From an uncultured Candidatus Saccharibacteria bacterium (lineage in GTDB: Bacteria > Patescibacteriota > Minisyncoccia > Sungbacterales > SURF-37), in NCBI GenBank assembly GCA_964363965.1, contig CAYIKH010000001.1, forward strand, positions 727 to 64,726: DNA of 64,000 bases, in the 5' to 3' direction. The translations under genes and the position numbers were made by a program. This document shows positions 1 to 64,000 of the stretch, one piece after another. The notes under the pieces are model-generated. The model had not been told where the DNA came from, ran no database searches, and was given only the letters and a program-made list of their open reading frames with translations. Positions within the stretch are counted from its first letter, which is position 1. Every line of letters starts with the position of its first letter.

Positions 1-732
1 GCCATATATATCAACGATGTCTTTTTCCATAAGATCTGCCGGTTTTCCGTCAAAAATGATTTCTCCCCCCTTTAATCCGACTATTCTTGACCCGTATGTT
101 TTGGCAAAATCAAGAAAGTGCAAACATGAGATTAACGTTATTTTTTTTTCCGCACATATGTTTTTCAATAAATCCATTATTTCCTTCATCAATTTCGGGT
201 CTAAATTAGAAACGGGTTCGTCGGCAAGAATAATATCCGGTTTCTGCGATAAGGCCCGGGCAATAGCCACTCTTTGTTTTTCTCCTCCGCTTAATTCGGC
301 TACTCTTTTTTTCTCATAATGTTCCAAACCAACAGTTTTAATATTGTCTCGGACTATAAGATAATCCTCTTCAGAAAATCTTCCCAACAATGTATCAAAA
401 CTACTGTGATATCTCAATCTGCCGTTCATAACATTTTTAAAAACGCTCTCCCTGTCAATAAGGTTAAAATGCTGGAAAATCATTCCGATTTTTCCCCTTA
501 TTCTATGAACTTCTTTCGGGCCGGCTTTCAGAATATTATCATTATCAATGAAAATATTTCCTAACGACGGTTCTATCAATCTGTTTATAGATCTCAACAA
601 CGTTGTTTTGCCCGACCCACTCGAACCCACCAATATCAAACTCTCGCCCCTGCCAATGCGAAGTGTGATATTTTTTATGGCTTTCTTTTCGCTGTTTTTG
701 TATTGGTGGGTTAAATTTTCTATTTTTATCAC
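1..732 (-). CDS. phnC: Phosphonate ABC transporter ATP-binding protein, C-terminus cut by window edge
   Basis: Minus-strand translation reads VIKIENLTHQ...GESLILVGSSGSGKTTLL (Walker A)...LSGGEKQRVAIARAL (ABC signature)...ILADEP (Walker B). GTG start at 732 overlaps the phnD stop. The + strand ORFs in the track here are shadows. Confidence 0.8.
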   Translation of the reverse strand, partial: MIKIENLTHQYKNSEKKAIKNITLRIGRGESLILVGSSGSGKTTLLRSINRLIEPSLGNIFIDNDNILKAGPKEVHRIRGKIGMIFQHFNLIDRESVFKNVMNGRLRYHSSFDTLLGRFSEEDYLIVRDNIKTVGLEHYEKKRVAELSGGEKQRVAIARALSQKPDIILADEPVSNLDPKLMKEIMDLLKNICAEKKITLISCLHFLDFAKTYGSRIVGLKGGEIIFDGKPADLMEKDIVDIYG

Positions 733-733
733 T

Positions 734-1642
734 TTATTTTGCGCTTTTGGCGCTGGTAACATCCATACCCAATGCCTTTGCCGTTTGCCTAATAATATCG
801 TAATCGCTATCAGACACTTTTTGATATTTTGCGATATCTCCCCATCCACTAACTTTAAGAATTGTCTGTTCGTCCATTCCAATTAGAGCGTTCTGAATAG
901 ATTGCTTTAATGCTTCTGGTAAATCGCCTCTTACCGCAATAGGAGAGCCTGGAATCGGGTTGGAGGTGTATATAATTTTATTAACCAGCGGGTCTATTTC
1001 TCCCGCTTTTACCATTCTGTTATATGAACTGTCGCTGTCGGCGCCCGCGTCTACTTTTCTGTTGGCAATTGAATACTCTACTGCATTATGAGTTCCGGCG
1101 TAATATGTCACGCTAAAATCTTTATCTGGATTTATTCCGTTTTCTATTAATATTTTTCTTGGGATAAGGTTGCCTGAAGTGGAAGCCGGATCAACAAAAG
1201 CAAATTTCTTGCCCTTTAAATCTTGTAAGGTTTTTATCCCGCTATCCGCCCTTACGACAATAATTGAATGATAATCTGATTTTCCATCGCTTCTTCTTAT
1301 GCCGTTGACAATAGCCTCTGCGTTTGCAACGTTTGCGGCAATAATATAAGAAAACGGGCCAAACCAAGCCATGTCTATATGCTTGGCCCTCATTGCCTCA
1401 ATCGCGGCTGTATAATCTGAAGTTACCTGTATTTCAACCGGAATACCCAATTTTTCTGACAAGTAATCCCTTACCGGCTCATAGTTTCTCAACATTTCTT
1501 CTGCATCGTCTGCCGGGATAAGTCCCATTTTCAAAACTTGAATTTTTTCTTGGCTGCCCTCGCTTTTATTGCCGGTTTGCACTTGCCAGGCAATAAAAAT
1601 TATAACGAAAAGAGTAGTTAATCCTAGTATTATTTTTTTCAT
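734..1642 (-). CDS. phnD: Phosphonate/phosphite ABC transporter periplasmic substrate-binding protein
   Basis: 302 aa with an N-terminal signal/TM segment. PhnD-family hallmarks are present (KMGLIP, DMAWFGPFSY, ASTSGNLIPR). It lies directly upstream of phnC in the same orientation. Confidence 0.85.
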   Translation of the reverse strand: MKKIILGLTTLFVIIFIAWQVQTGNKSEGSQEKIQVLKMGLIPADDAEEMLRNYEPVRDYLSEKLGIPVEIQVTSDYTAAIEAMRAKHIDMAWFGPFSYIIAANVANAEAIVNGIRRSDGKSDYHSIIVVRADSGIKTLQDLKGKKFAFVDPASTSGNLIPRKILIENGINPDKDFSVTYYAGTHNAVEYSIANRKVDAGADSDSSYNRMVKAGEIDPLVNKIIYTSNPIPGSPIAVRGDLPEALKQSIQNALIGMDEQTILKVSGWGDIAKYQKVSDSDYDIIRQTAKALGMDVTSAKSAK

Positions 1643-1856
1643 ATTTTATATTTTAGTTAATCACTAATTCTATTCTTTTAAAATTTTCAAGATATTTTAT
1701 AAATCGCTCACTTAGCGTTCTTTTCGCCCACCAAAATAACATTTTTTGTCCTTACGATACAATCTCCGCCTTTAGTCCGCATATTATAAACTTCTTTATT
1801 TGCGGCCCGAATCTTCCAGAAATTTTGGTTATTATCAGAATTGTTCATACGTGTGC
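1643..1856 (-). promoter_or_regulatory. AT-rich intergenic region upstream of phnD-phnC, likely promoter
   Basis: A 214-bp, very AT-rich non-coding stretch sits between the phnD start and the upstream gene end. No specific boxes were verified. Confidence 0.3.
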
Positions 1857-2669
1857 CTACAATGGTCTATAAATATTCAAGCCTCGGCGAGCGCGAATCA
1901 AAGTTTGGATGCACTCAAATATGAAATGAATAAAAGATGCAACCCAACGAATAAGCAAGAAAACGCTCATAATGTTAAAAATCGCGAAAAGCATGATACC
2001 GCCGAGCATAAAGTAGGCCTCTCTCCTAAGAAAAAAAACTGTATAATTGGCGAAACGTTGTAAAGCCTTTGGCTGGTCATAGTCAGGAGATCGCGAATTT
2101 ACCGATGTCGGCTTTATGCCTGTCTTAATGCTCTCGACCTCCAGTAATGCTGCGTGGAGACGATATGACAAAATCGCCTGAAAAGAAATCACAAGCGACG
2201 CAGTAGCGCCAATAATAAGAATGAGGCCATGAGGCACTTGATTATTTAAAGAAATGAGCAAATAATCCGCCCGCATATACAATCCAATCGAAACCGCTAA
2301 GGGAATGATTGCCTTAATAACCGTATCTGTTACATCCTCCAAAAATTTACCAAAGTGACTCGTCTCCTTGCGAAACCTGGCAATATTGCCGTCAACAAAA
2401 TCTAGAAGAGCGCTGAAAAAAAGCACAACACTTCCCGCGACCATCAAAGCATATCCCCCCACGGCCAAAAGAAAAAATCCGATTATTGCAATTAGAAATC
2501 TAAGCAAGGTTACGCCGTTGGCGGAAAAGCCCAGCCGCACGAAGGGAACCGCCAAATAAAAAGAAAGCGGCCGGTACACAAAACGTGAGACGGAAATTTT
2601 TCTGTCTATGCTCTCTTTAAGCCCATAGGCTTCCCTCAACTGACTAATAATCGAATTATTACGATTCAT
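1857..2669 (-). CDS. CDP-alcohol phosphatidyltransferase family membrane protein
   Basis: 270 aa polytopic protein carrying the D-x2-DG-x2-AR...G-x3-D-x3-D motif (DFVDGNIAR...GKFLEDVTD). Confidence 0.75.
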   Translation of the reverse strand: MNRNNSIISQLREAYGLKESIDRKISVSRFVYRPLSFYLAVPFVRLGFSANGVTLLRFLIAIIGFFLLAVGGYALMVAGSVVLFFSALLDFVDGNIARFRKETSHFGKFLEDVTDTVIKAIIPLAVSIGLYMRADYLLISLNNQVPHGLILIIGATASLVISFQAILSYRLHAALLEVESIKTGIKPTSVNSRSPDYDQPKALQRFANYTVFFLRREAYFMLGGIMLFAIFNIMSVFLLIRWVASFIHFIFECIQTLIRARRGLNIYRPL

Positions 2670-2928
2670 TTAACGTTTTAAAACATAAAGATATTTCAAA
2701 CCATCATATCATAGTTATGTTAAATAACAAGACACGCAAATTGAGAGCGATCCGCTGAAGTGGCAGATAGAGATCGTATTGTCTCCGGCTACCGGGAGGA
2801 TGATACCATCGTCGGGCTCAGGCGTCGCGAGGTCCGCAGCCGCTGTTTTTATTTCCGGAGTTGTTATATATAGTAGAAGTGAAGTATTCGTTCAGAAACA
2901 GATTCTCACTGGGTGATGTTGTATTAAC

Positions 2929-3744
2929 ATGGATAGTCCCGAAAAACTCTTTTCGGTCAAGAACAAGGTCGTCATCATTACCGGCGGCGCAGGCATGCTG
3001 GGCATGGAGTATGCGACCGTTCTTGCTCGTGCCGGAGCGCGTGTGGTGCTCTTCGATATTGCCGATGAGCCCGTCCTCCGCGCCAAGGCCGCCGAGGTGC
3101 GTCGCCGCACCGGTCGCCGGCCCCTGGCGCTCCGCGTGGACATTACCGATGAGCGGGCGGCGAAGAATGCGGTGCGTCTGGTCATCCGGCGCTACGGGCG
3201 CGTTCACGCCCTTGTGAATAATGCGGCCATTAATCCTGAGGTGGAAGGCGGCAGCTCGCGTGCGCAGTTTTCCCCCTACGAACGCTATCCCATTGATCTC
3301 TGGCGCAAGGAGCTTGAAGTTGGGCTTACCGGCGCTTTCATCGTTACCCAGGCCGTGATTCCGGCTATGAAACGGCGGCGGGAAGGCGTCATCGTCAACA
3401 TTGGGTCCATCTACGGCGAGACCGCGCCCGACAACCGCATCTACCCGAAGGGGCAGTTTAAATCTATCGCCTATGCAACGGCGAAAGGCGCGATGCGGAA
3501 CTTCACCCGCGCGCTTGCCTCGTATTTGGCGCCGTTCCAGATCCGCGTGAACCAGCTGACGCCGGGCGGCGTCTGGGCCGGGCAGCCGCCGGCGTTCGTC
3601 AAGAAGTATTCAAGCCGCACCATGCTCGGGCGCATGGCCGAGCGCAATGATTTTAACGGCGCACTCCTCTTCCTCCTCTCCGATGCTTCGCGCTACATGA
3701 CCGGCGCCAATCTCGTGGTGGACGGCGGCTGGAGTGCGTGGTAA
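2929..3744 (+). CDS. Short-chain dehydrogenase/reductase (SDR) family oxidoreductase
   Basis: TGGAGMLG Rossmann motif, NNAAI, and the YATAKGA catalytic Y-x3-K. Confidence 0.8.
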   Translation: MDSPEKLFSVKNKVVIITGGAGMLGMEYATVLARAGARVVLFDIADEPVLRAKAAEVRRRTGRRPLALRVDITDERAAKNAVRLVIRRYGRVHALVNNAAINPEVEGGSSRAQFSPYERYPIDLWRKELEVGLTGAFIVTQAVIPAMKRRREGVIVNIGSIYGETAPDNRIYPKGQFKSIAYATAKGAMRNFTRALASYLAPFQIRVNQLTPGGVWAGQPPAFVKKYSSRTMLGRMAERNDFNGALLFLLSDASRYMTGANLVVDGGWSAW

Positions 3745-3886
3745 TACTTGTTATGTCAGAAAATTCGTCCAAAGTTCTCGGAATTGTCCCGCTGGATTTC
3801 ACCCGCGTGCCGATTCAGAAGCATTTCGTGGATTGAAGAGCGTCGGGCAATGTTCTCGGTGGTGATCCGAAGTTTCTGGCATCTCT

Positions 3887-4573
3887 ATGAAGTTTTCCTT
3901 GGTCATTCCGGCATATAATGAAGAGGAGAGTATCGGGGCGGCGGTGCGCGGTCTTCGGGATGCTCTCGGGCGCGTCGAGCATTCGTTCGAGATCATCGTG
4001 GTCAACAATGGTTCGACCGACGGGACTCCCCGCGTTCTCGAGGAGCTCCGAGCCGATGTTCCGGAGCTTGCGGTCGTGCGGGTAGACGTGAATCGCGGTT
4101 ACGGCAACGGGGTCATTGCTGGCCTCCGCGAAGCCCAAGGGGAAATTCTGGGTTGGGTGGATGCCGACAATCAGGTCGCGCCGGAAGACGTCGCGGCCGT
4201 ATATCGGGAAATCCTGCATGGGGGCGCTGATCTTGTCAAAGCCGTCCGGACGACGCGCCGTGAGTCGCGTTTCCGGAGGCTCCAGAGTGTTGTCTATAAT
4301 GCTATCTTCCGCATCCTTTTCGGCGGCAGATACCGCGATATCAACGCGAAACCGAAAATGTTTCGGCGCTCGCTTTGGGAGTCGCTCCACGTCACATCGC
4401 TTGATTTTTTCATCGATGCCGAGGTAATGATAAGGGTGATACGCGCTCGGCGTCAGATTCGGGAAGTCGAGGTATCGTGGGCGGCCCGCACCTCCGGCCG
4501 ATCGAGCGTGCAGCCGTCCGCGGCGGTCGAATTTTTGAAGAACTTGCTCCGCTATAAATTTTTTAGAGATTAA
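3887..4573 (+). CDS. GT2 glycosyltransferase, DPM1/GtrB-like polyprenyl-phosphate sugar synthase
   Basis: Begins SLVIPAYNEEESIGAAV... with a VNNGSTDGT DxD-region and a 228-aa architecture typical of Dpm1/ArnC-like enzymes. Confidence 0.75.
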   Translation: MKFSLVIPAYNEEESIGAAVRGLRDALGRVEHSFEIIVVNNGSTDGTPRVLEELRADVPELAVVRVDVNRGYGNGVIAGLREAQGEILGWVDADNQVAPEDVAAVYREILHGGADLVKAVRTTRRESRFRRLQSVVYNAIFRILFGGRYRDINAKPKMFRRSLWESLHVTSLDFFIDAEVMIRVIRARRQIREVEVSWAARTSGRSSVQPSAAVEFLKNLLRYKFFRD

Positions 4574-4578
4574 TTCGT

Positions 4579-5415
4579 ATGGAATCTCGTGCTTCCGCGT
4601 CGCTTCAGGATTCAAAGAGTGTCCATGCCGATATGCCGGTCGTGATTTTTTGCGGCGGGCGGGGCACGCGCCTCAAAGAGGAAACGGGCGCGATCCCGAA
4701 GCCCCTCGTGAAAATCGGCACGCATCCGATCCTGTGGCACATTATGAAGGGTTACCACGCCCAGGGATTCCGGAAGTTCGTGCTCTTAGTCGGGTATCTC
4801 GGTGAGAAGATAAAAGAGTATTTCTATACGTATCCGGTTTATCATGGCAGTTTCACGATCCGACCCGGTGCGAACGGGCCCAGGATCGATTACCATGACG
4901 TCCCGCCCGAAGACTGGGAGGTCACAGTGCTTGATACCGGCATTGACGTCGAAACCGGCGGACGGCTCCAGCGCGCGAAATCACATCTTGGGCAAGGGAG
5001 ATTTCTGCTCACCTACGGGGACGGCGTTGCCGATGTGAACGTAGAGGAGCTCATCCGGTTCCATGACACTCACCGTCCGGTCGTGACCATCACCGGGGTT
5101 CATCCGCCGAGCCGTTTCGGAGCCCTGGAGATGGATGGTCCGCTCGCCAAAACGTTTTTCGAAAAGCCGAGCACCCAGTCTTCCTACATCAACGGAGGTT
5201 TTTTCGTTGTGGAGCCGTCAATATTCATGTTTCTTTCCGATGACCCAAAACTGAATTTCGAGAAAGACGTTTTGCGCAAGCTCGCGCGCGAGTCAAACCT
5301 CGCGGTCTATCCCCATCACGGCTATTGGCAGTGCATGGATACCATTCGCGACGTCGAGTTCTTGAACGAGGAATGGGCCAAGAACCAAGCGCCCTGGAAA
5401 GTATGGAACGACTAA
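4579..5415 (+). CDS. rfbF: Glucose-1-phosphate cytidylyltransferase
   Basis: VIFCGGRGTRLKEETGAIPKPLV and GYHAQGF are RfbF signatures. The true start may be the ATG at 4633 (MPVVIF...). Confidence 0.8.
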   Translation: MESRASASLQDSKSVHADMPVVIFCGGRGTRLKEETGAIPKPLVKIGTHPILWHIMKGYHAQGFRKFVLLVGYLGEKIKEYFYTYPVYHGSFTIRPGANGPRIDYHDVPPEDWEVTVLDTGIDVETGGRLQRAKSHLGQGRFLLTYGDGVADVNVEELIRFHDTHRPVVTITGVHPPSRFGALEMDGPLAKTFFEKPSTQSSYINGGFFVVEPSIFMFLSDDPKLNFEKDVLRKLARESNLAVYPHHGYWQCMDTIRDVEFLNEEWAKNQAPWKVWND

Positions 5416-6410
5416 CACGCCACGCCGCCACCCCAAGGGGTGGTTTCTGGAGCAAGCGCCGAGTGCTGGTCACCGGCGGCGCGGGGTTCATTGGTTTTAA
5501 GCTCGCTTGTCATCTTCGCGATAGGGGAGCCGAGGTTACGCTCCTTGACATTAAAAAAGCATTGCCGAGCTTTGCCAACCCCGTCGACAAACGTACGTTC
5601 GTATATGTGCGCGGCAGCGTGACATCCCGGAAAACGGTTGCATCACTTCTTAAGCGCCGCAACGTCCAGACCGTATTCCATCTTGCCGCGGAGGCGATCG
5701 TGGGCCGGGCACTCCGCGATCCCGCGGCGGCGCTTGAAGCGAATGTCCGCGGCACGTGGGTGCTCCTCGAATGCGTGCGTCAAAATCCGAACGTGGCCGA
5801 GGTCGTTGTCGCGTCTTCAGACAAGGCGTACGGATCTCATGCGCGCCTTCCGTACCGCGAAGATGCCAAACTCGCCGGGCTGAATCCGTATGACTGCTCA
5901 AAAAGCTCGGCTGACCTCATTGCGCAAATGTATGCGCGTACCTATGCGTTGCCGGTTGCCGTTGCCCGGTGCGGGAACGTCTACGGCGGAGGGGACCTCA
6001 ACTGGAGTCGCCTTGTTCCCGATGCCCTCCGATCGCTCGCGAGCGGCACGCCGCTTCAGTTGAGGAGTGACGGCACGCATACACGGGATTACGTGTACGT
6101 GGATGATGTTCTCGACGGCTACCGCGTCCTAGCCGAGAATATTCGCCGGAAAAAACTCTCCGGCGAAGCGTTTAACTTCGGAACGAATGAACCGCTTTCG
6201 GTGCGCGATGTTTTGGGCCTAATCGCCCGCGCCGCGGGCCGAATGGTGCCCTCGAGAATCGCGAACACGCCCTCGCGCGAAATTCGTTCGCAGTATTTGG
6301 ATTGGAGTAAGGCTCGGCGCGTTCTGGGTTGGCGCCCGAATGTGCGGCGAACAATCGGTTTCAAGAAAACTGCCGACTGGTACACGGATTTTTTCAGCCG
6401 GCCAACATGA
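5403..6410 (+). CDS. rfbG: CDP-glucose 4,6-dehydratase
   Basis: FWSKRRVLVTGGAGFIGFKL, DKAYG and YDCSKSSADLI (Y-x3-K) are present. The start was chosen at MERLTR, so the full ORF frame extends further upstream; the gene overlaps the rfbF end. Confidence 0.75.
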   Translation: MERLTRHAATPRGGFWSKRRVLVTGGAGFIGFKLACHLRDRGAEVTLLDIKKALPSFANPVDKRTFVYVRGSVTSRKTVASLLKRRNVQTVFHLAAEAIVGRALRDPAAALEANVRGTWVLLECVRQNPNVAEVVVASSDKAYGSHARLPYREDAKLAGLNPYDCSKSSADLIAQMYARTYALPVAVARCGNVYGGGDLNWSRLVPDALRSLASGTPLQLRSDGTHTRDYVYVDDVLDGYRVLAENIRRKKLSGEAFNFGTNEPLSVRDVLGLIARAAGRMVPSRIANTPSREIRSQYLDWSKARRVLGWRPNVRRTIGFKKTADWYTDFFSRPT

Positions 6411-7690
6411 TGAATCTTGAATATCCCAAACACCACTTGGTGAACGTCGGGCATATACCCAATTGCCAAATATGCAATTCCGCGAAACTCCACACGGTCT
6501 TAGACCTCGGGCACCAGCCGTTATGCGACACGTTGCTCACCGACGCGATGCTTAACGAACCCGAGAAAACGTATCCGCTGCGGATGATGTGGTGCGAAGA
6601 GTGCACCGGCGCTCAAATTGATTACTGCGTTGACGGGAGTGAAGTGTACTATCCGGGTTATCCCTATAAGAGCGGTGTTACGAAGGAGCTCGTCGAGTAT
6701 CAAGTAAACATCGCGCGCGGTCTCGTGGGAAAATATGGATTAAAAGCTGGCGATCTCGTCGTTGATGTCGGTTCGAACGACGGAACGTTGCTCAGCGGGT
6801 TCACGGGTACGGGCATTCGGACGCTCGGAGTCGAGCCAACCAATATCGCGAAGATGGCCAAAGCCAGCGGCATCGAAACTGTGCAGTCCTTTTTCGACAT
6901 CAAGACGTCGCAGGCGATCAAGGAGCAATACGGTTCGGCCTCCGTAGTTATCACGACAAATACATTCGCCCACATGCGCACGATCGGAGAGTTCATCATG
7001 GGGGCCTATAATCTCCTGAACGATGACGGCGTATTCATGTCCGAAACCCATTATCTATTGGACGTCGTTCGGGGAGGGCAATTCGACACGATATATCACG
7101 AACATTTGCGGACGTACTCGCTCGCGTCCTTGATTCGATTGTTCGATCAGTATGATTTTACCCTGACCGATGCGGAACGGGGGGAGAGATACGGCGGCAA
7201 TATTCGCGTGTATGTTGCGAAGGGGAAGGGGAGGCCCGTCTCCCCGGCAGTCGCGGCGTTATTGCAACTGGAACAATCATCCGGGCTTGGAGAATATAAA
7301 ACGTATGCGGCATTTGCCGAGCGCGTGAAAAAAGCGCGCCTCGAATTCATGGATTTTCTCATTCATGCTAAAAAGGCCGCGAAGTCCATTGTCGGGAACT
7401 CGTGCCCGGGGCGATCCGTGACGCTTCTCAATTACTACGGGGTAGATCCGGAATTGCTGCCGTACGTCGCCGAACAGCCCGCTTCTTTGAAGTTGGGCAT
7501 GTACGTGCCGGGCACGCATCAGCCGGTGGTCGCGAACCAGCGGCTCATTGACGAGCAGCCGGATTTTGTCGTGCTGTTGGCGTGGCACTACGCAGAACCC
7601 ATTATGGAGCAATTGAAAGCTCGGGGACTGAAGTCGGATTTCATCATTCCGCTGCCCGATTTTCGAATCGTGAAAAATTCCGAGGTGTGA
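6407..7690 (+). CDS. NDP-hexose C-methyltransferase (TylC3/Methyltransf_13+14 type), CDP-pathway associated
   Basis: An N-terminal Cys-rich Zn motif (CQICNS...CDTLL...CEEC) precedes the SAM fold (VVDVGSNDGTLL) and a C-methyltransferase C-terminal domain. Its ATGA overlaps the rfbG stop. Confidence 0.7.
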   Translation: MMNLEYPKHHLVNVGHIPNCQICNSAKLHTVLDLGHQPLCDTLLTDAMLNEPEKTYPLRMMWCEECTGAQIDYCVDGSEVYYPGYPYKSGVTKELVEYQVNIARGLVGKYGLKAGDLVVDVGSNDGTLLSGFTGTGIRTLGVEPTNIAKMAKASGIETVQSFFDIKTSQAIKEQYGSASVVITTNTFAHMRTIGEFIMGAYNLLNDDGVFMSETHYLLDVVRGGQFDTIYHEHLRTYSLASLIRLFDQYDFTLTDAERGERYGGNIRVYVAKGKGRPVSPAVAALLQLEQSSGLGEYKTYAAFAERVKKARLEFMDFLIHAKKAAKSIVGNSCPGRSVTLLNYYGVDPELLPYVAEQPASLKLGMYVPGTHQPVVANQRLIDEQPDFVVLLAWHYAEPIMEQLKARGLKSDFIIPLPDFRIVKNSEV

Positions 7691-7720
7691 GCTGACGGCG
7701 CTTACCAGCGCCTCCTCGAC

Positions 7721-8647
7721 ATGGCCCAGTTAAAAATCGCAATTCTCGGAGCGAGCGGCATCGGAAGATTTCATTTCAGAGAGTTTGCGCGCGCGGGAGT
7801 CAAAGTCACCGCCATTCTCGGAAGCAGTTACGAAACCGCCGAGAGGACTGCCGTCATGCTCTCTTCGGAATTCGGCCTGCGTCCGAAAGCGTATTCGGAA
7901 TTGGGCGTCCTTATTGAAGCCGAGCGCCCGGATGCCGCGAGCGTTTGCACTCCTCCCGAACTTCACTATGACCAGGTAAAGATGTGCCTCGCGGCGGGAT
8001 TGCATGTTCTTTGCGAAAAGCCGTTTGTCCTTAACTCCGATGGCGATGCGAGCGGTCTCGCGACCGAGCTCGTTCGGTTGGCGAAGAAACGGGGGCGAGT
8101 CATTACGGTGAACACCCAATGGCCTTCCGTTTTACGGTACGTACAGCCGTTCGTTGATGTTTCCAAAATCCGGGACTTTTTCATGTATACCCAGCCGGGC
8201 GTCCGGGGGGCAGGCATATTGAGGGATCACCCGCCGCATGCGAACAGTATGCTGGTAAAACTCGTTCCGGATGGACGAGCGGAAGACATAGAATTTCTGG
8301 TATCTTCTCCAGAAGAGATGGATGTCAATTTCGAATATCGCGCGCGCGGCTCACGTTGCGCCGTCCGCTACAAATTCAAATTCAAAGCCGCGAGGCCCCG
8401 CGATCTTGAATTTTCCATCAACGGGGTTGCGTTCAAGCGGCATATCGGGGAAGGCTATAGCCAGAAACTCGTTACGGGTAAAACGGAAATTGATATCGAG
8501 GATCCGTTCAAAACTTCGATTGGAATGTTCGTTGGCGCCATCGAGGGGAGGAGTTCGCCATTGATCAGCACGCAAGAGATAATTGAAAATGTGCGGCTGC
8601 AGGACAGAATCATCAAGGCGTATGTAGCGGAAAAGGGCAAGCAGTAA
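7721..8647 (+). CDS. Gfo/Idh/MocA family NAD(P)-dependent oxidoreductase (candidate sugar 4-ketoreductase)
   Basis: The N-terminal Rossmann motif IAILGASGIGRFH is followed by LHVLCEKP. Confidence 0.75.
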   Translation: MAQLKIAILGASGIGRFHFREFARAGVKVTAILGSSYETAERTAVMLSSEFGLRPKAYSELGVLIEAERPDAASVCTPPELHYDQVKMCLAAGLHVLCEKPFVLNSDGDASGLATELVRLAKKRGRVITVNTQWPSVLRYVQPFVDVSKIRDFFMYTQPGVRGAGILRDHPPHANSMLVKLVPDGRAEDIEFLVSSPEEMDVNFEYRARGSRCAVRYKFKFKAARPRDLEFSINGVAFKRHIGEGYSQKLVTGKTEIDIEDPFKTSIGMFVGAIEGRSSPLISTQEIIENVRLQDRIIKAYVAEKGKQ

Positions 8648-8787
8648 CGTTTATCGTTTGGGAGCCGGGCGGTGAGTTCGAGGAGATCGCCCACTGACCT
8701 TCGTGAAAGAATCAACATCATCATGGTTAGGTACGACATTCCAACATTCTTGATAATGTGAGAATATCGCTTCATTAAAGTACGAAG

Positions 8788-10749
8788 TTGTTCATGTTTA
8801 CCCTGCTGATATTGAGTCTTTTTTTCGCCGCCACCCTTGCTTTCGGATGCGTTGTTGCCGCTGTTTTTTTGCCGAGCTCCGAACGGCGTTGGTACGTTGT
8901 GGCGCCGATCGTGCTCATTATTGGCCTGAACGGCTACGTAATGATCCTGAACCTCGTTGCATATTTGGTCCCTGTCCAGCGCGCGTTCTGGGTGGTGCTT
9001 ACGGGGATGAGTTTGGCCGCAGCGGCGGGATTGATGGCGATGCGGCGCCGGAAAACATCCCTGATTGCGCCGGATGACTTGAAACCTCGCCAACGGCAAT
9101 TCCTCGTGTTCACGACATTCGTTGTCATGCTCCTTGCCGGGTTCGTTTCCTACCTCACACTTGGAGATGATATCTATCTCGTGAATATGCCGCTTGCATC
9201 AACCATCAGCGAGGGAAACTTCCCCGTGCTCGATCCATCCGATCCGAGTTTTCGCGTCGCCTACCATTACGGGCCCGACCTGCTCATCGCGGCCCTTCAC
9301 CGTACGGCCCATATACCGCTCTGGCTCGGCTATGATATTCAAACCTTCCTTTTCATTGGTGCGGCGTTCCTCATGGCGTTTGCCCTCGCGCGTTCCGTTG
9401 TTTTGCGTTTCCGGAGCGCGTTCCTTGCCGCATTGCTGATGCTCTATGGGAGCGGCCTCGTCTGGATGAAGGGGTTCCACGGCATTGCCGTATTTTGGCA
9501 AAAATTAAGCGGCGGAAGCGCCGGCCCGGCCCCATGGAAATTCTTTGCCGACATGGCATTTCCTAATTTTGATTCGAGCATTGCGGCCACCACGAGCCAT
9601 ACCGTTATCATGGGCATGCCAATCGTCCTGCTCGTGTTGTATCTCTATAACCAGGCCATTGACGCCGAGCGCGATGCTTGGCTTCGGCCGACACTGCTTG
9701 CTGGCGTGCTTTACGGCTACACCGCTTTCATAGTCGAAACGCATTTCATCGTGATGTTCGCGGCATTTATCGGCATGCTGTTTCTCGAGGGAACGCGGTA
9801 CCTCTGGTCCGGGCGGCCTGCCGCTCGGCGCGATCAACTTCTGCGCCTTGCCGGCGTTACGGGTATTGTCATCGTCGTCGCCCTGCCCCTCGCATTTCTC
9901 CAGGGCGGGATACTCACGACCGTGAGCGATCCCGGCGCGACGCATCGATTCGAGCTGGTCAAACATTTTTGGAGCCAAGGCATTACCGATAAGCAGGTGC
10001 TTCCGTTCCGCTGGGCATTCTTCCAGGACTTCGGTTTGCCCCTTATCTTGTTTCTCCCCGCCCTTTATTTTTTCCGGAATGATCGGCGCGTTCAGTTCAT
10101 TGCGCTTATCGCCCTCGGAGCATTCCTGGTGCCGCTCCTTATCCGCTACACGCCATCACCCCGGGAAATGGAACGGCTTTTCGGTTTTGCGACACCGCTC
10201 TTTGCGTTTCTTGCCGGTCTTTTTCTTTCGGAGGTCGCTGCGGCATTCACGCTCAATCGTCATAGAAAAATGATCTCGTTCGCATTGCTTCTCCCCATCT
10301 TTGCCATGGTTGGCACCGCTCTTGCGGCCCAGGCCTTCGGTATTGCGTACCCGCTTGTGCGGCCCCAGGGCAGACATTATATGCTTGCCGCCGTTCCTCC
10401 CGAAGTTCCGGCAATTGACCAGAAGGCCTACGTCTGGATTCGGGAGCACACCATCCTTCAGGATTGGTTTTTCCCCTACAGTCAGGATTTTATCCGGGAA
10501 GTCGGGCGCTTCACTCCCGGGCCGTATTTTCCGGGCGTGACTCGGCCGAGTGTCATTACTGACTACGAGGAGGCCGTTCGTTCATGCAGTCGCGAGTCGT
10601 TTGCAAAACTCGGGGTTACCTACCTCTACGTTTCACCGCGGTTTCCGATCGCCGATTTTAAAATCCGGTGTCTGCCGAATCTTCACGCGACTCCGCTCTA
10701 TCAAGATGGTGTGGGCCCAGAAATGCGGAGCGTGTATCGGCTTGAATAA
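8788..10749 (+). CDS. Large polytopic membrane protein with C-terminal soluble domain; candidate GT-C-type glycosyltransferase
   Basis: 653 aa with more than 10 predicted hydrophobic helices, then a ~150-aa non-hydrophobic tail. No motif was confidently assigned. Confidence 0.45.
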   Translation: MFMFTLLILSLFFAATLAFGCVVAAVFLPSSERRWYVVAPIVLIIGLNGYVMILNLVAYLVPVQRAFWVVLTGMSLAAAAGLMAMRRRKTSLIAPDDLKPRQRQFLVFTTFVVMLLAGFVSYLTLGDDIYLVNMPLASTISEGNFPVLDPSDPSFRVAYHYGPDLLIAALHRTAHIPLWLGYDIQTFLFIGAAFLMAFALARSVVLRFRSAFLAALLMLYGSGLVWMKGFHGIAVFWQKLSGGSAGPAPWKFFADMAFPNFDSSIAATTSHTVIMGMPIVLLVLYLYNQAIDAERDAWLRPTLLAGVLYGYTAFIVETHFIVMFAAFIGMLFLEGTRYLWSGRPAARRDQLLRLAGVTGIVIVVALPLAFLQGGILTTVSDPGATHRFELVKHFWSQGITDKQVLPFRWAFFQDFGLPLILFLPALYFFRNDRRVQFIALIALGAFLVPLLIRYTPSPREMERLFGFATPLFAFLAGLFLSEVAAAFTLNRHRKMISFALLLPIFAMVGTALAAQAFGIAYPLVRPQGRHYMLAAVPPEVPAIDQKAYVWIREHTILQDWFFPYSQDFIREVGRFTPGPYFPGVTRPSVITDYEEAVRSCSRESFAKLGVTYLYVSPRFPIADFKIRCLPNLHATPLYQDGVGPEMRSVYRLE

Positions 10750-10905
10750 ATCAGCGAGAGGCTCAATAAAAAGAGCCGCGATCGTGCGGTTCGTGTTGGT
10801 CTGCGTCTGGCCGAGGGCCTTGGCTCCGTTACGATTGGCCCGGAGTGCGTTTCAGCTCGGAACGAGGAGGGGATCGGGATATGACCAGCGAGGAAATCGA
10901 GCATC

Positions 10906-11283
10906 TTGCCGAGTGGCTTAGGTATTATGGAGTTCCTGGCGTGCTACGCCTCGAGCTTATCGGTGGACGCCGCAAGGTTTGACAAGCTGGTCATAAATGT
11001 GGCTTTCGAGATTTCGCCGCCGCGCCTTGCCTGCAAAGCCCCGTCGCGGCTCTACGGCTTGAATCATTACAAAAAAGCGTTGAAAGTAGAGGGCGTTCGT
11101 CTTGTCCAGAGCCAGGAGGAATTGCTATTCTGGATTCATCGTTACCTTGATGATTCTGCTCTTGATAGGGAAGGGCGGCGGCGGCTTGTCCAGGCGCAGT
11201 GCTGGCAGACCGACGGCCGCGCCGTAGAGCGGATAGCCCGACGCATCCTGCGTGCTGCAGGTGTCATAACTCAAGCGTCATAA
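10906..11283 (+). pseudogene. 3' remnant of a TagF-like transferase paralogue
   Basis: The 125 aa align with the last ~125 residues of the proteins at 24722, 26128 and 36906 (for example YASSLSVDAARFDKLVINV and HYKKALKVEGVRLVQSQEELLFWIHRYLDDSALDREGRRRL match paralogue 2). No N-terminal ~330 aa is present upstream in any frame. Confidence 0.6.
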
Positions 11284-11302
11284 TAAGGGATGCGGACGCG
11301 TC

Positions 11303-13210
11303 ATGAACGCAATGTTTCAGTTGCGACTAAAATTTCCGTGGTGGTTGTGGCTGGCCGGCCTCGCTTTTTTGGTCGGCGCACTACACCTCGCGCCGAGCTT
11401 GTTCATCAAGGCCGCCATTGAGCGCATTGGGGGCTTGTATCTCCTTCCGCAAGTTGTCCATCCCACCCATTCCGACAGCGTCATGTGGTATGTTCCGGCG
11501 AGCCGCGAAGTGGCCGAAGGCCACCTCGTGCCATCGGACATCTATATTCCTACAAACAAGCGGCTTCCCTTTTTCCTCCCTCCGTTGCCGCTCATTTTCT
11601 TCGGCGCGCTCATCGCCCTTGCCGGAGATGCAAATTACGCCTACCTCGCGGCTTTGTTTGTATTTCCCGTAATCACGTTTTTCCTTTTCTATTGGCTGGG
11701 TCGGTTGTTCTTGGCATCGCGCCTTGGCAGCGCGGCGTTTGCCCTGGTCGGGACCTTAACGCCCGTGGCTCTCGCCTACCTGGGGCGAACCACGGAAACG
11801 CTGCAGCTTACCCCGCTCATAACCCTGAAGAGTTTTCTCCCGTTCGTCAGGACGCCCATTCCCGAACTCTATCTTTCGCGGATTACCGAGCCGCTTCTGA
11901 CCATTCCGCTCCTCATCCTGGGTTTCGGGTTTCTCTGGCGCTTTTGGATCCAGCCCTCGCCGCGGCGCGGGGCGCTCGCCGGCGGCGCGATGGCTTTGAC
12001 ACTCTACACGTATCTGCATTACTTTGCGTTCCTGGCGGGGTTCGGCGCAGTGCTCTTTTGTTTTTCGTTTGCGGTATCGCGCGAGCGCGCGAATCTCCGG
12101 GTATGGGCGATTTTCTTCGGCGCGATGGCCATCGGTATTCTGCCGTTTCTTTTCAATTACCTCGAACTCCGCGCTCTCCCGCAGTTCGGCGATTGGGCCG
12201 CTCGTTTGAGCGGGGCGTTTGAGCGCTGGCGCGGCATCCGCCTCTCGGCCTGGCGCGACTACATCCTCTACGCTATTCTCGCGATACCGCTGATACCGCT
12301 TTGGCGGCGCGACCGCAGATTGGCGATGTTCTTCGGGGCGGCTCTGGTTGCGATGGTGATGCTGTGGAATATTCAAATCGTCACCGGTTTTTCCATCATC
12401 CCGACGCACTGGCATAAGGCCTTTGGCGTCCCGCTCTATACCCTGGTGGCCGTTGAGCTCGCCTACGCGGCGGCCTCGATCAGCCAACATCCGCGTTGGC
12501 GCGTTAGGCGCCGGGCCATCGCGGCTGGTTTGACGGTTCTCCTCGTTTTCCTCGTTGCCAAGCGCATCATGAATGCCGCGGCTTACCTCTATCCCGACCG
12601 GCGTACCATGGCCGCCTTTTCGTTCCCAGCCGAGATTTACGATTCATGGCAGTGGCTGAATCAAAATGTTCCTTCCGAATCAGTGGTCCTCTCGACGTCC
12701 TATGTAACGTCGCTCTATCTCGCGGGTTATACGGACACGAATCACTACTTGCCGTTCGGCGACCTGACCCTGACTTCACGCCGCGATCTTGAGGAGCGAT
12801 TCCTTACCGCCCACAAGCTCTTCGGCGTTCCGGAAGAGCGGGTGCGCTTGCTCCTCCGCGGCAAGTACTATCCGCCCACGATATGCGATGTCGGCGGCGA
12901 GTGCGGCAACGAGCATAGCGAGCGAAATCTCCTGCGCGTGCCCCAGATGCTCTACAACGGCGCGTTCGATCCACGGCAGCACGGCCAGGATCAGCTTGAG
13001 CTTTCTTACGAGCCGCTGATTCCGCTTGCGGTGATTGATGATCTTATGGGACGCTACGAAAACGCCCGGCCCGATTGGAAGGATTTCCGGGGCGACTATG
13101 TCTACTATGGCCCGTGGGAGCGCGAGATTCATTCGGTCAACCTTAAGACCAATCCTCGCCTTGAGCTCTTGTATAATCGGGGCGGGGTTGAGATTTACAA
13201 GGTGAGGTAA
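11303..13210 (+). CDS. Large polytopic membrane protein with C-terminal soluble domain; candidate GT-C-type glycosyltransferase
   Basis: 635 aa with more than 10 hydrophobic helices and a C-terminal soluble domain. It sits next to the DPM1-like GT2. Confidence 0.45.
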   Translation: MNAMFQLRLKFPWWLWLAGLAFLVGALHLAPSLFIKAAIERIGGLYLLPQVVHPTHSDSVMWYVPASREVAEGHLVPSDIYIPTNKRLPFFLPPLPLIFFGALIALAGDANYAYLAALFVFPVITFFLFYWLGRLFLASRLGSAAFALVGTLTPVALAYLGRTTETLQLTPLITLKSFLPFVRTPIPELYLSRITEPLLTIPLLILGFGFLWRFWIQPSPRRGALAGGAMALTLYTYLHYFAFLAGFGAVLFCFSFAVSRERANLRVWAIFFGAMAIGILPFLFNYLELRALPQFGDWAARLSGAFERWRGIRLSAWRDYILYAILAIPLIPLWRRDRRLAMFFGAALVAMVMLWNIQIVTGFSIIPTHWHKAFGVPLYTLVAVELAYAAASISQHPRWRVRRRAIAAGLTVLLVFLVAKRIMNAAAYLYPDRRTMAAFSFPAEIYDSWQWLNQNVPSESVVLSTSYVTSLYLAGYTDTNHYLPFGDLTLTSRRDLEERFLTAHKLFGVPEERVRLLLRGKYYPPTICDVGGECGNEHSERNLLRVPQMLYNGAFDPRQHGQDQLELSYEPLIPLAVIDDLMGRYENARPDWKDFRGDYVYYGPWEREIHSVNLKTNPRLELLYNRGGVEIYKVR

Positions 13211-13227
13211 AGCAAATATTAGCCATC

Positions 13228-13986
13228 ATGTGGAACGGCAAAACCGTATCCGTGGTGCTAACCAGCTACCGAGAGAAGGACTCCATCCGCGAGGTTATCG
13301 AAGGTTTTTTTGCCACCGGCGTTGTGGATGAAGTAGTGGTAGTGGATAACAATGCCGAGCCGGGAAGCGTAGAGGAAGTCCGGAAAACGCGCGCCCGCCT
13401 CGTCTTCGAAAAAAAACAAGGACACGGTTATGCTTTGCAGGCCGGTATGAGGGAGTCGAGCGGCGACTACATAATTCTTTGCGAGGCCGACGGCACGTTC
13501 CAGCCGCGCGACGTAAGGATATTTCTGGTCTATGCCGAGGCGTTTCCGGTGGTTTTCGGCACCCGCACCAACAAAAGCATGATTGGCGCCGGTACGGGGA
13601 TGTTTTTCTTGCGGCGTATTGCAGATGTCATCGAGGCGAAGTTCATCGAGTATTTCTTCTGGACGTCGAACCTCACCGACATCGGCTGCACCTACAAGCT
13701 CCTCCGTCGCGAGGTGGTTGAGTTCCTCGAGCCCAAGTGGATCAAGGGCGACTCCCATTTCGTCACCGAGATTACTCTGCAGATTGCCGCAGCGAAAATT
13801 CCCTTCGTCGAAATTCCCGTCACCTTCCGGAAGCGCGTGGGCAAGTCGCTCGTTACTGGGAATTTCGTGAAGATCGCGACGTGGGGCATCAAGCTTTTCC
13901 TCTTTATCTGGCTATTCTGGTTTCGATGGCTACTCTCTCGAAAAATGCGGAGTGTCCGATTTGCGGCAGGAGTTCCTCGCCGCTAA
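13228..13986 (+). CDS. GT2 glycosyltransferase, DPM1-like polyprenyl-phosphate sugar synthase with C-terminal TM
   Basis: VSVVLTSYREKDSI...VVVVDNNAEPGS...ILCEADGT, with a hydrophobic C-terminal helix. Confidence 0.75.
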   Translation: MWNGKTVSVVLTSYREKDSIREVIEGFFATGVVDEVVVVDNNAEPGSVEEVRKTRARLVFEKKQGHGYALQAGMRESSGDYIILCEADGTFQPRDVRIFLVYAEAFPVVFGTRTNKSMIGAGTGMFFLRRIADVIEAKFIEYFFWTSNLTDIGCTYKLLRREVVEFLEPKWIKGDSHFVTEITLQIAAAKIPFVEIPVTFRKRVGKSLVTGNFVKIATWGIKLFLFIWLFWFRWLLSRKMRSVRFAAGVPRR

Positions 13987-14852
13987 GTTCGCGGCGGTTT
14001 CCGAAGTTTGTCGCCTGCGCCCGGTGCGGCGGTTTTTTTCTGGCTGATCCTGCCGCGGTGGGGACAGAATATGATGATGAGTATTTCGAGGCCTCCGGCG
14101 CGCCAACGCTCGCGAGCCGCTTGGCGCGACCGATATTCAATTTCTTTCTCTACCTTCGTTTTCGGAAGGTGCGTTCATTCCTCGGGGAGGGGCGTGCTCG
14201 CGTACTCGATTACGGCGCGGGCTCGGGGGCGCTGGTCGGCTACCTTCGCGCACGCGGAATTGATGCCGTTGGCTATGACCCCTCGCCAGCGGCAGTTATG
14301 GCTGCCGTTTCGAAGGGCATCCCGGTTTCCCGCGACCTTCCGCCGGGGCCGTATGACCTCATTATGTTTTGGCATAGTTTGGAGCATAGCGATAGGCCAA
14401 AACAAGTTCTCGATGAGGCGCGCGGACTGTTCGCTCCCGGCGGGAAACTCCTCATCGCCGTTCCCAATGCGGCGAGTTGGGAAGCCCGCCTCGCCGGTGA
14501 ACGCTGGTTTCACTATGATTATCCGTTTCATCGGGTTCAATTTACTCCCACTGCGATTACCATGCTACTGGAGCGCATCGGCTTCCGTGCCCTCAGCATC
14601 GATTTCTTCAATCCTGAATATACTGTCTCAGGATTTTTACAAACCTTTCTTAACTTCCTTTTTCTAAAAAATGCGCTCTACACGGTGGTCAGCCACCGAC
14701 GGGCGAACGTGTCGCAACAGAAGGCGATGTTTTCGGCAATGGCGGGGTTGCTCTTCCTCGTGGTGTTCTCGCCGCTCATCGGCGCATTCTTTATTCTCGA
14801 ATTCATTTTTCATAAAACCGGGGCCATAATCGTTACCGCAGAGCGACTATGA
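13926..14852 (+). CDS. Class I SAM-dependent methyltransferase with N-terminal Cys4 motif
   Basis: CPICG...CARCG is followed by VLDYGAGSGAL and a C-terminal hydrophobic segment. The start at MATLSK overlaps the GT2 end, and the longer ORF frame begins at 13737. Confidence 0.65.
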   Translation: MATLSKNAECPICGRSSSPLSSRRFPKFVACARCGGFFLADPAAVGTEYDDEYFEASGAPTLASRLARPIFNFFLYLRFRKVRSFLGEGRARVLDYGAGSGALVGYLRARGIDAVGYDPSPAAVMAAVSKGIPVSRDLPPGPYDLIMFWHSLEHSDRPKQVLDEARGLFAPGGKLLIAVPNAASWEARLAGERWFHYDYPFHRVQFTPTAITMLLERIGFRALSIDFFNPEYTVSGFLQTFLNFLFLKNALYTVVSHRRANVSQQKAMFSAMAGLLFLVVFSPLIGAFFILEFIFHKTGAIIVTAERL

Positions 14853-14919
14853 ACATGGAGCTCCGCGCAGCAGACCTGCCCGCCGGCAGGCGGGGCTGCC
14901 CAGTATCTCCAGTTCACCC

Positions 14920-15076
14920 AGCACATAAATTTACATCCGTCTCTGTCAAGACATTGATTTTGTGCGCGGTGAACTTCATTTTACGTTTGAGACCGTTGCA
15001 AATTTATGTGCTGGGTTTATTTGTTTGTCGTCATTCATCCCCGCCCCGACCGCGGTCGGGGCGGGGTATTCTGGGC
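14920..15076. repeat. Long-range inverted repeat plus GC-rich perfect hairpin in a 340-bp intergenic region
   Basis: Arm 14920-14932 (agcacataaattt) is the reverse complement of 15000-15012 (aaatttatgtgct). Separately, 15049-15076 is ccccgccccgacc-gc-ggtcggggcgggg, a 13-bp perfect stem. Confidence 0.6.
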
Positions 15077-15191
15077 AAACAAATAATCACTGGCAAAGAA
15101 GTTGCACGCTGCGTTTTCGTGCGCTAAGCTTGGAAATTGAGTGCAAGCCGTATGACTGGTCTTTCTTAGGATTTACGGTGAGTCACAAACT

Positions 15192-16253
15192 ATGGAAATA
15201 GATGCAGCGGTTTTAGATGCGATGATGGCGGAGCTTGAGCAGGCTCCGCGGCTCTGGCGTCCCTCCGCTTTCTGGGAGCGACTGAGCCGGATTCACGCCG
15301 AGCGCATTGCCAAGGTCGGCCTTTTGAATTTCAAACGCTCGATAAATCTGAAATATTTTAACTGGCGTATCAGCGCAATTCTGGCACATCAACTCTGGCC
15401 GGTGGCGGCGGAGCTTGTCCGCGGGAATTTTTCTCCGTTCCTCCATGCCGAATTTCCAGGCTACGCGCCACAGCCAGAGGTATGGACCAAGGGGTTCAAT
15501 TCTTTTTCGGCCTATATCTACAAAGTGTTCGTGGCCATGTTTGCGGATTACGTGTCGCGGCGTGACGTCCTTCGTCTTCTTGAAGTCGTCGAGGAACCAG
15601 AGCTCGGAAATCCCTTCTCAATAATCTATCGCGGGCGGCGCATCTCACAGGACCTCCTTAATTCCATACTTGAGTTCTACAGCGCAACGGAAGACATAGA
15701 TCCGCGAGGCAAGATTGGTTCCGCCGCCGAGATCGGGGCCGGTTATGGTCGCCTGGCTTACGCGTTTATGAAAGCGCTCCCGAGAGCGACGTATTGCATC
15801 GTAGATATCCCGCCAGCGCTCTTTGTTTCCCAGACATACCTTTCGCAGATATTTCCCGGAGAGCGTATATTCCGCTTCCGCCCCTTCGGCTCTTTCGGTG
15901 AGGTCCGGCAGGAGTTCGAATCCTCCCGCATCCGTTTCCTTATGGCTCATCAGATTGAGCTTTTACCGCCGAAATATTTTGATCTCATCTTGAATGTGAG
16001 CTCGCTCCATGAGATGACGCGCGACCAGATTGCAAACTACATCCGCTCTGTCGAGCGGATCGGACGGCGCCATTTTTATACCAAACAGTGGAAGAGGTCT
16101 CATGCGCGGGATAACAACTTTATTACGGAGCATGAATATCCGATTCCCGCAGGGTGGCAGATGGTCCACCATCGTACTCACCCCGTACAGCGCCCGTTCT
16201 TCGAGGCCCTCTACCGTGCTCGCGCGGTACGGGAGACCGACAAGTCCGTTTAA
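15192..16253 (+). CDS. Putative SAM-dependent (sugar O-)methyltransferase, paralogue A
   Basis: 353 aa with the glycine-rich EIGAGYGRLAY motif. It is ~70% identical to the protein at 20651..21700. Confidence 0.55.
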   Translation: MEIDAAVLDAMMAELEQAPRLWRPSAFWERLSRIHAERIAKVGLLNFKRSINLKYFNWRISAILAHQLWPVAAELVRGNFSPFLHAEFPGYAPQPEVWTKGFNSFSAYIYKVFVAMFADYVSRRDVLRLLEVVEEPELGNPFSIIYRGRRISQDLLNSILEFYSATEDIDPRGKIGSAAEIGAGYGRLAYAFMKALPRATYCIVDIPPALFVSQTYLSQIFPGERIFRFRPFGSFGEVRQEFESSRIRFLMAHQIELLPPKYFDLILNVSSLHEMTRDQIANYIRSVERIGRRHFYTKQWKRSHARDNNFITEHEYPIPAGWQMVHHRTHPVQRPFFEALYRARAVRETDKSV

Positions 16254-16316
16254 TCTCATGATTTGGGAGTTGCTGTTTCGGCGGACCGGTGCTATGGTAG
16301 TCACTGCCGAATTTCT

Positions 16317-17543
16317 ATGAGGACCAACCTTGCTTGCCGCATCTGCAGGAGCGATAAGTTGCGCGAATTTTTAAATCTCGGCGAACATCCCCTGGCCAAC
16401 GCCCTAGTCTCCAGAGAAAAGCTGGCAGAACCGGAGATGAGATACCCCCTGCGGGTTCTCTTTTGCCAAGAATGCGGCCTTTCGCAGCTCGGTGAGGTGA
16501 TAAGTCCGAAAATACTCTTCCGGGATTACGTCTATCTCACTTCCGGCATGCCTCGAGTTTCGGAGCACTTCCGAAATTACGCCAACGACATTGTTGATCG
16601 TTTTTCCAGGCCGGGAGGCCTGGTGGTAGAAATCGGATCAAACGATGGCATTCTCCTTGCGGCGGTCAAGGAGCGCGGAACACGCGTCTTGGGCATTGAC
16701 CCGGCTTTGAACATTGCCAAGGTGGCCAACGACCGGGGGGTTGAGACCATTCCCGATTTCTTTAGTCAGCATCTCGCTACTGACATCGCACGAAAGTATG
16801 GCCAAGCTGATGTTGTGATAGGAAATAATGTAGTTGCCCACATTGACGACCACCACGATCTCCTTCGGGGAGTGATAACCTTTTTGAAGCCGGACGGCGC
16901 TTTCATTTTTGAAGCTCCATATCTCCTGGATATGTTTGAGCGCTTGGCCTTTGATAGCATCTACCACGAGCACCTCTCCTACCTCTCCATTCGTCCGCTC
17001 CGGCGACTTATGCAGGATCACGAGATGGAGATATTTGATGTCAGGATGTTCCCGGTGCAGGGGGAATCAATTCGTGTCTTTGCCGGTCTTGCCGGGAAGC
17101 ATGCCATCATGCCGAGCGTTGCGAAGTTTCTTGAATTAGAAGAGAAGAGCGGCCTTGATGATTTTGAAAGCTACCAGGAGCTTTCCTCACGCATCCAGCA
17201 ACTAAAATCAGAGGTCGTTTCAACCCTCCACGATTTTAAGCGTCAAGGCAAACGCATCGCCGGCTATGGCGCCCCGGCGCGCGGCAATACCATTTTGAAT
17301 TACTACGGTATAGGCCCGGACATGCTAGAGTATGCGACCGAGGAGTTGCCGACAAAGATTGGTCGCTTCACTCCGGGCACGCATATCCCCGTCATTCACG
17401 TCGAGGAATCGAGGAAGAACCCGCCGGATTATTATCTGCTGTTGGCGTGGAATTATCTTGATGCCGTGCTCGAAAAGGAACGGGCCTTTCGCGAGCGTGG
17501 CGGTAAATTCATTCTGCCGGTGGGGGAAACGCGTATCATGTAG
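16317..17543 (+). CDS. NDP-hexose C-methyltransferase (second paralogue)
   Basis: CRICRS...CQECG Zn motif, VVEIGSNDGILL, and the same architecture as 6407..7690. The ORF frame opens at 16263. Confidence 0.7.
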   Translation: MRTNLACRICRSDKLREFLNLGEHPLANALVSREKLAEPEMRYPLRVLFCQECGLSQLGEVISPKILFRDYVYLTSGMPRVSEHFRNYANDIVDRFSRPGGLVVEIGSNDGILLAAVKERGTRVLGIDPALNIAKVANDRGVETIPDFFSQHLATDIARKYGQADVVIGNNVVAHIDDHHDLLRGVITFLKPDGAFIFEAPYLLDMFERLAFDSIYHEHLSYLSIRPLRRLMQDHEMEIFDVRMFPVQGESIRVFAGLAGKHAIMPSVAKFLELEEKSGLDDFESYQELSSRIQQLKSEVVSTLHDFKRQGKRIAGYGAPARGNTILNYYGIGPDMLEYATEELPTKIGRFTPGTHIPVIHVEESRKNPPDYYLLLAWNYLDAVLEKERAFRERGGKFILPVGETRIM

Positions 17544-17557
17544 CATAATGCGCAAGT

Positions 17558-18622
17558 ATGGCGGAACCTCGGCGTAATTTCCAAAACATTCTTGTCTGCG
17601 GCGGGTCCGGCTTCATGGGCTCGCATTTTGTCAATCATCTCTATCATAAGTATCCGCAGTATAAAATTTTCAATCTTGATCTTCTAACCTACGCCGGCAA
17701 TAACGCCAATGTCCGGGATGTTGAGCTGCATAAGATCGGCCTTCCGCCGGATGACCAGCGTTATCATTTCATCCATGGTGATATCTGCGATCGAGATCTT
17801 CTTAATTCGCTTTTCAGCGCCAATCGCTTTGCCACAGTAATCAACTTTGCCGCCGAATCTCATGTTGATCGTTCCATCATTGACTCCCAGGATTTCATCC
17901 GTACCAACATCCAAGGAGTGCATACCCTATTGGAGATGACCAGGAAATACAGCATTCCTAAGTTCATCCAAATTTCAACTGATGAAATCTACGGCGATGT
18001 GCCGGACGGCTGCTCGCACGAGGAAAGCCCCATCCGGCCGTCCAATCCCTACTCGGCGTCAAAGGCCAGCGCCGACGTGCTGGTCCAGGCATTTATTCGT
18101 ACCCACCGCGCACCGGCCCTGATCGTGCGCGGGTCGAATAACTTCGGTCCGTATCAGTACCCCGAAAAATTGATCCCGCTCGCGATCACGAGTTACCTCG
18201 AGGGCGGGAAGATTCCGGTTCACGGCAACGGCCGGCACGTTCGCAGCTGGGTTTACGTAAAGGATTTCACGAATGCCGTTGACCTCGTGATGCACCACTC
18301 ACCTCTCTATTCAATCTGGAACATCGGCGGCATGCAAAAGACAAACCTGGAGGTCATTCACAAAATCGGGGAGCTCCTTGGCAAAGAGCCGTCCGGGCAC
18401 ATCGAGCACATCTCCGACCGACCGGGGGCCGACCTCCGCTATGCGCTTGACAGCGGGAAAATTCGCCGGGAGCTCGGCTGGCAGCCAGCCTACGATTTCG
18501 ACACCGCTCTTGCCGAGACCGTCGCGTGGTATCGCGACAATCCCCAGTGGTGGAAGGCGATTCGGGCATCGGATACCTTCCGGCGCCACTACGAGAAGCA
18601 GTCCAAAGCGCAGTATTACTAG
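17558..18622 (+). CDS. rfbB: dTDP-glucose 4,6-dehydratase family
   Basis: ILVCGGSGFMGSHFV and YSASKASAD (Y-x3-K) at a length typical of RfbB. NDP specificity cannot be proven from sequence. Confidence 0.8.
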   Translation: MAEPRRNFQNILVCGGSGFMGSHFVNHLYHKYPQYKIFNLDLLTYAGNNANVRDVELHKIGLPPDDQRYHFIHGDICDRDLLNSLFSANRFATVINFAAESHVDRSIIDSQDFIRTNIQGVHTLLEMTRKYSIPKFIQISTDEIYGDVPDGCSHEESPIRPSNPYSASKASADVLVQAFIRTHRAPALIVRGSNNFGPYQYPEKLIPLAITSYLEGGKIPVHGNGRHVRSWVYVKDFTNAVDLVMHHSPLYSIWNIGGMQKTNLEVIHKIGELLGKEPSGHIEHISDRPGADLRYALDSGKIRRELGWQPAYDFDTALAETVAWYRDNPQWWKAIRASDTFRRHYEKQSKAQYY

Positions 18623-18629
18623 GCTTAAT

Positions 18630-19484
18630 ATGGCAAAGATTGCGGTGATCGGCGCAAGCGGCATGCTCGGCTATGACCTGATGAATGCTGGCCGGCCTGA
18701 CGACACGCTTGTGGGTTTGGCCCATGCCGATATTGAGATTACTGATCCGGCGAGCGTTGCTGTGGCATTAGAACGATGCCGGCCGGAGGTGGTCATCAAT
18801 GCTGTGGCCATCATCAAAACCGAGCTTTGCGAGACCGAGCCGGATCGCGCTTTTTTGGTCAACGCAGTCGGCGCTTACAATGTGGCCAAAGCCGCGGCTG
18901 GACTAGGGGCCGCAGTCGTTTTCATAAGCACGGATTACGTCTTCGACGGCTCCAAACCCTCTTTTACCGAAGAAGATGCGCCTTACCCCTTGAACGTTTA
19001 CGGCGCCTCCAAGCTTGCCGGCGAGATTTTGACAAAAATCGCAAACCCAAAGCATTTCATTATCCGCACCGGCTGGCTCTTCGGCAAAAAAGTGAGCCAC
19101 AAGGGATATAACTTTGTCACCCTCATGCTCGAGCGCGCCAAATCCGAGGCCGAAGTTCGGGTGGTCAATGATCAGACCGGCTCGCCCACCTATACGCTTG
19201 ATTTAGCACTGAAGATTTACGAGCTCATTAGACATCAAGCTCCCTTTGGTATCTATCACATCACCAATCAGGGCGGCGCCACGTGGTACGAATTCGCAAA
19301 AAAAATCTTTGAACTTTCGGGGGTAAGCCCACAACTCATCCCCATCACCACTGCTGAAAGCGGAACAAAAATCGCGCGGCCAGCGTTTTCCGTTCTCGAG
19401 AATCAAGGACTGCCAGAGTTCGGCATCTCACCGCTTCGTCCGTGGCAGGAAGCGCTCCGGGCGTACCTTGACGAAATAATGTAG
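18630..19484 (+). CDS. rfbD: dTDP-4-dehydrorhamnose reductase family
   Basis: MAKIAVIGASGMLG...YGASKLAGE. The start was chosen at MAKIAV, and the ORF frame overlaps the rfbB end. Confidence 0.75.
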   Translation: MAKIAVIGASGMLGYDLMNAGRPDDTLVGLAHADIEITDPASVAVALERCRPEVVINAVAIIKTELCETEPDRAFLVNAVGAYNVAKAAAGLGAAVVFISTDYVFDGSKPSFTEEDAPYPLNVYGASKLAGEILTKIANPKHFIIRTGWLFGKKVSHKGYNFVTLMLERAKSEAEVRVVNDQTGSPTYTLDLALKIYELIRHQAPFGIYHITNQGGATWYEFAKKIFELSGVSPQLIPITTAESGTKIARPAFSVLENQGLPEFGISPLRPWQEALRAYLDEIM

Positions 19485-19565
19485 TTGCTGTACAATTTTA
19501 GCTGCGCTATTTGGGCGTAGCGTTTGTTCTTTTCAAAAATATTCTAAGAGAGGAGGTGAGCGGCG

Positions 19566-20120
19566 GTGCGCTTCCTGCGGATGCTCTGGGAGTGCATCAC
19601 ACTATGGCGGCCAGAACCAGCCACTGAGGAGGAGCTGAGAAAATGCGACGCGGTGTTCGCGTTCGCGGACTCGCGGATGCGGGATGGTTCACCGGGACCA
19701 GGCAATGAGTTCATAGCCGCAGGATGTCGGGAGCTTCGCGAGCGGTACGGGTTACCACTCCTCGTCCAGGATGAGGTGGCGCTTGCGGCGGAGGATCTTG
19801 AATGCCGCTATGTCGCGCGCGGACCTCAGCATGGTAAATCGGGGCGTCGGTGGAATACGGCGACTATCACCGATGAATTTGCCGCCATCTGTCGGCAGGA
19901 GCGATGGTGCCGAATCGTCATCGTCTCCACTCCTGACCATCTCCTGCGCTGCTGCTGGGTTGCGCGTAAGCGCGGCTTCGAAGCGGTATGTGCCGAGATG
20001 CCCGAGGGGCATTACTTCCATCCCGATTTGGCCCTCTGGGCCTGCCGTGGCGGAAAGTACCGCTTCCGGGCGCGCGATTTCCTCGTGCGGCTCTACTTTC
20101 TCTTTCGTGGCGATATATGA
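19566..20120 (+). CDS. Hypothetical protein, DUF218 (YdcF/ElyC)-like
   Basis: IVIVSTPDHLLRC resembles the DUF218 core motif. It has a GTG start with a strong SD (gagaggaggtga) at 19548-19559. Confidence 0.4.
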   Translation: MRFLRMLWECITLWRPEPATEEELRKCDAVFAFADSRMRDGSPGPGNEFIAAGCRELRERYGLPLLVQDEVALAAEDLECRYVARGPQHGKSGRRWNTATITDEFAAICRQERWCRIVIVSTPDHLLRCCWVARKRGFEAVCAEMPEGHYFHPDLALWACRGGKYRFRARDFLVRLYFLFRGDI

Positions 20121-20255
20121 CGGGTGGCCGTGGCCTCGCTACCTTTGATGAGCTCTTCGGGTACGGTGCCGGAAGAGCATCCGGTAGTCGTGAGCACGAG
20201 GCGGCTTCGCACGCGCGAAGCCGCCTTTCTTTTTGTCGATTTTTGAGTTAGATTT

Positions 20256-20648
20256 TTGGATATGCAGTTTCACGAATACCGATTCCACGAGGACGACCGC
20301 CGCAAAGGGCGTTACGACATTGTTTCCGGCCTTGTCGGAGAGATGAATTTTTCCGTACACCCTGCCGGAGTGGTTCCTGAAGAGTGGCACATGCATAAAA
20401 TTCATACCGACTATTTCACGGTGGCCAAAGGCCGGGCACTGTTTCGGCTTCTATATGAGGATGGACGTGAGGAGAAAATCATTTTGAGCGAAAGAGATGC
20501 CAAGACCCTGATCGTGCCTCCTGGCGTTTGGCATAACTACACGGCGCTCGAGCCGACGATTATGATTTTCTACATTGACCGTAAATTCGATGCCGCCGAT
20601 GAATTTCGGAAGCCATGTGATGCCGACGGCTGGAGCGTTGATAGATAG
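20256..20648 (+). CDS. Cupin-fold NDP-4-keto-6-deoxyhexose 3,4-ketoisomerase/epimerase (FdtA/WxcM-like)
   Basis: 130 aa with the WHMHK...TDYFTVAKG...VWHNY His-containing cupin motifs. Confidence 0.55.
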   Translation: MDMQFHEYRFHEDDRRKGRYDIVSGLVGEMNFSVHPAGVVPEEWHMHKIHTDYFTVAKGRALFRLLYEDGREEKIILSERDAKTLIVPPGVWHNYTALEPTIMIFYIDRKFDAADEFRKPCDADGWSVDR

Positions 20649-20650
20649 AT

Positions 20651-21700
20651 ATGAAAGTTGATCCAGTAATTTTAAGCTCGATGTTCGAGGAGCTTAAACG
20701 AGCTCCTCAAATTTATCATCCTTCCGAATACTGGGAGCGGCTGAATAAACGACACGCCGAGCGCATCATCGCCTCCGGTCTTGGTAGTTTCAAGCGATCG
20801 GTGAATTTGAAGTATTTTAGCTGGCGGGTCAGACCTATTCTGCGCCAGCAGCTTTGGCCGGTTTTGGCCGCATTGGCGCGCCTCAATTTATCGCCATTTT
20901 TCAGGAGTGAGTTTAAAAACTATGAAGCGCGACTGGAAGAAGGAGCAAAAGGCTTTGGTCGCTGGTCAGCATTTGTCTATCGGGTTTTTGTTTCGGCCTT
21001 TGCTGATTACCTATCGCGACAAGATCGTATGAAACTGCTTAAGACGATTGATGAGCCGATGTTAGGTAACCCCTTTGCTATTAGTTATCACGGTCGGCTT
21101 ATTTCGCAGGACCTCATAAATTCCATTCTCGAATTTTATAGCGCCACCCAAGCAAGTGACCCTCGGCGCGATATTGGGTCGGTGGCGGAGATTGGAGCCG
21201 GGTACGGGCGCCTGGCTTATGTTTTTTTGGAAGCCCTACCCAAATCAACGTATTGTATTATTGATATTCCACCGGCACTATATATTTCGCAGGAGTATTT
21301 AAGTCAGTTGTTCCCCGGTGAGCGAATTTTTCGTTTCCGGCCTTTTCGTTCTTTCGCCGATGTCAGGGAGGAGTTCGAAACTTCGCGCATACGCTTTTTG
21401 ATGGCCCATCAGATCGAGCTTCTTCCGCCAAAAGGTTTTGATTTGGTGCTGAATGTAAGTTCATTCCAGGAGATGTCGCGCGATCAGATTGCCAATTACA
21501 CCAAGCAATTTGAGCGCATCGGCCGCCGCTATTTTTACACCAAGCAGTGGAAGCGATCACACGTGCGCGACAATGATTTTATCACCGAACATGAATATCC
21601 TGTGCCCGCCGGATGGCAGGCCATCTACCATCGACGCCATCCAATCCAGTCCAAGTTCTTCGAGGTCCTTTACCGCGCCAATCCCGACGGGAAACTCTAG
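20651..21700 (+). CDS. Putative SAM-dependent (sugar O-)methyltransferase, paralogue B
   Basis: 349 aa, co-linear with 15192..16253 at ~70% identity (EIGAGYGRLAY, FYTKQWKRSH). Confidence 0.55.
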   Translation: MKVDPVILSSMFEELKRAPQIYHPSEYWERLNKRHAERIIASGLGSFKRSVNLKYFSWRVRPILRQQLWPVLAALARLNLSPFFRSEFKNYEARLEEGAKGFGRWSAFVYRVFVSAFADYLSRQDRMKLLKTIDEPMLGNPFAISYHGRLISQDLINSILEFYSATQASDPRRDIGSVAEIGAGYGRLAYVFLEALPKSTYCIIDIPPALYISQEYLSQLFPGERIFRFRPFRSFADVREEFETSRIRFLMAHQIELLPPKGFDLVLNVSSFQEMSRDQIANYTKQFERIGRRYFYTKQWKRSHVRDNDFITEHEYPVPAGWQAIYHRRHPIQSKFFEVLYRANPDGKL

Positions 21701-21757
21701 CATTCAAGGTATAAGTAGTAAAGGGCGTGCGCTCGCCGGCGAGGGGCGAAGGCACTC

Positions 21758-22747
21758 TTGATTACTATGACAAAACTCATTGCCGAGGTCTGTCAGAACC
21801 ATAAGGGGAACCGGGGGCTCTTGAAGGAGCTAATTTTTGCCGCAGCCGAAGCCGGCGCTGACATCGTGAAGGGCCAGGTTATTTTTTCCGATGACCTTAC
21901 CTACCGTGAACGCTTTGAAGGGGGAGTCGTGGAACATAATGGAGTTCGCAAGACCATCCAGCGTCCGTACGGCCCGGAGCGCGAACGGCTCTCCAAACTC
22001 GATCTTAACGAGGACGATTACCGCTTTTTTATTGAGGAGTGCTATCGCGCCGGAGTCCGGCCGATGCTTACCGTATTTTCGCGCAAGCGCATTCCCTTTG
22101 CGGCGTCCTTGCCGTGGCAGGGCGAGAAACTGTTTAAGGTGGCCAGCTACGATTGCGCGAGTTTCCCCATGCTCCGCGAACTGGCCGGATATTTCGATCG
22201 TCTCATCGTGTCCACCGGCGGAACGTTCGATGATGAAATCAAACAGGCCGCCGAAATTTTACGATCATCGGCCAAACCTTATGCGCTTCTACACTGCGTG
22301 ACCAGTTATCCCAATACTTTGGCCATGGCTAACCTGGCCCGTATCCGATGGCTGAAGCAGTTTGCGCCTGAGACGGGATGGTCGGATCATACCCTGGTCG
22401 AGCGTGACGGCATCAAGGCAGCCAAGGTCGCGATCATGCTCGGGGCTGATTACGTTGAACGACACTTCACCGTCCTCCCGTCAGAGGAGACAAAGGACGG
22501 ACCGGTTTCGATCACTCCACAGCTCCTGGCCGACCTGAAAGCATTCAGCCGCCTTAGTGGGGAGGAACAGCGCGAAGCCGTAAAGCAAGACATCCCGGAG
22601 TGGCCGATCATGATCGGAGCTTCCGAACGCGAGCTCATCCATACCGAGATGCTTAACCGCGATTACTACCGCGGTCGTTTCGCCAGCCGTGTCGGTGAGG
22701 AATGGGTGTATAACTGGGAGGATGGGTTGGAGAGAGAGAAGGTTTGA
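21758..22747 (+). CDS. NeuB-family (PEP-condensing ulosonic acid synthase-like) enzyme lacking SAF domain
   Basis: IAEVCQNHKGNRGLLKELIFAAAEAGADIVKGQ parallels the NeuB N-terminus. LHCVTSYP and WSDHT parallel the NeuB HC..YP / FSDHS motifs. Confidence 0.5.
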   Translation: MITMTKLIAEVCQNHKGNRGLLKELIFAAAEAGADIVKGQVIFSDDLTYRERFEGGVVEHNGVRKTIQRPYGPERERLSKLDLNEDDYRFFIEECYRAGVRPMLTVFSRKRIPFAASLPWQGEKLFKVASYDCASFPMLRELAGYFDRLIVSTGGTFDDEIKQAAEILRSSAKPYALLHCVTSYPNTLAMANLARIRWLKQFAPETGWSDHTLVERDGIKAAKVAIMLGADYVERHFTVLPSEETKDGPVSITPQLLADLKAFSRLSGEEQREAVKQDIPEWPIMIGASERELIHTEMLNRDYYRGRFASRVGEEWVYNWEDGLEREKV

Positions 22748-23904
22748 TGCGCTACATCGTCACAAACTTTGCCTATGGTACCGGGCCGTACCTGCGGACT
22801 ACGGAATTGGCCATCGCGCTGAACCAACGATTGTTCGAGCTTGGTCGCGAGCGGCTCGGTATCATCGTTCCCTGGGTCTACGGCGAGAAGCAGCGCAGTA
22901 TCATGCGTGAGGAGTTTGGGGGCTACAATACCGTCCATCCCGGGGAGATTCTCCTTGATTCGCACCTCGGTGTGCTCTTAAGAAGCGTTTTCTACGGGAA
23001 TAACACCTACGAGCAGGCGCTTTCCCTTTGGGTGGAGCGGGGCGATGCGGCCAGCCGCGAAGCCCAGTCACATCTCTTGGGGATACTCGAACTTGAAGAT
23101 TTATCCGGCCGGCGCGTTACGGTTGCAGGTGGAGAAATCGTACTAGAACTCAATCGCGCCCCGCGTCTCACTTACGCCGTAGCGCCCAGTTACTCAGCGA
23201 CTTTCGCTCATATCTCGGCCATTCTCCGCGCGGTACTCGAGGTGCCGGAAGCCGAGATCCGGGTGGATCGCGAGCTGGTGCGCCGAGCCATACCGCTTGC
23301 CGAGCGGATCGAGCGGCTCCAGCGGCTGCACTTCGTTGCCGAACCAGGGACTTTCTCCTATTTAGGCACACGTATGCGCTACCCGAACGAAGAATCTTCT
23401 CCTCCCATTGCCCGGCCCCTCGCCACGAACAATAAACCCCTGGCCCCGGGGATCTACGTCACCGTCACTGGCATCCCGGGGCTTGAGCGGCTCTACCAGG
23501 AGGCCCGCGGGCTCGGCCTCACCATTTACACCAATGACCCGGAGGCGGTGCCGGGGGCGAAGCGGCTTCTCCCGCATGTCATACCCAATCCGGCGATCAA
23601 ATTTCAGTTTGCGCGGAGCGGTTGGGGTTCGATCTGGAACTCGCAGCTCTCCGGTACCCCCTTCGTCACCCCAGCCTACGATCCTACCGACGATCCGGAG
23701 ATTTACTTCAATAATCGCTGTCTCGAGGAATTGGGACTGGGCATTAGCTATCGCCGTGAATCTTTTAAGAAACTTCTCGAGCTCGCCGAGGCGTTGCGCC
23801 CGCGAATCAAAGCTATCAACCGCGCGATCCTGGCGCGATTCGGCACTTACGATGGTAACCGTTACATCGCCGAGCGCATCGTTGACAGGCATTTCACCGA
23901 GTGA
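22744..23904 (+). CDS. GT-B fold protein, MurG/PseG-like (glycosyltransferase or UDP-sugar hydrolase)
   Basis: The C-terminal FARSGWGSIWNSQLSGTPFV resembles the Glyco_tran_28_C motif. Confidence 0.4.
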   Translation: MMRYIVTNFAYGTGPYLRTTELAIALNQRLFELGRERLGIIVPWVYGEKQRSIMREEFGGYNTVHPGEILLDSHLGVLLRSVFYGNNTYEQALSLWVERGDAASREAQSHLLGILELEDLSGRRVTVAGGEIVLELNRAPRLTYAVAPSYSATFAHISAILRAVLEVPEAEIRVDRELVRRAIPLAERIERLQRLHFVAEPGTFSYLGTRMRYPNEESSPPIARPLATNNKPLAPGIYVTVTGIPGLERLYQEARGLGLTIYTNDPEAVPGAKRLLPHVIPNPAIKFQFARSGWGSIWNSQLSGTPFVTPAYDPTDDPEIYFNNRCLEELGLGISYRRESFKKLLELAEALRPRIKAINRAILARFGTYDGNRYIAERIVDRHFTE

Positions 23905-23993
23905 GAGGTTGGGGTTGAAATTCCTTCGCGGTAGTCGAGGCCGAGACCTCGATGCCGGTGGAGAAGTATTCTTAAAAGAGGCACATCTGCTAT

Positions 23994-24725
23994 ATGTTTA
24001 ACAACACCCACATTCTCGCGATCATCCCGGCCCGTGGCGGTTCGAAGGGTATTCTCCGGAAGAACCTCCGGTTAGTGGCTGGATTGCCGCTAGTTGTCCA
24101 TAGCATTCTTGCCGCCAAAGCTTCACGCTTAATTGAGCGCACTATTGTCTCTACTGACGACGAGGAGATCGCCGAGGTGGCGCGGAGCTACGGGGCCGAA
24201 GTTCCTTTTCTCCGGCCGGCGGATCTGGCTCTCGACACCACTCCGGATTTCCCGGTTTTCGAGCACTGTCTGAATTGGCTTGAGGAGAGTGAGGAGTACC
24301 GGCCCGATATCGTGGTTCATCTCCGGCCCACCGGCCCCCTTCGCACCGGGTTAGAAATCGACGAGGCGGTCGAGCTCCTGGAGCGTCATCCCGAGGCCGA
24401 CTCGGTCCGCTCGGTGCACGAGCCGGATAAATCTCCCTACAAAATGTGGCGGCTCGAAGGTTCGTACATGGTGCCTTTTTTACGTGATCCCGACTACCCC
24501 GAGCACTATAACGCCCCCCGCCAACTCCTGCCCAAGGTCTACGCTACTAATGCCAACATCGGGGTGGTCCGCTACCGGACACTCCGGGAGAAAGGTTCGG
24601 TCATAGGAGAGCGCGTTTTGCCCTATCCTGTCTCCGGGCCGCACGTGGACATTGATACTGAACTCGATCTTGAACTCGCCGAGCTTCTCTTTCGGAAGCG
24701 CGCGCGGGAGGGCCGCGGGTATTGA
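23994..24725 (+). CDS. CMP-ulosonic acid / acylneuraminate cytidylyltransferase family (CTP_transf_3)
   Basis: AIIPARGGSKGILRKN...VSTDDEEIA is the canonical NeuA/KdsB-family N-terminus. Confidence 0.7.
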   Translation: MFNNTHILAIIPARGGSKGILRKNLRLVAGLPLVVHSILAAKASRLIERTIVSTDDEEIAEVARSYGAEVPFLRPADLALDTTPDFPVFEHCLNWLEESEEYRPDIVVHLRPTGPLRTGLEIDEAVELLERHPEADSVRSVHEPDKSPYKMWRLEGSYMVPFLRDPDYPEHYNAPRQLLPKVYATNANIGVVRYRTLREKGSVIGERVLPYPVSGPHVDIDTELDLELAELLFRKRAREGRGY

Positions 24726-26131
24726 TGCAGCGGCGTTTTATGTCGACGGTCTTCCTCGCCCTAGCCAACTCCAGCCACTACTCGGGTGTCCTCCGGACGC
24801 GCTTTATTGCTGAACTCGCCCGGCACTTTCGCGTCCTCGTTCTCACTCCGCAGCTGGATGATGCGATCGTCAAACGCGATCGCTATTTTCGGAATGGAGG
24901 CGTTTCTTACCATCGTTTCCCTATTACCTATCCGCGTTTCTGGAATGTTTTGGACAGGTATCTGCGCGTGCCGCTTGTCTCCTCCTTCGACCACCTCACC
25001 TACATGCGCTATTTCTATCAGCGGTCCCACGCGCCGATCCGGAAACTCCTCATGGCCTCCCGACGGCTCTTCCCGGCATTCCTCTTCACCACCGATCGGT
25101 TGACGCTCTGGGAGGTGCGTTGGGCTCCGCAGGGTAAGGTACTAGCCGAGCTCTTTCGCACTCACACCCCGATCCTCGTCCTCACCGCCACCCCTGGATT
25201 CACGCCCTTCGAAGCCGAAATCATCGTCGCGGCTAAGCGCTTAGGGGTTCAGACCGCGGCTATCAGCATCAACTACGACAACTTGACTTCCAACGGCAAG
25301 CTCATCCGTAAAACCGACTATCTCGCCGTCTGGAACAATCTCATGCGGCGCGAAGCTAAAGTTTTGCATCGCTATTCGGATGAGCGTTTAGGCCTAGTCG
25401 GGTGTCTGCGCTTTGACCATTATTTTTATGATGAGGAGAATCCGCGTTTCCCCTCGCGCGAAGATTTTCTGAAAGCCAAGGGCCTTGATCCCGGCCGGAA
25501 AACACTGGTCTTTGCCGGCCCGACCCCAACCAATTACCCTCCGCGGCGTGAGTTTATTGCCGAGCTCTTGCGTCTTAAACGCGATGGGCACCTTGACGGC
25601 GATCCAAATATCCTGGTTCGCATTCATCCTAACGATAGTCTGGCAACGTATCGCGAGTTCCTTGGGATGCCGGGCATGCATTTTGAAGGCGCAAGTCGCA
25701 ACGTGCGTCTGGATGGCGGCAAGGGGGTGAGCATGGACGAGGAAGACCTTCTGAACCTTACCGCCACCCTTAAATACGCTGATGTTGTTTTGAATTTCGC
25801 CTCGACCGTGGCCATGGAGGCAGCTATCTTTGACCGGCCGGTCATCAATGTCGCCTTTCCCGACTACCGCCGAATCGTGTATCAATATGAATACAATAAA
25901 CACATCGTTGATACTGGCGGCGTGCGTTTAGCCCGAAGCCCGGAGGAGCTTAGTGAACTAGTAAACATGTATTTCCGCAACCCGGCTCTTGATCGCGAAG
26001 CGCGGGCCAAACTCCTTGAATTTTTTATCCCGTTTCGCGACGGCCGGAGCTGGGCGCGAACTATGGACTTCATTGTGAAAATTACCAAGCCCGGTAGTGA
26101 GAGCTTCTCTCTACTACCGGGCAAGCCGTGA
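24722..26131 (+). CDS. TagF-like CDP-polyol phosphotransferase family protein (GT-B), paralogue 1
   Basis: The C-terminus VVLNFASTVAMEAAIFDRPVINVAFPDYRR...YEYNKHIVDTGGVRLARSPEEL parallels the TagF motif region (..ITDYSS...KP.I....D.EEY...YDYE...GP...T.EEL). Confidence 0.55.
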   Translation: MMQRRFMSTVFLALANSSHYSGVLRTRFIAELARHFRVLVLTPQLDDAIVKRDRYFRNGGVSYHRFPITYPRFWNVLDRYLRVPLVSSFDHLTYMRYFYQRSHAPIRKLLMASRRLFPAFLFTTDRLTLWEVRWAPQGKVLAELFRTHTPILVLTATPGFTPFEAEIIVAAKRLGVQTAAISINYDNLTSNGKLIRKTDYLAVWNNLMRREAKVLHRYSDERLGLVGCLRFDHYFYDEENPRFPSREDFLKAKGLDPGRKTLVFAGPTPTNYPPRREFIAELLRLKRDGHLDGDPNILVRIHPNDSLATYREFLGMPGMHFEGASRNVRLDGGKGVSMDEEDLLNLTATLKYADVVLNFASTVAMEAAIFDRPVINVAFPDYRRIVYQYEYNKHIVDTGGVRLARSPEELSELVNMYFRNPALDREARAKLLEFFIPFRDGRSWARTMDFIVKITKPGSESFSLLPGKP

Positions 26132-27501
26132 AGATGAGAACCGTCCTGATCACAATCTATCAGGCCGTGGAGGCCAAAAACATTCTTCGGACTGATATCA
26201 TACGCTCTTTACTCGCCGAGCCGGATGTCCGTGCAGTATGCCTTACTAAATTTAAGGAGCGGGCTGATTATTACCGGCAGGAGATTCCGCATGAGCGGAT
26301 AATTTATGATTACTGCGACCAGGAACCTGGCGGGGCGCTGGAGCGATACTTCAGCGCTTTAAAGTTTCATCTTATCCGCACGGCCACTACTGATCTCAGG
26401 CGCCGCATGAATTTTGAGGAATCTGGAAATTATTTTTCTTATCTCATTGGTCGAGCTCTAAACTTCCTGCTGGCCCGTGGATCAATACGGAGGCTGGCGC
26501 GGTTTTTGGATTATCACCTAGTTTCTGATTCGGGGTTTGGCGATATTCTTAGGCGCTATCAGCCGGATGTTGTTTTTTTTGCTCATCTTTTTGATGATGC
26601 TGAAATTGCGCTTCTTCGCCAGGCCAAAAAGCGCGGAATCCCAACAGTCGGCTTTATTAATTCATGGGATAAATTGACGGCCCGTTCGGCTGTGCGCCTG
26701 CTTCCGGACAGGCTGGTGGTTTATAACGACATTGTAAAGCAAGAGGCCGTGGAGCACGCCGACATGCCGCCGGAGAAGATCGTGGTTTCGGGCATACCGC
26801 AGTATGATCAATATTTTACCCCAGGACCCGTTTCACGACAGGAATTTTGCGCCAAGGCCGGACTTGATCCAAAACGCGCAATTGTGTTATTGGCGCCCAT
26901 GGGTCGGGCTTTTTCCAACTCGGATTGGGAGATGATTGATATGCTTCATGAAATTATTTCTCCAAGCCAAGGTCTGCCGTTATCCCAGCTTTTGGTGCGC
27001 TTCCAGCCCAATGACTTTATTGATGAGGTTGAAATTTCGCGCCGGCCATGGCTGAGATATTCATTGCCCGGGATTCGCTTTGGAACCAGGCGCGGAGGAG
27101 ACTGGGACATGAGATTTGAAGAGCTAACTCATCTTAATGATACCCTTTTTCATTCCAGTCTCCTGGTTTCCTATGCTTCCAGCATGAGCGTGGATGCGGC
27201 CATATTCGGCAAGCCGGTGATCAACATTGATTTTGAATTGAAGCCCGGGGAGTCCATGTCAAAATCGCCAACTTTTTATTACCAGACCGATCATTATAAA
27301 AAAGCCCTTTTAACCGGCGGCATCAGGTTAGTGAAGAGTCGCGATGAGCTGATACAATGGCTCCGGCGTTACCTCCAAGATCCGAGCCTTGATCGTGAAG
27401 GACGGGAGCGGTTGGTTAAAGAGCAGTGCGGTTTAGTTGACGGTAAGGCCGGAGAGCGAATCGCCAGAGCCATTTTCGGGGTATTACAAGTATTACAATA
27501 A
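26128..27501 (+). CDS. TagF-like CDP-polyol phosphotransferase family protein, paralogue 2
   Basis: VSYASSMSVDAAIFGKPVINIDF...YYQTDHYKKALLTGGIRLVKSRDEL. It overlaps paralogue 1 by ATGA. Confidence 0.55.
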   Translation: MKMRTVLITIYQAVEAKNILRTDIIRSLLAEPDVRAVCLTKFKERADYYRQEIPHERIIYDYCDQEPGGALERYFSALKFHLIRTATTDLRRRMNFEESGNYFSYLIGRALNFLLARGSIRRLARFLDYHLVSDSGFGDILRRYQPDVVFFAHLFDDAEIALLRQAKKRGIPTVGFINSWDKLTARSAVRLLPDRLVVYNDIVKQEAVEHADMPPEKIVVSGIPQYDQYFTPGPVSRQEFCAKAGLDPKRAIVLLAPMGRAFSNSDWEMIDMLHEIISPSQGLPLSQLLVRFQPNDFIDEVEISRRPWLRYSLPGIRFGTRRGGDWDMRFEELTHLNDTLFHSSLLVSYASSMSVDAAIFGKPVINIDFELKPGESMSKSPTFYYQTDHYKKALLTGGIRLVKSRDELIQWLRRYLQDPSLDREGRERLVKEQCGLVDGKAGERIARAIFGVLQVLQ

Positions 27502-27511
27502 GAGTGATATT

Positions 27512-28327
27512 ATGTCCGATTGGGTTTCTAATTTTCCGTTGGTTCGGCATATCCGCGAGCTACGCGAAAAGACCGGTGGATCAGCCAGCATCGGCTGGAT
27601 GTACGATGAGCCGGCGTTTCTTTTATATGCTCTTGCCAAGTGGTATAAGCCCGAACTCGTGATTCAGACCGGGCATCTTTGGGGCAAGTCGGCCATGGTG
27701 GTGCTTGAGGCGCTCCATGACGGTTTTCTCATGTCTGCCGAAGGCATGATGGAGGAGGAGCAGGACGCGGATAAGAAGCTAGGCGCTTTCATCGCCGCAA
27801 ACCGCCCTTCGCCTCCGCAGCGGCCGAAAGTCATCAGCATTGATCCATTGCCAAAAGGCGTCCCGGATTCTGACGCCGGCATACGGTATCTTCGCGAGTA
27901 CGATCCGAATTTTGAGTTCTACCAGATGAAGAGCGACGAGTTTTTTCGAGCGCACGGTGGGCGGCTGGCCAAAGAATTCTCCGGCAGGCGCATCATGGGC
28001 ATTGTTGATGGCGATCACACTTGGGAAGGTTGTATGCAGGATCTCGAGTCATTGGCCAAGCTGGGAGCGCAATTCATCGTCGTTGATGACATGGCCTGGC
28101 TGCCGCACCTTAGGCGCGCCGCAGGAGAGTTTGGCCGCCGGAACGGCTACGAATTTTTCACTCTGCCTTTCTTCACCGGGATGGGCCTTCTTTGGCGGCG
28201 CGGTGAGATATCAATATCGCCGAAAGTTAGGAAGTTCCCGTATTCGCTGAAGGAATTTTTTTACGCCATCGGAGGTTTGGGACTCATCAATTTTGCGCGG
28301 CGGCTTAAGCATCTTATCGTTGGCTAG
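27512..28327 (+). CDS. Class I SAM-dependent methyltransferase, TylF/Methyltransf_24-like
   Basis: VIQTGHLWGKSAMVV and IVDGDHTWEGCMQDLE resemble macrocin-O-methyltransferase-type motifs. Confidence 0.5.
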   Translation: MSDWVSNFPLVRHIRELREKTGGSASIGWMYDEPAFLLYALAKWYKPELVIQTGHLWGKSAMVVLEALHDGFLMSAEGMMEEEQDADKKLGAFIAANRPSPPQRPKVISIDPLPKGVPDSDAGIRYLREYDPNFEFYQMKSDEFFRAHGGRLAKEFSGRRIMGIVDGDHTWEGCMQDLESLAKLGAQFIVVDDMAWLPHLRRAAGEFGRRNGYEFFTLPFFTGMGLLWRRGEISISPKVRKFPYSLKEFFYAIGGLGLINFARRLKHLIVG

Positions 28328-28328
28328 C

Positions 28329-29264
28329 ATGAAAAAGGTTCTTGTTGCTGGTGCAAGTGGTCTTATCGGCGGACATTTAGTGAAGCGGCTGCTCGCCGAT
28401 GGTCATCAGGTCCGCGCAGTTGGGCGCAGGTCGCTTCCGGAATGGCGGCAGTTGCATCCGGCGGCAGAAAACCTGCAGCTTGATTTACGCAAAAAAGAAA
28501 ACTGCTACCGCGCCGTTGAAGGGATGGATGAGGTGTATAATCTTGCCGCGGACATCGGTGGGGCGCGTTACATTGAGTCGAAAAAGGCTGAGCTTATGCT
28601 CTCCGTCCTCATCAATACCCATCTTCTCATGGCCGCTCGCGACCTCGGCGTCAAGCGCTACTTTTATTCTTCGGCCTATGCGGTTTCGGCCGCGGATCAC
28701 GAGCCGGCCGGCGTTCTTGGCGACGGCCACATCTGGGAAAAACTTTTTTCCGAGAAACTTTGCCAATATTTTCGCGAGGATTTTGGGATCCAGACCCGCG
28801 TGGCGCGGCTCCAGAATGTCTATGGTCCCTACGAAACGTACGGCGGGGACCGCGAGCGCGCGACTTCGGCCATGTGTCGCAAGGCTATCGAAGCCAGGCG
28901 TTCCGGCAATCATGAGTTTGAAATTTGGGGTGACGGAACTCAAGAGCGAAATTTTCTATATGTCGATGATGCGCTAGACGGTATTATAAAGCTTTTACCA
29001 AGCGACATCACCGAGCCGGTCGCGTTGGGGAGTTCGGAGTTCATCACCATTAACCAACTCGTGGATATTGTTGAAGGTATCGCCGGCATCAAGTTTGAAC
29101 GCCGCTATAATTTATCTGCTCCGGTAGGCACGCCTCGCCGCCCAGGCCCTCCGCCCGGCCATCCACGCCTTGATTGGCAGTCAAAAATATCGCTCCGCGA
29201 GGGCATGACGCGCCTCTATCGGTGGATGGAGCAGGATATGGAGCGAAAATTAGTAAAGGTATGA
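28329..29264 (+). CDS. NAD-dependent epimerase/dehydratase (extended SDR)
   Basis: VLVAGASGLIGGHLV; ...YSSAY... Confidence 0.7.
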   Translation: MKKVLVAGASGLIGGHLVKRLLADGHQVRAVGRRSLPEWRQLHPAAENLQLDLRKKENCYRAVEGMDEVYNLAADIGGARYIESKKAELMLSVLINTHLLMAARDLGVKRYFYSSAYAVSAADHEPAGVLGDGHIWEKLFSEKLCQYFREDFGIQTRVARLQNVYGPYETYGGDRERATSAMCRKAIEARRSGNHEFEIWGDGTQERNFLYVDDALDGIIKLLPSDITEPVALGSSEFITINQLVDIVEGIAGIKFERRYNLSAPVGTPRRPGPPPGHPRLDWQSKISLREGMTRLYRWMEQDMERKLVKV

Positions 29265-30292
29265 GGCTTGTCATCATCGGCACAACCATCAACGGTGAAA
29301 AGGGTTATTTGTCCTTGGATCGTCTTGCGGCCAAAAGCAAATTTCCCGATGTTACATTTGTCATTGCCGGAGACAAAAATTCTAAGCCTTTTGATACTTC
29401 CGGCTTCCAATGCCGGGTCGAGTATCTCGAGCCCAAAGATCAGGAGCGGTTCGAATCAAGCGTGCCTATCGGCTGGAAAACTCCGCGCCGCAGGCCAATT
29501 GCCTGGTTGCGGGCCATTGAGTTAAAGCCCGATGTTATTATCTCCGTTGATGATGACAATATCCCGCCCGATGATTACTTCGACACTTGGTATTCCGTTC
29601 TTACGAGTTCGGTCACTCAAACCGTCCTTCCGGTGCCAGGCGCCCGCGAGCCTGTTTGGCATAACTATCTCCGCTCCAGCGACGCGCCGATTGAGTTTTA
29701 TCCTCGCGGGTTTCCGATTCCTTTCCGCGGTCCTGCCAAGACCGTGATCGCGGCCGCCGCTAAGCCCATCCCGCAGCAGGAAATTGGTCTTTTCCAGGGA
29801 ATCTCCCTTGGCGATCCGGACATTGATTCTCTCACACGGATGGTTTATCCGAAGCGGATGCCGCTTAAAGCCATCAGCGAAAAGAACTACTGCCTCCGCG
29901 ATGTCTGGTCGCCGTATAATATGCAGAGCACCGCTTATCGGCCGATCCTATTTGGCCTGCCTATCCTCTGGCCGCATAATGGCCGCTTCGATGATATCTA
30001 CGCATCATTCGCGTTTCAAAAACTTCTTTTCAACAACCGGAAGTATGCATATGTGGGCGATCCCATCAATTTGCAGGATCGCGGGGTTCGTAATACTCTG
30101 AAACTCGATTTCCCGGAGGAAATCCACGGCCATCTTGGCTCGCACGAGGTCTGGTCGCGCCTCAATGAAATTGAGGAAACCGATTCGGCGCGTTTCCTCG
30201 AAAAGCTGATGGCCATTGATCACGAGCACATTCAACGTGATCTAGAGTTTTTCAAGGCGTTTCGCCAAGATATTTCAATGGTTCTGAAATAG
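29261..30292 (+). CDS. RGP/GT75-like protein (reversibly glycosylated polypeptide / UDP-arabinopyranose mutase-like)
   Basis: VIISVDDDNIPPDDYF, FYPRGFPIPFRG and GRFDDIYASFAFQ resemble the plant RGP/UAM DDDCF, FVRGYPFSLREG and GRYDDMWAGWC motifs. These are recalled from memory and were not searched. Confidence 0.4.
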   Translation: MRLVIIGTTINGEKGYLSLDRLAAKSKFPDVTFVIAGDKNSKPFDTSGFQCRVEYLEPKDQERFESSVPIGWKTPRRRPIAWLRAIELKPDVIISVDDDNIPPDDYFDTWYSVLTSSVTQTVLPVPGAREPVWHNYLRSSDAPIEFYPRGFPIPFRGPAKTVIAAAAKPIPQQEIGLFQGISLGDPDIDSLTRMVYPKRMPLKAISEKNYCLRDVWSPYNMQSTAYRPILFGLPILWPHNGRFDDIYASFAFQKLLFNNRKYAYVGDPINLQDRGVRNTLKLDFPEEIHGHLGSHEVWSRLNEIEETDSARFLEKLMAIDHEHIQRDLEFFKAFRQDISMVLK

Positions 30293-30293
30293 C

Positions 30294-31229
30294 ATGACAA
30301 AAGTTCTTGTTACCGGAGGAGCAGGATATCTCGGGTCAATTTTAACCGAGCATCTTTTGGATGCCGGATTTGACGTCATTGTCTTAGACAATCTGATGTA
30401 CGGGCAGGGGAATCTTGGTCATCTTGCTGCAAACCCACGCTTCGAATTTATTCGCGGCGATGGTCGGGACGAGCGTCTAATGAAAGAGCTTATCTCCAAA
30501 GCTGATGTCCTAATCCCGCTTGCGGCCATTGTCGGCGCTCCGGCCTGTGACCGCGATCCGTCGCTGGCCACGTCAGTGAACCTCGAGGCGATTCGGCTCG
30601 TAAATCGCCTCCGCAGCCCGAATCAGCTCGTTGTTTTTCCGAATACCAATAGCGGCTACGGAACGAAGTCCGGCGAGGTCTATTGCACCGAAGATACGTC
30701 ACTTGAGCCGATCACCCTTTATGGCCGGCTGAAAGTCGAGGCCGAAAAAGAGCTTTTGAGCTCGCTGAACACCGTCATACTTCGCCTGGCCACGGTCTTT
30801 GGCCTGTCCCCGCGAATGCGGCTTGATTTGCTGGTTAATGACTTTGTCTACAAGGCTGTCACCGACGGCTATCTCGTGATCTTTGAGAAGGATTTCAAGA
30901 GAAATTACATCCACATCCGCGACGTGGCCGACTGCTTCATCCACTCCATCAAGAACGCGCAAAAAATGGCTGGCCGGCCTTATAACGCCGGACTCGATGA
31001 CGCAAATCTTTCCAAAGAGGAACTTGCGCTCAAGGTCAAGGAATACGTTCCCAAGCTCTACATCCACTTTGCCGAGATCGGTAGCGATCCGGACAAGCGT
31101 AATTACATCGTTTCCAACGAGCGGCTGCGACAGGCCGGGTTTGAGGCCAAGCGCACGATTGACCAGGGCATTCAGGAGCTTATCAAAGGTTACAGAATGA
31201 TGGGCCGCCATCCGTTTAAGAATGTATGA
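30294..31229 (+). CDS. NAD-dependent epimerase/dehydratase (extended SDR)
   Basis: VLVTGGAGYLGSIL; YGRLK (Y-x3-K). Confidence 0.75.
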   Translation: MTKVLVTGGAGYLGSILTEHLLDAGFDVIVLDNLMYGQGNLGHLAANPRFEFIRGDGRDERLMKELISKADVLIPLAAIVGAPACDRDPSLATSVNLEAIRLVNRLRSPNQLVVFPNTNSGYGTKSGEVYCTEDTSLEPITLYGRLKVEAEKELLSSLNTVILRLATVFGLSPRMRLDLLVNDFVYKAVTDGYLVIFEKDFKRNYIHIRDVADCFIHSIKNAQKMAGRPYNAGLDDANLSKEELALKVKEYVPKLYIHFAEIGSDPDKRNYIVSNERLRQAGFEAKRTIDQGIQELIKGYRMMGRHPFKNV

Positions 31230-31948
31230 CCGAGCCGGCTCGACACGGCCTTTCCGGAATCACGGCGGCAATTCTTGCCGGCGGACTCGGAACTCGCCTG
31301 CGTTCGGTCCTTGCCGACAAGCCAAAGGTCTTGGCCGAAATCTACGGTCGACCGTTTCTTAGCTATCTTTTGGACCAGCTCAACGATGCGGGAGTGAGGC
31401 GGGTCGTTCTCCTGATTGGCTACCGCGGCGATGAGATACGAAACGTGTTCGGTGATTATTACAAGAATCTTAAGATTCGTTATTCCGAAGAGTCCTCACC
31501 CCTTGGCACTGGCGGCGCAGTGCGCTTGGCTTTGCCGATACTCGACTCTGATCCGGCGTTTATCATGAACGGCGATTCCTTCTGCGATGCGGATATCATG
31601 ACATTTTATGCTTGGCATTGCGCCAAAGACCGCTCCGGCTCTCTCCTGCTTGCTGAAGTTACTGATTCATCACGTTACGGCCGGGTGGCGCTCGATGCAG
31701 CTGGCGTCGTGCTGCGCTTTGAGGAAAAGGGCGGGCATGCCGGCCCCGGATTGATTAACGCCGGTGCTTATCTCCTCAGCCGCCGCGTGCTCGAATCCAT
31801 ACCCGAAGGGCGAGCGGTTTCGATTGAGCATGAGGTTTTTCCAAGTTGGATCGGACAAGGCCTTTACGGCTATCAAACGAGCGGCCGATTCATTGACATC
31901 GGCACGCCGGAGTCGTACGCCGAGGGCCTAAAATTCTTTGCAAGGTGA
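31226..31948 (+). CDS. hddC: Sugar-1-phosphate nucleotidyltransferase (HddC-like, D-glycero-D-manno-heptose-1-P guanylyltransferase candidate)
   Basis: AAILAGGLGTRLRSV..DKPK is the nucleotidyltransferase motif. The ~240-aa size fits, and it sits just before hddA/gmhB/gmhA. Confidence 0.6.
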   Translation: MTEPARHGLSGITAAILAGGLGTRLRSVLADKPKVLAEIYGRPFLSYLLDQLNDAGVRRVVLLIGYRGDEIRNVFGDYYKNLKIRYSEESSPLGTGGAVRLALPILDSDPAFIMNGDSFCDADIMTFYAWHCAKDRSGSLLLAEVTDSSRYGRVALDAAGVVLRFEEKGGHAGPGLINAGAYLLSRRVLESIPEGRAVSIEHEVFPSWIGQGLYGYQTSGRFIDIGTPESYAEGLKFFAR

Positions 31949-32046
31949 GAGGTCTTAGCTGGTGAGCGATTAGTCGGCCGATGACCGAAACCTATTCTTG
32001 TGAGGTATTTCTATCTGGATATGCATCGGCAACATTCGAACTCAAC

Positions 32047-33051
32047 ATGGTAATTTCCAAAACCCCGTGGCGAATATCGTTTTTCGGCGGCGGCACGGAT
32101 TTGCCGGCCTGGTACCGCGAGCACGGCGGAGCGGTTTTGAGCACCACCATTGATAAATACGGCTACATCACCTGTCGCTTCTTGCCGCCTTTTTTTGAGC
32201 ATAAAAACCTTGTTGTTTGGTCGCATATCGAGAAGACAAAAAGCGTGGATGAGATTCTTCATCCTTCGGTGCGCGAAACCCTGAAGTTCCTTAATTTTCA
32301 CGATGGCTTGGGCATACACTTTGACGGCGATCTTCCGGCGCGCACCGGTCTAGGCTCAAGCTCGTCTTTTACCGTTGGCCTTTTGAATGCTCTTTATGCC
32401 TTGCGTGGGCAGGAGACAACTAAAAAACAGCTTGCGCTTGATGCCATTCACATCGAGCAGAATCTCATTCGGGAAAACGTCGGCTCGCAGGATCAGGTGG
32501 CCGCCGCTTTCGGAGGGCTAAACCGCATCACCTTTGATAAAAGCGGGGAGATTGATGTTACTCCGATTCCAATCAAGCCCGAGCGGCTCGAAGAACTTCA
32601 AAATCATCTTATGCTTGTTTTCACCGGACTCTTGCGCAGTGCTTCGAGCGTCGAGGGCGAAAAAATCCAAAATATGTCCCAACGGGTTCGCGAATTTACT
32701 GCGATGCACGAGATGGTGGGTGAGGCGTTTGGTATCCTTACTGACGAGCGCGACCGACTTCATGATTTCGGCAAACTGCTTCACGAGATGTGGCAGCTTA
32801 AACGGACTTTGGCTTCATCTGTCGCCAATGACCACATTGACGGAATATACGAAGAGGCGCGGCAAACCGGCGCCATCGGTGGCAAGCTTTTGGGTGCTGG
32901 CGGAGGCGGATTCATGCTTTTATTCGCACCGCCTGAAGTTCAACCCAAAATCCGCGAGCGATTAAAGGGTTTGATGCAGGTTCCATTTCGTTTTGAATCC
33001 CAAGGCAGCCATATCATCCATCAAACCCCGCACTCGCCTTATCTGGTATAA
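32047..33051 (+). CDS. hddA: GHMP kinase, D-glycero-D-manno-heptose 7-phosphate kinase-like
   Basis: KTPWRISFFGGGTDLP, and the GHMP motif PARTGLGSSSSFTVG. Confidence 0.7.
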   Translation: MVISKTPWRISFFGGGTDLPAWYREHGGAVLSTTIDKYGYITCRFLPPFFEHKNLVVWSHIEKTKSVDEILHPSVRETLKFLNFHDGLGIHFDGDLPARTGLGSSSSFTVGLLNALYALRGQETTKKQLALDAIHIEQNLIRENVGSQDQVAAAFGGLNRITFDKSGEIDVTPIPIKPERLEELQNHLMLVFTGLLRSASSVEGEKIQNMSQRVREFTAMHEMVGEAFGILTDERDRLHDFGKLLHEMWQLKRTLASSVANDHIDGIYEEARQTGAIGGKLLGAGGGGFMLLFAPPEVQPKIRERLKGLMQVPFRFESQGSHIIHQTPHSPYLV

Positions 33052-33064
33052 GTTTAAGTAGACC

Positions 33065-33634
33065 ATGTCAAAACGCCGTTTTGTGATTTTGGACCGCGAC
33101 GGCACGATTATTGAAGGCGTGCAGCCTTATGTTTTGCATCCGGATCAGGTGGCACTTTTGCCGGGCGCGGCTCGGACGCTCCGAGAACTAAAATCTCAAG
33201 GTTTTGGGCTTATAGTAGTTACCAATCAGTCTGCAGTTGGCCGTGGCCTGATCGATTCCAGCCGCCTCGAGGAGATTCATCAGCGTTTCATCGGGCTCCT
33301 GGCTAGGGAAGGAGTTGAACTCGACGGTATTTATGTATGTACTCATCATCCCGATGACAAGTGTGTCTGTCGTAAGCCGCTACCCGGTCTCGTTGATCAG
33401 GCGGTGAGTGAGCACGGTTTTGACCTGAAGCAATCATTTCTGATCGGCGATGATGCCAAAGATATCGAACTTGGGCATGCAATCGGCGCCACGACATTTC
33501 TCGTTCGTACTGGACACGGCGAGTCTTTTTTAGCTGGGGGTCTTGGGATACAACCGCATCACGTCGTAGCCGACTTACCTTCGGCCGCAAGCGTGATTCA
33601 TACCTTAACCGTTGACCGGTCAAATGCGGCGTGA
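33065..33634 (+). CDS. gmhB: D,D-heptose 1,7-bisphosphate phosphatase (HAD family)
   Basis: FVILDRDGTI (DxDGT), VVTNQSAVGRG, and the CTHHPDDKCVCRKP Zn-binding loop typical of GmhB. Confidence 0.75.
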   Translation: MSKRRFVILDRDGTIIEGVQPYVLHPDQVALLPGAARTLRELKSQGFGLIVVTNQSAVGRGLIDSSRLEEIHQRFIGLLAREGVELDGIYVCTHHPDDKCVCRKPLPGLVDQAVSEHGFDLKQSFLIGDDAKDIELGHAIGATTFLVRTGHGESFLAGGLGIQPHHVVADLPSAASVIHTLTVDRSNAA

Positions 33635-34356
33635 AATCAATGGAAAAGAATAACGATTTTCTTCACAATATAGTGCGCTCGCATCTTGTCGAAAGCGCGC
33701 TCGTAAAACGGCGTCTCCTCGGAGCGACTGGCGGTTTTGATTATTCTAAGGTTCAAGTTGTTAGTGCCGGTCTTTCCATGCCGCAATACTCGAGTGATGT
33801 CGTGTCCGGGAGCGATGCGGTTGATGCGGTAGTGCAGGCAGTCTCGACCATTGCTGCCTCTTTTCGGAACGGCGGCAAGCTGATGCTCTGCGGAAATGGC
33901 GGGAGCGCTGCGGATTGCCAGCACATGGCTGCGGAGTTTACAAACATTCTTGAGCGCTCGTTCGACCGCGGGCCACTCCCCGCCATATCGCTCACTACCG
34001 ATACGTCGTTTCTCACTTCGTTCATAAACGATTCGCGGCTGTTCGCCCAGATTTTCTCGCGTCAGGTGGAGGCGCTCGGCCGGAAGGGGGACGTTCTCAT
34101 CGGCATCTCAACGAGCGGCGGCTCCGAGAACGTAATTCGCGCTGTCAGGAAGGCCCAAGAGATGGGCATGGCAACGATTGCCTTCACCGGAGAGGGCGGG
34201 CCGCTTGCTGAAGTCGCGGACATCGCGATTCGGGTGCCGAGCGCGCGGACAAGCCATATCCAGGAGGCGCATCTGGCTATTGAACATGCCATCTGTGATG
34301 CCGTGGAGCATCTTATGTTTCCGGAGAAAGGTTCGGCATTAAGGGAGGCAGTGTAA
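33631..34356 (+). CDS. gmhA: Phosphoheptose (sedoheptulose-7-phosphate) isomerase, SIS domain
   Basis: LCGNGGSAADCQHMAAEF and GISTSGGSENV. Confidence 0.75.
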   Translation: MKSMEKNNDFLHNIVRSHLVESALVKRRLLGATGGFDYSKVQVVSAGLSMPQYSSDVVSGSDAVDAVVQAVSTIAASFRNGGKLMLCGNGGSAADCQHMAAEFTNILERSFDRGPLPAISLTTDTSFLTSFINDSRLFAQIFSRQVEALGRKGDVLIGISTSGGSENVIRAVRKAQEMGMATIAFTGEGGPLAEVADIAIRVPSARTSHIQEAHLAIEHAICDAVEHLMFPEKGSALREAV

Positions 34357-34373
34357 ATTCAACCTGATTTTTC

Positions 34374-35231
34374 ATGAACATTACCGTTGTTGGCGGAAAG
34401 GGTTTTATCGGCAAGCCGCTTGTGGCCGAACTTAGCAAGCGTCATCGCGTCGAGACTTGGGATCTTCCGGAAGTTGATCTCCGCGATCCGGCCGCAATTG
34501 CCAAACGACTTGAAGAGAGGAGGCCAGATATGGTGGTCAATTTAGCTGCAGTGCTGGGAACGATGTATTCTAAAAACATCCAGGAGATTTTTGCGACAAA
34601 TGTTGTTGGGAATATAAATCTTGTAGAGGCCTGTCTCGCGCATGGGATAAAAAGATTCGTATTTGCAAGTTCCTTGACTGTGCACGGTCCGAACGAAATA
34701 GGAAAACATCATACGTCGCACTCACCCTTTAATCCTATCCAGGCCTATGCCGCCAGCAAAGCCGCTGCGGAATACAGTCTAATGCAATATTCGAAACATA
34801 ACGGTGTGACGACCGTGGTATTGCGGCCTGCAAGTGTACTGGGGGAGGGCACGCCAATGAATCATGCGCCTAGTGATTTTGTAAAAACACTACTTCGCGG
34901 CGATTCGATTGAGCTTTTTGGCGGAGGGGAACATGAAAGAGAGTGGCTATGGATTGATGATGTTGTATCTGGGTTTTGCAAGGCGGTAGATTTTTGCGCC
35001 AAAGCTCCAGCTGGCTACCACCCGTTTTTTATTTCCGCAAACCGCATCTCAATGAAGGATCTTGCCGAAAGATGCGTTAGCTTTATTGGTGGTTCAGTAA
35101 AAGTCGCTGCTGGTACTGCTCAAGCTTTTTCGTTGACATGCGATGCATCAGATACCCAAAAAATACTTGGTTGGAGAGTCGAGTATACTATAGACGATAT
35201 CATTCAAAACCTGATTAAAATTTTTAAATAG
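34374..35231 (+). CDS. NAD-dependent epimerase/dehydratase (extended SDR)
   Basis: ITVVGGKGFIGKPL; YAASKAAAE (Y-x3-K). Confidence 0.7.
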   Translation: MNITVVGGKGFIGKPLVAELSKRHRVETWDLPEVDLRDPAAIAKRLEERRPDMVVNLAAVLGTMYSKNIQEIFATNVVGNINLVEACLAHGIKRFVFASSLTVHGPNEIGKHHTSHSPFNPIQAYAASKAAAEYSLMQYSKHNGVTTVVLRPASVLGEGTPMNHAPSDFVKTLLRGDSIELFGGGEHEREWLWIDDVVSGFCKAVDFCAKAPAGYHPFFISANRISMKDLAERCVSFIGGSVKVAAGTAQAFSLTCDASDTQKILGWRVEYTIDDIIQNLIKIFK

Positions 35232-35247
35232 ATCGTGAGACCCTCTT

Positions 35248-35763
35248 ATGGTAAAAGTTTCTAAAACAAAACTCCCCGGCCTGCTCCTGATTCAGCTTGA
35301 CGCCTTTCGCGACCATCGCGGGGTGTATGTCGGGACCTATGACGAGGCGCGCTACCGCAAGCTCGGCATCCGGGTGAAGTTCGTGGAGGACGATTATTCG
35401 CGCTCGCGCCGGCGGGTGCTCCGCGGCATCCACGCCGATTCCAAATCGTGGAAACTCATTTCCTGCCCGCTTGGTAGAATTCTCGTTGTCATCGTCAATT
35501 GCAACCGCCGATCGCGGCGTTTCGGCCGATGGCAGGCCTTTGAACTTTCGGAGAAGAACTGCCGCCAGCTCCTCGTTCCCCCCAAGCACGGCGTAGTGCA
35601 TCTTGTCCTCTCTCGCCAGGCCATGTTCAGTTACAAGCAGTCCGAGTATTACGATCCCAAGCGCCAAGCCACGTATCGCTGGGACGATCCCGCCTTCAAG
35701 ATCCGCTGGCCGGTGCGAAACCCCATTCTCTCGAAGCGTGATCGGCTCGGTCACTACGTGTAG
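35248..35763 (+). CDS. NDP-4-keto-6-deoxy sugar 3,5-epimerase, RfbC-like cupin
   Basis: The dTDP-4-dehydrorhamnose 3,5-epimerase fold is recognisable from RGIHAD...KLISCPLGRILVV...YDP. In this context it may act on GDP-heptose intermediates. Confidence 0.7.
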   Translation: MVKVSKTKLPGLLLIQLDAFRDHRGVYVGTYDEARYRKLGIRVKFVEDDYSRSRRRVLRGIHADSKSWKLISCPLGRILVVIVNCNRRSRRFGRWQAFELSEKNCRQLLVPPKHGVVHLVLSRQAMFSYKQSEYYDPKRQATYRWDDPAFKIRWPVRNPILSKRDRLGHYV

Positions 35764-35784
35764 CTTGCGCGAGAGTGTATTTCC

Positions 35785-36909
35785 ATGAAAATCAAAAGAC
35801 TCCTCGTGGTCCCGTGCGACACGCTGGTACAAGGAAAGGAGGTTGCCAGGCGAACCTCCTTTTTTGGCGAGGCGGCCTCGTTCTTGGCTATCAAGCTTGG
35901 CCGGAGCGGCTTTAGCTATGACGGCGAGATACAGTTTTACGGCGATTTTCCGGCTCTGCTCGGCAAAGAACACGTGTTTGTCTACGGACGATTCCATCCC
36001 CATCTTTATGTGAAGCACGTTCCAAAAAACTGCCCTTACCCCTCCTGCCACGGCCTGCCGAAAGGGACGGCGATAGGATCAAAGGATCTTAGTGCGGTCA
36101 TGAGCCAGGTGGATGCGGTGTTTGTTTCCTTGCGCGGCGGCGAGAGGGCCCAGGAGGTGCTCGCCGAGGCTGGGCGGCGCGGCATTCCCAGAGCGCTCTT
36201 TGATTTTGAGGATTATCCGGAAATCTACGGCCGGGCGCTTGCCGCAAAAGAACTCACGGCTGGCTATGCGCACGGCAAGGACTTTGAGCTTTATTTCAAG
36301 AAAGAATTGCCGCTCGGCTTTCGCACGGATACCATCTTGCCGCTTGCGCCAAGTCCGGTGCGGCCCGAATCTTATCGCTTTCCGAACGCTAACAAGCGTC
36401 ATGCTATTTTTTATAGCGGCCGTTCGCGTCCGGGCTGTCAGGCGGATCGCGAGGAGGCTGTGGCGCTTCTCGGGAAGTTTCCCGGCGGCGAATTTATTGA
36501 CCACGATCGGCGGCGCCGGAGCTTTTTGACCACGCATGAATACTGGCGGCATCTTGCCGAAAGCCGCATGGCTCTTTCGCCGTCCGGCAAGTCCTGGGAT
36601 TCTTACCGGCACTGCGAGGTCGGGCTTGCTCCGCAAACTCTCCTCATTGCGCCCAAACCCTTCATCGAAACTGCTGGTCCGCAGCTTATAGATGGCCGAA
36701 ATGCAATTCTCTACGACACCGAGTTTCGCGACGGGAAATATCATCTTAAAGACGCCGGCGCGCTTGCCGATGCGGTCCGTTATTATCTCAGCCACGACGA
36801 CGAGAGGAAAAAAATTGCCGATGCGTGGCAGCGCGATGTCCTTTCGGGACATACGGTATTAGGCCGCTCGTGCTATATACTCGAGAGTATGGAGCGAGCC
36901 TTCTCATGA
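35785..36909 (+). CDS. Hypothetical protein, possible GT-B-like glycosyltransferase
   Basis: 374 aa. The C-terminal region (RMALSPSGKSWDSYRHCEVGLAPQTLLIAP) is reminiscent of GT-B donor-binding domains. No firm assignment. Confidence 0.3.
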   Translation: MKIKRLLVVPCDTLVQGKEVARRTSFFGEAASFLAIKLGRSGFSYDGEIQFYGDFPALLGKEHVFVYGRFHPHLYVKHVPKNCPYPSCHGLPKGTAIGSKDLSAVMSQVDAVFVSLRGGERAQEVLAEAGRRGIPRALFDFEDYPEIYGRALAAKELTAGYAHGKDFELYFKKELPLGFRTDTILPLAPSPVRPESYRFPNANKRHAIFYSGRSRPGCQADREEAVALLGKFPGGEFIDHDRRRRSFLTTHEYWRHLAESRMALSPSGKSWDSYRHCEVGLAPQTLLIAPKPFIETAGPQLIDGRNAILYDTEFRDGKYHLKDAGALADAVRYYLSHDDERKKIADAWQRDVLSGHTVLGRSCYILESMERAFS

Positions 36910-38243
36910 AAACTGTATTCATCACCTGCATCCGCGGCATTATATCGCGGAACATCCTTTCGACCGCGGCTTTTGAGTTACTGGCCTCGAGGAACGATTT
37001 GCGTCTGGTTATCATTGTGCCGGAAAGCCGGACTGTGGCCATGAAAAAAGAGTTCGGCGGAGAAAATGTGTTTATCGAGGGCGTCCCCAACCCGCCGCCG
37101 AAAGGCCTTGGCCGGTTTCTTTGGGTCCTGGCTACCAATCTCCTAGCCACCCGCACCCGCGAAGTCCAGCGTCGAGCCAAGTTCGAGTATGATAAAAACC
37201 TCTTTGATTACCTGGCCTCGCGGCTGGTGGGCTTCATCGGCCGCTTCCGCGCGCTGCGACGGCTTTTCCGCCTTCTTTACGGCCTGTTTGATTCCGGCTC
37301 GGAGTTTGACAACTTGTTCAAGCGCTATCAGCCTTCGCTCCTTTTTGGCACCGATGTTTACGAGCTTGCCGATGTCCGGATTATGAGGGCCGCAAGGCGA
37401 TTGGGCGTAACAACCATAGGCATGGTGAGATCGTGGGATAACCCGACATCCAAAACCATTTTGAATTTTATTCCCGATCATGTTGTGGTTAATGCCGAGC
37501 GCATCCGCGCCGAGGCCATTGAATACGGCGATGTTCCGGCCAATCGCATATCCATCTCTGGTGTGCCGCATTATGATTGCTATCTAGACACATCTTTAAG
37601 AACGCCGCGCGATGAATTCTGCCGCCGAGTAGGTCTTGATCCAGCTAAGCCCTTTATGCTTTTTACACCGCCGGCGGACACTTATTTACAGCATGATCCG
37701 GTTGCTCCAGTTGTATTGAAGGCGCTTGAAACCAGCCGCATACAGGTATTGGTGAGAATGCCGCTTGTTGGCAAGACGGAACTCGCCGGTATGATTCCGC
37801 CGCCCAATGCTGTTTTTGATATGCCGTCAAACTCTCCGGATTTCGTTGATGTGCATCTTGACCGCGCGGCTGATCGGCACCTTGCCGATTCAATCTATCA
37901 CAGCGCCCTGGTCATCACCTGGGCTTCAACCATGGTTATTGACGCTGCGGCTTTTGACAAACCCATAATCCTTGTCGGTTTTGATGCTTCGCCCCGACCC
38001 TACGGCCGGAGCATCCAGCAATACTACGATTATGACCACCAGCGGGCCATAATTGAGAGTCGGGGAGTTAGGTTTGCGAGAACCCCGGAGGAGTTAAGTC
38101 GTATGGCTAAACTTTATCTGGACGATTCCACTCTTGATAAGATCGGACGCGAAAAAATCCGCCAGGATTACTGCGGAGATCTTGATGGTCATGACGGAGA
38201 GCGGCTGGGAAAGTTCTTATTGGAGAGGCTTGACGCTTTGTAG
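36906..38243 (+). CDS. TagF-like CDP-polyol phosphotransferase family protein, paralogue 3
   Basis: LVITWASTMVIDAAAFDKPIILVGFDASPRPY...YYDYDHQRAIIESRGVRFARTPEEL. ATGA overlap with the upstream gene. Confidence 0.55.
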   Translation: MKTVFITCIRGIISRNILSTAAFELLASRNDLRLVIIVPESRTVAMKKEFGGENVFIEGVPNPPPKGLGRFLWVLATNLLATRTREVQRRAKFEYDKNLFDYLASRLVGFIGRFRALRRLFRLLYGLFDSGSEFDNLFKRYQPSLLFGTDVYELADVRIMRAARRLGVTTIGMVRSWDNPTSKTILNFIPDHVVVNAERIRAEAIEYGDVPANRISISGVPHYDCYLDTSLRTPRDEFCRRVGLDPAKPFMLFTPPADTYLQHDPVAPVVLKALETSRIQVLVRMPLVGKTELAGMIPPPNAVFDMPSNSPDFVDVHLDRAADRHLADSIYHSALVITWASTMVIDAAAFDKPIILVGFDASPRPYGRSIQQYYDYDHQRAIIESRGVRFARTPEELSRMAKLYLDDSTLDKIGREKIRQDYCGDLDGHDGERLGKFLLERLDAL

Positions 38244-39566
38244 ATCAGTTGAAATGTCGTAGTTGGCCTCGCTTTGCAGTATTTGATCGAGACTGGCGGC
38301 GAGTGCGGCAATGGAGTCTATGTGGTAGCGTTCGGGGATGGGAATGGCGAATTCTCGTTTGCCTCGCAGTTTCGCGGTTGCGGTTTGGCGTTTTTCGCGC
38401 CAGAGCGCGATCGGCCCGACAAAAGCTCTCCAGAGGTGATGCAGCTTCATGCGCCTTGAAATAAGCACCAGCGGCACTCCCAGCGCCCGGATTACGGCCT
38501 CGAGCTTAAGCCGTTTTTTTTCTGCCGCCGGCAAGGTTTCGAGGAAGCCGAATAAATTCAACCAATTGGCTAGAGCCGTAAAAAAATCAGTGTCGAGGTA
38601 GAAAAGTTCCCTAAGATATAATTCGGCGAATCGAGCGTAATTTATCTTGAAGCCGCCGACGAGATCCGGAAGCAATTGTTGAACCCGGAGGTAATTTTCC
38701 AGAATTCCGTTGACTCTTGTGTAGGCGGAAACAGGACTGAATTCAGGCTTGAACGGTCGGGCTTGAAAGCGCCGGTGCGCCGCGGTTGACCAGGCTTGAC
38801 TCATTGATACGCCGAGCCGGCCGACAATAACCACCGGCCGATCGATGAAAAAGCACGATTTGGCAAAAGCAAACATAATTGGCTGAAGGGAATGGATGTT
38901 GGGCATATCGGCGAGTAGGAGAAATCCCAGTCGCATGATGGCTCGTTCTATAACCTGACGGGATATCACCGTGGCCGAAAAATGGAAGCGCGGCAAAGTC
39001 TGTCCCGGTCCTCGCTTCCCAAAGTCATAGAGGCTCCTGATGGTTTCCCTAAGGTCAATTTTCCGGCTTTGGCCGGTAAAGGGTATAATGCCAAGACCGT
39101 TTCTTAGGAAACGGCGCGGATGGTTTTGGTCGTAATAGTAGAAGTGGCTCGCGGTTATGATTTCCGATCCGTCCTGCCGTATTGCCTCGCGAAAAAGTTC
39201 AAGGGCCTGCGGCAGAAGGTAATTGTCGTCATCAAACCACATTACGTATTCGCCCCGCGCTTCTTTTGCGGCGTGGTCCCAGGTTATAAGTCCGGGGCCA
39301 GGCGGGGGATGGAGATAGCGGATGCGCGGATCTCCAGAGTCGGTGGCCGCGCGTTCGGATTCAGGAGACGTGCTCAAATCCGAGATGACAATTTCAAAAT
39401 CCTGAAAGCTTTGCTCCAGAACCGATTTGACGGCCATGCGGATGAGTTCAGGCCGGCCGGTGGTCGGAATAAGTATTGAGAAAAACGGCCTTTTCGTTTT
39501 ACTTTCATTGCTCATAGCAATAAATTCACCATACATTAATACCAAAATGCGCGCCATTATTCTCAC
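38217..39566 (-). CDS. GT2 family glycosyltransferase with extended C-terminal domain
   Basis: FSILIPTTGRPELIRMAVKSVLEQSFQDFEIVISD...WFDDDN. The start is uncertain among GTG 39566, ATG 39557 and ATG 39515. Confidence 0.65.
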   Translation of the reverse strand: MRIMARILVLMYGEFIAMSNESKTKRPFFSILIPTTGRPELIRMAVKSVLEQSFQDFEIVISDLSTSPESERAATDSGDPRIRYLHPPPGPGLITWDHAAKEARGEYVMWFDDDNYLLPQALELFREAIRQDGSEIITASHFYYYDQNHPRRFLRNGLGIIPFTGQSRKIDLRETIRSLYDFGKRGPGQTLPRFHFSATVISRQVIERAIMRLGFLLLADMPNIHSLQPIMFAFAKSCFFIDRPVVIVGRLGVSMSQAWSTAAHRRFQARPFKPEFSPVSAYTRVNGILENYLRVQQLLPDLVGGFKINYARFAELYLRELFYLDTDFFTALANWLNLFGFLETLPAAEKKRLKLEAVIRALGVPLVLISRRMKLHHLWRAFVGPIALWREKRQTATAKLRGKREFAIPIPERYHIDSIAALAASLDQILQSEANYDISTDLQSVKPLQ

Positions 39567-40533
39567 CGAACCGAAAGGTTACTCGAAAACGGCAATAGCC
39601 GTTTTGAACAAGCTCGGCCGGGTGTATCCCTGGTCGGAGGCAAGGAAAAAGCCGGCCATTCTCAAAAGAGCCGGCATCTTGGTGGTCAAACTCGGTATTA
39701 AAATATCAAAACCGCTTCTGGATAAACTTCCGAATTTGAAAATAATCGGCACTTCGACCACCGGACTCAACCACATTGATATAGAAGAAGCCAGACAGCG
39801 GGAGATTCAGGTTATCTCACTTCGTGGAGAGATGCGATTTTTAAAAACCATATTTCCCACAGCCGAGGAGACGATCGGGCTCATAATCATGCTTATTCGC
39901 AAGTTGCCTTGGGGGTTTGACGCGGTTAGGGCCGGCAAGTGGCAAAAGGAGAAGTTTTACGGCCATGAGCTTTTTGGCAAGACATTGGGCATCATCGGCT
40001 TCGGCCGCTTGGGTTCAATGGTTGCAGGTTTTGGCCGGGCTTTGGGCATGAGCGTGATTGCCTGCGACCCTTATGTTTCTGCGGCCGTGATGCGGCGGGC
40101 GGGAGTGAAAAAAGTTTCCATGGATGCTGTTTTCAAACGCGCTGATGTTGTCTCTATCCACGTTCTCCTCACGGGCAAAACCCATAACCTCATCAAACGC
40201 CGCCACTTCCGCCTGATGAAGCCGACGGCTTATTACATTAACACCGCCCGCGGTGAGATAAATAACGAGAAGGCTCTACTCGAGGCCTTGGAGAAAAAAT
40301 GGATTGCCGGTGCCGCTCTCGATGTTCTCGCCAATGAAGATCCGAAGGGGCGCCATGTAAAACGCCATCCGCTTGTGCGCTACGCCAAACGCCATAGGAA
40401 TCTGATTATCGTCCCGCACCTCGGCGGCGCCACATTCGAATCCATGGCGCGTACCGAGGAATTTATCGCCGAGAAGATCGCTCACTTCGTCCAGAAACGC
40501 CGCTCTCCTCTGAGTCGGTATAAAGGGATGTAA
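39547..40533 (+). CDS. D-isomer-specific 2-hydroxyacid dehydrogenase family (glycerate/phosphoglycerate DH-like)
   Basis: GKTLGIIGFGRLGSMVA; the start was chosen at MRAIIL. Confidence 0.75.
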   Translation: MRAIILTEPKGYSKTAIAVLNKLGRVYPWSEARKKPAILKRAGILVVKLGIKISKPLLDKLPNLKIIGTSTTGLNHIDIEEARQREIQVISLRGEMRFLKTIFPTAEETIGLIIMLIRKLPWGFDAVRAGKWQKEKFYGHELFGKTLGIIGFGRLGSMVAGFGRALGMSVIACDPYVSAAVMRRAGVKKVSMDAVFKRADVVSIHVLLTGKTHNLIKRRHFRLMKPTAYYINTARGEINNEKALLEALEKKWIAGAALDVLANEDPKGRHVKRHPLVRYAKRHRNLIIVPHLGGATFESMARTEEFIAEKIAHFVQKRRSPLSRYKGM

Positions 40534-40541
40534 GGAATCGC

Positions 40542-41678
40542 ATGATTGCCACGAAACCCGCCCCCACCGCTTCCCTCATGGACCTGATTGCCTCAGGTCA
40601 TGTTTTTGTGGTGGCCGAGATCGGAAAGAATTTCATCCAAACCCAGGAAGAACGGCCGATCGCAGAATATTTAGAAAACGCCAAAGCTCTGGTGAAGGCC
40701 GCGCATGAAGCCGGGGCTGATGCGGTGAAATTCCAGACCCACAATGTTGAGGATGAGCAGTTGAATATCCTTGTGGTCTCGCCGCATTTTAAGGGTGTGG
40801 ATCGCTATTCGTGGTTGACGAGAAACACCAAAGCCACGCCGCTTGAACACTTCTGGCGCCCGCTCAAGACCTATTGCGACGAACTCGGTATAATTTTTCA
40901 CTCAACGCCGATGTCGCGGGGCGCGGCTCAAAAACTGAATGAGCTTGGCGTTGAACTCTGGAAAGTCGGCTCCGGAGATATTTTGGATTTTGTTGCGCTT
41001 GATTTTCTTACCTCCACCGGCAAACCCATTATCATGTCTTCGGGGATGTCCACAATAGAAGAGCTTGATCAGGCCATTGATTTTCTCAAGCGTCGGGAGG
41101 CATCAGTAATTTTGCTCCACTGCGTCTCAAAGTATCCCTGCCCACCGGAGCATCTCAACCTTGCGACCATCGGGTTTTTGCGTGAGCGCTACGGGATTCC
41201 AGTCGGTTTCTCCGACCACTCTATTGGCATTGATTCGGCTCTGGCCGCCGTTGCCCTTGGCGCTCAAGTCATTGAAAAACATTTTTCATTCTCCCGGGAC
41301 CTCTGGGGTGCGGATCACAAGGTTTCAATGACGCCGGAGGAATTGAAGGCGCTGGTTAGCGGCATCCGTGAACTTGAACGCGACCCGTCAAAAAAGGCCG
41401 CCTATTTGGAGAAGGACAGCGTGAAAGCCGGCATGGGTTCCGGCACAAAAGTCCTGCAGGAAGATGAAGCTGTTTTCCGGCCTTATTTCCGAAAATCCCT
41501 CATGGCTGGCCGCGATATCCCGGCCGGCACGGTGATTACCGCTGATATGCTCTATGCCATGCGTCCTCAGCAATACGCCGGAGGATTGCCGTCGGAGGAG
41601 TACGGGAACGTCCTCGGCAAAGTGACCAAGGTAGGCTTGAAGAAGTATGATCCAATTCGGTGGGAGAATTTCAGCTAG
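40542..41678 (+). CDS. neuB: N-acylneuraminate (nonulosonic acid) synthase
   Basis: AEIGKNF...AGADAVKFQTH, LHCVSKYPCPPE, VGFSDHSIG and a C-terminal SAF-like domain. Confidence 0.8.
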   Translation: MIATKPAPTASLMDLIASGHVFVVAEIGKNFIQTQEERPIAEYLENAKALVKAAHEAGADAVKFQTHNVEDEQLNILVVSPHFKGVDRYSWLTRNTKATPLEHFWRPLKTYCDELGIIFHSTPMSRGAAQKLNELGVELWKVGSGDILDFVALDFLTSTGKPIIMSSGMSTIEELDQAIDFLKRREASVILLHCVSKYPCPPEHLNLATIGFLRERYGIPVGFSDHSIGIDSALAAVALGAQVIEKHFSFSRDLWGADHKVSMTPEELKALVSGIRELERDPSKKAAYLEKDSVKAGMGSGTKVLQEDEAVFRPYFRKSLMAGRDIPAGTVITADMLYAMRPQQYAGGLPSEEYGNVLGKVTKVGLKKYDPIRWENFS

Positions 41679-41681
41679 ATT

Positions 41682-42923
41682 ATGGTGCTCGTAAAAACGC
41701 GCAAACAAAAGGTTAAGGAGTTTTTAAAGGAAATTCCGATAAAGACCGGTCTTATTCCGCCACGGCAGAAGCGGAAGGTCTGTTTTATTATTACCAACCG
41801 CATCCATTACGCCCGCCAGGAAATTCTTTTGAAGCAGCTTAGAGGCGATCCTGATTTTGAGTTGCAGTTGATTGTTGGTGGAGCCGCGCTTTTGGAAAAA
41901 TATAGCGAGGTTCCGGCGGCTCTGGCCCGCCGCGGGTTTGAAATCCAGGAGACAATGCTTAATCTCATTGAAGGCGGGAATCACGTGGCCATGGCGAAGA
42001 CCGCCGGCCTGGCCGTGCTCGAGCTCGCCAACACCTTCCAGAAGCTGAATCCGGACATTGTTTTGATCCGCGGCGACCGGTTTGAACAGCTGGCCGCGGC
42101 CATGACCGCCGCCTACCTGAACAAGACCGTGGCCCATATTGAGGGCGGGGACGTGACCGGTACTATTGACGAGAGCGTGAGGCATGCTATCACCAAACTC
42201 GCTCATATCCACTTTGTGACCAATGATGATGCCTACCGCCGGGTGTTGCAGATGGGCGAAAATCCGGCCTATGTTTTTCACGTAGGCTCGCCGGATCTTG
42301 AATTCGCGGCCGCGGTGAAACGAAAACCGGATCAGGCCATGATGAATCGGATTGGTGTTGGCGGGCACATTGACTTTTCAAAGCCCTATATCCTGGTCAT
42401 CCAGCACCCGGTGACCAGCGAAACCGAGAACCTGGAAAACGTTATTAAAACGCTTCAGGCCGTGAGCAGCCTTGGGGTGCAAGCGCTTTGGTTCTGGCCC
42501 AATCCCGATGCCGGCACGGATGAAATTTCAAAAGGCATACGGCGCTTTCGTGAGCATACCCCCAGCCCACATATTCGCTTTGTCGTTGACATCCATCCTC
42601 GGGATTTTGTCGCGCTTCTGGGCGCATCGGCATGCCTGGTTGGCAATTCTTCATCCGGCATCAAGGAAGCATCGTTTTTCGGCGTGCCGGTGGTCAATAT
42701 CGGAACGCGCCAGCAGGGGAGGACGCGGGCCGAGAACGTGATGGATGTGGGTTATGATACTGATGGGGTCAAACGCGCCATATTCTTGCAGATGGGCCAC
42801 GGTCTTTATTCGCCTTCGCACCTCTACTACAAAACCGAGACCTCCAAGCACATCCGCAAAGTGTTGAAGACCGTGCCTCTTTACACTCAAAAGCGGTTTC
42901 ACGACCAATCTTTTGTCGCATGA
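41682..42923 (+). CDS. neuC: UDP-N-acetylglucosamine 2-epimerase (hydrolysing), NeuC-like
   Basis: KVCFIITNRIHYAR...HIEGGDVTGTIDESVRHAITKLAHIHF. Confidence 0.75.
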   Translation: MVLVKTRKQKVKEFLKEIPIKTGLIPPRQKRKVCFIITNRIHYARQEILLKQLRGDPDFELQLIVGGAALLEKYSEVPAALARRGFEIQETMLNLIEGGNHVAMAKTAGLAVLELANTFQKLNPDIVLIRGDRFEQLAAAMTAAYLNKTVAHIEGGDVTGTIDESVRHAITKLAHIHFVTNDDAYRRVLQMGENPAYVFHVGSPDLEFAAAVKRKPDQAMMNRIGVGGHIDFSKPYILVIQHPVTSETENLENVIKTLQAVSSLGVQALWFWPNPDAGTDEISKGIRRFREHTPSPHIRFVVDIHPRDFVALLGASACLVGNSSSGIKEASFFGVPVVNIGTRQQGRTRAENVMDVGYDTDGVKRAIFLQMGHGLYSPSHLYYKTETSKHIRKVLKTVPLYTQKRFHDQSFVA

Positions 42924-43636
42924 AAATACTAGGGGTTATAACTGCAAGAGGAGGCTCGAAGTCTATTCCTAGGAAAAACATCAGGGAACTCGCCGGTAAG
43001 CCGCTCATCGCTTGGACCATCGAGGCGGCCAAGGAATCCGGCGTTTTCGACCGCATTATTCTCTCAACCGATGACCCAGAGATTGCCGAGGTGGGACGCA
43101 AGTGGGGGATTGATGTCCCATTCATGCGTCCGGCTGAACTAGCCGAGGACACGACCCCGCATCTTCCAGTGATGCAGCATGCGGTCACGTGGTTGAAAGA
43201 ACAGGAGGGTTACGAGCCGGATTTCGTTGCCATTCTTCAGCCGACTGCGCCGCTCCGCCAGGCTTTTCATCTCCGTGAGGCCGTGGAGCTCTTAAGGAAA
43301 ACCGGCGCCGATTCAGTGGTCAGCATGGTGGAGATTCCCGGGCACTTCAGCCCGTATTGGGCGGTCGAAGTTGACGAGAACGGTTTGGGCACGCTTCTCG
43401 TCTCGGGTGAGCCGATTAAAAAGCGTATCCCGCGTCGCCAGTCCCTACCCAAGGCCTATGCGCATTCAGGCGCGATTTATTTATTCCGCACTGGTTTGCT
43501 GTTTGATCCGGCCGAGCCGAATTTCTACGGGGATAAAGTCGCGGCCTACGTGATGGAAGATAAATACAACGTCAACATTGACGGCCCCGAGGATTGGGAA
43601 CGCGCCGAAATTGCCGTCAAGAAACTTAGTAGCTAG
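42920..43636 (+). CDS. neuA: CMP-N-acylneuraminate (nonulosonic acid) cytidylyltransferase
   Basis: GVITARGGSKSIPRKN...LSTDDPEIA; overlaps neuC by ATGA. Confidence 0.75.
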   Translation: MKILGVITARGGSKSIPRKNIRELAGKPLIAWTIEAAKESGVFDRIILSTDDPEIAEVGRKWGIDVPFMRPAELAEDTTPHLPVMQHAVTWLKEQEGYEPDFVAILQPTAPLRQAFHLREAVELLRKTGADSVVSMVEIPGHFSPYWAVEVDENGLGTLLVSGEPIKKRIPRRQSLPKAYAHSGAIYLFRTGLLFDPAEPNFYGDKVAAYVMEDKYNVNIDGPEDWERAEIAVKKLSS

Positions 43637-43674
43637 ACTCATAACTCATAACTGGTAACCATTAACTACACCCG

Positions 43675-44532
43675 ATGGGGTTTCTCGTAGCCATCGCAAA
43701 CGCCGCGGCGGTCTCGCTCCAGGATGTCTTCGTCAAGAAGCTCACCGGCGAGAATAAGTTTTTCCTCATTTGGGTTCGGATTGCGGGCGCACTCCCGCCG
43801 CTCGCCGTGCTTGTCACCGTTTTCGCCGCCTGGTCGGTGCCGTCGTGGCAGTTCTGGGCGCTTATCATCGGGGTGAGCGTTCCGCTCGAAACCTTTGCCT
43901 TCTGGCTCGGCTACACCGCGCTCCAGAAGATGCCCCTCTCGCTTGCCGCGCCTCTCCACGGCTTCACCGGTGTGTTCCTGGTTCCGGTGGGCTACCTCAT
44001 GCTCGGCGAGGTGCCGAGCGTATTCGGCCTCATGGGCATCCTCTCGGTTTTCGTCGGCGCCTTTTTCCTCGGACGCGCTGGCTCGACAAGCGGAATCCTC
44101 GGTTCCTTCCAGAATCTTCTTCGGACGCCGGGCTCGTGGATCGTGCTCGCCGCCGCGTTCATTGTTACCATCCCGATCTCGATTGCGAAAATTTCCTTCC
44201 AGTACGCGCCGCCGCTCCTCACGGCTTTCTATATCGCAGCCGCGATGGCCTTAGCGCTGATTCCCTTTGCTCTTCGCGGCGGCGCGAGCATCCGGATCCG
44301 GGGCAATGGCCGTTTCATCGCGGCCTCGGCAGTGGTCTCGGGTGCCTCGCTCGGCCTCCACTACACCGGCCTTTCACTCCTGCCCGCGGCCTACTTCATT
44401 TCGACAAAGCGCCTCTCCATTCTCTTCAATGTCCTTTACGGGAAGTTTCTCTTCAGCGAGGAGCATATCGGCGAGCGCTTCATCGGCGCCGCTCTTATGG
44501 TCGCCGGCGTCGCTCTGATCGCGCTGGGGTAG
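43675..44532 (+). CDS. DMT/EamA-family membrane transporter
   Basis: 285 aa with about 10 hydrophobic helices in a duplicated EamA-like arrangement. Confidence 0.55.
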   Translation: MGFLVAIANAAAVSLQDVFVKKLTGENKFFLIWVRIAGALPPLAVLVTVFAAWSVPSWQFWALIIGVSVPLETFAFWLGYTALQKMPLSLAAPLHGFTGVFLVPVGYLMLGEVPSVFGLMGILSVFVGAFFLGRAGSTSGILGSFQNLLRTPGSWIVLAAAFIVTIPISIAKISFQYAPPLLTAFYIAAAMALALIPFALRGGASIRIRGNGRFIAASAVVSGASLGLHYTGLSLLPAAYFISTKRLSILFNVLYGKFLFSEEHIGERFIGAALMVAGVALIALG

Positions 44533-44551
44533 GCTTGCGAGATCCTTGACA

Positions 44552-44581
44552 CCGTAGCACCGCCGTGCTACGGTTTTTTTG
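44552..44581 (+). terminator. Intrinsic terminator after the DMT transporter gene
   Basis: ccgtagcac-cgcc-gtgctacgg stem-loop followed by tttttttg. Confidence 0.65.
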
Positions 44582-44644
44582 CTCTTCGACAATTTAAGTA
44601 TGCTTGGGTACTGCACACTTGCAACGGCATGAGGAGGAAAACAA

Positions 44645-45748
44645 ATGACTTTAACAGCAGGAATTCTCGGTTACGGTGAACGCGGAAAGACCTTAGCAAA
44701 AGTCATTCGCGAGAATATTCCGGAAGTCAGGCTCGTCGCGGCCGCGGATCCCGCCATCGAAAGGCGGGACGAAGCCGTAAAAAGCGGTTTGGGTGGATAC
44801 GAAAGTGCAGAAGAGCTCTTTGATAGGGCCCGTCCTCAGATCGCCGTTATCGCCACCAACCCGCCACAGCACTGTGAGCAGGTGTTGATGGCTGCGGAGC
44901 ACGGATGCCACATTTTCTGTGAGAAGCCGTTGGCGCTCTCGCCGGAAGAAGCCGATCGGATGGTCGCGGCTGTGCGCCGGGCCGGCGTCGTGTGCACCGT
45001 GGACTTCGAGACCATCTTCGCGGACTCGTTCGCTGTGCTTCGCGTGCAGCTCCAGCGTGAGGGATTCGGCAAACTGCTCCGTTTCGACGCGGTGGACAAA
45101 GGTAGGCCGCCGGCTTACGACATCGAGACCTGCATGCCGCATTTCCTCCACGCGTTCATGACCCTCACCGGCTCGAAACCTGTGGAGGTGTTTGGTCGGG
45201 TCGTCGTGGATGGCAGAAAGGCGACCCTCGGCGATGTCGTGCCGATCAGGGAGCTTTATCCGCAGGGCCGCACGCACGATATCGGAATGCGGGCGGATAC
45301 GATCGAAGCCACGTACCTCTTGGCAAATGGCGTAACGGTCCGCTACTTCCTGGCCGAGCTGGATGAGGCCTACGTCGTTGAGGCAGGCAGGAGGGCAAAG
45401 CCCGGAAGTGAGTTCATGAATTTCATCGCGTGCGGCACGCGCGGGCAGGTGAAGTGGCACCAGACCTCAACCGGTTACGTCTATCGCAAAGACGTGCCGC
45501 AGGATACGCTCTCGGTCATGGACTGGGAGTTGGTGTGCGCCCCGGAGAAGCCGGATCCGACATGGGTAGCGCCGACTACTCGGTTGGCACAGGATTTCGT
45601 GGATGCCATCGTACGCGGCCGTGAGCCTGCCACGACCATCGAGGACGCCGCATCCGTCGTTGATCAGACCTACGGCATCTACGTCTCGCATCTCGTCGGG
45701 CGGCCGGTCAAGCTCCCGCTCGAAGATCGGAAGCACCCGCTCCTATAG
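44645..45748 (+). CDS. Gfo/Idh/MocA family oxidoreductase
   Basis: GILGYGERGKT...VAAADP...HIFCEKP; a strong SD (gaggagg) lies upstream. Confidence 0.75.
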   Translation: MTLTAGILGYGERGKTLAKVIRENIPEVRLVAAADPAIERRDEAVKSGLGGYESAEELFDRARPQIAVIATNPPQHCEQVLMAAEHGCHIFCEKPLALSPEEADRMVAAVRRAGVVCTVDFETIFADSFAVLRVQLQREGFGKLLRFDAVDKGRPPAYDIETCMPHFLHAFMTLTGSKPVEVFGRVVVDGRKATLGDVVPIRELYPQGRTHDIGMRADTIEATYLLANGVTVRYFLAELDEAYVVEAGRRAKPGSEFMNFIACGTRGQVKWHQTSTGYVYRKDVPQDTLSVMDWELVCAPEKPDPTWVAPTTRLAQDFVDAIVRGREPATTIEDAASVVDQTYGIYVSHLVGRPVKLPLEDRKHPLL

Positions 45749-45772
45749 TTCTCTTTATGCTTCAGCAGTCAC

Positions 45773-45804
45773 GCGGCGGCAGAGCCTTCTGCCGCCGTTT
45801 TTTT
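45773..45804 (+). terminator. Intrinsic terminator
   Basis: cggcggcaga-gcct-tctgccgccg followed by a T7 run. Confidence 0.7.
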
Positions 45805-45922
45805 CAATGTTAGTCTGCGAGCGCACCAATTTTTCCCAGCACGCACTATGTCATTCTGAGCTCCGCTGAAAGCGGGGCGAAGAATCTCGAGATCCTTCGG
45901 GCTCCGCCCTCAGGATGACGGA

Positions 45923-48253
45923 ATGAAAAACAACCGCTTACGCGTTGTGGCAAATTGGTTCGGGGTTATACAGCTCATTGTCAGATCTTACGGCGATATG
46001 TTAAAGTGGTTTGGTATGTCCCCAACCGAAAAATATCTCTCCTGGATTTTAAAAGGCGGATTATTACTCACGCCTTTTCTTGTTTTCATCGTGACGCGCT
46101 CGCTCTATTTTCCGTTCATCACCGGCAAGAATTTCGCCTTCAGGATTCTCATTGAAATCCTGGCGGTGATTTGGGTTTATGCTGCCTTGCGATATGAGCG
46201 CTTCCGGCCGCGCTTCTCGTGGCTAGGTGCGGCTGTAGTGGTGTTCATTGCCGTGATGGGTTTGGCCGTTATTTTCTCGCTTTCGCCCTACCGCAGCTTC
46301 TGGTCAAACTTCGAGCGGATGGAGGGCTACATCGGCCTTTTACACTTTCTTGCCTACTTCCTGATTCTGGGGAGCGTATTTGCGGGCGAACGCGATTGGC
46401 GGATATTTTTTTCAACTTCACTTGCGGCAAGCGTCGCCATCTCGTTTTATGCGGTGTTGCAGCTTGCCGGCAGACTTGCCATTCATCAGGGCGGGACGCG
46501 AGTAGATGCCACCTTGGGCAATGCCACATATCTTGCTGCCTACCTTCTCTTCCATATTTTTTTCCTGCTTTGGTTTTTACTCCGCTCCCGCGAGCTCTGG
46601 CTCCGCGTCGGCCTTGGCGCAGTCTTAGCATTCGAGCTTGTCATCCTCTACTTCACCGCCACCCGCGGGGCAATACTCGGGCTTCTGGGCGGGTTTATTG
46701 TCCTTGGGCTACTGCTGGCTTTGCTGGAACGCGGAACTCTACGCCGCATCGCCTTGGCCGGCCTGGGAATTGTTGTTCTAATTCCGGCGGTATTTTTCTT
46801 TATCCGGGACACTTCGCTGGTGAAGTCAAGCGATGTTCTAATCCGTTTCGCTTCAATATCGCCCTCCGAGACCACCACCCAGGCGCGCTTCACCATCTGG
46901 AACATGGCCCTGCAGGGTTTTAAGGAACGGCCTATTCTCGGCTGGGGTCAGGAAAACTTCATCTATGTTTTTTCGAAATACTACGACCCATCGCTGTGGC
47001 GTCAGGAGCCGTGGTTTGACCGCGCTCATAACGTCTTTCTGGATTGGCTCACCGCCGGCGGGGTGCTGGGACTTTTGAGTTATCTTGCCATGTTTGCGGC
47101 CGCGGGCTGGCTCCTGGTCTCGGCCCTCCGGGCGCGGACGATTGATGCGGTAACCTTCGGCATCTTTTCCTCGCTCCTGGCGGCCCATTTTTTCCAGATT
47201 CTTTTTGTTTTTGATAATCTTACAAGCTACCTTCTATTTTTCGGAGTGCTTGCCTATGTGCACTCGACAGCGGCCGGGTTCGCTAGCGGTGCGGAGATTG
47301 CGGCCTCTGGCGGCCGGTCAAAGCCAAAAGCCGTCAGCTTGCGAGGGCTCGAGCTTCCCTTGGGTGCTACGGTCGGGGTGACGGCGCTTGTCGCGGCCGG
47401 GATGATCCTGCTTCTTTACTTTGCAAACATCAGGCCGATTATGGCCGCAAAGTCAATTTTGGACGCGCTTCGCTTAAACCAGGTTCATGAGCCGGCCGGA
47501 AAGGTTGATGCCATGATGTTGGAATTCCGGCAAGGGCTTGAATTACGCACCTTTGGCACCATGGAACTCCGCGAGCAGATTTCTCAGACGTCAAACTTCA
47601 TCCTGCGAGATTCGTCGATTGCGCTACAGGATAAAGAAAAATATATCGAGTTTGCCATTCAGGAGCTCGAGGCCCAGCGCACCGCCGTTCCTTCAGATGT
47701 CCGGGCTAAAGCCTTCCTTTCTACGCTTTATGTGGCCGGGGGGCGTCCGGCCGATGCCATCCGCGTCGTTGACGAGGCGCTGGCCATCAGCCAGCGCCGC
47801 CAGCAATTTTACTTTATTGCCGCGGAGGCCTACTTGAACGCCGGCGATAACCAGCGAGCCGTTGAGGTTCTATCCCGCGCCTATGATCTGGCCCCTGATT
47901 ACCCCGAAGCCATTACCAACCTTGCCGTAGTCTATATCTTGAGCGGAAAAGACGAGGAGGCAGAGTTGCTGTTTGAGAAACACTTTGGAACGCGCGTTGT
48001 GGCCAGGGAGCAATATGCCCAGGCGTATCTGCAGATTGGACGATTTGATAAAGCCGCAGAAATATGGGAGGTTATGGCCGCCGCGAACCCCAACGATGCC
48101 AGACTCCACGCTGCGCTCGGCGTGGCTTATGCCCGTTCCGGCCGGCCGCAAGAAGGGATTCGGGAGATTGAAAAAGCCATTGAGCTTGAGCCTAATTTCA
48201 AGTCAGACGGAGAGATGATTATTCAAAGCATCAGAAGCGGACAAATCAGATAA
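45923..48253 (+). CDS. O-antigen ligase/polymerase-like (Wzy_C) membrane protein fused to C-terminal TPR repeats; candidate O-oligosaccharyltransferase
   Basis: The multi-TM N-terminal region carries the Wzy_C signature RAHNVFLDWLTAGGVLGLL. The C-terminal ~300 aa hold TPR-like repeats (AEAYLNAGDNQRAVEVLSRAYDLAPDY...). The start is uncertain; alternative Met codons lie downstream. Confidence 0.65.
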   Translation: MKNNRLRVVANWFGVIQLIVRSYGDMLKWFGMSPTEKYLSWILKGGLLLTPFLVFIVTRSLYFPFITGKNFAFRILIEILAVIWVYAALRYERFRPRFSWLGAAVVVFIAVMGLAVIFSLSPYRSFWSNFERMEGYIGLLHFLAYFLILGSVFAGERDWRIFFSTSLAASVAISFYAVLQLAGRLAIHQGGTRVDATLGNATYLAAYLLFHIFFLLWFLLRSRELWLRVGLGAVLAFELVILYFTATRGAILGLLGGFIVLGLLLALLERGTLRRIALAGLGIVVLIPAVFFFIRDTSLVKSSDVLIRFASISPSETTTQARFTIWNMALQGFKERPILGWGQENFIYVFSKYYDPSLWRQEPWFDRAHNVFLDWLTAGGVLGLLSYLAMFAAAGWLLVSALRARTIDAVTFGIFSSLLAAHFFQILFVFDNLTSYLLFFGVLAYVHSTAAGFASGAEIAASGGRSKPKAVSLRGLELPLGATVGVTALVAAGMILLLYFANIRPIMAAKSILDALRLNQVHEPAGKVDAMMLEFRQGLELRTFGTMELREQISQTSNFILRDSSIALQDKEKYIEFAIQELEAQRTAVPSDVRAKAFLSTLYVAGGRPADAIRVVDEALAISQRRQQFYFIAAEAYLNAGDNQRAVEVLSRAYDLAPDYPEAITNLAVVYILSGKDEEAELLFEKHFGTRVVAREQYAQAYLQIGRFDKAAEIWEVMAAANPNDARLHAALGVAYARSGRPQEGIREIEKAIELEPNFKSDGEMIIQSIRSGQIR

Positions 48254-48439
48254 CCGAAATTCTAAATCCGAATATCGAAATCCGAAACAAATTCGAATTT
48301 TCAAATTCTAAATTTCAAACACGTTTCGGTTTTTAGAGTTTAGGTATTGGGATTTGTTTCGAATTTCGTGCTTCGTGCTTCGGATTTCAGTCTTGGTATA
48401 AACCTGGTTTCCTGGATTAAGGTAATAACTAATGGAAGC
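48254..48439. repeat. Low-complexity intergenic repeat region
   Basis: Degenerate repeats of aaattctaaat / cgaaatccgaa, plus a tandem tcgtgct x2 (48366-48379). Confidence 0.5.
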
Positions 48440-49324
48440 ATGAATAAAATCCCCATTGGCATCATCGGCGTAGGCATGGTCGGCGGCGCCTATGCCGATT
48501 GGTTCGAAACCCAGGGGCATCCCATCCGTAGATACGATCTTTTCAAAAGGATCGGCTCGCTCGAGGAGGTGAACGGCGTTGAGCTTGTACTCATCGCCGT
48601 GCCTACGCCATTTGATGAGGCCACGGACCGATTTGACGGGAGAGCCGTCGAGAGCGCCGTCTCTTCGCTGGTTGGTATGAAGACCGTGATCATCAAGTCA
48701 ACGGTTCTTCCCGGGACGACCGAGATGCTCCAGCAAAGATACCCCCAGCACCGCATTCTTTTTTCGCCGGAATTTCTTACGGAATCAAGCGCCGCCGATG
48801 ACGTTAGTCATCCAAAGATAAACCTCATCGGTTATACCGAAGCATCCCGTTCCGTTGCGCCGGATGTCTTGTCCCTCTTCGCGCGTGCGCCCTTTGAGAA
48901 GATAATGCCGAGCGGCGAGGCCGAATTATTCAAGTACCTCCGTAACGCCTTCTTCGCCACGAAAGTTATCTTTTTCAATCAGATGTATGATCTTTGCACG
49001 AAGCTCGGCATTGACTACGAGGCCATCCGCGAATGCGTAGCGCACGACCCCTGGATCGGGGGACAACACACGATCATCCGGCACAAGGGCTACCGCGGCT
49101 ACGGCGGCAAGTGCCTGCCCAAGGACACGCGCGCATTCCTCCGATTCTCGGCGGAGCATGGCGTCAACCAGCAGCTCCTCGATGTAGTGGATGAGATCAA
49201 CCAGAAGATCACCGCCATTCCCGGCTCATCGACAGAACGTGAAGGTGAAAGGATGGGTGTGAAAGAGAAGTTTGAGTCCCGAGTCCTGAATCAGGAATCC
49301 CGTCAGAGGCGAGGCTCGCCCTGA
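48440..49324 (+). CDS. UDP-glucose/GDP-mannose dehydrogenase family protein, short form lacking C-terminal UDP-binding domain (possibly truncated)
   Basis: IGIIGVGMVGG NAD motif and the GGKCLPKD catalytic Cys motif. At 294 aa it ends in a non-homologous tail where the ~100-aa C-terminal domain would be. Confidence 0.55.
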   Translation: MNKIPIGIIGVGMVGGAYADWFETQGHPIRRYDLFKRIGSLEEVNGVELVLIAVPTPFDEATDRFDGRAVESAVSSLVGMKTVIIKSTVLPGTTEMLQQRYPQHRILFSPEFLTESSAADDVSHPKINLIGYTEASRSVAPDVLSLFARAPFEKIMPSGEAELFKYLRNAFFATKVIFFNQMYDLCTKLGIDYEAIRECVAHDPWIGGQHTIIRHKGYRGYGGKCLPKDTRAFLRFSAEHGVNQQLLDVVDEINQKITAIPGSSTEREGERMGVKEKFESRVLNQESRQRRGSP

Positions 49325-49332
49325 TGGGCGGC

Positions 49333-49374
49333 AGGAATCAGGAATGTTGATGCGCTTCATGATTCCTGATTCTT
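49333..49374. terminator. Hairpin at convergent gene junction (possible bidirectional terminator)
   Basis: gaatcaggaat (49335-49345) pairs with attcctgattc (49362-49372). There is no clean U-tract. A third copy of aatcaggaat lies at ~49292 inside the upstream gene tail. Confidence 0.4.
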
Positions 49375-49384
49375 AGTTCCCGTA

Positions 49385-50803
49385 CTATCGGCCGCTCCGC
49401 TGCAAGAGCTTAAGAGTAGTTTTTAGCAAGATGGTGAGATCGAGAAAAAGAGAGCGATTTTTAATATAGTAAAGATCGTATTGGATTTTAGTCGGGGCAT
49501 CGGCCACTGAGGCATCGTTTTCCATGTTGGTCTGGGCCCAGCCGGTGAGGCCTGGTAAAACTAGCTCGCGCATGCGGTAGAATGGTATTTCATTCTCGAG
49601 GGCAGATACGAATTCCGGACGCTCCGGCCGCGGGCCGACGAATGACATCTCGCCTAAAATGATGTTCCAAAACTGAGGTAGCTCATCAAGGTAGGTTTTG
49701 CGCAAGAACTCGCCAACCCGGTAGGATCGCGGATCTGGACCAACGGCGCTTTTTTCATGCCCCATCTTCTCCGCGCCAAGCACCTGACTTCTAAATTTCA
49801 GGAAATTGAAAATACGGCCGTTTTTGCCGACTCTGGCCTGGCGGAAGAAAATGATGCCGTCGCCTTCACGGGCGCGGCGCTTTTTGTAATTAACGATGTC
49901 GAGGGGCGTGGAGAGGATAATACCCAAAGCAATAAACGGCAGGAGTATAAGAGCCACAACTCCCAGGATAGTGACCAGCATCAAGTCGAGTATGCGCTTA
50001 GCGAATTCATACCTGGGACGATGCATGCCGACAAGATTCTCCAGGAACCACGTTTCGGTGATGAGCGAGACCGGAACTTTTCCAGTTACGTTTTCATAAA
50101 AGCGCCTGAGATCAACTATGCTTACACCCAGCGGCACGACTCCAAAAGGCGTTTTGGCTAAAGTCGGGGCGCGCCTGGCTTCATGAGCCACGACGATCCG
50201 GCCTATCCGCTTTTCGCGAATAATCCTGCCCAGTTCCCCGCTGAATACCGGCACTCCAGCCGGAAGCGGCGGCTGTGAGGCGCGGTTATTATTTTCAAGG
50301 AAGAATGTGGGGATGAACCCAAGCTGGGGATTGACCGTAAGAAAAGCCGCCAGTTCCAGCACCTCGGGAGCAAAGCCCCAAAAAAGCACCCGTTCTTTGG
50401 TTCTTTGAATGAGGAGGGTGTTGTAAATCTTTCGCCACCCAAAAAGAAATACGGTCAAGGTAAAAAAGATAATTATAAGGGTGGCCAGGGGCCGCAGGCG
50501 GAATTCAGGAATAAGATAGAAGAGCAGGACCGTGACGACAAAATTAAAGGCCATGGCTCTGGCCAGGCGCTCGAAGAACGGCGGTTCGTTTTTAGCTATT
50601 TTGAGGTCATAAAGGCCAAAGGCGGCCAGCCCCCCGAACCAAAGCGCCATCAGGAACGGCGCGGCAAAAAGATAAAGCTTGGTTATCGTCGGCTCAGGCC
50701 TGCCGCCGTAGCGCAAGATAAGCGAGGCGGCGAGCGCCGCGGCAAAGATCACAAGGTCGCAAAGGACGAGAATGAAATTTTTGAGTGCAATCGGCCGGTG
50801 CAT
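49385..50803 (-). CDS. Polyprenyl-phosphate sugar-1-phosphate transferase (WbaP/WcaJ-like initiating phosphoglycosyltransferase)
   Basis: An N-terminal multi-TM region precedes the Bac_transf C-terminus MSFVGPRPERPEFV...LPGLTGWAQ. Confidence 0.8.
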   Translation of the reverse strand: MHRPIALKNFILVLCDLVIFAAALAASLILRYGGRPEPTITKLYLFAAPFLMALWFGGLAAFGLYDLKIAKNEPPFFERLARAMAFNFVVTVLLFYLIPEFRLRPLATLIIIFFTLTVFLFGWRKIYNTLLIQRTKERVLFWGFAPEVLELAAFLTVNPQLGFIPTFFLENNNRASQPPLPAGVPVFSGELGRIIREKRIGRIVVAHEARRAPTLAKTPFGVVPLGVSIVDLRRFYENVTGKVPVSLITETWFLENLVGMHRPRYEFAKRILDLMLVTILGVVALILLPFIALGIILSTPLDIVNYKKRRAREGDGIIFFRQARVGKNGRIFNFLKFRSQVLGAEKMGHEKSAVGPDPRSYRVGEFLRKTYLDELPQFWNIILGEMSFVGPRPERPEFVSALENEIPFYRMRELVLPGLTGWAQTNMENDASVADAPTKIQYDLYYIKNRSLFLDLTILLKTTLKLLQRSGR

Positions 50804-50819
50804 TTTAGGCAGTGAAGTT

Positions 50820-51980
50820 TTAGCGGTTTTGATAAACTGTGATGGTCTTGGCGATCATGGCCTCAATGTCAAAACCTGTGGCGATGCGTTTTTGGGCTTC
50901 TTGGGCCATGGCTTGACATCGGTCGGGTCTGTCGATTAGAGCCAAGATGGCCTTGGCTATAGCTCCAGCGTTTTTGGGCGGCACGATCAGGCCGCTTTTG
51001 CCGTCAGAGATGAGATCAGGGATGCCGCCGACATTCGTGGCTACAACCGGCAAACCGGCGGCCATAGCTTCCATAATAGAATAGGGCAGACCTTCTTTCA
51101 CTGACGGCAGTACGAAAATATCAAGTCCCTTGAGGTAGCGCGCTGCATCTGGCATGAAGCCAATGAGATGCACGATATTGCCGAGGCCAAGCGTCTGAAT
51201 TTGCCGTTCGATGGCAACGCGATCTTCGCCTTCACCGATGACCATAACTTTGAACTTTAAATTTTGAGCTTTGGATTTTATTAGCTTGATGGCATCAATC
51301 AGGTAAGTCAGGCCCTTATTTTTAGTGAGTTCGGCAATAGTGCCAATAAGAACTAAATCGTGATCCTCTTCCTGCCCAATGGCCTGCATAAAAAAGGCCC
51401 GGGCTGATTCTCGGGGCCGGAAGTCAATTGGGGCGATGCCATGGGCAATGAGATAAAGCTTGGTTTCCGGAATAAACCAGCGCGCCGTTGCAAGATCCGC
51501 CCGATCTATGAGGATTATTTTATTCTGGAAAAGCGACGAAAGCCAGCTCAGGAAAGAGATGGTCAATTTCTGCCACCATGCCCGATCTTCTCTAAACGGC
51601 CAGCCATGTACCGTGAAAGTCACCAGTGACCAGTGACCAGTAACCAGTGACGCAAGCTTGGCCGCTATGGCGCCGAGGCCGCCGACTTTTGAGCTATTAA
51701 GGTGGACGATATCCGGTTTTTCGCGGTAAATAATTTTTATAAATGAAAAGAACGTCAGCAACTCTTTGGCGAAGTTGATGTCGCGTTCTAGGCCGGCTAT
51801 TGAAATAATACGGACACGTCGCTCTTCAAGACGCTTCACCAGCGCTCCTCCGCCGCCGCAGACCACAGCAATATCAAATTGATCCGGCGGCAGGCGAGTA
51901 GCCAGGTCATAAATATATTTTTGGGCGCCGCCCCAATTAGATTTTGTGATTACATATAGAATTTTTTGACGCTGATTCAT
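50820..51980 (-). CDS. GT4 (GT1-fold) glycosyltransferase
   Basis: VLPSVKEGLPYSIMEAMAAGLPVVATNVGGIPDLI is the E-x7-E region of GT4. Confidence 0.8.
   Translation of the reverse strand: MNQRQKILYVITKSNWGGAQKYIYDLATRLPPDQFDIAVVCGGGGALVKRLEERRVRIISIAGLERDINFAKELLTFFSFIKIIYREKPDIVHLNSSKVGGLGAIAAKLASLVTGHWSLVTFTVHGWPFREDRAWWQKLTISFLSWLSSLFQNKIILIDRADLATARWFIPETKLYLIAHGIAPIDFRPRESARAFFMQAIGQEEDHDLVLIGTIAELTKNKGLTYLIDAIKLIKSKAQNLKFKVMVIGEGEDRVAIERQIQTLGLGNIVHLIGFMPDAARYLKGLDIFVLPSVKEGLPYSIMEAMAAGLPVVATNVGGIPDLISDGKSGLIVPPKNAGAIAKAILALIDRPDRCQAMAQEAQKRIATGFDIEAMIAKTITVYQNR
51622..51651 (-). repeat. Heptanucleotide tandem repeat (ACCAGTG)x4 inside GT4 coding sequence
   Basis: accagtg accagtg accagta accagtg ac encodes SLVTGHWSLVT on the minus strand. 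The unit length is not a multiple of 3. Confidence 0.8.
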
Positions 51981-52183
51981 ATAGAAATCCTCATAGATAC
52001 TGGTTATTCCTTAGCAACAAGTTATCCACACTTAGTAGTGTTGTAATACCGCAGGGGGGGTAATAAAATGAGCTCAACGCCCAGTAAGAGGTTGTCGAAC
52101 CTTTTCAATCAATAATACTGGAGCGGAGTCACGTTCGTTCCTTAGACAACGTTGATTCTGGTTTAATTTTTCATACTAAGCAT

Positions 52184-52978
52184 ATGGGTGCTAAAACAAT
52201 TCGGTATTCGCATCGTGATGCCGCGATGGTCATTTTTGTCGCGGCGATTTTCATACTGGCAGTAGTCTATAGCGTCTTTTCAACTACTATCGGTGAAAGT
52301 GTTAACACCGGCGGAACGCTGACCGTGAGTGGGGCCTCAACCTTAACTGGAGCAATCAATGCTTCTTCAACCTTGCAGGTTACTGGTGACGGGCTTTTCT
52401 ATGATCAGCTCTCGGCTGGCGCCTCCACCAACACTCCGACCACGACCTTCAACGTCACTGGTTCGGGCTACTTTACAGGCGGTCTTGGCGTAGGTTATGC
52501 CACCACAGGAACGGGCAACCTCCTTGTCTCGAATTTGGGTGTCTTTCAGCACCGCTTAGGGGTGGCATCCACCTCGCCGGTGCGCAGTTTTGAAGTCGGC
52601 GGCTCCGGCCTCTTTTCTGACGGACTCGGCGTTGGCTACGCTACCACCAGCGGATTCCGGGTCGCCGGCACCGGCCTCTTTGACAACCGCGTCGGGGTTA
52701 CGGCAACGACGGCTCCTTACCAGGAGCTCGGCGTCGGGGGTGACATTGCCGCGAGTTCTAACGCCACGACGACCGTTTCGGCAGAATCAACCGGAACGGA
52801 GATCGGCAGTTGCATAGAGTTGAAAGGCGGCAGGGCCCAGGGCGAGATGAGGTGGATACGCATCTACGTCGGCGGATCGGGCGCCACCAACACTACTGCG
52901 GCCGGTACTATTCCTTCGGCGGTGATCCAGGCCGGCGGGGTTGGACTCTTAGTCATCCAGGAAGGTCGCTGTCAGTAA
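52184..52978 (+). CDS. Thr/Gly/Ser-rich repeat-containing surface protein with N-terminal membrane anchor/signal
   Basis: N-terminal hydrophobic helix (VIFVAAIFILAVVYSVF), then ~40-aa internal repeats (GLGVGYATT...GTGLF...) with very high T/G/S content. Confidence 0.5.
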   Translation: MGAKTIRYSHRDAAMVIFVAAIFILAVVYSVFSTTIGESVNTGGTLTVSGASTLTGAINASSTLQVTGDGLFYDQLSAGASTNTPTTTFNVTGSGYFTGGLGVGYATTGTGNLLVSNLGVFQHRLGVASTSPVRSFEVGGSGLFSDGLGVGYATTSGFRVAGTGLFDNRVGVTATTAPYQELGVGGDIAASSNATTTVSAESTGTEIGSCIELKGGRAQGEMRWIRIYVGGSGATNTTAAGTIPSAVIQAGGVGLLVIQEGRCQ

Positions 52979-53043
52979 TCTCTTAACTGGGCGACCTATA
53001 ATGGTTTGACTTTGTCGGCATTAGGTCGCTCTATTGGCTAATT

Positions 53044-54177
53044 ATGGGACACTTTTTCTTTCGTCTTGGGATTTATGTAGGGTTGCTTGGCGCTCCGCTG
53101 TTAGCCTTTGGTGCCACGGTGGAGCTGTCAATCACTGCTCAAGCTGCAGGCAAAAATTACACGGTTAGCGGCAGTATGACTTCCATTGTTCTTTCCGGCA
53201 ATGACTTTCAGGTAACTCTCGTGAATGGCGAAAACATTACGGTTGAATCACCGGACAAATCCAAGCTGACTTTTGCCGACGCGCCGACCACCTTTACCGA
53301 GACCTGCGGTTCAAGCACTTATTCGGTCCGCATTGAGAAATCAAGCGGCGCGTCCCAGACATTCACTATGACGCCTACGGCCACCACTTGCGGCGCAGCC
53401 ACCGGCAGCGGCGGAGGAGGAACCGGCACAACCGGAGGAGGAGGCGGAGGAGGCGGGGGCGGCGGCGGTCCTTCTTATGCGGCAATAACAACGCCAACTA
53501 CTGCCCCGGCACCTGCACCAGCCCCGGCTCCAGCATTTGGCATAACTTCGGATCTGGCCGCCGGTTCGCAGTCAAACGAAGTAGCGCAACTCCAAGCTTA
53601 TTTAGCTTCTGATTCATCCCTCTATCCTGAAGGTCTGGTCACCGGCTATTACGGTCAGCTAACAGCGGCCGCGGTCAGACGTTTCCAAGCCAAGTACGGC
53701 TTGCCACAGGTTGGCCGAGTTGGCCCTCTTACGCGAGTCAAGTTGGCTGAAATTTTTGGGCCCGTGGCTACGCCAGCACCAACTCCGGCTCCAGCACCAA
53801 CACCCACTCCAGCTCTCCCAGCCGGAGCCGCTATTACCAAGACGCTTCAGCGCGGCTCACAAAACGATGAAGTCTCAACCCTTCAGGCCTTCTTAGCTAA
53901 AGATCCGGCTATTTATCCGGAGGGACTGGTTACTGGTTACTTTGGTCCAGCCACCGAAGGGGCGGTAAAGCGCTTCCAAGAAAAATACGGCATTGATTCT
54001 ATTGGCGTTGTCGGGCCCAAGACGCGTTCTAAGCTCAACGAACTCCTCGGCGCCGCCACGGCGCCAACCCCAGCGCCTACTCCGGCGCCTGCCGGCGATG
54101 ACGCGGCCAAGATCAAGGCGCTTCAGGAACAGCTTAAGGCCTTAGAGGACCAATTGAAAACCCTGCAAGGCCAGTAA
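53044..54177 (+). CDS. Secreted protein with poly-Gly tract, PT-rich linkers, two PG_binding_1-like peptidoglycan-binding domains and C-terminal coiled coil
   Basis: Signal-like N-terminus, G-run (GGGGTGTTGGGGGGGGGGGG), TPAPAPAPAP / PAPTPAPAPTPTP linkers, two copies of ...LQA(Y/F)LA.D...YPEGLVTGY(Y/F)G..T..AV.RFQ.KYG(L/I)...G.VGP.T..KL, and a terminal KALQEQLKALEDQLKTLQ. Confidence 0.6.
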   Translation: MGHFFFRLGIYVGLLGAPLLAFGATVELSITAQAAGKNYTVSGSMTSIVLSGNDFQVTLVNGENITVESPDKSKLTFADAPTTFTETCGSSTYSVRIEKSSGASQTFTMTPTATTCGAATGSGGGGTGTTGGGGGGGGGGGGPSYAAITTPTTAPAPAPAPAPAFGITSDLAAGSQSNEVAQLQAYLASDSSLYPEGLVTGYYGQLTAAAVRRFQAKYGLPQVGRVGPLTRVKLAEIFGPVATPAPTPAPAPTPTPALPAGAAITKTLQRGSQNDEVSTLQAFLAKDPAIYPEGLVTGYFGPATEGAVKRFQEKYGIDSIGVVGPKTRSKLNELLGAATAPTPAPTPAPAGDDAAKIKALQEQLKALEDQLKTLQGQ

Positions 54178-54255
54178 TTGGCTCTTGTTGACAGGATTGT
54201 TAATAACATCCTTGACAGCAACCGCATTCCCTGCTACTAATCAAATGTGAGTGCT

Positions 54256-54324
54256 TTCTCCGCCGCTTGGCGGAGAAATCCACCTATTTGTCGGTATAAA
54301 GCCCCCGTAAGGGGGTTTTATACG
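54256..54324 (+). terminator. Two tandem intrinsic-terminator-like hairpins
   Basis: ttctccgcc-gctt-ggcggagaa (54256-54277), then aaagccccc-gtaa-gggggtttt followed by ata (54298-54324). Confidence 0.55.
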
Positions 54325-54599
54325 TTATTATACATGGTTGCCACTTGCTTTTACGCCAAGTATTATAGATTAGGTACATGAACAGAACCCACAAAAGATC
54401 CCGCACCTTTTTTGAATTGGGTCATAGAGGCTGGCACTCACAAAAGACAAATAGAATTGGAGTCTACCCCTCTATGGCCCTCTTGAGAGAAGGTGCGGGG
54501 GAGTCAAGCCTTCTTGGCCCTCTAGAGGAAGATGTAGTTTTTTGTCCTCCAACGGGGGGTTTCCATTTTTTGTGGCTAACCCCGTAGCCTGCGAGTGTC

Positions 54600-55550
54600 A
54601 TGGCTATCGCCGTCAAAGAATACGAACCACTGGCCCGCCACACTGTATTCAATATTGGCGGGTCGGCACGATTTTTTATTGATATCGTCTCGCGGGACGA
54701 GCTCTCCGCGGCCATTGATTTTGCCGTCGAGCGCCATCTCCCATGGCGGGTCCTAGGGGCGGGCTCAAATGTTTTGATTTCCGATGCCGGCTTTAATGGC
54801 GCGGTCATTCATCCGGCTGGTGGAAGTATTGCGGTTCAAAAGAACCGCATAACCGCCGAAGCTGGCGTTGCCATGGCCCGCGTGGTGGCCGAAGCGCTGA
54901 AACATGGACTCTCCGGGTTTGAATGGGCCGTGGGCATTCCCGGCACCATAGGCGGATCGGTCCGCGGCAATGCCGGCTGTTTTGGTAGTGAGATGTCAAA
55001 CGTCGTCGCGGCGATTGAAGTGTTTAATGCCAAAAGCGGCAAGATCGAGGAATGGCCGGGGACTAAGGCTGAATTTTATTATCGTGACAGCGTCTTTAAA
55101 CGGCGTCCGGAGCTCGTCGTTCTGGCCGTGACGCTAGAGCTTAAGCCCGGCAACAGGGAAGATGGCGAGAAGCTGGTGCGCGACTATATTAGCCATCGCG
55201 ATAAGACTCAGGACATCGGTTCGCGGTCAGCCGGCTGCATTTTCAAAAATATTCCATGGAAGCGGCGCGACATTGATGCCCCGGAACTGGTGTCGCGCTT
55301 CCCGGAACTTAGCGCATTTAGTGGAAGTCATGGCATTCCGGCCGGCTTCCTGGTTGACCGCGTCGGCCTTAAAGGGCGGAGTCTCGGCGGAGCCAAAATA
55401 TCCGAGCGCCATGGCAATTTTATTATCAATACCGGCGGGGCCACCGCCGAGGATGTTCTGATACTTATTGGTATTGCCAAAGAGCATGTGCATCGCACCT
55501 ACGGATTGCTTCTCGAAGAAGAGATTCAGTATATCGGATTTGAGGAGTAA
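54600..55550 (+). CDS. murB: UDP-N-acetylenolpyruvoylglucosamine reductase
   Basis: An FAD-binding domain is followed by GNAGCFGSEMS and SAGCIFKN, with the MurB C-terminal domain. Confidence 0.85.
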   Translation: MAIAVKEYEPLARHTVFNIGGSARFFIDIVSRDELSAAIDFAVERHLPWRVLGAGSNVLISDAGFNGAVIHPAGGSIAVQKNRITAEAGVAMARVVAEALKHGLSGFEWAVGIPGTIGGSVRGNAGCFGSEMSNVVAAIEVFNAKSGKIEEWPGTKAEFYYRDSVFKRRPELVVLAVTLELKPGNREDGEKLVRDYISHRDKTQDIGSRSAGCIFKNIPWKRRDIDAPELVSRFPELSAFSGSHGIPAGFLVDRVGLKGRSLGGAKISERHGNFIINTGGATAEDVLILIGIAKEHVHRTYGLLLEEEIQYIGFEE

Positions 55551-55630
55551 TCGTGGATATACGAATGTTCACAAATATACGAATTCTTGAACTTGGAAGC
55601 TAAGCTCCCAAGTTGGTTAATTGGTCAATC

Positions 55631-55660
55631 AAAAACTCCGCGCTTGGCGCGGAGTTTTTG
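55631..55660 (+). terminator. Intrinsic (bidirectional) terminator after murB
   Basis: aaaaactccgcgc-ttgg-gcgcggagttttt is a perfect stem flanked by an A-run and a T-run. Confidence 0.8.
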
Positions 55661-55836
55661 TGATGCGGCTTTAGCGCTTCTTGCCCTTTTTTGCCGCCTT
55701 GCGTCGTTTTGCCATTTTTCTTTTTGACTCGGCTTAACGGTGGGGCCGACTGGTTACCACCTAAATTTTTTTCATCGCCGAACGATGGAAATTTTTATCT
55801 TCGTCTCTTTATTTTAATTCTTTATATATATACTTT

Positions 55837-55942
55837 CAACTGTGGATAACTCGATTTCAGGGTTTCCCCTTTTCTTCCGGAAACGAGTTTAGTGAGTTCC
55901 ATAGTTATCCACAGTTGCAAATTTTTAAACTCACCATATAGT
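55837..55942 (+). promoter_or_regulatory. Inverted repeat plus sigma70-like promoter upstream of hpf
   Basis: caactgtggataact (55837-55851) is the reverse complement of agttatccacagttg (55903-55917), with a nested gtttcc..ggaaac between them. TTGCAA (55915-55920), a 16-nt spacer and TATAGT (55937-55942) put the predicted TSS within a few nt of the ATG at 55950. Confidence 0.45.
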
Positions 55943-55949
55943 AAAAGTA

Positions 55950-56366
55950 ATGAAGTTGGTGGTGAAGGGAGTCAATCTCACCTTGACGCCGAGCTTACGC
56001 CGCTACGTTGATGAAAAGCTTGTTGAGTCTGTGGAGAAACTTCTTTTGCACCATCCGGCTTATCCGGCTACCACACTTGAACTTGAGCTGATTTACGGCT
56101 CGCGGCATCACCGCAAAGGAAAGATATGGGAGGCGGTCGTGAATATGCGGCTGCCGCAAAAACAAGTGTGGCAGAAGGTCGTGGCCGAAGACATCCACGC
56201 GGCCATTGATGAGTTGGCCGATGTCTTAAAACGGGAACTCAAAAAATACAAAGAGCGCTCGCGCTCGCGACTTCTCCGCGGAGCCCGCCAAGCGAAAAAA
56301 GACCTGAAATTCAGCCGCTTGGCCCGACTCTACCGCAAGGGCCGCATCCGACAGGAAGGCATGTAG
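55950..56366 (+). CDS. hpf: Ribosome hibernation promoting factor / ribosome-associated inhibitor (RaiA/HPF family)
   Basis: MKLVVKGVNLTLTPSLRRYVDEKL is the canonical HPF/YfiA N-terminus. Confidence 0.8.
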   Translation: MKLVVKGVNLTLTPSLRRYVDEKLVESVEKLLLHHPAYPATTLELELIYGSRHHRKGKIWEAVVNMRLPQKQVWQKVVAEDIHAAIDELADVLKRELKKYKERSRSRLLRGARQAKKDLKFSRLARLYRKGRIRQEGM

Positions 56367-56380
56367 AGCGCCAGGGTTAG

Positions 56381-56806
56381 TTGAAGAAACTCCGTCCCGG
56401 CTCGCCGGGACTCAAAATAAGCCGCCATTTTGGCCTCCATCTTACACTGGACGGCTATTTGGCCAGCCGCCAAAAATTGAATGATATGGCCTTAGTGGCC
56501 AAGGCCTTGAAAGAATTGCCGGAGAGATTGGGTATGACGCGCCTTACTCCGCCCTATGTTGTGGAAGTGGCCTCCAACAACAAAAAAGATCCGGGCGGCT
56601 ATTCCGGATTTGTCATAATCCAAGAGTCACATATATCAATTCACACCTTTCCCAGCAGGCGTTTCGTTTCCATTGACGTCTACTCCTGCCGCGATTTTGA
56701 TCCTCGGCCCATCCGCCGCTATTTTCGGCGGATATTTAGCATTCGCAAATTAGAAAACCATCTCATTATTCGCGGAACCGAATATCCGATGAAGGACTTC
56801 ATTTAG
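56381..56806 (+). CDS. speH: S-adenosylmethionine decarboxylase proenzyme family (class 1b, pyruvoyl-dependent), copy 1
   Basis: GFVIIQESHISIHTFPSRRFVSIDVYSC holds the ES|H self-cleavage motif; the N-terminus has H...D..Y/C. Confidence 0.7.
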   Translation: MKKLRPGSPGLKISRHFGLHLTLDGYLASRQKLNDMALVAKALKELPERLGMTRLTPPYVVEVASNNKKDPGGYSGFVIIQESHISIHTFPSRRFVSIDVYSCRDFDPRPIRRYFRRIFSIRKLENHLIIRGTEYPMKDFI

Positions 56807-56809
56807 CTT

Positions 56810-57181
56810 ATGAGTCGTTCATTACACATCCTGGCTGATCTTTACGGCTGCCAAGGCGATCCGGTCTACCTCACTCACAAAAGCAAAACGCGGACAAAAA
56901 CCCTGCTTCTGGTTCGCCGCGCCGGATTTCAGATCGTGGCCTCGCGCTTCCATAAATTTCCCACCCATCCTCAAGGCGAAGGCGGGATTACCGGCGTGGT
57001 CATTGTTTCAGAATCGCATCTTACCATTCATACCTGGCCGGAGCGAAGATACGTAAATCTTGACGTCTTTTTCTGCAACTACACCCGCGACAACACGCGT
57101 AAAGCCCGGGCGGTGTTAACGGAGTTCAAAAAGATCTACCGGCCCAAGCGCGTCAAGCAGCGTGCGGTGTGGAGGGATTAG
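56810..57181 (+). CDS. S-adenosylmethionine decarboxylase-family pyruvoyl enzyme, copy 2 (possible neofunctionalised paralogue)
   Basis: GVVIVSESHLTIHTWPERRYVNLDVFFCN and an N-terminal LHILADLYGCQGD. Confidence 0.65.
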   Translation: MSRSLHILADLYGCQGDPVYLTHKSKTRTKTLLLVRRAGFQIVASRFHKFPTHPQGEGGITGVVIVSESHLTIHTWPERRYVNLDVFFCNYTRDNTRKARAVLTEFKKIYRPKRVKQRAVWRD

Positions 57182-57326
57182 CATTTGTTTAGCCAGAGGG
57201 CGTGCGAGGCGCGAAGTCCGAACAGCAACGGGGTTAACGTCAACGTCTACGTGTGAGTTGGCGCTCTACGGTGGCGCTTTTTTTGTTCGGTGTTTTGCGC
57301 TACAATAGCGGGGTTATTCTCCCGAT

Positions 57327-59999
57327 ATGGCCATTCTCTCTAAAATTTTTGGCGATTCCAATGAGCGGTTTTTGCGCTCACTCCAACCCCTTGTCGAGCG
57401 GATAAATGCGCTTGAACTGGAGTTGGGAAAGCTTTCGGCTGACGTCCTCCGGACCAAGACGGTCGAATTTAGGGAACGCCTGGCCAAAGGCGAGACCCTG
57501 GATGACATTCTCCACGAAGCTTTTGCTACAGTTCGCGAGGCGGCCAAACGCGCGATCGACCAGCGCCACTTTGACGTCCAGCTCGTCGGCGGGATTGTGC
57601 TTCACCGCGGCGTCATCGCCGAGATGAAAACGGGTGAAGGAAAAACGCTGGTGGCCACTCTGCCGCTATACTTGAACGCGCTTGCTGGCAAGGGTACGCA
57701 TCTCGTCACGCCCAATGATTATCTCTCGCGGGTCGGCGGCGGCTGGATGGGCCCGGTATATCATACTCTCGGTGTTTCGGTAGGCGTGATTTGTCATGAC
57801 TTTTCCGGAATCTATGACCCGTCTTATACCGAAACCACATCTCACGGTGATCCGCGTCTGGATCACTGGCGACCGGTTTCGCGCCGCGAAGCCTATCTTG
57901 CCGACATAACCTACGGCACCAACAATGAATTCGGCTTTGATTACCTTCGCGACAACATGGCCTATGCCATGGAGCAGGTTAGCCAGCGGGATCACTACTA
58001 TGCGATCGTTGACGAAGTTGACTCCATTTTGATTGACGAGGCCCGAACGCCGCTCATCATCTCGGCTCCGGATGAGGAATCGGCCGGCTACTACCAGACC
58101 TTTGCCCGCATCGTGCCCAATCTCAAGGAAAACTCGGATTACAACGTGGATGAAAAGATGAAGGCCGTGACCATCACCGAGGAGGGGATTGAGAAGGTTG
58201 AGCGGATTCTCGGCGTAAAGAACATCTACGAGGAGAAGGGATTCCGCTATGTCCGCTATTTAGAACAGGCCTTGCGGGCCCAAGCCCTTTTTCAGCGCGA
58301 TCGCGACTATGTTGTCCGCGACGGCGAAGTAATCATCGTGGATGAGTTTACCGGCCGCCTCATGCCCGGCCGCCGCTGGTCCGAAGGCCTGCATCAGGCC
58401 ATTGAGGCCAAGGAAGGCGTTCAAGTCCAGCGTGAATCGCGGACGCTCGCCACCATCACCTTTCAGAATTACTTTCGGATGTATGAGAAGCTTTCGGGCA
58501 TGACCGGCACGGCGGCGACTTCGGCCGAGGAATTCCATAAGGTCTATCACATGGATGTGGTGCTTATCCCGACTAACCAGCTCATGATTCGGCGTGATTT
58601 GCCGGATCTTGTTCTTCGTACGGAACACGGCAAGTTCTTGGCTGCGGCGCGGGAGATTAAAAAGCGGTATGAGCTTGGACAGCCTGTGCTGGTGGGGACG
58701 GTGTCCATCGAAAAAAGCGAAAGATTTGCAGAGTACTTGAAGCGCGAAGGCATAGTCCATAACATCTTGAACGCCAAGAATCACGAAGCCGAGGCTATGG
58801 TCATTACCCAAGCCGGACGGCTGGGGGCGGTGACTCTGGCCACCAACATGGCCGGCCGCGGGGTGGACATTATTCTTGGTGGTAATCCGCCGGACGATCG
58901 TGAGGCTGGGCGAGTCCGGGAGCTGGGAGGTCTTTTTGTCTTGGGCACGGAGCGGCATGAGGCCCGGCGCATTGACAATCAGCTTCGCGGCCGCTCCGGC
59001 CGCCAGGGCGATTCCGGCTCCTCCCAGTTTTTCCTCTCGCTTGAGGATGATCTTATGCGCGTTTTCGGCGGGGGCCGCATCAAGGCGATGATGGAATCCT
59101 TCGGCATCCCCGAAGATCAGCCCATTGAGAACCGCATGGTGACCAAGGCCATAGAATCGGCCCAGTCCAAGATCGAAGGCTTCCACTTTGACGCCCGTAA
59201 ACACATCCTCGAATTTGATGACGTGATGAATAAGCAGCGTGATTATGCCTATCGGTTGCGCCGCGGAGTGCTTCAAGAGGGTGGACTTGCACCGGGAAAG
59301 CTCCTGGAGAGACTTGATGTGATGCTGGAGGAAGAAATTACAAAACTGGTCGCGTTCCATACTGCCGAGCGCTATCCTTCCGAGTGGAATATTGAAGAAA
59401 TCGTTGAGAACTCCCGGGCCATCGCTGATGTGCCGGCCTCGCTCCATGAGGAACTGTCCCGCATTGCCGGCAACGAGGAACAAGTTGGTGAAAAGCGTAA
59501 GGCCGTAAGCCGCCATCTCGTTCAAATCTTCAAGCGTCTCTTGGAAGAGCGCAAAAAAGCCATGGGCGAGAATACCATCGCCGCCGTGGCCAAAATAGTG
59601 ATGCTCCAATCCATTGATATGCTGTGGATGGATCACCTTGACCAGATGGAGCATCTTCGCGATTCGGTCAGGCTTCGCGCCTACGGCCAGCGCGATCCCC
59701 TGGTGGAATACAAAAACGAGGGGCTGCGGCTTTTCCGGCAGTTGCGATCAGCCATCAATTCCCAGATTGTTGGCACTATATTCAAAGTCGGAATGCGGCC
59801 GGCGGGTACCGCTGCGGCGGAGCCGGCGCGCTCACCAGCCCTGGTATTCCAATCGGCCAAGGACGAGCAAGGCCGAGCTCCGGTCGCTGCCGGCGCTGTG
59901 GCGGCCCCGAACCCCGCGCCAAAGAAGCCGCCGGTCGGCCGCAACGACCCCTGCCCATGCGGATCAGGCAAGAAATATAAGAAATGTCATGGAAAATAA
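57327..59999 (+). CDS. secA: Preprotein translocase ATPase SecA
   Basis: 890 aa with the DEAD-like motor (MKTGEGKTLVATL, DEVDSILIDEARTPLIIS) and a C-terminal Zn finger CPCGSGKKYKKCHG. Confidence 0.9.
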   Translation: MAILSKIFGDSNERFLRSLQPLVERINALELELGKLSADVLRTKTVEFRERLAKGETLDDILHEAFATVREAAKRAIDQRHFDVQLVGGIVLHRGVIAEMKTGEGKTLVATLPLYLNALAGKGTHLVTPNDYLSRVGGGWMGPVYHTLGVSVGVICHDFSGIYDPSYTETTSHGDPRLDHWRPVSRREAYLADITYGTNNEFGFDYLRDNMAYAMEQVSQRDHYYAIVDEVDSILIDEARTPLIISAPDEESAGYYQTFARIVPNLKENSDYNVDEKMKAVTITEEGIEKVERILGVKNIYEEKGFRYVRYLEQALRAQALFQRDRDYVVRDGEVIIVDEFTGRLMPGRRWSEGLHQAIEAKEGVQVQRESRTLATITFQNYFRMYEKLSGMTGTAATSAEEFHKVYHMDVVLIPTNQLMIRRDLPDLVLRTEHGKFLAAAREIKKRYELGQPVLVGTVSIEKSERFAEYLKREGIVHNILNAKNHEAEAMVITQAGRLGAVTLATNMAGRGVDIILGGNPPDDREAGRVRELGGLFVLGTERHEARRIDNQLRGRSGRQGDSGSSQFFLSLEDDLMRVFGGGRIKAMMESFGIPEDQPIENRMVTKAIESAQSKIEGFHFDARKHILEFDDVMNKQRDYAYRLRRGVLQEGGLAPGKLLERLDVMLEEEITKLVAFHTAERYPSEWNIEEIVENSRAIADVPASLHEELSRIAGNEEQVGEKRKAVSRHLVQIFKRLLEERKKAMGENTIAAVAKIVMLQSIDMLWMDHLDQMEHLRDSVRLRAYGQRDPLVEYKNEGLRLFRQLRSAINSQIVGTIFKVGMRPAGTAAAEPARSPALVFQSAKDEQGRAPVAAGAVAAPNPAPKKPPVGRNDPCPCGSGKKYKKCHGK

Positions 60000-60037
60000 A
60001 ACGGGGCCTACAGCTCATAAGAGCTTTCGGCCCGTTT

Positions 60038-60697
60038 ATGGCCAAAGATTCATTTGAAATGCGAAAAAAGCGGGCCGCAAAGATTGTTGCGGTATTAAAG
60101 AAGCTTTTCCCCAAAGCCAAGATCTTCCTGAACTACTCCAATAATTGGGAACTTTTGGTGGCCGTTGTTTTGTCGGCGCAGTGCACGGATAAAAAAGTCA
60201 ATGAAGTCACGGCCAAACTCTTTAAGAAATACAAAACTCCGAATGACTACGTAAAAGCAGACCCCAAGGAATTTGAAAAAGACATCAGACCCACCGGCTT
60301 TTTCCGCAACAAGGCCAAAAATATCCTGGCCGCGGCCAAGATGGTAAAAGATAAATTCGGCGGAAAAATACCGAGGACTATGCCTGAAATCCTCAAGATT
60401 CCCGGTGTGGCCCGAAAGACCGCAAATGTCGTCCTCGGAAACGCCTACGGCATCGTAGAGGGGATTGCCGTTGACACCCATGTCCGCAGGCTTTCAATTA
60501 AACTAGGTCTCACTGACCACAACGATCCCAACAAGATTGAGCAGGATTTGATGAAGCTCCTCCCGAAATCCGAGTGGTTCAGCTTTACTTACCGCATGAT
60601 TGAATACGGCCGCCAGATTTGTCCGGCCAGAAAGCATGAGTGTCCTGGTCATCCACTTACAAAAATATATCCGCCAGCCGCTAATCGCTGGCCGTAA
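60038..60697 (+). CDS. nth: Endonuclease III (HhH-GPD, 4Fe-4S)
   Basis: LLVAVVLSAQCTDKKVN, HhH GVARKTANVVL, and a C-terminal C-x6-C-x2-C-x5-C cluster. Confidence 0.8.
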   Translation: MAKDSFEMRKKRAAKIVAVLKKLFPKAKIFLNYSNNWELLVAVVLSAQCTDKKVNEVTAKLFKKYKTPNDYVKADPKEFEKDIRPTGFFRNKAKNILAAAKMVKDKFGGKIPRTMPEILKIPGVARKTANVVLGNAYGIVEGIAVDTHVRRLSIKLGLTDHNDPNKIEQDLMKLLPKSEWFSFTYRMIEYGRQICPARKHECPGHPLTKIYPPAANRWP

Positions 60698-60712
60698 AGT
60701 CATGTTTGAAAT

Positions 60713-61792
60713 ATGCGGATCATTATGCATCTAGATCTGGATGCCTTCTTCGCCGCGGTGGAGGAACGGTATAACCCGCAGTTTCGCGGGCGGCCGATTG
60801 TGGTCGGCGCGGATCCAAAGGCTGGGAAGGGCAGGGGAGTGGTTTCTACTGCCAACTACGCGGCGCGAAAATTTGGCATCAAATCGGCTGTGCCGATTTC
60901 GCAGGCTTGGCGGCTGGCTGAAGAAGCGCGGAGAAGGGGAGAGCCGGCCACGGTGTTCCTGCGCGGCAACTATTCGTTATATCGTGAGGTGTCAGAGCGA
61001 ATTATGGCTATCCTCGCCAGTGGCGGTGGCGCCTTTGAGCAATCGAGTATTGACGAGGCCTACCTCGAGTGGCAATTTTCAAATGATCCGTGGTGCGAAA
61101 CCGAAGAGCGAGCCAAGGTCATCAAGGGGAAAATTTTTGAGCAGGAGGGACTTACCTGCTCGGTGGGCATCGGCCCGAATAAGCTAATCGCCAAGATTGC
61201 CTCGGATTTCAAAAAGCCAGATGGGCTTACTGTTGTCCGTCCTGAGGGAGTCGAAATGTTTCTCGACCCGCTGCCCATCCGCGTAATTCCAGGCATCGGG
61301 CCAAAGTCAGAGATGCTCCTTCACCAAAAAAGTATCCGCACAATTGCCGATCTTCGCGCCGTGGATTCGGCGCGGCTCGTCGAATGGTTCGGCAAATGGG
61401 GCGAGGATTTATTCCACAAAGCCCGGGGCATAGATGATTCGCCTGTTTCCAATGAGTGGGAGCCGAAGTCTATAGGCGAACAGGAGACATTTGAACGGGA
61501 TACCCTGCAGGCGGCCTATATTTTAGAGCGGGCGAGAGACCTGGCGGCGAGTGTCCATCGCCGCTTTCGCCAGGAAGGCTTTAAATCCTTTCGTACTGTG
61601 GTAGTGACCGTCCGCTTCGCCGATTTTGAGACCTTCACCCGCTCTCATACCCCACCAAAGTCTTTGACCACCGCCGAGTCACTGCAGGGCGAGATTCTAC
61701 GCCTGCTCTTACCGTTTCTTGACCGCCGTCAAAACCCGCATCGGAAGAAAATCCGGCTCATCGGCGTACGGGTAGAGAAGCTCAGCCGGTAA
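60713..61792 (+). CDS. dinB: DNA polymerase IV (Y-family)
   Basis: MHLDLDAFFAAVE...SIDEAYLE. Confidence 0.85.
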   Translation: MRIIMHLDLDAFFAAVEERYNPQFRGRPIVVGADPKAGKGRGVVSTANYAARKFGIKSAVPISQAWRLAEEARRRGEPATVFLRGNYSLYREVSERIMAILASGGGAFEQSSIDEAYLEWQFSNDPWCETEERAKVIKGKIFEQEGLTCSVGIGPNKLIAKIASDFKKPDGLTVVRPEGVEMFLDPLPIRVIPGIGPKSEMLLHQKSIRTIADLRAVDSARLVEWFGKWGEDLFHKARGIDDSPVSNEWEPKSIGEQETFERDTLQAAYILERARDLAASVHRRFRQEGFKSFRTVVVTVRFADFETFTRSHTPPKSLTTAESLQGEILRLLLPFLDRRQNPHRKKIRLIGVRVEKLSR

Positions 61793-61855
61793 AGTATGTC
61801 CATTGCCGTCATTCGGTCATTGAAATTGTCACCTTTTATTTGTATACTTAGGACT

Positions 61856-62143
61856 ATGAAGTTTAAAAAATCTTCAATTCCAGAAAATTCCGGCCGGATT
61901 ATTGTCTCGCCGCATGGCGCGAATGTTGCCGTGTTTCGGGGTGCCAATGGCGGACTTCACGTTTTCTCGCCTCTTTGTACTCATCAGCACTGCGAGGTGA
62001 AATGGAACGATTCGGAAAAGACCTGGGACTGTCCCTGCCACGGCGCGCGGTTTGAGGCCACGGGCGAACTGAAACATGGTCCCGCGGAAAAGGGGCTCCA
62101 TCCCAAGCCCTTTCGTGAAGAAGGGGATGAGGTGCTAATTTAA
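61856..62143 (+). CDS. Rieske [2Fe-2S] domain protein
   Basis: CTHQHC...CPCHGARF. Confidence 0.7.
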   Translation: MKFKKSSIPENSGRIIVSPHGANVAVFRGANGGLHVFSPLCTHQHCEVKWNDSEKTWDCPCHGARFEATGELKHGPAEKGLHPKPFREEGDEVLI

Positions 62144-62150
62144 TCCAAAA

Positions 62151-62807
62151 ATGAACGCTGACAAAAAAATTTCACTTTCGGCATCGGCTTTGAACCTGTA
62201 TCGTGACTGCCCGCGCTGCTTTTGGTTGGAGCAAAACGGCATACGCAGGCGGCCCGAGGGCATTAAGTCCTCTTTACCTAACGGCATTGACGCGGTTCTG
62301 AAAAAATACTTTGATCGCTACCGCGGGACACTACCTCCGGAACTAAAAGGCCATATTCAGGGCCGGCTGATTGATGACCAGAATCTTCTCAATGCTTGGC
62401 GCAACCGTTGGCAGGGACTGATCTACGAAGATCCTTTTTTGAATGCCCGACTCAAAGGGCTTCTCGATGATTGCGTGGTGCACGATGCCACCTACGCGCC
62501 GCTGGATTACAAGACCAAGGGCTTTACGCCCAAAGACGATGCCCATAAGTGGAACCAGGATCAGCTGGATATCTACACGCTGCTCCTTGAAGCCAACCAG
62601 TATCCAACAGCGGGTCATGGCTATCTGATTTTCTACCATCCCATCCAGGCGCACGAGGGCGGCATGATCCAGTTTGAAATAACGCCGCGCAAGGTCGTCA
62701 CGGACAAGCAATCGGCGCTGCGCCTTTTTGAGGGTGCGGTGGGGTTTATTCGCGGTCCGGAGCCGACTCGCCAAGAGAAGTGCGAATACTGCTCCTGGAG
62801 CGGGTAA
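62151..62807 (+). CDS. PD-(D/E)XK nuclease superfamily protein, Cas4/RecB-like with Cys4 cluster
   Basis: An N-terminal CPRCFW and a C-terminal CEYCSW bracket a central DYKTK...QLDIYTLL core, matching the Cas4/AddB nuclease-domain architecture. Confidence 0.5.
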   Translation: MNADKKISLSASALNLYRDCPRCFWLEQNGIRRRPEGIKSSLPNGIDAVLKKYFDRYRGTLPPELKGHIQGRLIDDQNLLNAWRNRWQGLIYEDPFLNARLKGLLDDCVVHDATYAPLDYKTKGFTPKDDAHKWNQDQLDIYTLLLEANQYPTAGHGYLIFYHPIQAHEGGMIQFEITPRKVVTDKQSALRLFEGAVGFIRGPEPTRQEKCEYCSWSG

Positions 62808-62822
62808 ATGCCTTAGTAAGCA

Positions 62823-63722
62823 TTACTGCTGGGCGGAGGTGAGGGCTTCCACAATTGGGTCAAGTTCCCCCTCAAGTATTTTCTGGATGTTGTGGAAGCT
62901 TTTCTTAATTCGGTGGTCCGTAACTCGATCCTGCGGGAAGTTATAGGTGCGTATCTTCTCGGCTCTCTCGGCCGTGCCAATTTGTTCGCGCCGCGCGGCT
63001 CCGATTTTTTTGGACTCCTCCATGCGCTTGGCCTCAAGGAGCTTTGTGCGGAGGAGAGTGTAGGCTAGCTCCCTATTTTTTTGCTGGGAGCGCGATTCCT
63101 GTGAGCCTACTACCAAGCCGCTGGGAAGATGATGGATTCTCACTGCCGTCTCAACCTTATTGACGTTCTGTCCGCCCGGTCCGGAGGAGCGGAAAAATTC
63201 TATCTTAAGGTCCTGGGGCCTGATGGCGATATCCGTTTCCTCGGCCTCCGGCAGAACCGCCACTGAAGCGGTGGAAGTATGAATTCTTCCGGTTTTTTCA
63301 GTTTCGGGGATTCTCTGCACCCGGTGCACTCCGGCCTCATGCCTAAGCGCGTTCATCGCTCCTGGGCCGCTAATCTCAAATATGATTTCTTTGCAGCCGC
63401 CCAGGGCAGTTAGGTGTGAGTCAATGGGTGTGGGGTACCAGCCGCGTTGTTTGGCGTAATTGGAATACATCCGAAAGAGCCTTACGGCAAAGAGTGCCGC
63501 CTCTTCGCCCCCCGTGCCCGCCCGGATCTCCATGATTAGTTTATCGGAGGCTGGAGCGGCCGTAGAATGGGCGGCGGTTTGGATTTCCTTTTCTATTCTC
63601 CCGAGTTCAATGCTGATTTCTTTTATTTTCCCGGCATCATGAAGCACCACAGGGTCGCTGAGTTGTTTCTCCAATTCCTCTTTTCTCTGCTTTAATTTTG
63701 ATGCTTCAAGATTTTGTGCCAT
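62823..63722 (-). CDS. prfA: Peptide chain release factor 1 (short form)
   Basis: The GGQ motif (SGPGGQNVNK) and a PxT-type codon-recognition motif (RIPETEKTGRIHTS) are present. At 299 aa it is shorter than canonical RF1. Confidence 0.75.
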   Translation of the reverse strand: MAQNLEASKLKQRKEELEKQLSDPVVLHDAGKIKEISIELGRIEKEIQTAAHSTAAPASDKLIMEIRAGTGGEEAALFAVRLFRMYSNYAKQRGWYPTPIDSHLTALGGCKEIIFEISGPGAMNALRHEAGVHRVQRIPETEKTGRIHTSTASVAVLPEAEETDIAIRPQDLKIEFFRSSGPGGQNVNKVETAVRIHHLPSGLVVGSQESRSQQKNRELAYTLLRTKLLEAKRMEESKKIGAARREQIGTAERAEKIRTYNFPQDRVTDHRIKKSFHNIQKILEGELDPIVEALTSAQQ

Positions 63723-63799
63723 TTTGTGAGATTTTGGCCATATGTTAAGAGCCGTGCAAAACGCAAGGGAGCGCGTCAGTAAGCCATAGGGATTGACCT

Positions 63800-63967
63800 C
63801 TACGCTCTTTTCTTGGCCAGTCGTTGTCGAAATTTACCAACCCGACCGGCGGTGTCAACAATTTTGGAGCCGCCAGTGTAGAAGGGGTGGCAGTGAGAGC
63901 AGATTTCAACCTCAATCTTATCTTTGGTGGAGCCAAAACGAAAACTGTGGCCGCAGGCGCATTTCAT
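63800..63967 (-). CDS. rpmE: 50S ribosomal protein L31
   Basis: Manual minus-strand translation gives [55 protein letters not shown] with the Zn-binding C-x2-H...C-x2-H motif. It is absent from the ORF track, which is under 60 aa. Confidence 0.8.
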
Positions 63968-64000
63968 TGTGGTGGCGGGATAATAAGCGGGATGGATGTC

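Follow-up and report, generated by a model that had tools for sequence, protein, structure and literature searches.

We analysed a stretch of 64,000 nucleotides (referred to here as the window) from an ultra-small groundwater bacterium of the Parcubacteria, in the candidate phyla radiation (CPR). Table 1 lists the features around a gene whose product joins a Wzy_C membrane domain to a C-terminal TPR array. The 776-aa ORF of the original prediction exists, and its true start is probably ATG 46016 (M32), giving 745 aa, since many aligned homologues begin at residue 32; a database protein with 100% identity has been called with 768 aa. The Wzy_C signature that had been claimed, RAHNVFLDWLTAGGVLG, was found at aa 367-383 (47021-47071), and Pfam PF04932 (Wzy_C) matches aa 235-388 above its curated gathering score (E 1.7e-21, 77 bits versus a cut-off of 31.7). 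Many Pfam TPR models match aa ~574-760, for example TPR_19 at 1.5e-18, and the "~300 aa" of C-terminal TPR repeats correspond to a helical ectodomain of ~275 aa (aa ~501-776), near the claimed size. No NCBIfam model names the protein, and neither the window nor the gene's 5' region has an Rfam match.

Table 1. Features of the Wzy_C-TPR locus (positions in the window)
Feature	Position	Strand	Description
Upstream donor-sugar genes	39427..45748	+	2-hydroxyacid dehydrogenase, NeuB, UDP-GlcNAc 2-epimerase (NeuC-like), CMP-nonulosonate synthetase, EamA transporter, GFO/IDH/MocA oxidoreductase
Intrinsic-terminator-like hairpin	45773..45798	+	11-bp stem, 8 GC pairs, then T-run; ends upstream sugar-nucleotide operon
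Wzy_C-TPR protein ORF	45923..48253	+	776 aa from first ATG; Pfam Wzy_C and C-terminal TPR array
Membrane domain	46016..47422	+	13 TM helices, WaaL-like fold; invariant R248 (46664-46666), R322 (46886-46888), H369 (47027-47029)
Large extracytoplasmic catalytic loop	46805..47032	+	aa 295-370; most conserved segment, 64% mean pairwise identity
Extra 13th TM helix	47360..47422	+	After K/R-rich cytoplasmic loop; from hydropathy, AF2 helix 480-521, loop charges
Extracytoplasmic helical-repeat/TPR domain	47423..48250	+	aa 501-776; Pfam TPR, PDB TPR and OGT matches; 41% mean pairwise identity
Short NDP-sugar dehydrogenase-like protein	48347..49324	+	UDPG_MGDP_dh family; likely start ATG 48440, ~294 aa; GGKCLPKD motif
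WbaP/WcaJ-class large polyprenyl-phosphate hexose-1-phosphate transferase (PGT)	49385..50803	-	Would make the first Und-PP-sugar; Bac_transf 7e-53, CoA_binding_3; NCBIfam TIGR03025 302 bits, above cut-off
GT4 glycosyltransferase	50820..51980	-	Candidate second sugar addition; Glycos_transf_1 2e-41, Glyco_transf_4
"Small" membrane-anchored or secreted G/S/T/A-rich protein	52184..52978	+	N-terminal TM helix, long extended region, C-terminal beta domain with two conserved Cys; candidate acceptor or partner
Secreted PG-binding protein	53044..54177	+	Two PG_binding_1 domains, poly-Gly stretch, AP/TP-rich linkers; candidate O-glycosylation acceptor
Terminator-like hairpin	54294..54323	+	13-bp stem; after PG-binding protein gene

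The Wzy_C-TPR gene appears to start a new transcription unit, because the terminator-like hairpin ends the operon upstream of it. The large upstream cluster holds two nonulosonic-acid pathways, a heptose pathway, methyltransferases and TagF-like transferases (three TagF-like genes in the window), and NeuB, NeuA and NeuC are recurrent upstream of orthologues (17-28 loci). Between the Wzy_C-TPR gene and the PGT gene lies the short dehydrogenase gene, which was missing from the original prediction; its product shows the N-terminal and central domains only (the C-terminal family domain returned no match), and it adjoins the Wzy_C-TPR gene in 13-15 loci. The WbaP-like PGT and the GT4 enzyme had been described as downstream and convergent; Pfam matches, and for the PGT an NCBIfam match, bear out their identities, and both genes, on the (-) strand, are indeed convergent with the Wzy_C-TPR gene. 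The AF2 model of the "small" protein is mostly extended chain (pLDDT 77.7, pTM 0.46), and a Foldseek search with this model found nothing significant (best E 0.87). The neighbouring PG-binding protein is the "downstream PT-rich protein" named earlier; the linkers of its relatives are S/T-rich and mucin-like. Elsewhere in the window, two large membrane proteins (8788-10749 and 11303-13210) were weighed as a possible second Wzy or a Wzx and set aside, with no PDB sequence match and a weak DUF2298 match only; their size and C-terminal soluble domains point to GT-C-like more than to Wzy-like proteins.

The AF2 model of the Wzy_C-TPR protein is confident (pLDDT 92.3, pTM 0.89) and displays a WaaL-like polytopic membrane domain with a large outward loop after TM9. 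WaaL was reached with the family profile against the PDB, and a single-sequence search of PDB sequences with the membrane domain gave chance matches only. In an hhalign comparison with E. coli WaaL that is weak on its own (E 0.033, Prob 1.5, 265 columns), R248, R322 and H369 occupy the same positions as R215, R288 and H338, three residues that are indispensable to E. coli WaaL and have conserved counterparts, R224, R298 and H349, in PglL (PMC3643930). The three residues are invariant in 50 homologues. By score, fold and the conserved Arg/Arg/His, the protein is a member of the Pfam Wzy_C/O-antigen-ligase-related superfamily. The motif H[NSQ]X9GXX[GTY] occurs in 50/50 family members as well as in E. 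coli WaaL, and WzyE and WbbH lack it, but it was dropped as a ligase-specific motif since some polymerases are reported to have HX10G too (PMC2932511). In the predicted topology of 13 TM helices, the K/R-rich loops face the cytoplasm and every invariant loop residue lies outside, which places the TPR domain outside as well. F544, E548, R550, P590, D592, R594 and F631 are invariant in this domain, and OGT TPRs are among its best structural matches.

The Wzy_C-TPR family comprises more than 4900 proteins, with at least 594 Patescibacteria species genomes represented. Identity is 36-69%, the alignments cover more than 94% of the length except in five shorter matches among the 120 listed (83-92%), and there is one locus per assembly among the 80 assemblies listed. 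Neighbourhoods were counted in ~87 orthologous loci. The usual neighbours across Paceibacteria are murB, adjoining the gene in 23-30 loci, and secA, in 31-39, while the flanking glycan genes vary. Export systems of three types are found beside orthologues: 14 loci have a Wzx-type system, 9 a fused ABC exporter and 10 a Wzm together with a Wzt that bears a Wzt_C domain, the Wzm and Wzt genes often being divergently adjacent to the orthologue. The enzyme appears to accept glycans from Wzx-, ABC- and Wzm/Wzt-dependent routes. The secreted-protein pair is linked to the gene in 20-26/87 loci ("small" protein 20-26, PG-binding protein 20-22); it lies directly downstream on the same strand in about 10 of them, and the linkage survives changes in gene order. 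The pair is absent from the neighbourhood in about 35 more distant loci, where murB and secA come immediately after the gene, so the linkage is clade-limited.

We infer that this WaaL-fold enzyme takes Und-PP glycans and transfers them en bloc to secreted proteins, as a protein O-oligosaccharyltransferase (O-OTase) like WsfB/WsaB, a reading to which we give an even chance of being right. At the cytoplasmic face of the membrane, glycan synthesis on the lipid carrier would begin with the PGT; the GT4 enzyme and the large upstream cluster would extend the chain, and an exporter encoded outside the window would flip the lipid-linked glycan outward. That the PGT and GT4 enzyme build the Und-PP-linked donor, as originally proposed, is reasonable, the PGT being retained near the gene in 23-26 of the ~87 loci; the donor itself stays putative. 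Outside the membrane, the Wzy_C-TPR enzyme would then use R248, R322 and H369 in the outward loop to transfer the completed glycan to a hydroxyl acceptor. Through the 13th TM helix the TPR domain would come to lie on this side too, and there it may pick out the acceptor or keep it in place. A Gram-negative envelope is reported to be missing from CPR bacteria (PMC6744442), and for this reason lipid A-core would not be available as acceptor. The likeliest acceptors would be secreted envelope proteins, the best candidates being the fibre-like "small" protein and the PG-binding protein with its PT/AP-rich linkers. PglL substrates carry low-complexity, Ala/Pro-rich acceptor regions (PMC3643930), which the linkers of the PG-binding protein and its relatives resemble, and TfpO, PglS and TfpM genes typically adjoin their targets (PMC12645811). 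The O-OTase reading is consistent with the predicted extracytoplasmic position of the TPR domain, the two linked secreted S/T/P-rich proteins and the Firmicute precedent. Several observations go against it. The TPR domain alone is no proof of a protein acceptor, because TPR domains are also used in polysaccharide export scaffolds; the linkage of the acceptor pair is limited to a clade; and no flippase was found in the 64-kb window. The two GT-C-like membrane proteins at 8788-13210 could instead glycosylate the S/T/P-rich linkers.

The same ligase-type evidence would also fit an en bloc ligase that acts on peptidoglycan, a wall polymer or a membrane lipid anchor, with the TPR domain docked on the wall or on the PG-binding protein; we regard such a non-protein acceptor as possible but not probable. 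The proximity of murB and secA across Paceibacteria suggests a core envelope role, though this linkage may be plain ancestral synteny. No LCP-family ligase was found in the window despite the three TagF-like genes, though LCP genes could sit elsewhere in the genome, and the neighbouring protein carries PG_binding_1 domains. On the other hand, no Wzy_C-family enzyme is known to have a peptidoglycan acceptor, and since lipids are presumably scavenged by CPR bacteria, a lipid is a less obvious candidate for a conserved acceptor. A more specific version, in which a near-core WaaL-fold enzyme with its TPR domain docked on the wall would join glycans to peptidoglycan or to a scaffold bound to the wall and replace LCP-type ligases in monoderm, LPS-less bacteria, is in our view unlikely. 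If true, it would add a new acceptor class to the O-antigen-ligase superfamily and define a key step in the assembly of the CPR cell surface.

With either kind of acceptor, sequence comparison and gene context argue for a glycan ligase and not a Wzy polymerase. The original prediction had left both "O-oligosaccharyltransferase or polymerase" open; its polymerase half is disfavoured, and its O-OTase half agrees with several of the findings, the acceptor being a candidate. A Wzy-type polymerase would make a conserved teichuronic-acid-like wall polymer, with the TPR domain as built-in co-polymerase or scaffold. The local set of Wzy_C protein, UGDH-like protein, PGT and GT4 does resemble tuaE, tuaD, tuaA and tuaC of B. 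subtilis, with weak NCBIfam TuaC and TuaD matches below their cut-offs, HX10G is shared with some polymerases (PMC2932511), and conservation is possible for a polymerase whose polymer is conserved, WzyE being an example. Wzy genes are, however, notoriously divergent (PMC12004945), and this family is a conserved one-locus-per-assembly orthologue whose flanking glycan genes vary, which disfavours a polymerase. So does the alignment to WaaL, with its catalytic residues matched, and not to E. coli WzyE or O16 Wzy (WbbH), the two polymerases compared, where hhalign gave E 0.19 and 0.29 over 34-43 columns and no meaningful similarity. Because the Wzm/Wzt pathway exports fully polymerised chains and needs no Wzy polymerase, the orthologues that adjoin Wzm/Wzt exporters in 10/87 loci favour a ligase. 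The 64-kb window also contains no Wzz, Wzx, PCP or second Wzy_C gene, and the lack of Wzz and Wzx again speaks against a polymerase, which we consider improbable. That the protein is no glycan enzyme at all but an IctB-like transporter or a structural membrane protein, as a partial match to NCBIfam TIGR00947 (IctB) might suggest, is very improbable given a score of 50.2 bits far under the cut-off of 366.4, the invariant ligase catalytic residues and the embedding of the gene among glycan biosynthesis genes in most loci.

Abundant and mostly uncultured, Parcubacteria and other CPR bacteria are thought to be host-attached, and their surface coat is almost uncharted. The predicted terminal glycan transferase, conserved across at least 594 species-level genomes, represents a so far unstudied enzyme family in CPR; in our literature search, no paper connected O-antigen ligases or O-OTases with CPR or Patescibacteria. 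With the PGT, GT4 and nonulosonic-acid genes as the likely donor pathway and with two candidate acceptors, it provides a concrete, testable model for surface glycosylation, and the enzyme may serve glyco-engineering. The concept is not new and fits the known ligase/O-OTase paradigm.

The proposed O-OTase can be likened by architecture to WsfB of Paenibacillus alvei and to WsaB with WsaA of Geobacillus stearothermophilus, which are predicted S-layer protein O-oligosaccharyltransferases: a Wzy_C enzyme with a TPR module, a monoderm host and a WbaP-like initiating transferase in the cluster (PMC2943079). The TPR module is a C-terminal fusion in WsfB, as it is here, and a separate adjacent protein (WsaA) next to the Wzy_C protein WsaB in G. 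stearothermophilus, whose cluster also contains Wzm/Wzt (PMC2943079), likewise found at the 10 orthologous loci mentioned above. In contrast to WsfB/WsaB, the Wzy_C-TPR gene is near-universal in Paceibacteria by murB/secA and not part of a strain-specific S-layer glycan locus, and neither candidate acceptor is an SLH-domain S-layer protein. Identity to WaaL of C. metallidurans (7TPG/7TPJ) and E. coli is 16-17%, and WaaL lacks the 13th TM helix and the 275-aa TPR ectodomain. The protein is not a WaaL in the strict sense: the gene lies outside an LPS core locus, no waa or lpx genes were found in the 64-kb window, and the host lineage is described as having no Gram-negative envelope (PMC6744442). 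The Wzy_C domain and catalytic residues are shared with PglL, PglS, TfpO and TfpM, enzymes that transfer Und-PP glycans en bloc to Ser or Thr, several of them encoded beside their acceptors (PMC3643930, PMC12645811). Unlike PglL/PglS, for which PglL_A (PF15864) and Wzy_C_2 (PF11846) are the signatures (PMC3643930, PMC12645811), the Wzy_C-TPR protein had neither reported in the Pfam search at E <= 0.01, an observation against the protein O-OTase reading; its gene neighbours are not pilins, and its TPR ectodomain is far larger than in PglL-type enzymes. Wzy polymerases (WzyE, O16 WbbH, TuaE) are likewise polytopic and act on Und-PP glycans outside the membrane, and some belong to Pfam Wzy_C, but the Wzy_C-TPR family is conserved and not hypervariable, and co-occurs with Wzm/Wzt. 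By analogy only, the catalytic domain and donor being unrelated, the TPR array that is fused to a glycosyltransferase in OGT selects protein acceptors. The eukaryotic TMTC1-4, also with unrelated catalytic domains and donors, would offer a second such analogy as TPR-guided glycosyltransferases.

The ORF at 45923-48253 was matched in Pfam by Wzy_C at aa 235-388 (E 1.7e-21, 77 bits; cut-off 31.7 bits) and by numerous TPR models at aa ~574-760, and the Wzy_C signature RAHNVFLDWLTAGGVLG lies at aa 367-383, as in the original prediction of a Wzy_C protein with C-terminal TPR. Many aligned homologues begin at residue 32, and ATG 46016 is therefore the probable start of the gene. Among solved structures, the membrane domain is most similar to the O-antigen ligase WaaL (7tpg_B by Foldseek, TM 0.68, 443 columns). 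A membrane-domain profile aligned with E. coli K-12 WaaL over 265 columns (E 0.033, Prob 1.5), a result that is weak on its own, and this alignment places R248, R322, and H369 onto WaaL R215, R288, and H338, residues that WaaL activity depends on and that PglL retains (PMC3643930). Each of R248, R322, and H369 is invariant (50/50 homologues). No meaningful alignment of the profile was found with E. coli WzyE or the O16 polymerase WbbH. From these alignments, together with the export genes and the family conservation described below, we conclude that the protein is probably a ligase-type enzyme that transfers glycans en bloc.

AF2 modeling with 50 homologues gave a confident prediction (pLDDT 92.3, pTM 0.89) with 13 transmembrane helices. 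The predicted cytoplasmic loops are rich in K/R (for example aa 462-479, SGGRSKPKAVSLRGLELP) and the invariant loop residues are all on the opposite face, so that the 13th helix (aa 480-521) would place the C-terminal helical-repeat domain (aa ~501-776) outside, on the predicted side that also bears the large loop (aa 295-370). Mean pairwise identity is 64% in this outward catalytic loop, 41% in the TPR ectodomain, and 13% in the cytoplasmic loop before TM13.

An identical copy of the protein is found on the 78.8-kb ENA contig Hain_H43_01um_R1_118, and the best named relatives are from Candidatus Sungbacteria/Sungiibacteriota, members of the Parcubacteria within the candidate phyla radiation (CPR). 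The best 120 of more than 4900 database matches have the Wzy_C-plus-TPR architecture in common, with 40-69% identity, lengths of ~720-770 aa (628-684 aa in three), and query coverage of mostly 94-99% (83-92% in five). When one genome per species was scanned for two signature peptides, at least 594 genomes carried both; the 80 loci listed among these, one per assembly, are all from Patescibacteria (Sung-, Giovannoni-, Yanofsky-, Yonath-, Taylor-, Niyogi-, Lloyd-, Campbell-, Zambryski-, and Vogelbacteria). None of the NCBIfam models gives the protein a name.

Features of the window around the Wzy_C-TPR gene
Feature	Position	Strand	Size or remark
Phosphonate-binding ABC substrate-binding protein	734-1642	-
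GT2 gene	3887-4573
Large polytopic membrane protein	8788-10749	+	653 aa
Large polytopic membrane protein	11303-13210	+	635 aa
NeuB + CMP-nonulosonate synthetase, first set	21758-24725
GDP-heptose-type pathway	31226-34356
NeuB + CMP-nonulosonate synthetase, second set	40542-43636
Strong terminator-like hairpin	45773-45798		between upstream operon and Wzy_C-TPR gene
Three-way-junction hairpin	45850-45919	+	GUCAUUCUGAGC...CUCAGGAUGAC
Wzy_C-TPR ORF	45923-48253	+	776 aa
Short UDP-glucose/GDP-mannose-dehydrogenase-family protein	48347-49324	+	~294 aa
WbaP-class phosphoglycosyltransferase (PGT)	49385-50803	-	convergent; Bac_transf and CoA_binding_3 matches, NCBIfam TIGR03025 passed
GT4 glycosyltransferase	50820-51980	-	convergent
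Small secreted protein	52184-52978	+
PG-binding protein	53044-54177	+	secreted; two PG_binding_1 domains, AP/TP-rich linkers
Two adjacent small AdoMet_dc genes	56381-57181	+	141 and 123 aa

A glycan-biosynthesis region of ~45 kb dominates the window; after it come murB, hpf, split AdoMet decarboxylase genes, and secA. The region encodes two NeuB, two CMP-nonulosonate synthetases, a UDP-GlcNAc 2-epimerase, the GDP-heptose-type pathway, dehydratases, reductases, C-methyltransferases, several GT2 enzymes, and three TagF-like, glycerophosphotransferase-like proteins, the last within 20651-43636. The gene content of 20651-43636 points to a glycan that is unusually elaborate for so small a genome. 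Genes for Wzx, Wzm, Wzz, and LCP were not found within the 64 kb, nor was a second Wzy_C gene. The convergent PGT and GT4 genes are located downstream as originally described, and the dehydrogenase gene, missing from that description, precedes them. In the dehydrogenase, the N-terminal and central domains are present, as is the GGKCLPKD catalytic-Cys motif, while the search for the family's C-terminal domain returned no match. In 13-15 related loci it is kept, at 278-331 aa, beside the Wzy_C-TPR gene, and a pseudogene is thereby ruled out. The two large polytopic proteins, downstream of a GT2 gene, have C-terminal soluble domains and gave no PDB sequence match and no Pfam family except a weak full-length DUF2298 in the first; they may be GT-C-type glycosyltransferases and could provide a second, PMT-like glycosylation route for S/T/P-rich proteins. 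The stable three-way-junction hairpin (MFE -37.8 kcal/mol; z -4.08 against shuffles), 3' of the upstream terminator and 5' of the probable Wzy_C-TPR start, occurs once in the window and had no match in Rfam; it may act as a 5' regulatory element or represent a palindromic repeat. The adjacent pair of S-adenosylmethionine decarboxylase family genes recurs in related loci. The first 2000 nt of the window have a GC content of only 0.378 (0.51-0.59 in the rest) and also carry a truncated ABC ATPase at the window edge.

We compared 87 related loci (L001-L087) by whole-locus phmmer/HMM and by unbiased clustering within ±6 kb, hence the ranges in the counts. Neighbors of the orthologues include an NAD-dependent epimerase/dehydratase (32/87), secA (31-39), murB (23-30), PGT (23-26), GT4 (19-30), NeuB, NeuA, and NeuC (17-28), the small protein (20-26), and the PG_binding_1 protein (20-22). 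The order Wzy_C-TPR, murB, (hpf), secA is kept across many Paceibacteria lineages, with murB and secA directly 3' of the Wzy_C-TPR gene in ~35 more distant loci; in some clades glycan genes and both secreted-protein genes are inserted between the Wzy_C-TPR gene and murB. In Giovannonibacteria, Niyogibacteria, and other relatives the secreted pair is directly 3' of the Wzy_C-TPR gene on the same strand, and in the Sungbacteria group, including the window, the dehydrogenase, PGT, and GT4 genes sit in between.

Protein O-glycosylation is suggested by the TPR domain facing outward and by the gene staying linked to those of two secreted proteins. The genes of several O-oligosaccharyltransferases (O-OTases) adjoin those of their targets, and in PglL substrates the modification falls within Ala/Pro-rich low-complexity regions (PMC3643930, PMC12645811). 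The PG-binding protein, the "PT-rich protein" of the original prediction, consists of a signal peptide, an N-terminal domain with two invariant Cys, a poly-Gly stretch, proline-rich linkers (mucin-like and S/T-rich in relatives), two PG_binding_1 domains, and a C-terminal region that looks coiled-coil-like. The small protein belongs to a family with only 62 detectable members, all unannotated Patescibacteria proteins where a source is named, and its gene is in some cases tandemly duplicated. In its AF2 model, which has no significant structural match in PDB, a TM helix at the N-terminus is joined by a long extended stretch rich in G/S/T/A, in which G-x-x-T-x-x-P motifs recur, to a small beta domain at the C-terminus that carries two conserved Cys. 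CPR bacteria are reported to have no Gram-negative envelope (PMC6744442), which removes lipid A-core, the classical acceptor, from consideration. We consider the case for an O-OTase to be evenly balanced. A ligase with peptidoglycan, a wall polymer, or a lipid as acceptor, in keeping with the conserved position beside murB and the lack of LCP in the window, is a rather unlikely alternative.

The export genes beside the orthologues vary: a Wzx-type flippase in 14/87 loci, a fused PglK/MsbA-like ABC exporter in nine, and a Wzm ABC-2 permease with a Wzt ATPase carrying the Wzt_C glycan-binding domain in ten. The Wzm/Wzt genes are often divergently adjacent, as upstream of the orthologue in L047, L052, L056, L064, and L070 (ABC2_membrane; ABC_tran plus Wzt_C), which indicates that some Paceibacteria would use cap-recognizing, ABC-transporter-dependent glycan export. 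Wzm/Wzt exports chains fully polymerized in the cytoplasm (see also PMC2943079), so that a ligase is needed and a Wzy polymerase is not. The same orthologue serves Wzx, ABC, and Wzm/Wzt loci with varying sugar genes, and, in contrast to the highly divergent Wzy genes (PMC12004945), its family is conserved; both argue for the ligase type. The original prediction of an O-OTase or a polymerase is supported in part: ligase/O-OTase is favored and polymerase is disfavored. Polymerization of a conserved teichuronic-acid-like polymer is improbable, even though the local gene set (Wzy_C, dehydrogenase, PGT, and GT4) resembles tuaE, tuaD, tuaA, and tuaC of B. subtilis. A function unrelated to glycans is hardly credible beside such neighbors.

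We concluded that the Wzy_C-TPR family is a new, uncharacterized group within the known ligase/O-OTase class, with candidate acceptors. In the literature searched, no paper linking CPR bacteria to this class was found. The finding provides a concrete model of surface building in CPR organisms and involves no break with known mechanisms. The membrane domain shares the fold and the aligned R/R/H residues with WaaL; the PglL_A and Wzy_C_2 signatures of the PglL/PglS O-OTases were not found in it by Pfam. Among described systems, the Firmicute S-layer glycosylation loci come closest: in P. alvei, WsfB joins Wzy_C to a C-terminal TPR, and in G. stearothermophilus, Wzm/Wzt occur together with WsaA, a TPR protein in its own right, the Wzy_C protein WsaB, and a WbaP-like initiating enzyme (PMC2943079).

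Follow-up and report, generated by a model that had tools for sequence, protein, structure and literature searches.

A frame-shifting heptanucleotide repeat in a GT4 glycosyltransferase gene of a groundwater Patescibacteria genome and its counterparts in orthologous genes

Patescibacteria are attached to host cells and rely on their own surfaces for this way of life. To our knowledge, very little has been reported on how these surfaces are varied. Is a short tandem repeat within a glycosyltransferase gene of such an organism a switch that turns a surface-glycan step on and off, or a coding repeat of another kind? This question is raised by a 64-kb stretch of DNA (the window, which is the whole stretch that was analysed) from the genome of an uncultivated Patescibacteria ("Sungbacteria") organism of Hainich groundwater. 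The original prediction for this DNA named two candidate phase-variation switches, a heptanucleotide array inside the glycosyltransferase gene and a G7 tract in the divergent intergenic region upstream of it.

The gene carrying the array matches Glycos_transf_1 (PF00534, 2.3e-41) in its C-terminal part and Glyco_transf_4 (PF13439, 9.4e-15) in its N-terminal part. An EX7E-type motif is found at E295...E303, of which E295 is invariant and E303 nearly so in 35 sequences. The AF2 model (pLDDT 90.6, pTM 0.90) shows the two Rossmann domains of a GT-B fold, and its top Foldseek matches are HepE, BshA, PglA and MshA (E ~1e-21, TM 0.75-0.85). By both domains, the E-x7-E motif and the modelled fold, the product is assigned to the retaining GT-B enzymes of CAZy family GT4. 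Its neighbours in the window are a polyprenyl glycosylphosphotransferase, a Wzy_C-TPR protein and a nucleotide-sugar dehydrogenase, and these gene types mark the setting as a predicted surface-glycan locus. The polyprenyl glycosylphosphotransferase lies directly downstream and probably forms one operon with GT4; the pairing is kept in orthologous loci. On the other side a Thr-rich protein is encoded divergently, for which no match was found in Pfam or NCBIfam. Its synteny with GT4 is kept in L002, L086, L087, L093 and L134.

Table 1. Positions of the genes, repeats and motifs at the GT4 locus in the window.
Feature	Position	Strand	Basis or remark
Polyprenyl glycosylphosphotransferase (Bac_transf)	49385..50803	-	Pfam PF02397 7.3e-53; NCBIfam TIGR03025 302 bits, above cutoff
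Predicted GT4 (GT-B fold, retaining-type) glycosyltransferase gene	50820..51980	-	ORF, 386 aa
Site B degenerate heptanucleotide array	51246..51273	- (within GT4)	TRF, 76% matches
Site A heptanucleotide array	51618..51651	- (within GT4)	TRF period 7, 4.9 copies, 88% matches, score 54
TTATCCACA (DnaA-box-like) motif	52022..52030	+	42-50 nt upstream of GT4 start
Sigma-70-like promoter candidate TTGTAA-N17-TAAAAT	52041..52069	+	Consensus scan, 9/12 matches
G7:C7 homopolymer	52054..52060	.	Divergent intergenic region
Thr/Ser/Gly-rich protein, 264 aa, N-terminal hydrophobic segment	52184..52978	+	Divergent from GT4

The array within GT4 is called Site A here, and its TRF score ranks second in the window. 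The + strand at 51619-51651 reads GTC ACCAGTG ACCAGTG ACCAGTA ACCAGTG AC. Positions 51622-51649 comprise four complete 7-nt units, of which the third is degenerate (G->A), and a partial unit flanks them on either side. Both the sequence and TRF thus agree with the predicted (ACCAGTG)x4 with one degenerate unit inside GT4. The coding strand reads GTC ACTGGTT ACTGGTC ACTGGTC ACTGGTG ACT and encodes S110-LVTGHWSLV-T121. The four units contain two mismatches. Both are synonymous, each falling on the third base of a Val codon, and no perfect stretch exceeds 20 nt (about 2.9 units). In the AF2 model the segment runs from the last residues of helix 97-114 through a loop of 4 aa into strand 119-124, and these blocks are confidently folded (pLDDT 88-91). 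The array is non-random, beyond chance: its local period-7 score is 16, against a maximum of 11 in 100 third-order-Markov 64-kb sequences, and in the same simulations no non-3n period between 4 and 11 scored higher than 15.

Slips of the array were simulated in silico. Gain of one unit yields a product of 131 aa, loss of one unit 117 aa, and gain or loss of two units 124 aa, compared with 386 aa for the intact protein, while gain of three units keeps the frame (393 aa). The expectation that unit gain or loss would frameshift GT4 is therefore borne out in silico, with truncation to 117-131 aa. Two features of contingency loci are found at Site A, namely a non-3n repeat unit inside an ORF and a one-unit change that shifts the frame and truncates the product. 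Their usual length and purity (typically at least 6 units, or a homopolymer of at least 8 nt) are not reached.

Orthologues of GT4 number more than 4,000; the array was compared across 165 orthologue loci, taken from the 80 best tblastn matches of each scan, a limit that biases the sets against frameshifted alleles. L002, the closest orthologue (79% amino acid identity), carries (ATGGGTT)x3 + GTGGGTT at Site A where the window has (ACTGGTY)x4; the two tracts are equal in length, with parallel changes in every unit. Other units occupy the site in L170, (TTGGYCA)x4, and L086, (GTCACTG)x2.3, and further lineages have arrays of TTACTCG, CTACAAA, CCTACAA, ACGCTAC, TAAACTT, ACTACTC and perfect 14-mers. 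Different heptamers at one site in orthologues are, by this comparison, the mark of concerted evolution, which indicates that slippage has acted. The alignments indicate gain and loss of units at the Site A tract in the course of evolution. Comparison of orthologous loci, which the original prediction had proposed as a check for repeat variation, thus reveals unit turnover in the form of different heptamers at the same site.

Site A is accompanied by a second array within GT4, Site B. Its coding strand reads CAAAGCT CAAAATT TAAAGTT CAAAGTT and encodes about K235-V245, again a helix end, loop and strand start, here in the C-terminal domain. Among the 165 orthologue genes listed, 37 of 51 period-7/14 arrays fall in Site A (aa 100-125) or Site B (aa 225-250), two segments of 26 aa each that together cover 13% of the gene (binomial P ~1e-21). 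The density of such arrays in GT4 is 2.8-fold above that in 663 kb of flanks, and their ratio to arrays of in-frame periods is 24:9 within GT4 and 31:61 outside it (Fisher P = 1.8e-4); both P values are inflated, since the orthologue counts are phylogenetically non-independent. At Site B the orthologues carry (AAATCCA)x4.3 (L086, 100% matches), (TTACTCG)x4.6 (L133) and (AAGTTAA)x4.6 (L093). Perfect units are found in L133, in L086 at Site B, and also in L148 and L117. An identical (TTACTCG)4 tract is present at both sites of L133, and related units at both sites of L094. Three more arrays are found in a paralogous GT4 beside the L133 orthologue. Further arrays sit upstream of neighbouring genes. 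Copy numbers are narrow family-wide, 4.0-5.3, with none above 5.3 in the orthologues listed, and the tract size of four units plus a partial one is uniform in coding and non-coding DNA alike. For arrays of at least 3.5 copies, period 7 accounts for 14 of 16 in GT4 and 18 of 30 in the flanks.

Length variation at Site A and G7, which a working switch had been predicted to show, did not appear. Five independent assemblies (two strains) share identical tract lengths at both. Across the gene plus intergenic region, L003, L004 and L005 show 100% identity with the window, and L001 has 9 SNPs and no indel. The same Site A tract is carried by a partial MAG protein at a contig end, and a protein cluster look-up for length variants returned only the window protein, a 99% variant and this contig-end partial. 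The assemblies are consensus sequences at 3-7x coverage, so that minority length variants are not detectable in them. A tblastn frame analysis found no out-of-frame allele in the 165 orthologue loci listed, in sets biased toward intact genes; only three orthologue pairs are 100% identical, and the arrays are identical within each pair. A protein search with the N-terminal 117 aa of GT4 returned 61 short proteins. Those on long contigs were rejected as OFF alleles, as they break elsewhere (at A-runs or G-runs, e.g. P0139, P0170) or are not clean. L171 was rejected because its Site A contains an N10 scaffold gap together with foreign sequence, and L170 because it diverges completely after (TTGGYCA)x4 and its contig then ends. 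These truncated fragments may instead reflect assembly trouble at repeats.

The G7 tract is the weaker evidence for a switch. As predicted, it lies in the divergent region, at a distance of 74-80 nt from the GT4 ATG (51980) and of 124-130 nt from the + strand ORF, upstream of both. No other G/C run in the window reaches 7 nt, but 1.7-8 runs of at least this length would be expected under Markov models of order 1-3. G7 thus does not exceed chance, and it is absent in the closest orthologue L002 as well as in L087 and L093. The tract falls in the 17-nt spacer of the sigma-70-like promoter candidate, which is weak, since one site was found where 1.0 is expected in shuffles; as read from the alignment, L002 keeps the -10-like element in the form TAGAAT. 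To be noted, this candidate, if real, faces the Thr-rich gene and not GT4, and no GT4-strand promoter with C7 in its spacer was found by scan or by eye. G:C tracts of at least 7 do recur in the GT4/Thr-rich intergenic region of L086 (G7), L134 (C9) and L136 (C8), where about 0.14 are expected (Poisson P about 4e-4, in a post hoc test). L134 and L136 represent one distant relative in replicate samples. Over 2.6 kb they differ only by a single SNP and by C9 versus C8; at 6-7x Illumina coverage the latter difference may be genuine or may stem from misassembly. The nearby TTATCCACA motif occurs as 3 exact copies in the window, where 0.18 would be expected. L002 and L086 also have it upstream of GT4, and L134 has a near-match there. 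In the window and L134 the homopolymer lies 25-27 nt upstream of a conserved TGTGGATAA-like box. An Rfam scan of the intergenic region found nothing.

On balance, Site A is probably, though by no means certainly, a slippage-generated coding repeat at one of two family-wide heptanucleotide hot-spots in Patescibacteria GT4. The three frames of the repeat would give a 7-aa-periodic peptide (SLVTGHW-SLVT), which in the model closes an alpha-helix and, after a short loop, opens the next beta-strand of the N-terminal Rossmann-like domain. Slippage would have added and removed units over evolution, and this turnover would explain the different heptamers at the same position in orthologues today. The present tract is in frame (ON) and has synonymous mismatches only. 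On this reading it would be partly decayed, kept in place by protein-level selection and already fixed in the population that was sampled. A slip of one or two units in either direction would truncate GT4 and cost one surface-glycan step. We infer both the slippage mechanism and a low present-day slippage rate; since slips would be rare, the tract could switch at low frequency at most, and no such switching is demonstrated. The G7 tract is an intergenic homopolymer that would fall by chance in the spacer of a weak promoter-like site of the Thr-rich gene. What stands of the predicted phase-variation switch is a real, non-random, frameshifting repeat with unit turnover, whereas polymorphism is not seen and the perfect run is short. 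In addition, L087, L088, L089, L093 and L095 encode a similar peptide (SL.TGH..LV.F) in non-repetitive DNA; this agrees with constraint at the protein level and is, in part, the outcome that the original prediction had named as evidence against a switch. Present-day phase variation at GT4 is plausible but unproven.

The main competitor is a true contingency locus, in which Sites A and B are kept by second-order selection for mutability and GT4, and with it a surface glycan or protein-linked glycan, is reversibly turned ON and OFF by slipped-strand mispairing, in the manner of (CAAACAA)n in Neisseria pglE. We regard it as possible but unlikely. The class of gene and the surface-glycan locus would fit, as would the family-wide excess of non-3n repeats at two sites, lineage-specific and often of perfect units, and the concerted evolution, which implies repeated slippage. 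Non-3n repeats are normally purged from coding DNA, and their recurrence at two sites, in paralogous GT4 (the three extra arrays beside L133) and upstream of neighbouring genes fits contingency-locus theory and would be odd for a by-product. Moreover, unit turnover at constant protein length requires out-of-frame intermediates or 3-unit jumps, and such intermediates, if they occurred, would mean that OFF states are tolerated. Heptanucleotide SSR switches have precedent (PMC1976384, PMC2651432), but the known cases have 6-38 units and vary broadly between strains (PMC2651432, PMC1976384), compared with only 4.0-5.3 units here. The imperfect window tract, its constancy in the five assemblies, the lack of OFF alleles at the listed loci and truncated N-terminal fragments that are not clean array slips also argue against an active switch. 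A bolder form of the idea is an ancient, family-wide pair of heptanucleotide contingency sites in Patescibacteria (CPR) GT4 and its paralogues, mutable across orders, with units drifting in concert amid a lineage-wide preference for 7-nt repeats of about four units; this proposal is tentative, and we would not expect it to hold.

The remaining readings look weaker still. That there is no DNA-level phenomenon at all, only a conserved peptide (SLVTG...SLVT) and codon choice reached by few point substitutions, is very improbable. It would account for the peptide SL.TGH..LV.F in the five relatives that encode it in non-repetitive DNA. The SLVTG codons (TCA CTG GTC ACT GGT) already make 2.1 heptamer copies, as in L086, and about two non-synonymous changes (R->W, P->S) lead from an L086/L087-like sequence to the window array. 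However, L002 has changed all units in parallel and breaks the conserved peptide pattern, perfect arrays of unrelated units occupy the same site in many lineages, and the array score was reached in 0 of 100 simulations. For G7, a role as promoter-spacer homopolymer that tunes transcription of the Thr-rich gene, possibly also of GT4, by length change is distinctly unlikely. Its position in the TTGTAA-N17-TAAAAT spacer, the recurrence of G:C tracts in L086, L134 and L136 with C9 and C8 in the last two, and the shared spacing to the TGTGGATAA-like box speak for it; against it are a single G7 at chance level, a promoter match no better than shuffles, absence in L002, L087 and L093, constancy in five assemblies, a length below most proven switches and the possibility that C8/C9 is an assembly error. 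The period-7 dominance, the uniform tract size in coding and non-coding DNA, the same tract at both sites of L133 and the related units of L094 could also suggest arrays with a sequence-independent DNA or RNA role or a dedicated generator (multimeric-protein binding, templated addition, tracts of ~30 nt). We know of no array-generating mechanism of such kind, and this reading is extremely improbable: units vary between loci and lineages, so that no single binding specificity results, and frame quantisation (1+3 units) and doubling (7->14->28) account for part of the uniformity. Programmed ribosomal frameshifting, for which there is no slippery-site plus structure logic, and DGR mutagenesis, for which there is no template/variable repeat pair, were dropped, also because the units differ arbitrarily between lineages.

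Should the hot-spots prove to be true contingency sites, surface-glycan switching would reach beyond host-associated pathogens to groundwater episymbionts, and this would be the first described SSR-based surface-glycan phase variation in these episymbiotic ultra-small bacteria; our literature search found no paper tying Patescibacteria to SSR phase variation. Even on the conservative reading of a slippage-generated coding repeat, the locus would be a natural example of frame-shifting microsatellites that build and remodel folded segments (a helix end, a loop and a strand start). In these genomes, moreover, 7-nt arrays of roughly 4 units predominate for no evident reason.

Several known systems can be compared with this locus. 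Promoter-spacer homopolymer switches include the poly-G/C tracts of Neisseria porA, opc and fetA and the poly-G tracts of Treponema pallidum tpr. As in these, the window G7 lies between -35-like and -10-like hexamers, so that a 1-nt change alters the spacer length. Unlike them, it has only 7 nt, belongs to a predicted promoter, is invariant in the five assemblies and is not kept in the nearest orthologue. The cyanobacterial STRR (short tandemly repeated repetitive) heptanucleotide repeats, reportedly described by Mazel and co-workers in 1990, share the preference of a genome lineage for 7-nt tandem repeats; they are mostly intergenic and longer than the window array. The L170 unit TTGGTCA equals what we take to be STRR2, a resemblance that may be coincidental, and we know of no link of STRR to glycosyltransferase loops or phase variation.

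A further parallel is the intragenic (CAAACAA)n of Neisseria pglE, a glycosyltransferase of O-linked protein glycosylation (PMC1976384; PMC10425976). Both are heptanucleotide tandem repeats in a glycosyltransferase ORF of a surface-glycan pathway, where a unit change shifts the frame. The Wzy_C-type, phosphoglycosyl transferase and Thr-rich neighbours of GT4 would fit a glycan or protein-glycosylation locus comparable to that of pglE. The pglE tracts, however, are long (e.g. 15 copies = OFF), early in the ORF and strain-variable, with documented ON/OFF states, whereas the window GT4 has 4 units in mid-domain that encode a folded segment, and neither OFF alleles nor length variants were seen. 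In Haemophilus influenzae, heptanucleotide SSRs occur in the hmw1A/hmw2A promoter, (TGAAAGA)n, and in a TonB-dependent receptor, (AACAACC)n (PMC2651432). There too the units have seven bases and vary by locus, and slipped-strand variation is accepted in promoters and ORFs; these SSRs differ in their 6-38 copies, clear inter-strain variation and occurrence in pathogens, and they are without two conserved intragenic hot-spots common to distant orthologues. Within the CPR, a Gracilibacteria genome has a hypervariable gene of in-frame 9-mer (PTD) repeats (PMC6851277), the only CPR case found in our literature search that ties tandem repeats, slipped-strand mispairing and population variation together. 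Its 9-nt unit keeps the frame, and the tract is very long and visibly polymorphic in reads, whereas the window array is frame-shifting, short and monomorphic in assemblies.

The heptanucleotide array in the GT4 gene (Site A) is a real, non-random repeat that shifts the reading frame. On the plus strand, positions 51619-51651 read GTC ACCAGTG ACCAGTG ACCAGTA ACCAGTG AC, the second-best TRF array in the 64-kb window. Its local period-7 score is 16, against a maximum of 11 in 100 simulated third-order-Markov 64-kb sequences; for any period not divisible by three (non-3n) the simulated maximum is 15. In silico, +1 and -1 units give products of 131 and 117 aa instead of 386 aa, +/-2 units give 124 aa, and +3 units keep the frame. 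Both the ACCAGTG tandem repeat and the frameshift upon unit gain or loss, as put forward in the original prediction, are thus confirmed.

Coordinates of the GT4 gene, repeat arrays and nearby elements (window positions unless gene positions are indicated; L-numbers are orthologous GT4 loci)
Feature	Position	Strand or location	Sequence or support
GT4 glycosyltransferase, 386 aa	50820-51980	-	Pfam, AF2 model, fold matches
Site A array	51618-51651	in minus-strand GT4 ORF	TRF period 7, 4.9 copies, 88% matches, score 54
Site B array	51246-51273		CAAAGCT CAAAATT TAAAGTT CAAAGTT; decayed member
G7	52054-52060	intergenic, 74-80 nt upstream of GT4 ATG
Promoter candidate	52041-52069	+	TTGTAA-N17-TAAAAT; consensus scan, shuffles give as many sites
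TTATCCACA	52022-52030	+	exact match
TTATCCACA	55841-55849	-	exact match
TTATCCACA	55905-55913	+	exact match
Nucleotide-sugar dehydrogenase ORF	48347-49324
Degenerate 7/14-nt repeats	48243-48400	AT-rich intergenic
L133 array	gene nt 330-362	Site A	(TTACTCG)x4.7, perfect
L133 array	gene nt 736-767	Site B	TTACTCG x4.6, perfect
L086 array		Site B	(AAATCCA)x4.3
L094 array			(CTACAAA)x4.6
L101 array			(CCTACAA)x4.3
L149 array			(ACGCTAC)x4.4
L116 array			(TAAACTT)x4.4
L008 array			(ACTACTC)x3.4
L170 array			(TTGGYCA)x4
L148, L117, L134 arrays			perfect 14-mers
L104 insert	gene nt 693-743	Site B	GTCAAGGTTAAACCTTGAC
L141 insert	gene nt 699-737	Site B	GTCAAGGTTAAACCTTGAC

The phase-variable length polymorphism proposed for both tracts is not observed. 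Neither the heptamer array nor G7 changes in length between the window and four near-identical assemblies, compared as consensus sequences at 3-7x coverage, in which minority length variants are invisible. Three of these assemblies, independent of each other (L003, L004, L005), match the window at every base across the gene and the intergenic region (100% identity). The second strain, L001, has 9 SNPs within 63 nt and zero indels; all SNPs fall in GT4 gene nt 130-192 (window ~51789-51851), with none otherwise over 1364 nt, and the variable N-terminal peptide is GGGGALVKRL versus GGRGPLAERL. This cluster looks like a short recombination tract. Beyond these sequences, the 90% protein cluster of the window GT4 holds only a contig-end partial with an identical peptide. 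No frame breaks in GT4 are found by tblastn in 165 loci (best 80 per scan, a search in which broken genes are disfavoured). A search with the N-terminal fragment yields 61 short proteins; those on long contigs are rejected as OFF (frameshifted) alleles, since their break points are unrelated to the array, for example an A-run in protein P0139. Two loci break at Site A itself, and neither is a clean slippage product. L171 carries an N10 scaffold gap (3009-3018) and ~170 nt of foreign sequence exactly there, and the L170 contig (2880-3056) loses all similarity immediately behind its array and ends ~170 nt on. These breaks may reflect assembly trouble at repeats.

Our survey of 165 orthologous genes with DNA, drawn from GTDB genomes, contigs of metagenomes and targeted searches (best 80 per scan), identifies Site A as one of two family-wide hot-spots. 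Period-7/14 arrays occur 25 times at Site A (query aa ~105-121), 12 times at Site B (aa ~232-246) and 14 times elsewhere, and the windows taken for the two sites (aa 100-125 and 225-250) amount to 13% of the gene length (P about 1e-21 in a binomial test, inflated since orthologues are not independent). The units differ by lineage and are often perfect. Array density is 2.8-fold higher in GT4 than in 663 kb of flanking DNA, and the ratio of period-7/14 to in-frame periods is 24:9 in GT4 versus 31:61 in the flanks (Fisher P = 1.8e-4). Arrays with at least 3.5 copies are mostly of period 7 (14/16 in GT4, 18/30 in flanks; L006-L169, ~850 kb). Their size, both inside and outside coding sequence, runs from 4.0 to 5.3 copies with a mode of 4.3-4.7, and no array exceeds this range; quantisation by reading frame (1+3 units = +21 nt) together with doubling (7 to 14 to 28), for which 14-mer arrays at x2.3-2.6 copies are cited, explains the coding cases only. 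A paralogous GT4 beside L133 (minus-strand ORF at L133 357-605) contains three heptamer arrays, one with the unit TTACTGG, close to ACTGGTT of the window, and some other flank arrays sit just upstream of neighbouring genes. In ~70 of the best 80 GTDB orthologues the Site A loop is 5 aa shorter and repeat-free. L133 carries an identical perfect (TTACTCG)4 tract at both sites, and L094 shares related units between them. At Site B, L104 and L141 have no heptamers but a palindromic unit of 20-23 nt, present twice and in frame; it resembles a short repeat, able to form a hairpin, that was inserted in the same loop.

The 79%-identical orthologue L002, from well H51, has its own heptamer array at Site A. 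It reads TC ATGGGTT ATGGGTT ATGGGTT GTGGGTT GTC, aligned to TC ACTGGTT ACTGGTC ACTGGTC ACTGGTG ACT on the window coding strand, with equal unit number and protein length (386 aa). Identical changes are repeated in each unit. Such parallel change is impossible by independent substitutions and is concerted evolution of the array, which points to repeated slipped-strand gain and loss. The comparison indicates that slippage acted at Site A also after the split from L002.

Selection at Site A appears to act on the protein. Both mismatches in the window array fall on the third base of a Val codon (GTT, GTG). In the AF2 model, Site A runs from the final turn of helix 97-114 (SLVTG) through a loop of 4 residues (HWSL) into the first part of strand 119-124 (VTFTVH); in the C-terminal domain, Site B has the same type of position (helix 224-237, loop, strand 243-248). 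Since both sites are confidently modelled, the arrays are predicted to encode folded structure rather than disordered linkers. The suggestion that the repeat might merely reflect a conserved peptide, SLVTGHWSLVT, encoded elsewhere without it, holds in part: a similar pattern, S-L-x-T-G-H-x-x-L-V-x-F, is encoded by non-repetitive DNA in L087, L088, L089, L093 and L095 of the same-length subclade, but L002 keeps the repeat and changes the peptide to SWVMGYGLWVV. L086 retains just 2.3 units at Site A.

The AF2 model of GT4 is confident (pLDDT 90.6), with fold matches to HepE, BshA, PglA and MshA. The nearest proteins come from metagenomes of Hainich groundwater, sampled at wells H43 and H51, and named relatives are 'Candidatus Sungbacteria'/Parcubacteria (Patescibacteria/CPR). 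A polyprenyl glycosylphosphotransferase (TIGR03025 above cutoff) lies directly on the 3' side of GT4, and the neighbourhood also holds a nucleotide-sugar dehydrogenase and a protein with both Wzy_C and TPR. On the upstream side of GT4, divergent genes encode a 264-aa protein rich in Thr, Ser and Gly, which has a hydrophobic segment at its N-terminus, and a PG_binding_1 protein; their arrangement with GT4 is kept even in L134, an orthologue of 41% identity. Judged by this gene content, the locus may plausibly serve a surface glycan or protein O-glycosylation. Of the UDPG_MGDP_dh domains, the dehydrogenase, of only 325 aa, matches the N-terminal and the central one but no C-terminal one, and it may be truncated or atypical. 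Between it and the Wzy_C-TPR gene lie degenerate repeats (AAATCCG x6.4 at 67%; 14-mers x2.3-2.4), to which a downstream (TTCGTGC)x2.6 is partly complementary (AAATCCGAA / TTCGGATTT); they may form a long imperfect hairpin or terminator.

The G7 tract does lie in the intergenic region shared with the divergent gene, as predicted, but its case as a switch is weaker. It is the sole G/C run of at least 7 in the window and is unremarkable by itself, because Markov models expect 1.7-8; it is missing in L002, where a -10-like TAGAAT is retained, and also in L087 and L093. It falls within the 17-nt spacer of a promoter candidate aimed at the Thr-rich gene, not GT4. A role in promoter tuning, which we consider quite improbable, would draw on the recurrence of G:C tracts: L086 has G7 in the equivalent intergenic region, and L134 and L136, replicate samples from well H41 differing otherwise by one SNP over 2.6 kb, have C9 versus C8 (L134 ~1878-1886, about 105 nt upstream of GT4); as in the window, a conserved TGTKGATAA box follows 25-27 nt further downstream. 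Tracts of at least 7 nt thus recur in three lineages in ~1.75 kb, where about 0.14 would be expected (post hoc P about 4e-4). Against this, with coverage of 6-7x the C8/C9 difference may stem from misassembly. In the same intergenic region, 42-50 nt upstream of GT4, is a DnaA-box-like motif, TTATCCACA, with 3 exact copies in the window versus 0.18 expected, all intergenic. The other two, inverted relative to each other, lie upstream of the 55950 ORF, whose counterpart in the identical locus L003 is of the ribosomal S30AE type. L002 and L086 keep the motif ahead of GT4 (TGTGGATAA), and L134 has a near-match there (TGTTGATAA); it may act as an operator or belong to a promoter.

For the heptamer array, we lean towards a coding repeat that was shaped by slippage and is now held by protein-level selection, with rare switching at most. 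Neutrality does not easily account for non-3n repeats that recur at two sites, in a paralogue and close to promoters, and units that were homogenised at constant length must have passed through out-of-frame intermediates that were tolerated, or have changed in jumps of 3 units. These observations make a true contingency locus a serious rival, though we regard it as unlikely. No present-day polymorphism between in-frame and frameshifted GT4 is seen in the near-identical consensus assemblies or among the 165 loci.

Tandem repeats (SSRs) inside glycosyltransferase genes are of a classic kind. To our knowledge, a pair of conserved hot-spots within one gene, with units that drift, is an unusual variant. 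Our literature search found no report tying Patescibacteria to phase variation by SSRs; among CPR bacteria, the nearest case is a hypervariable gene with an in-frame 9-mer (PMC6851277). The longest perfect stretch of the window array is 2.9 units, whereas a heptanucleotide tract of 15 copies is one example from pglE (PMC1976384) and heptanucleotide SSRs of H. influenzae have 6-38 (PMC2651432). With so short a perfect stretch, slippage is expected to be far slower than in documented switches.
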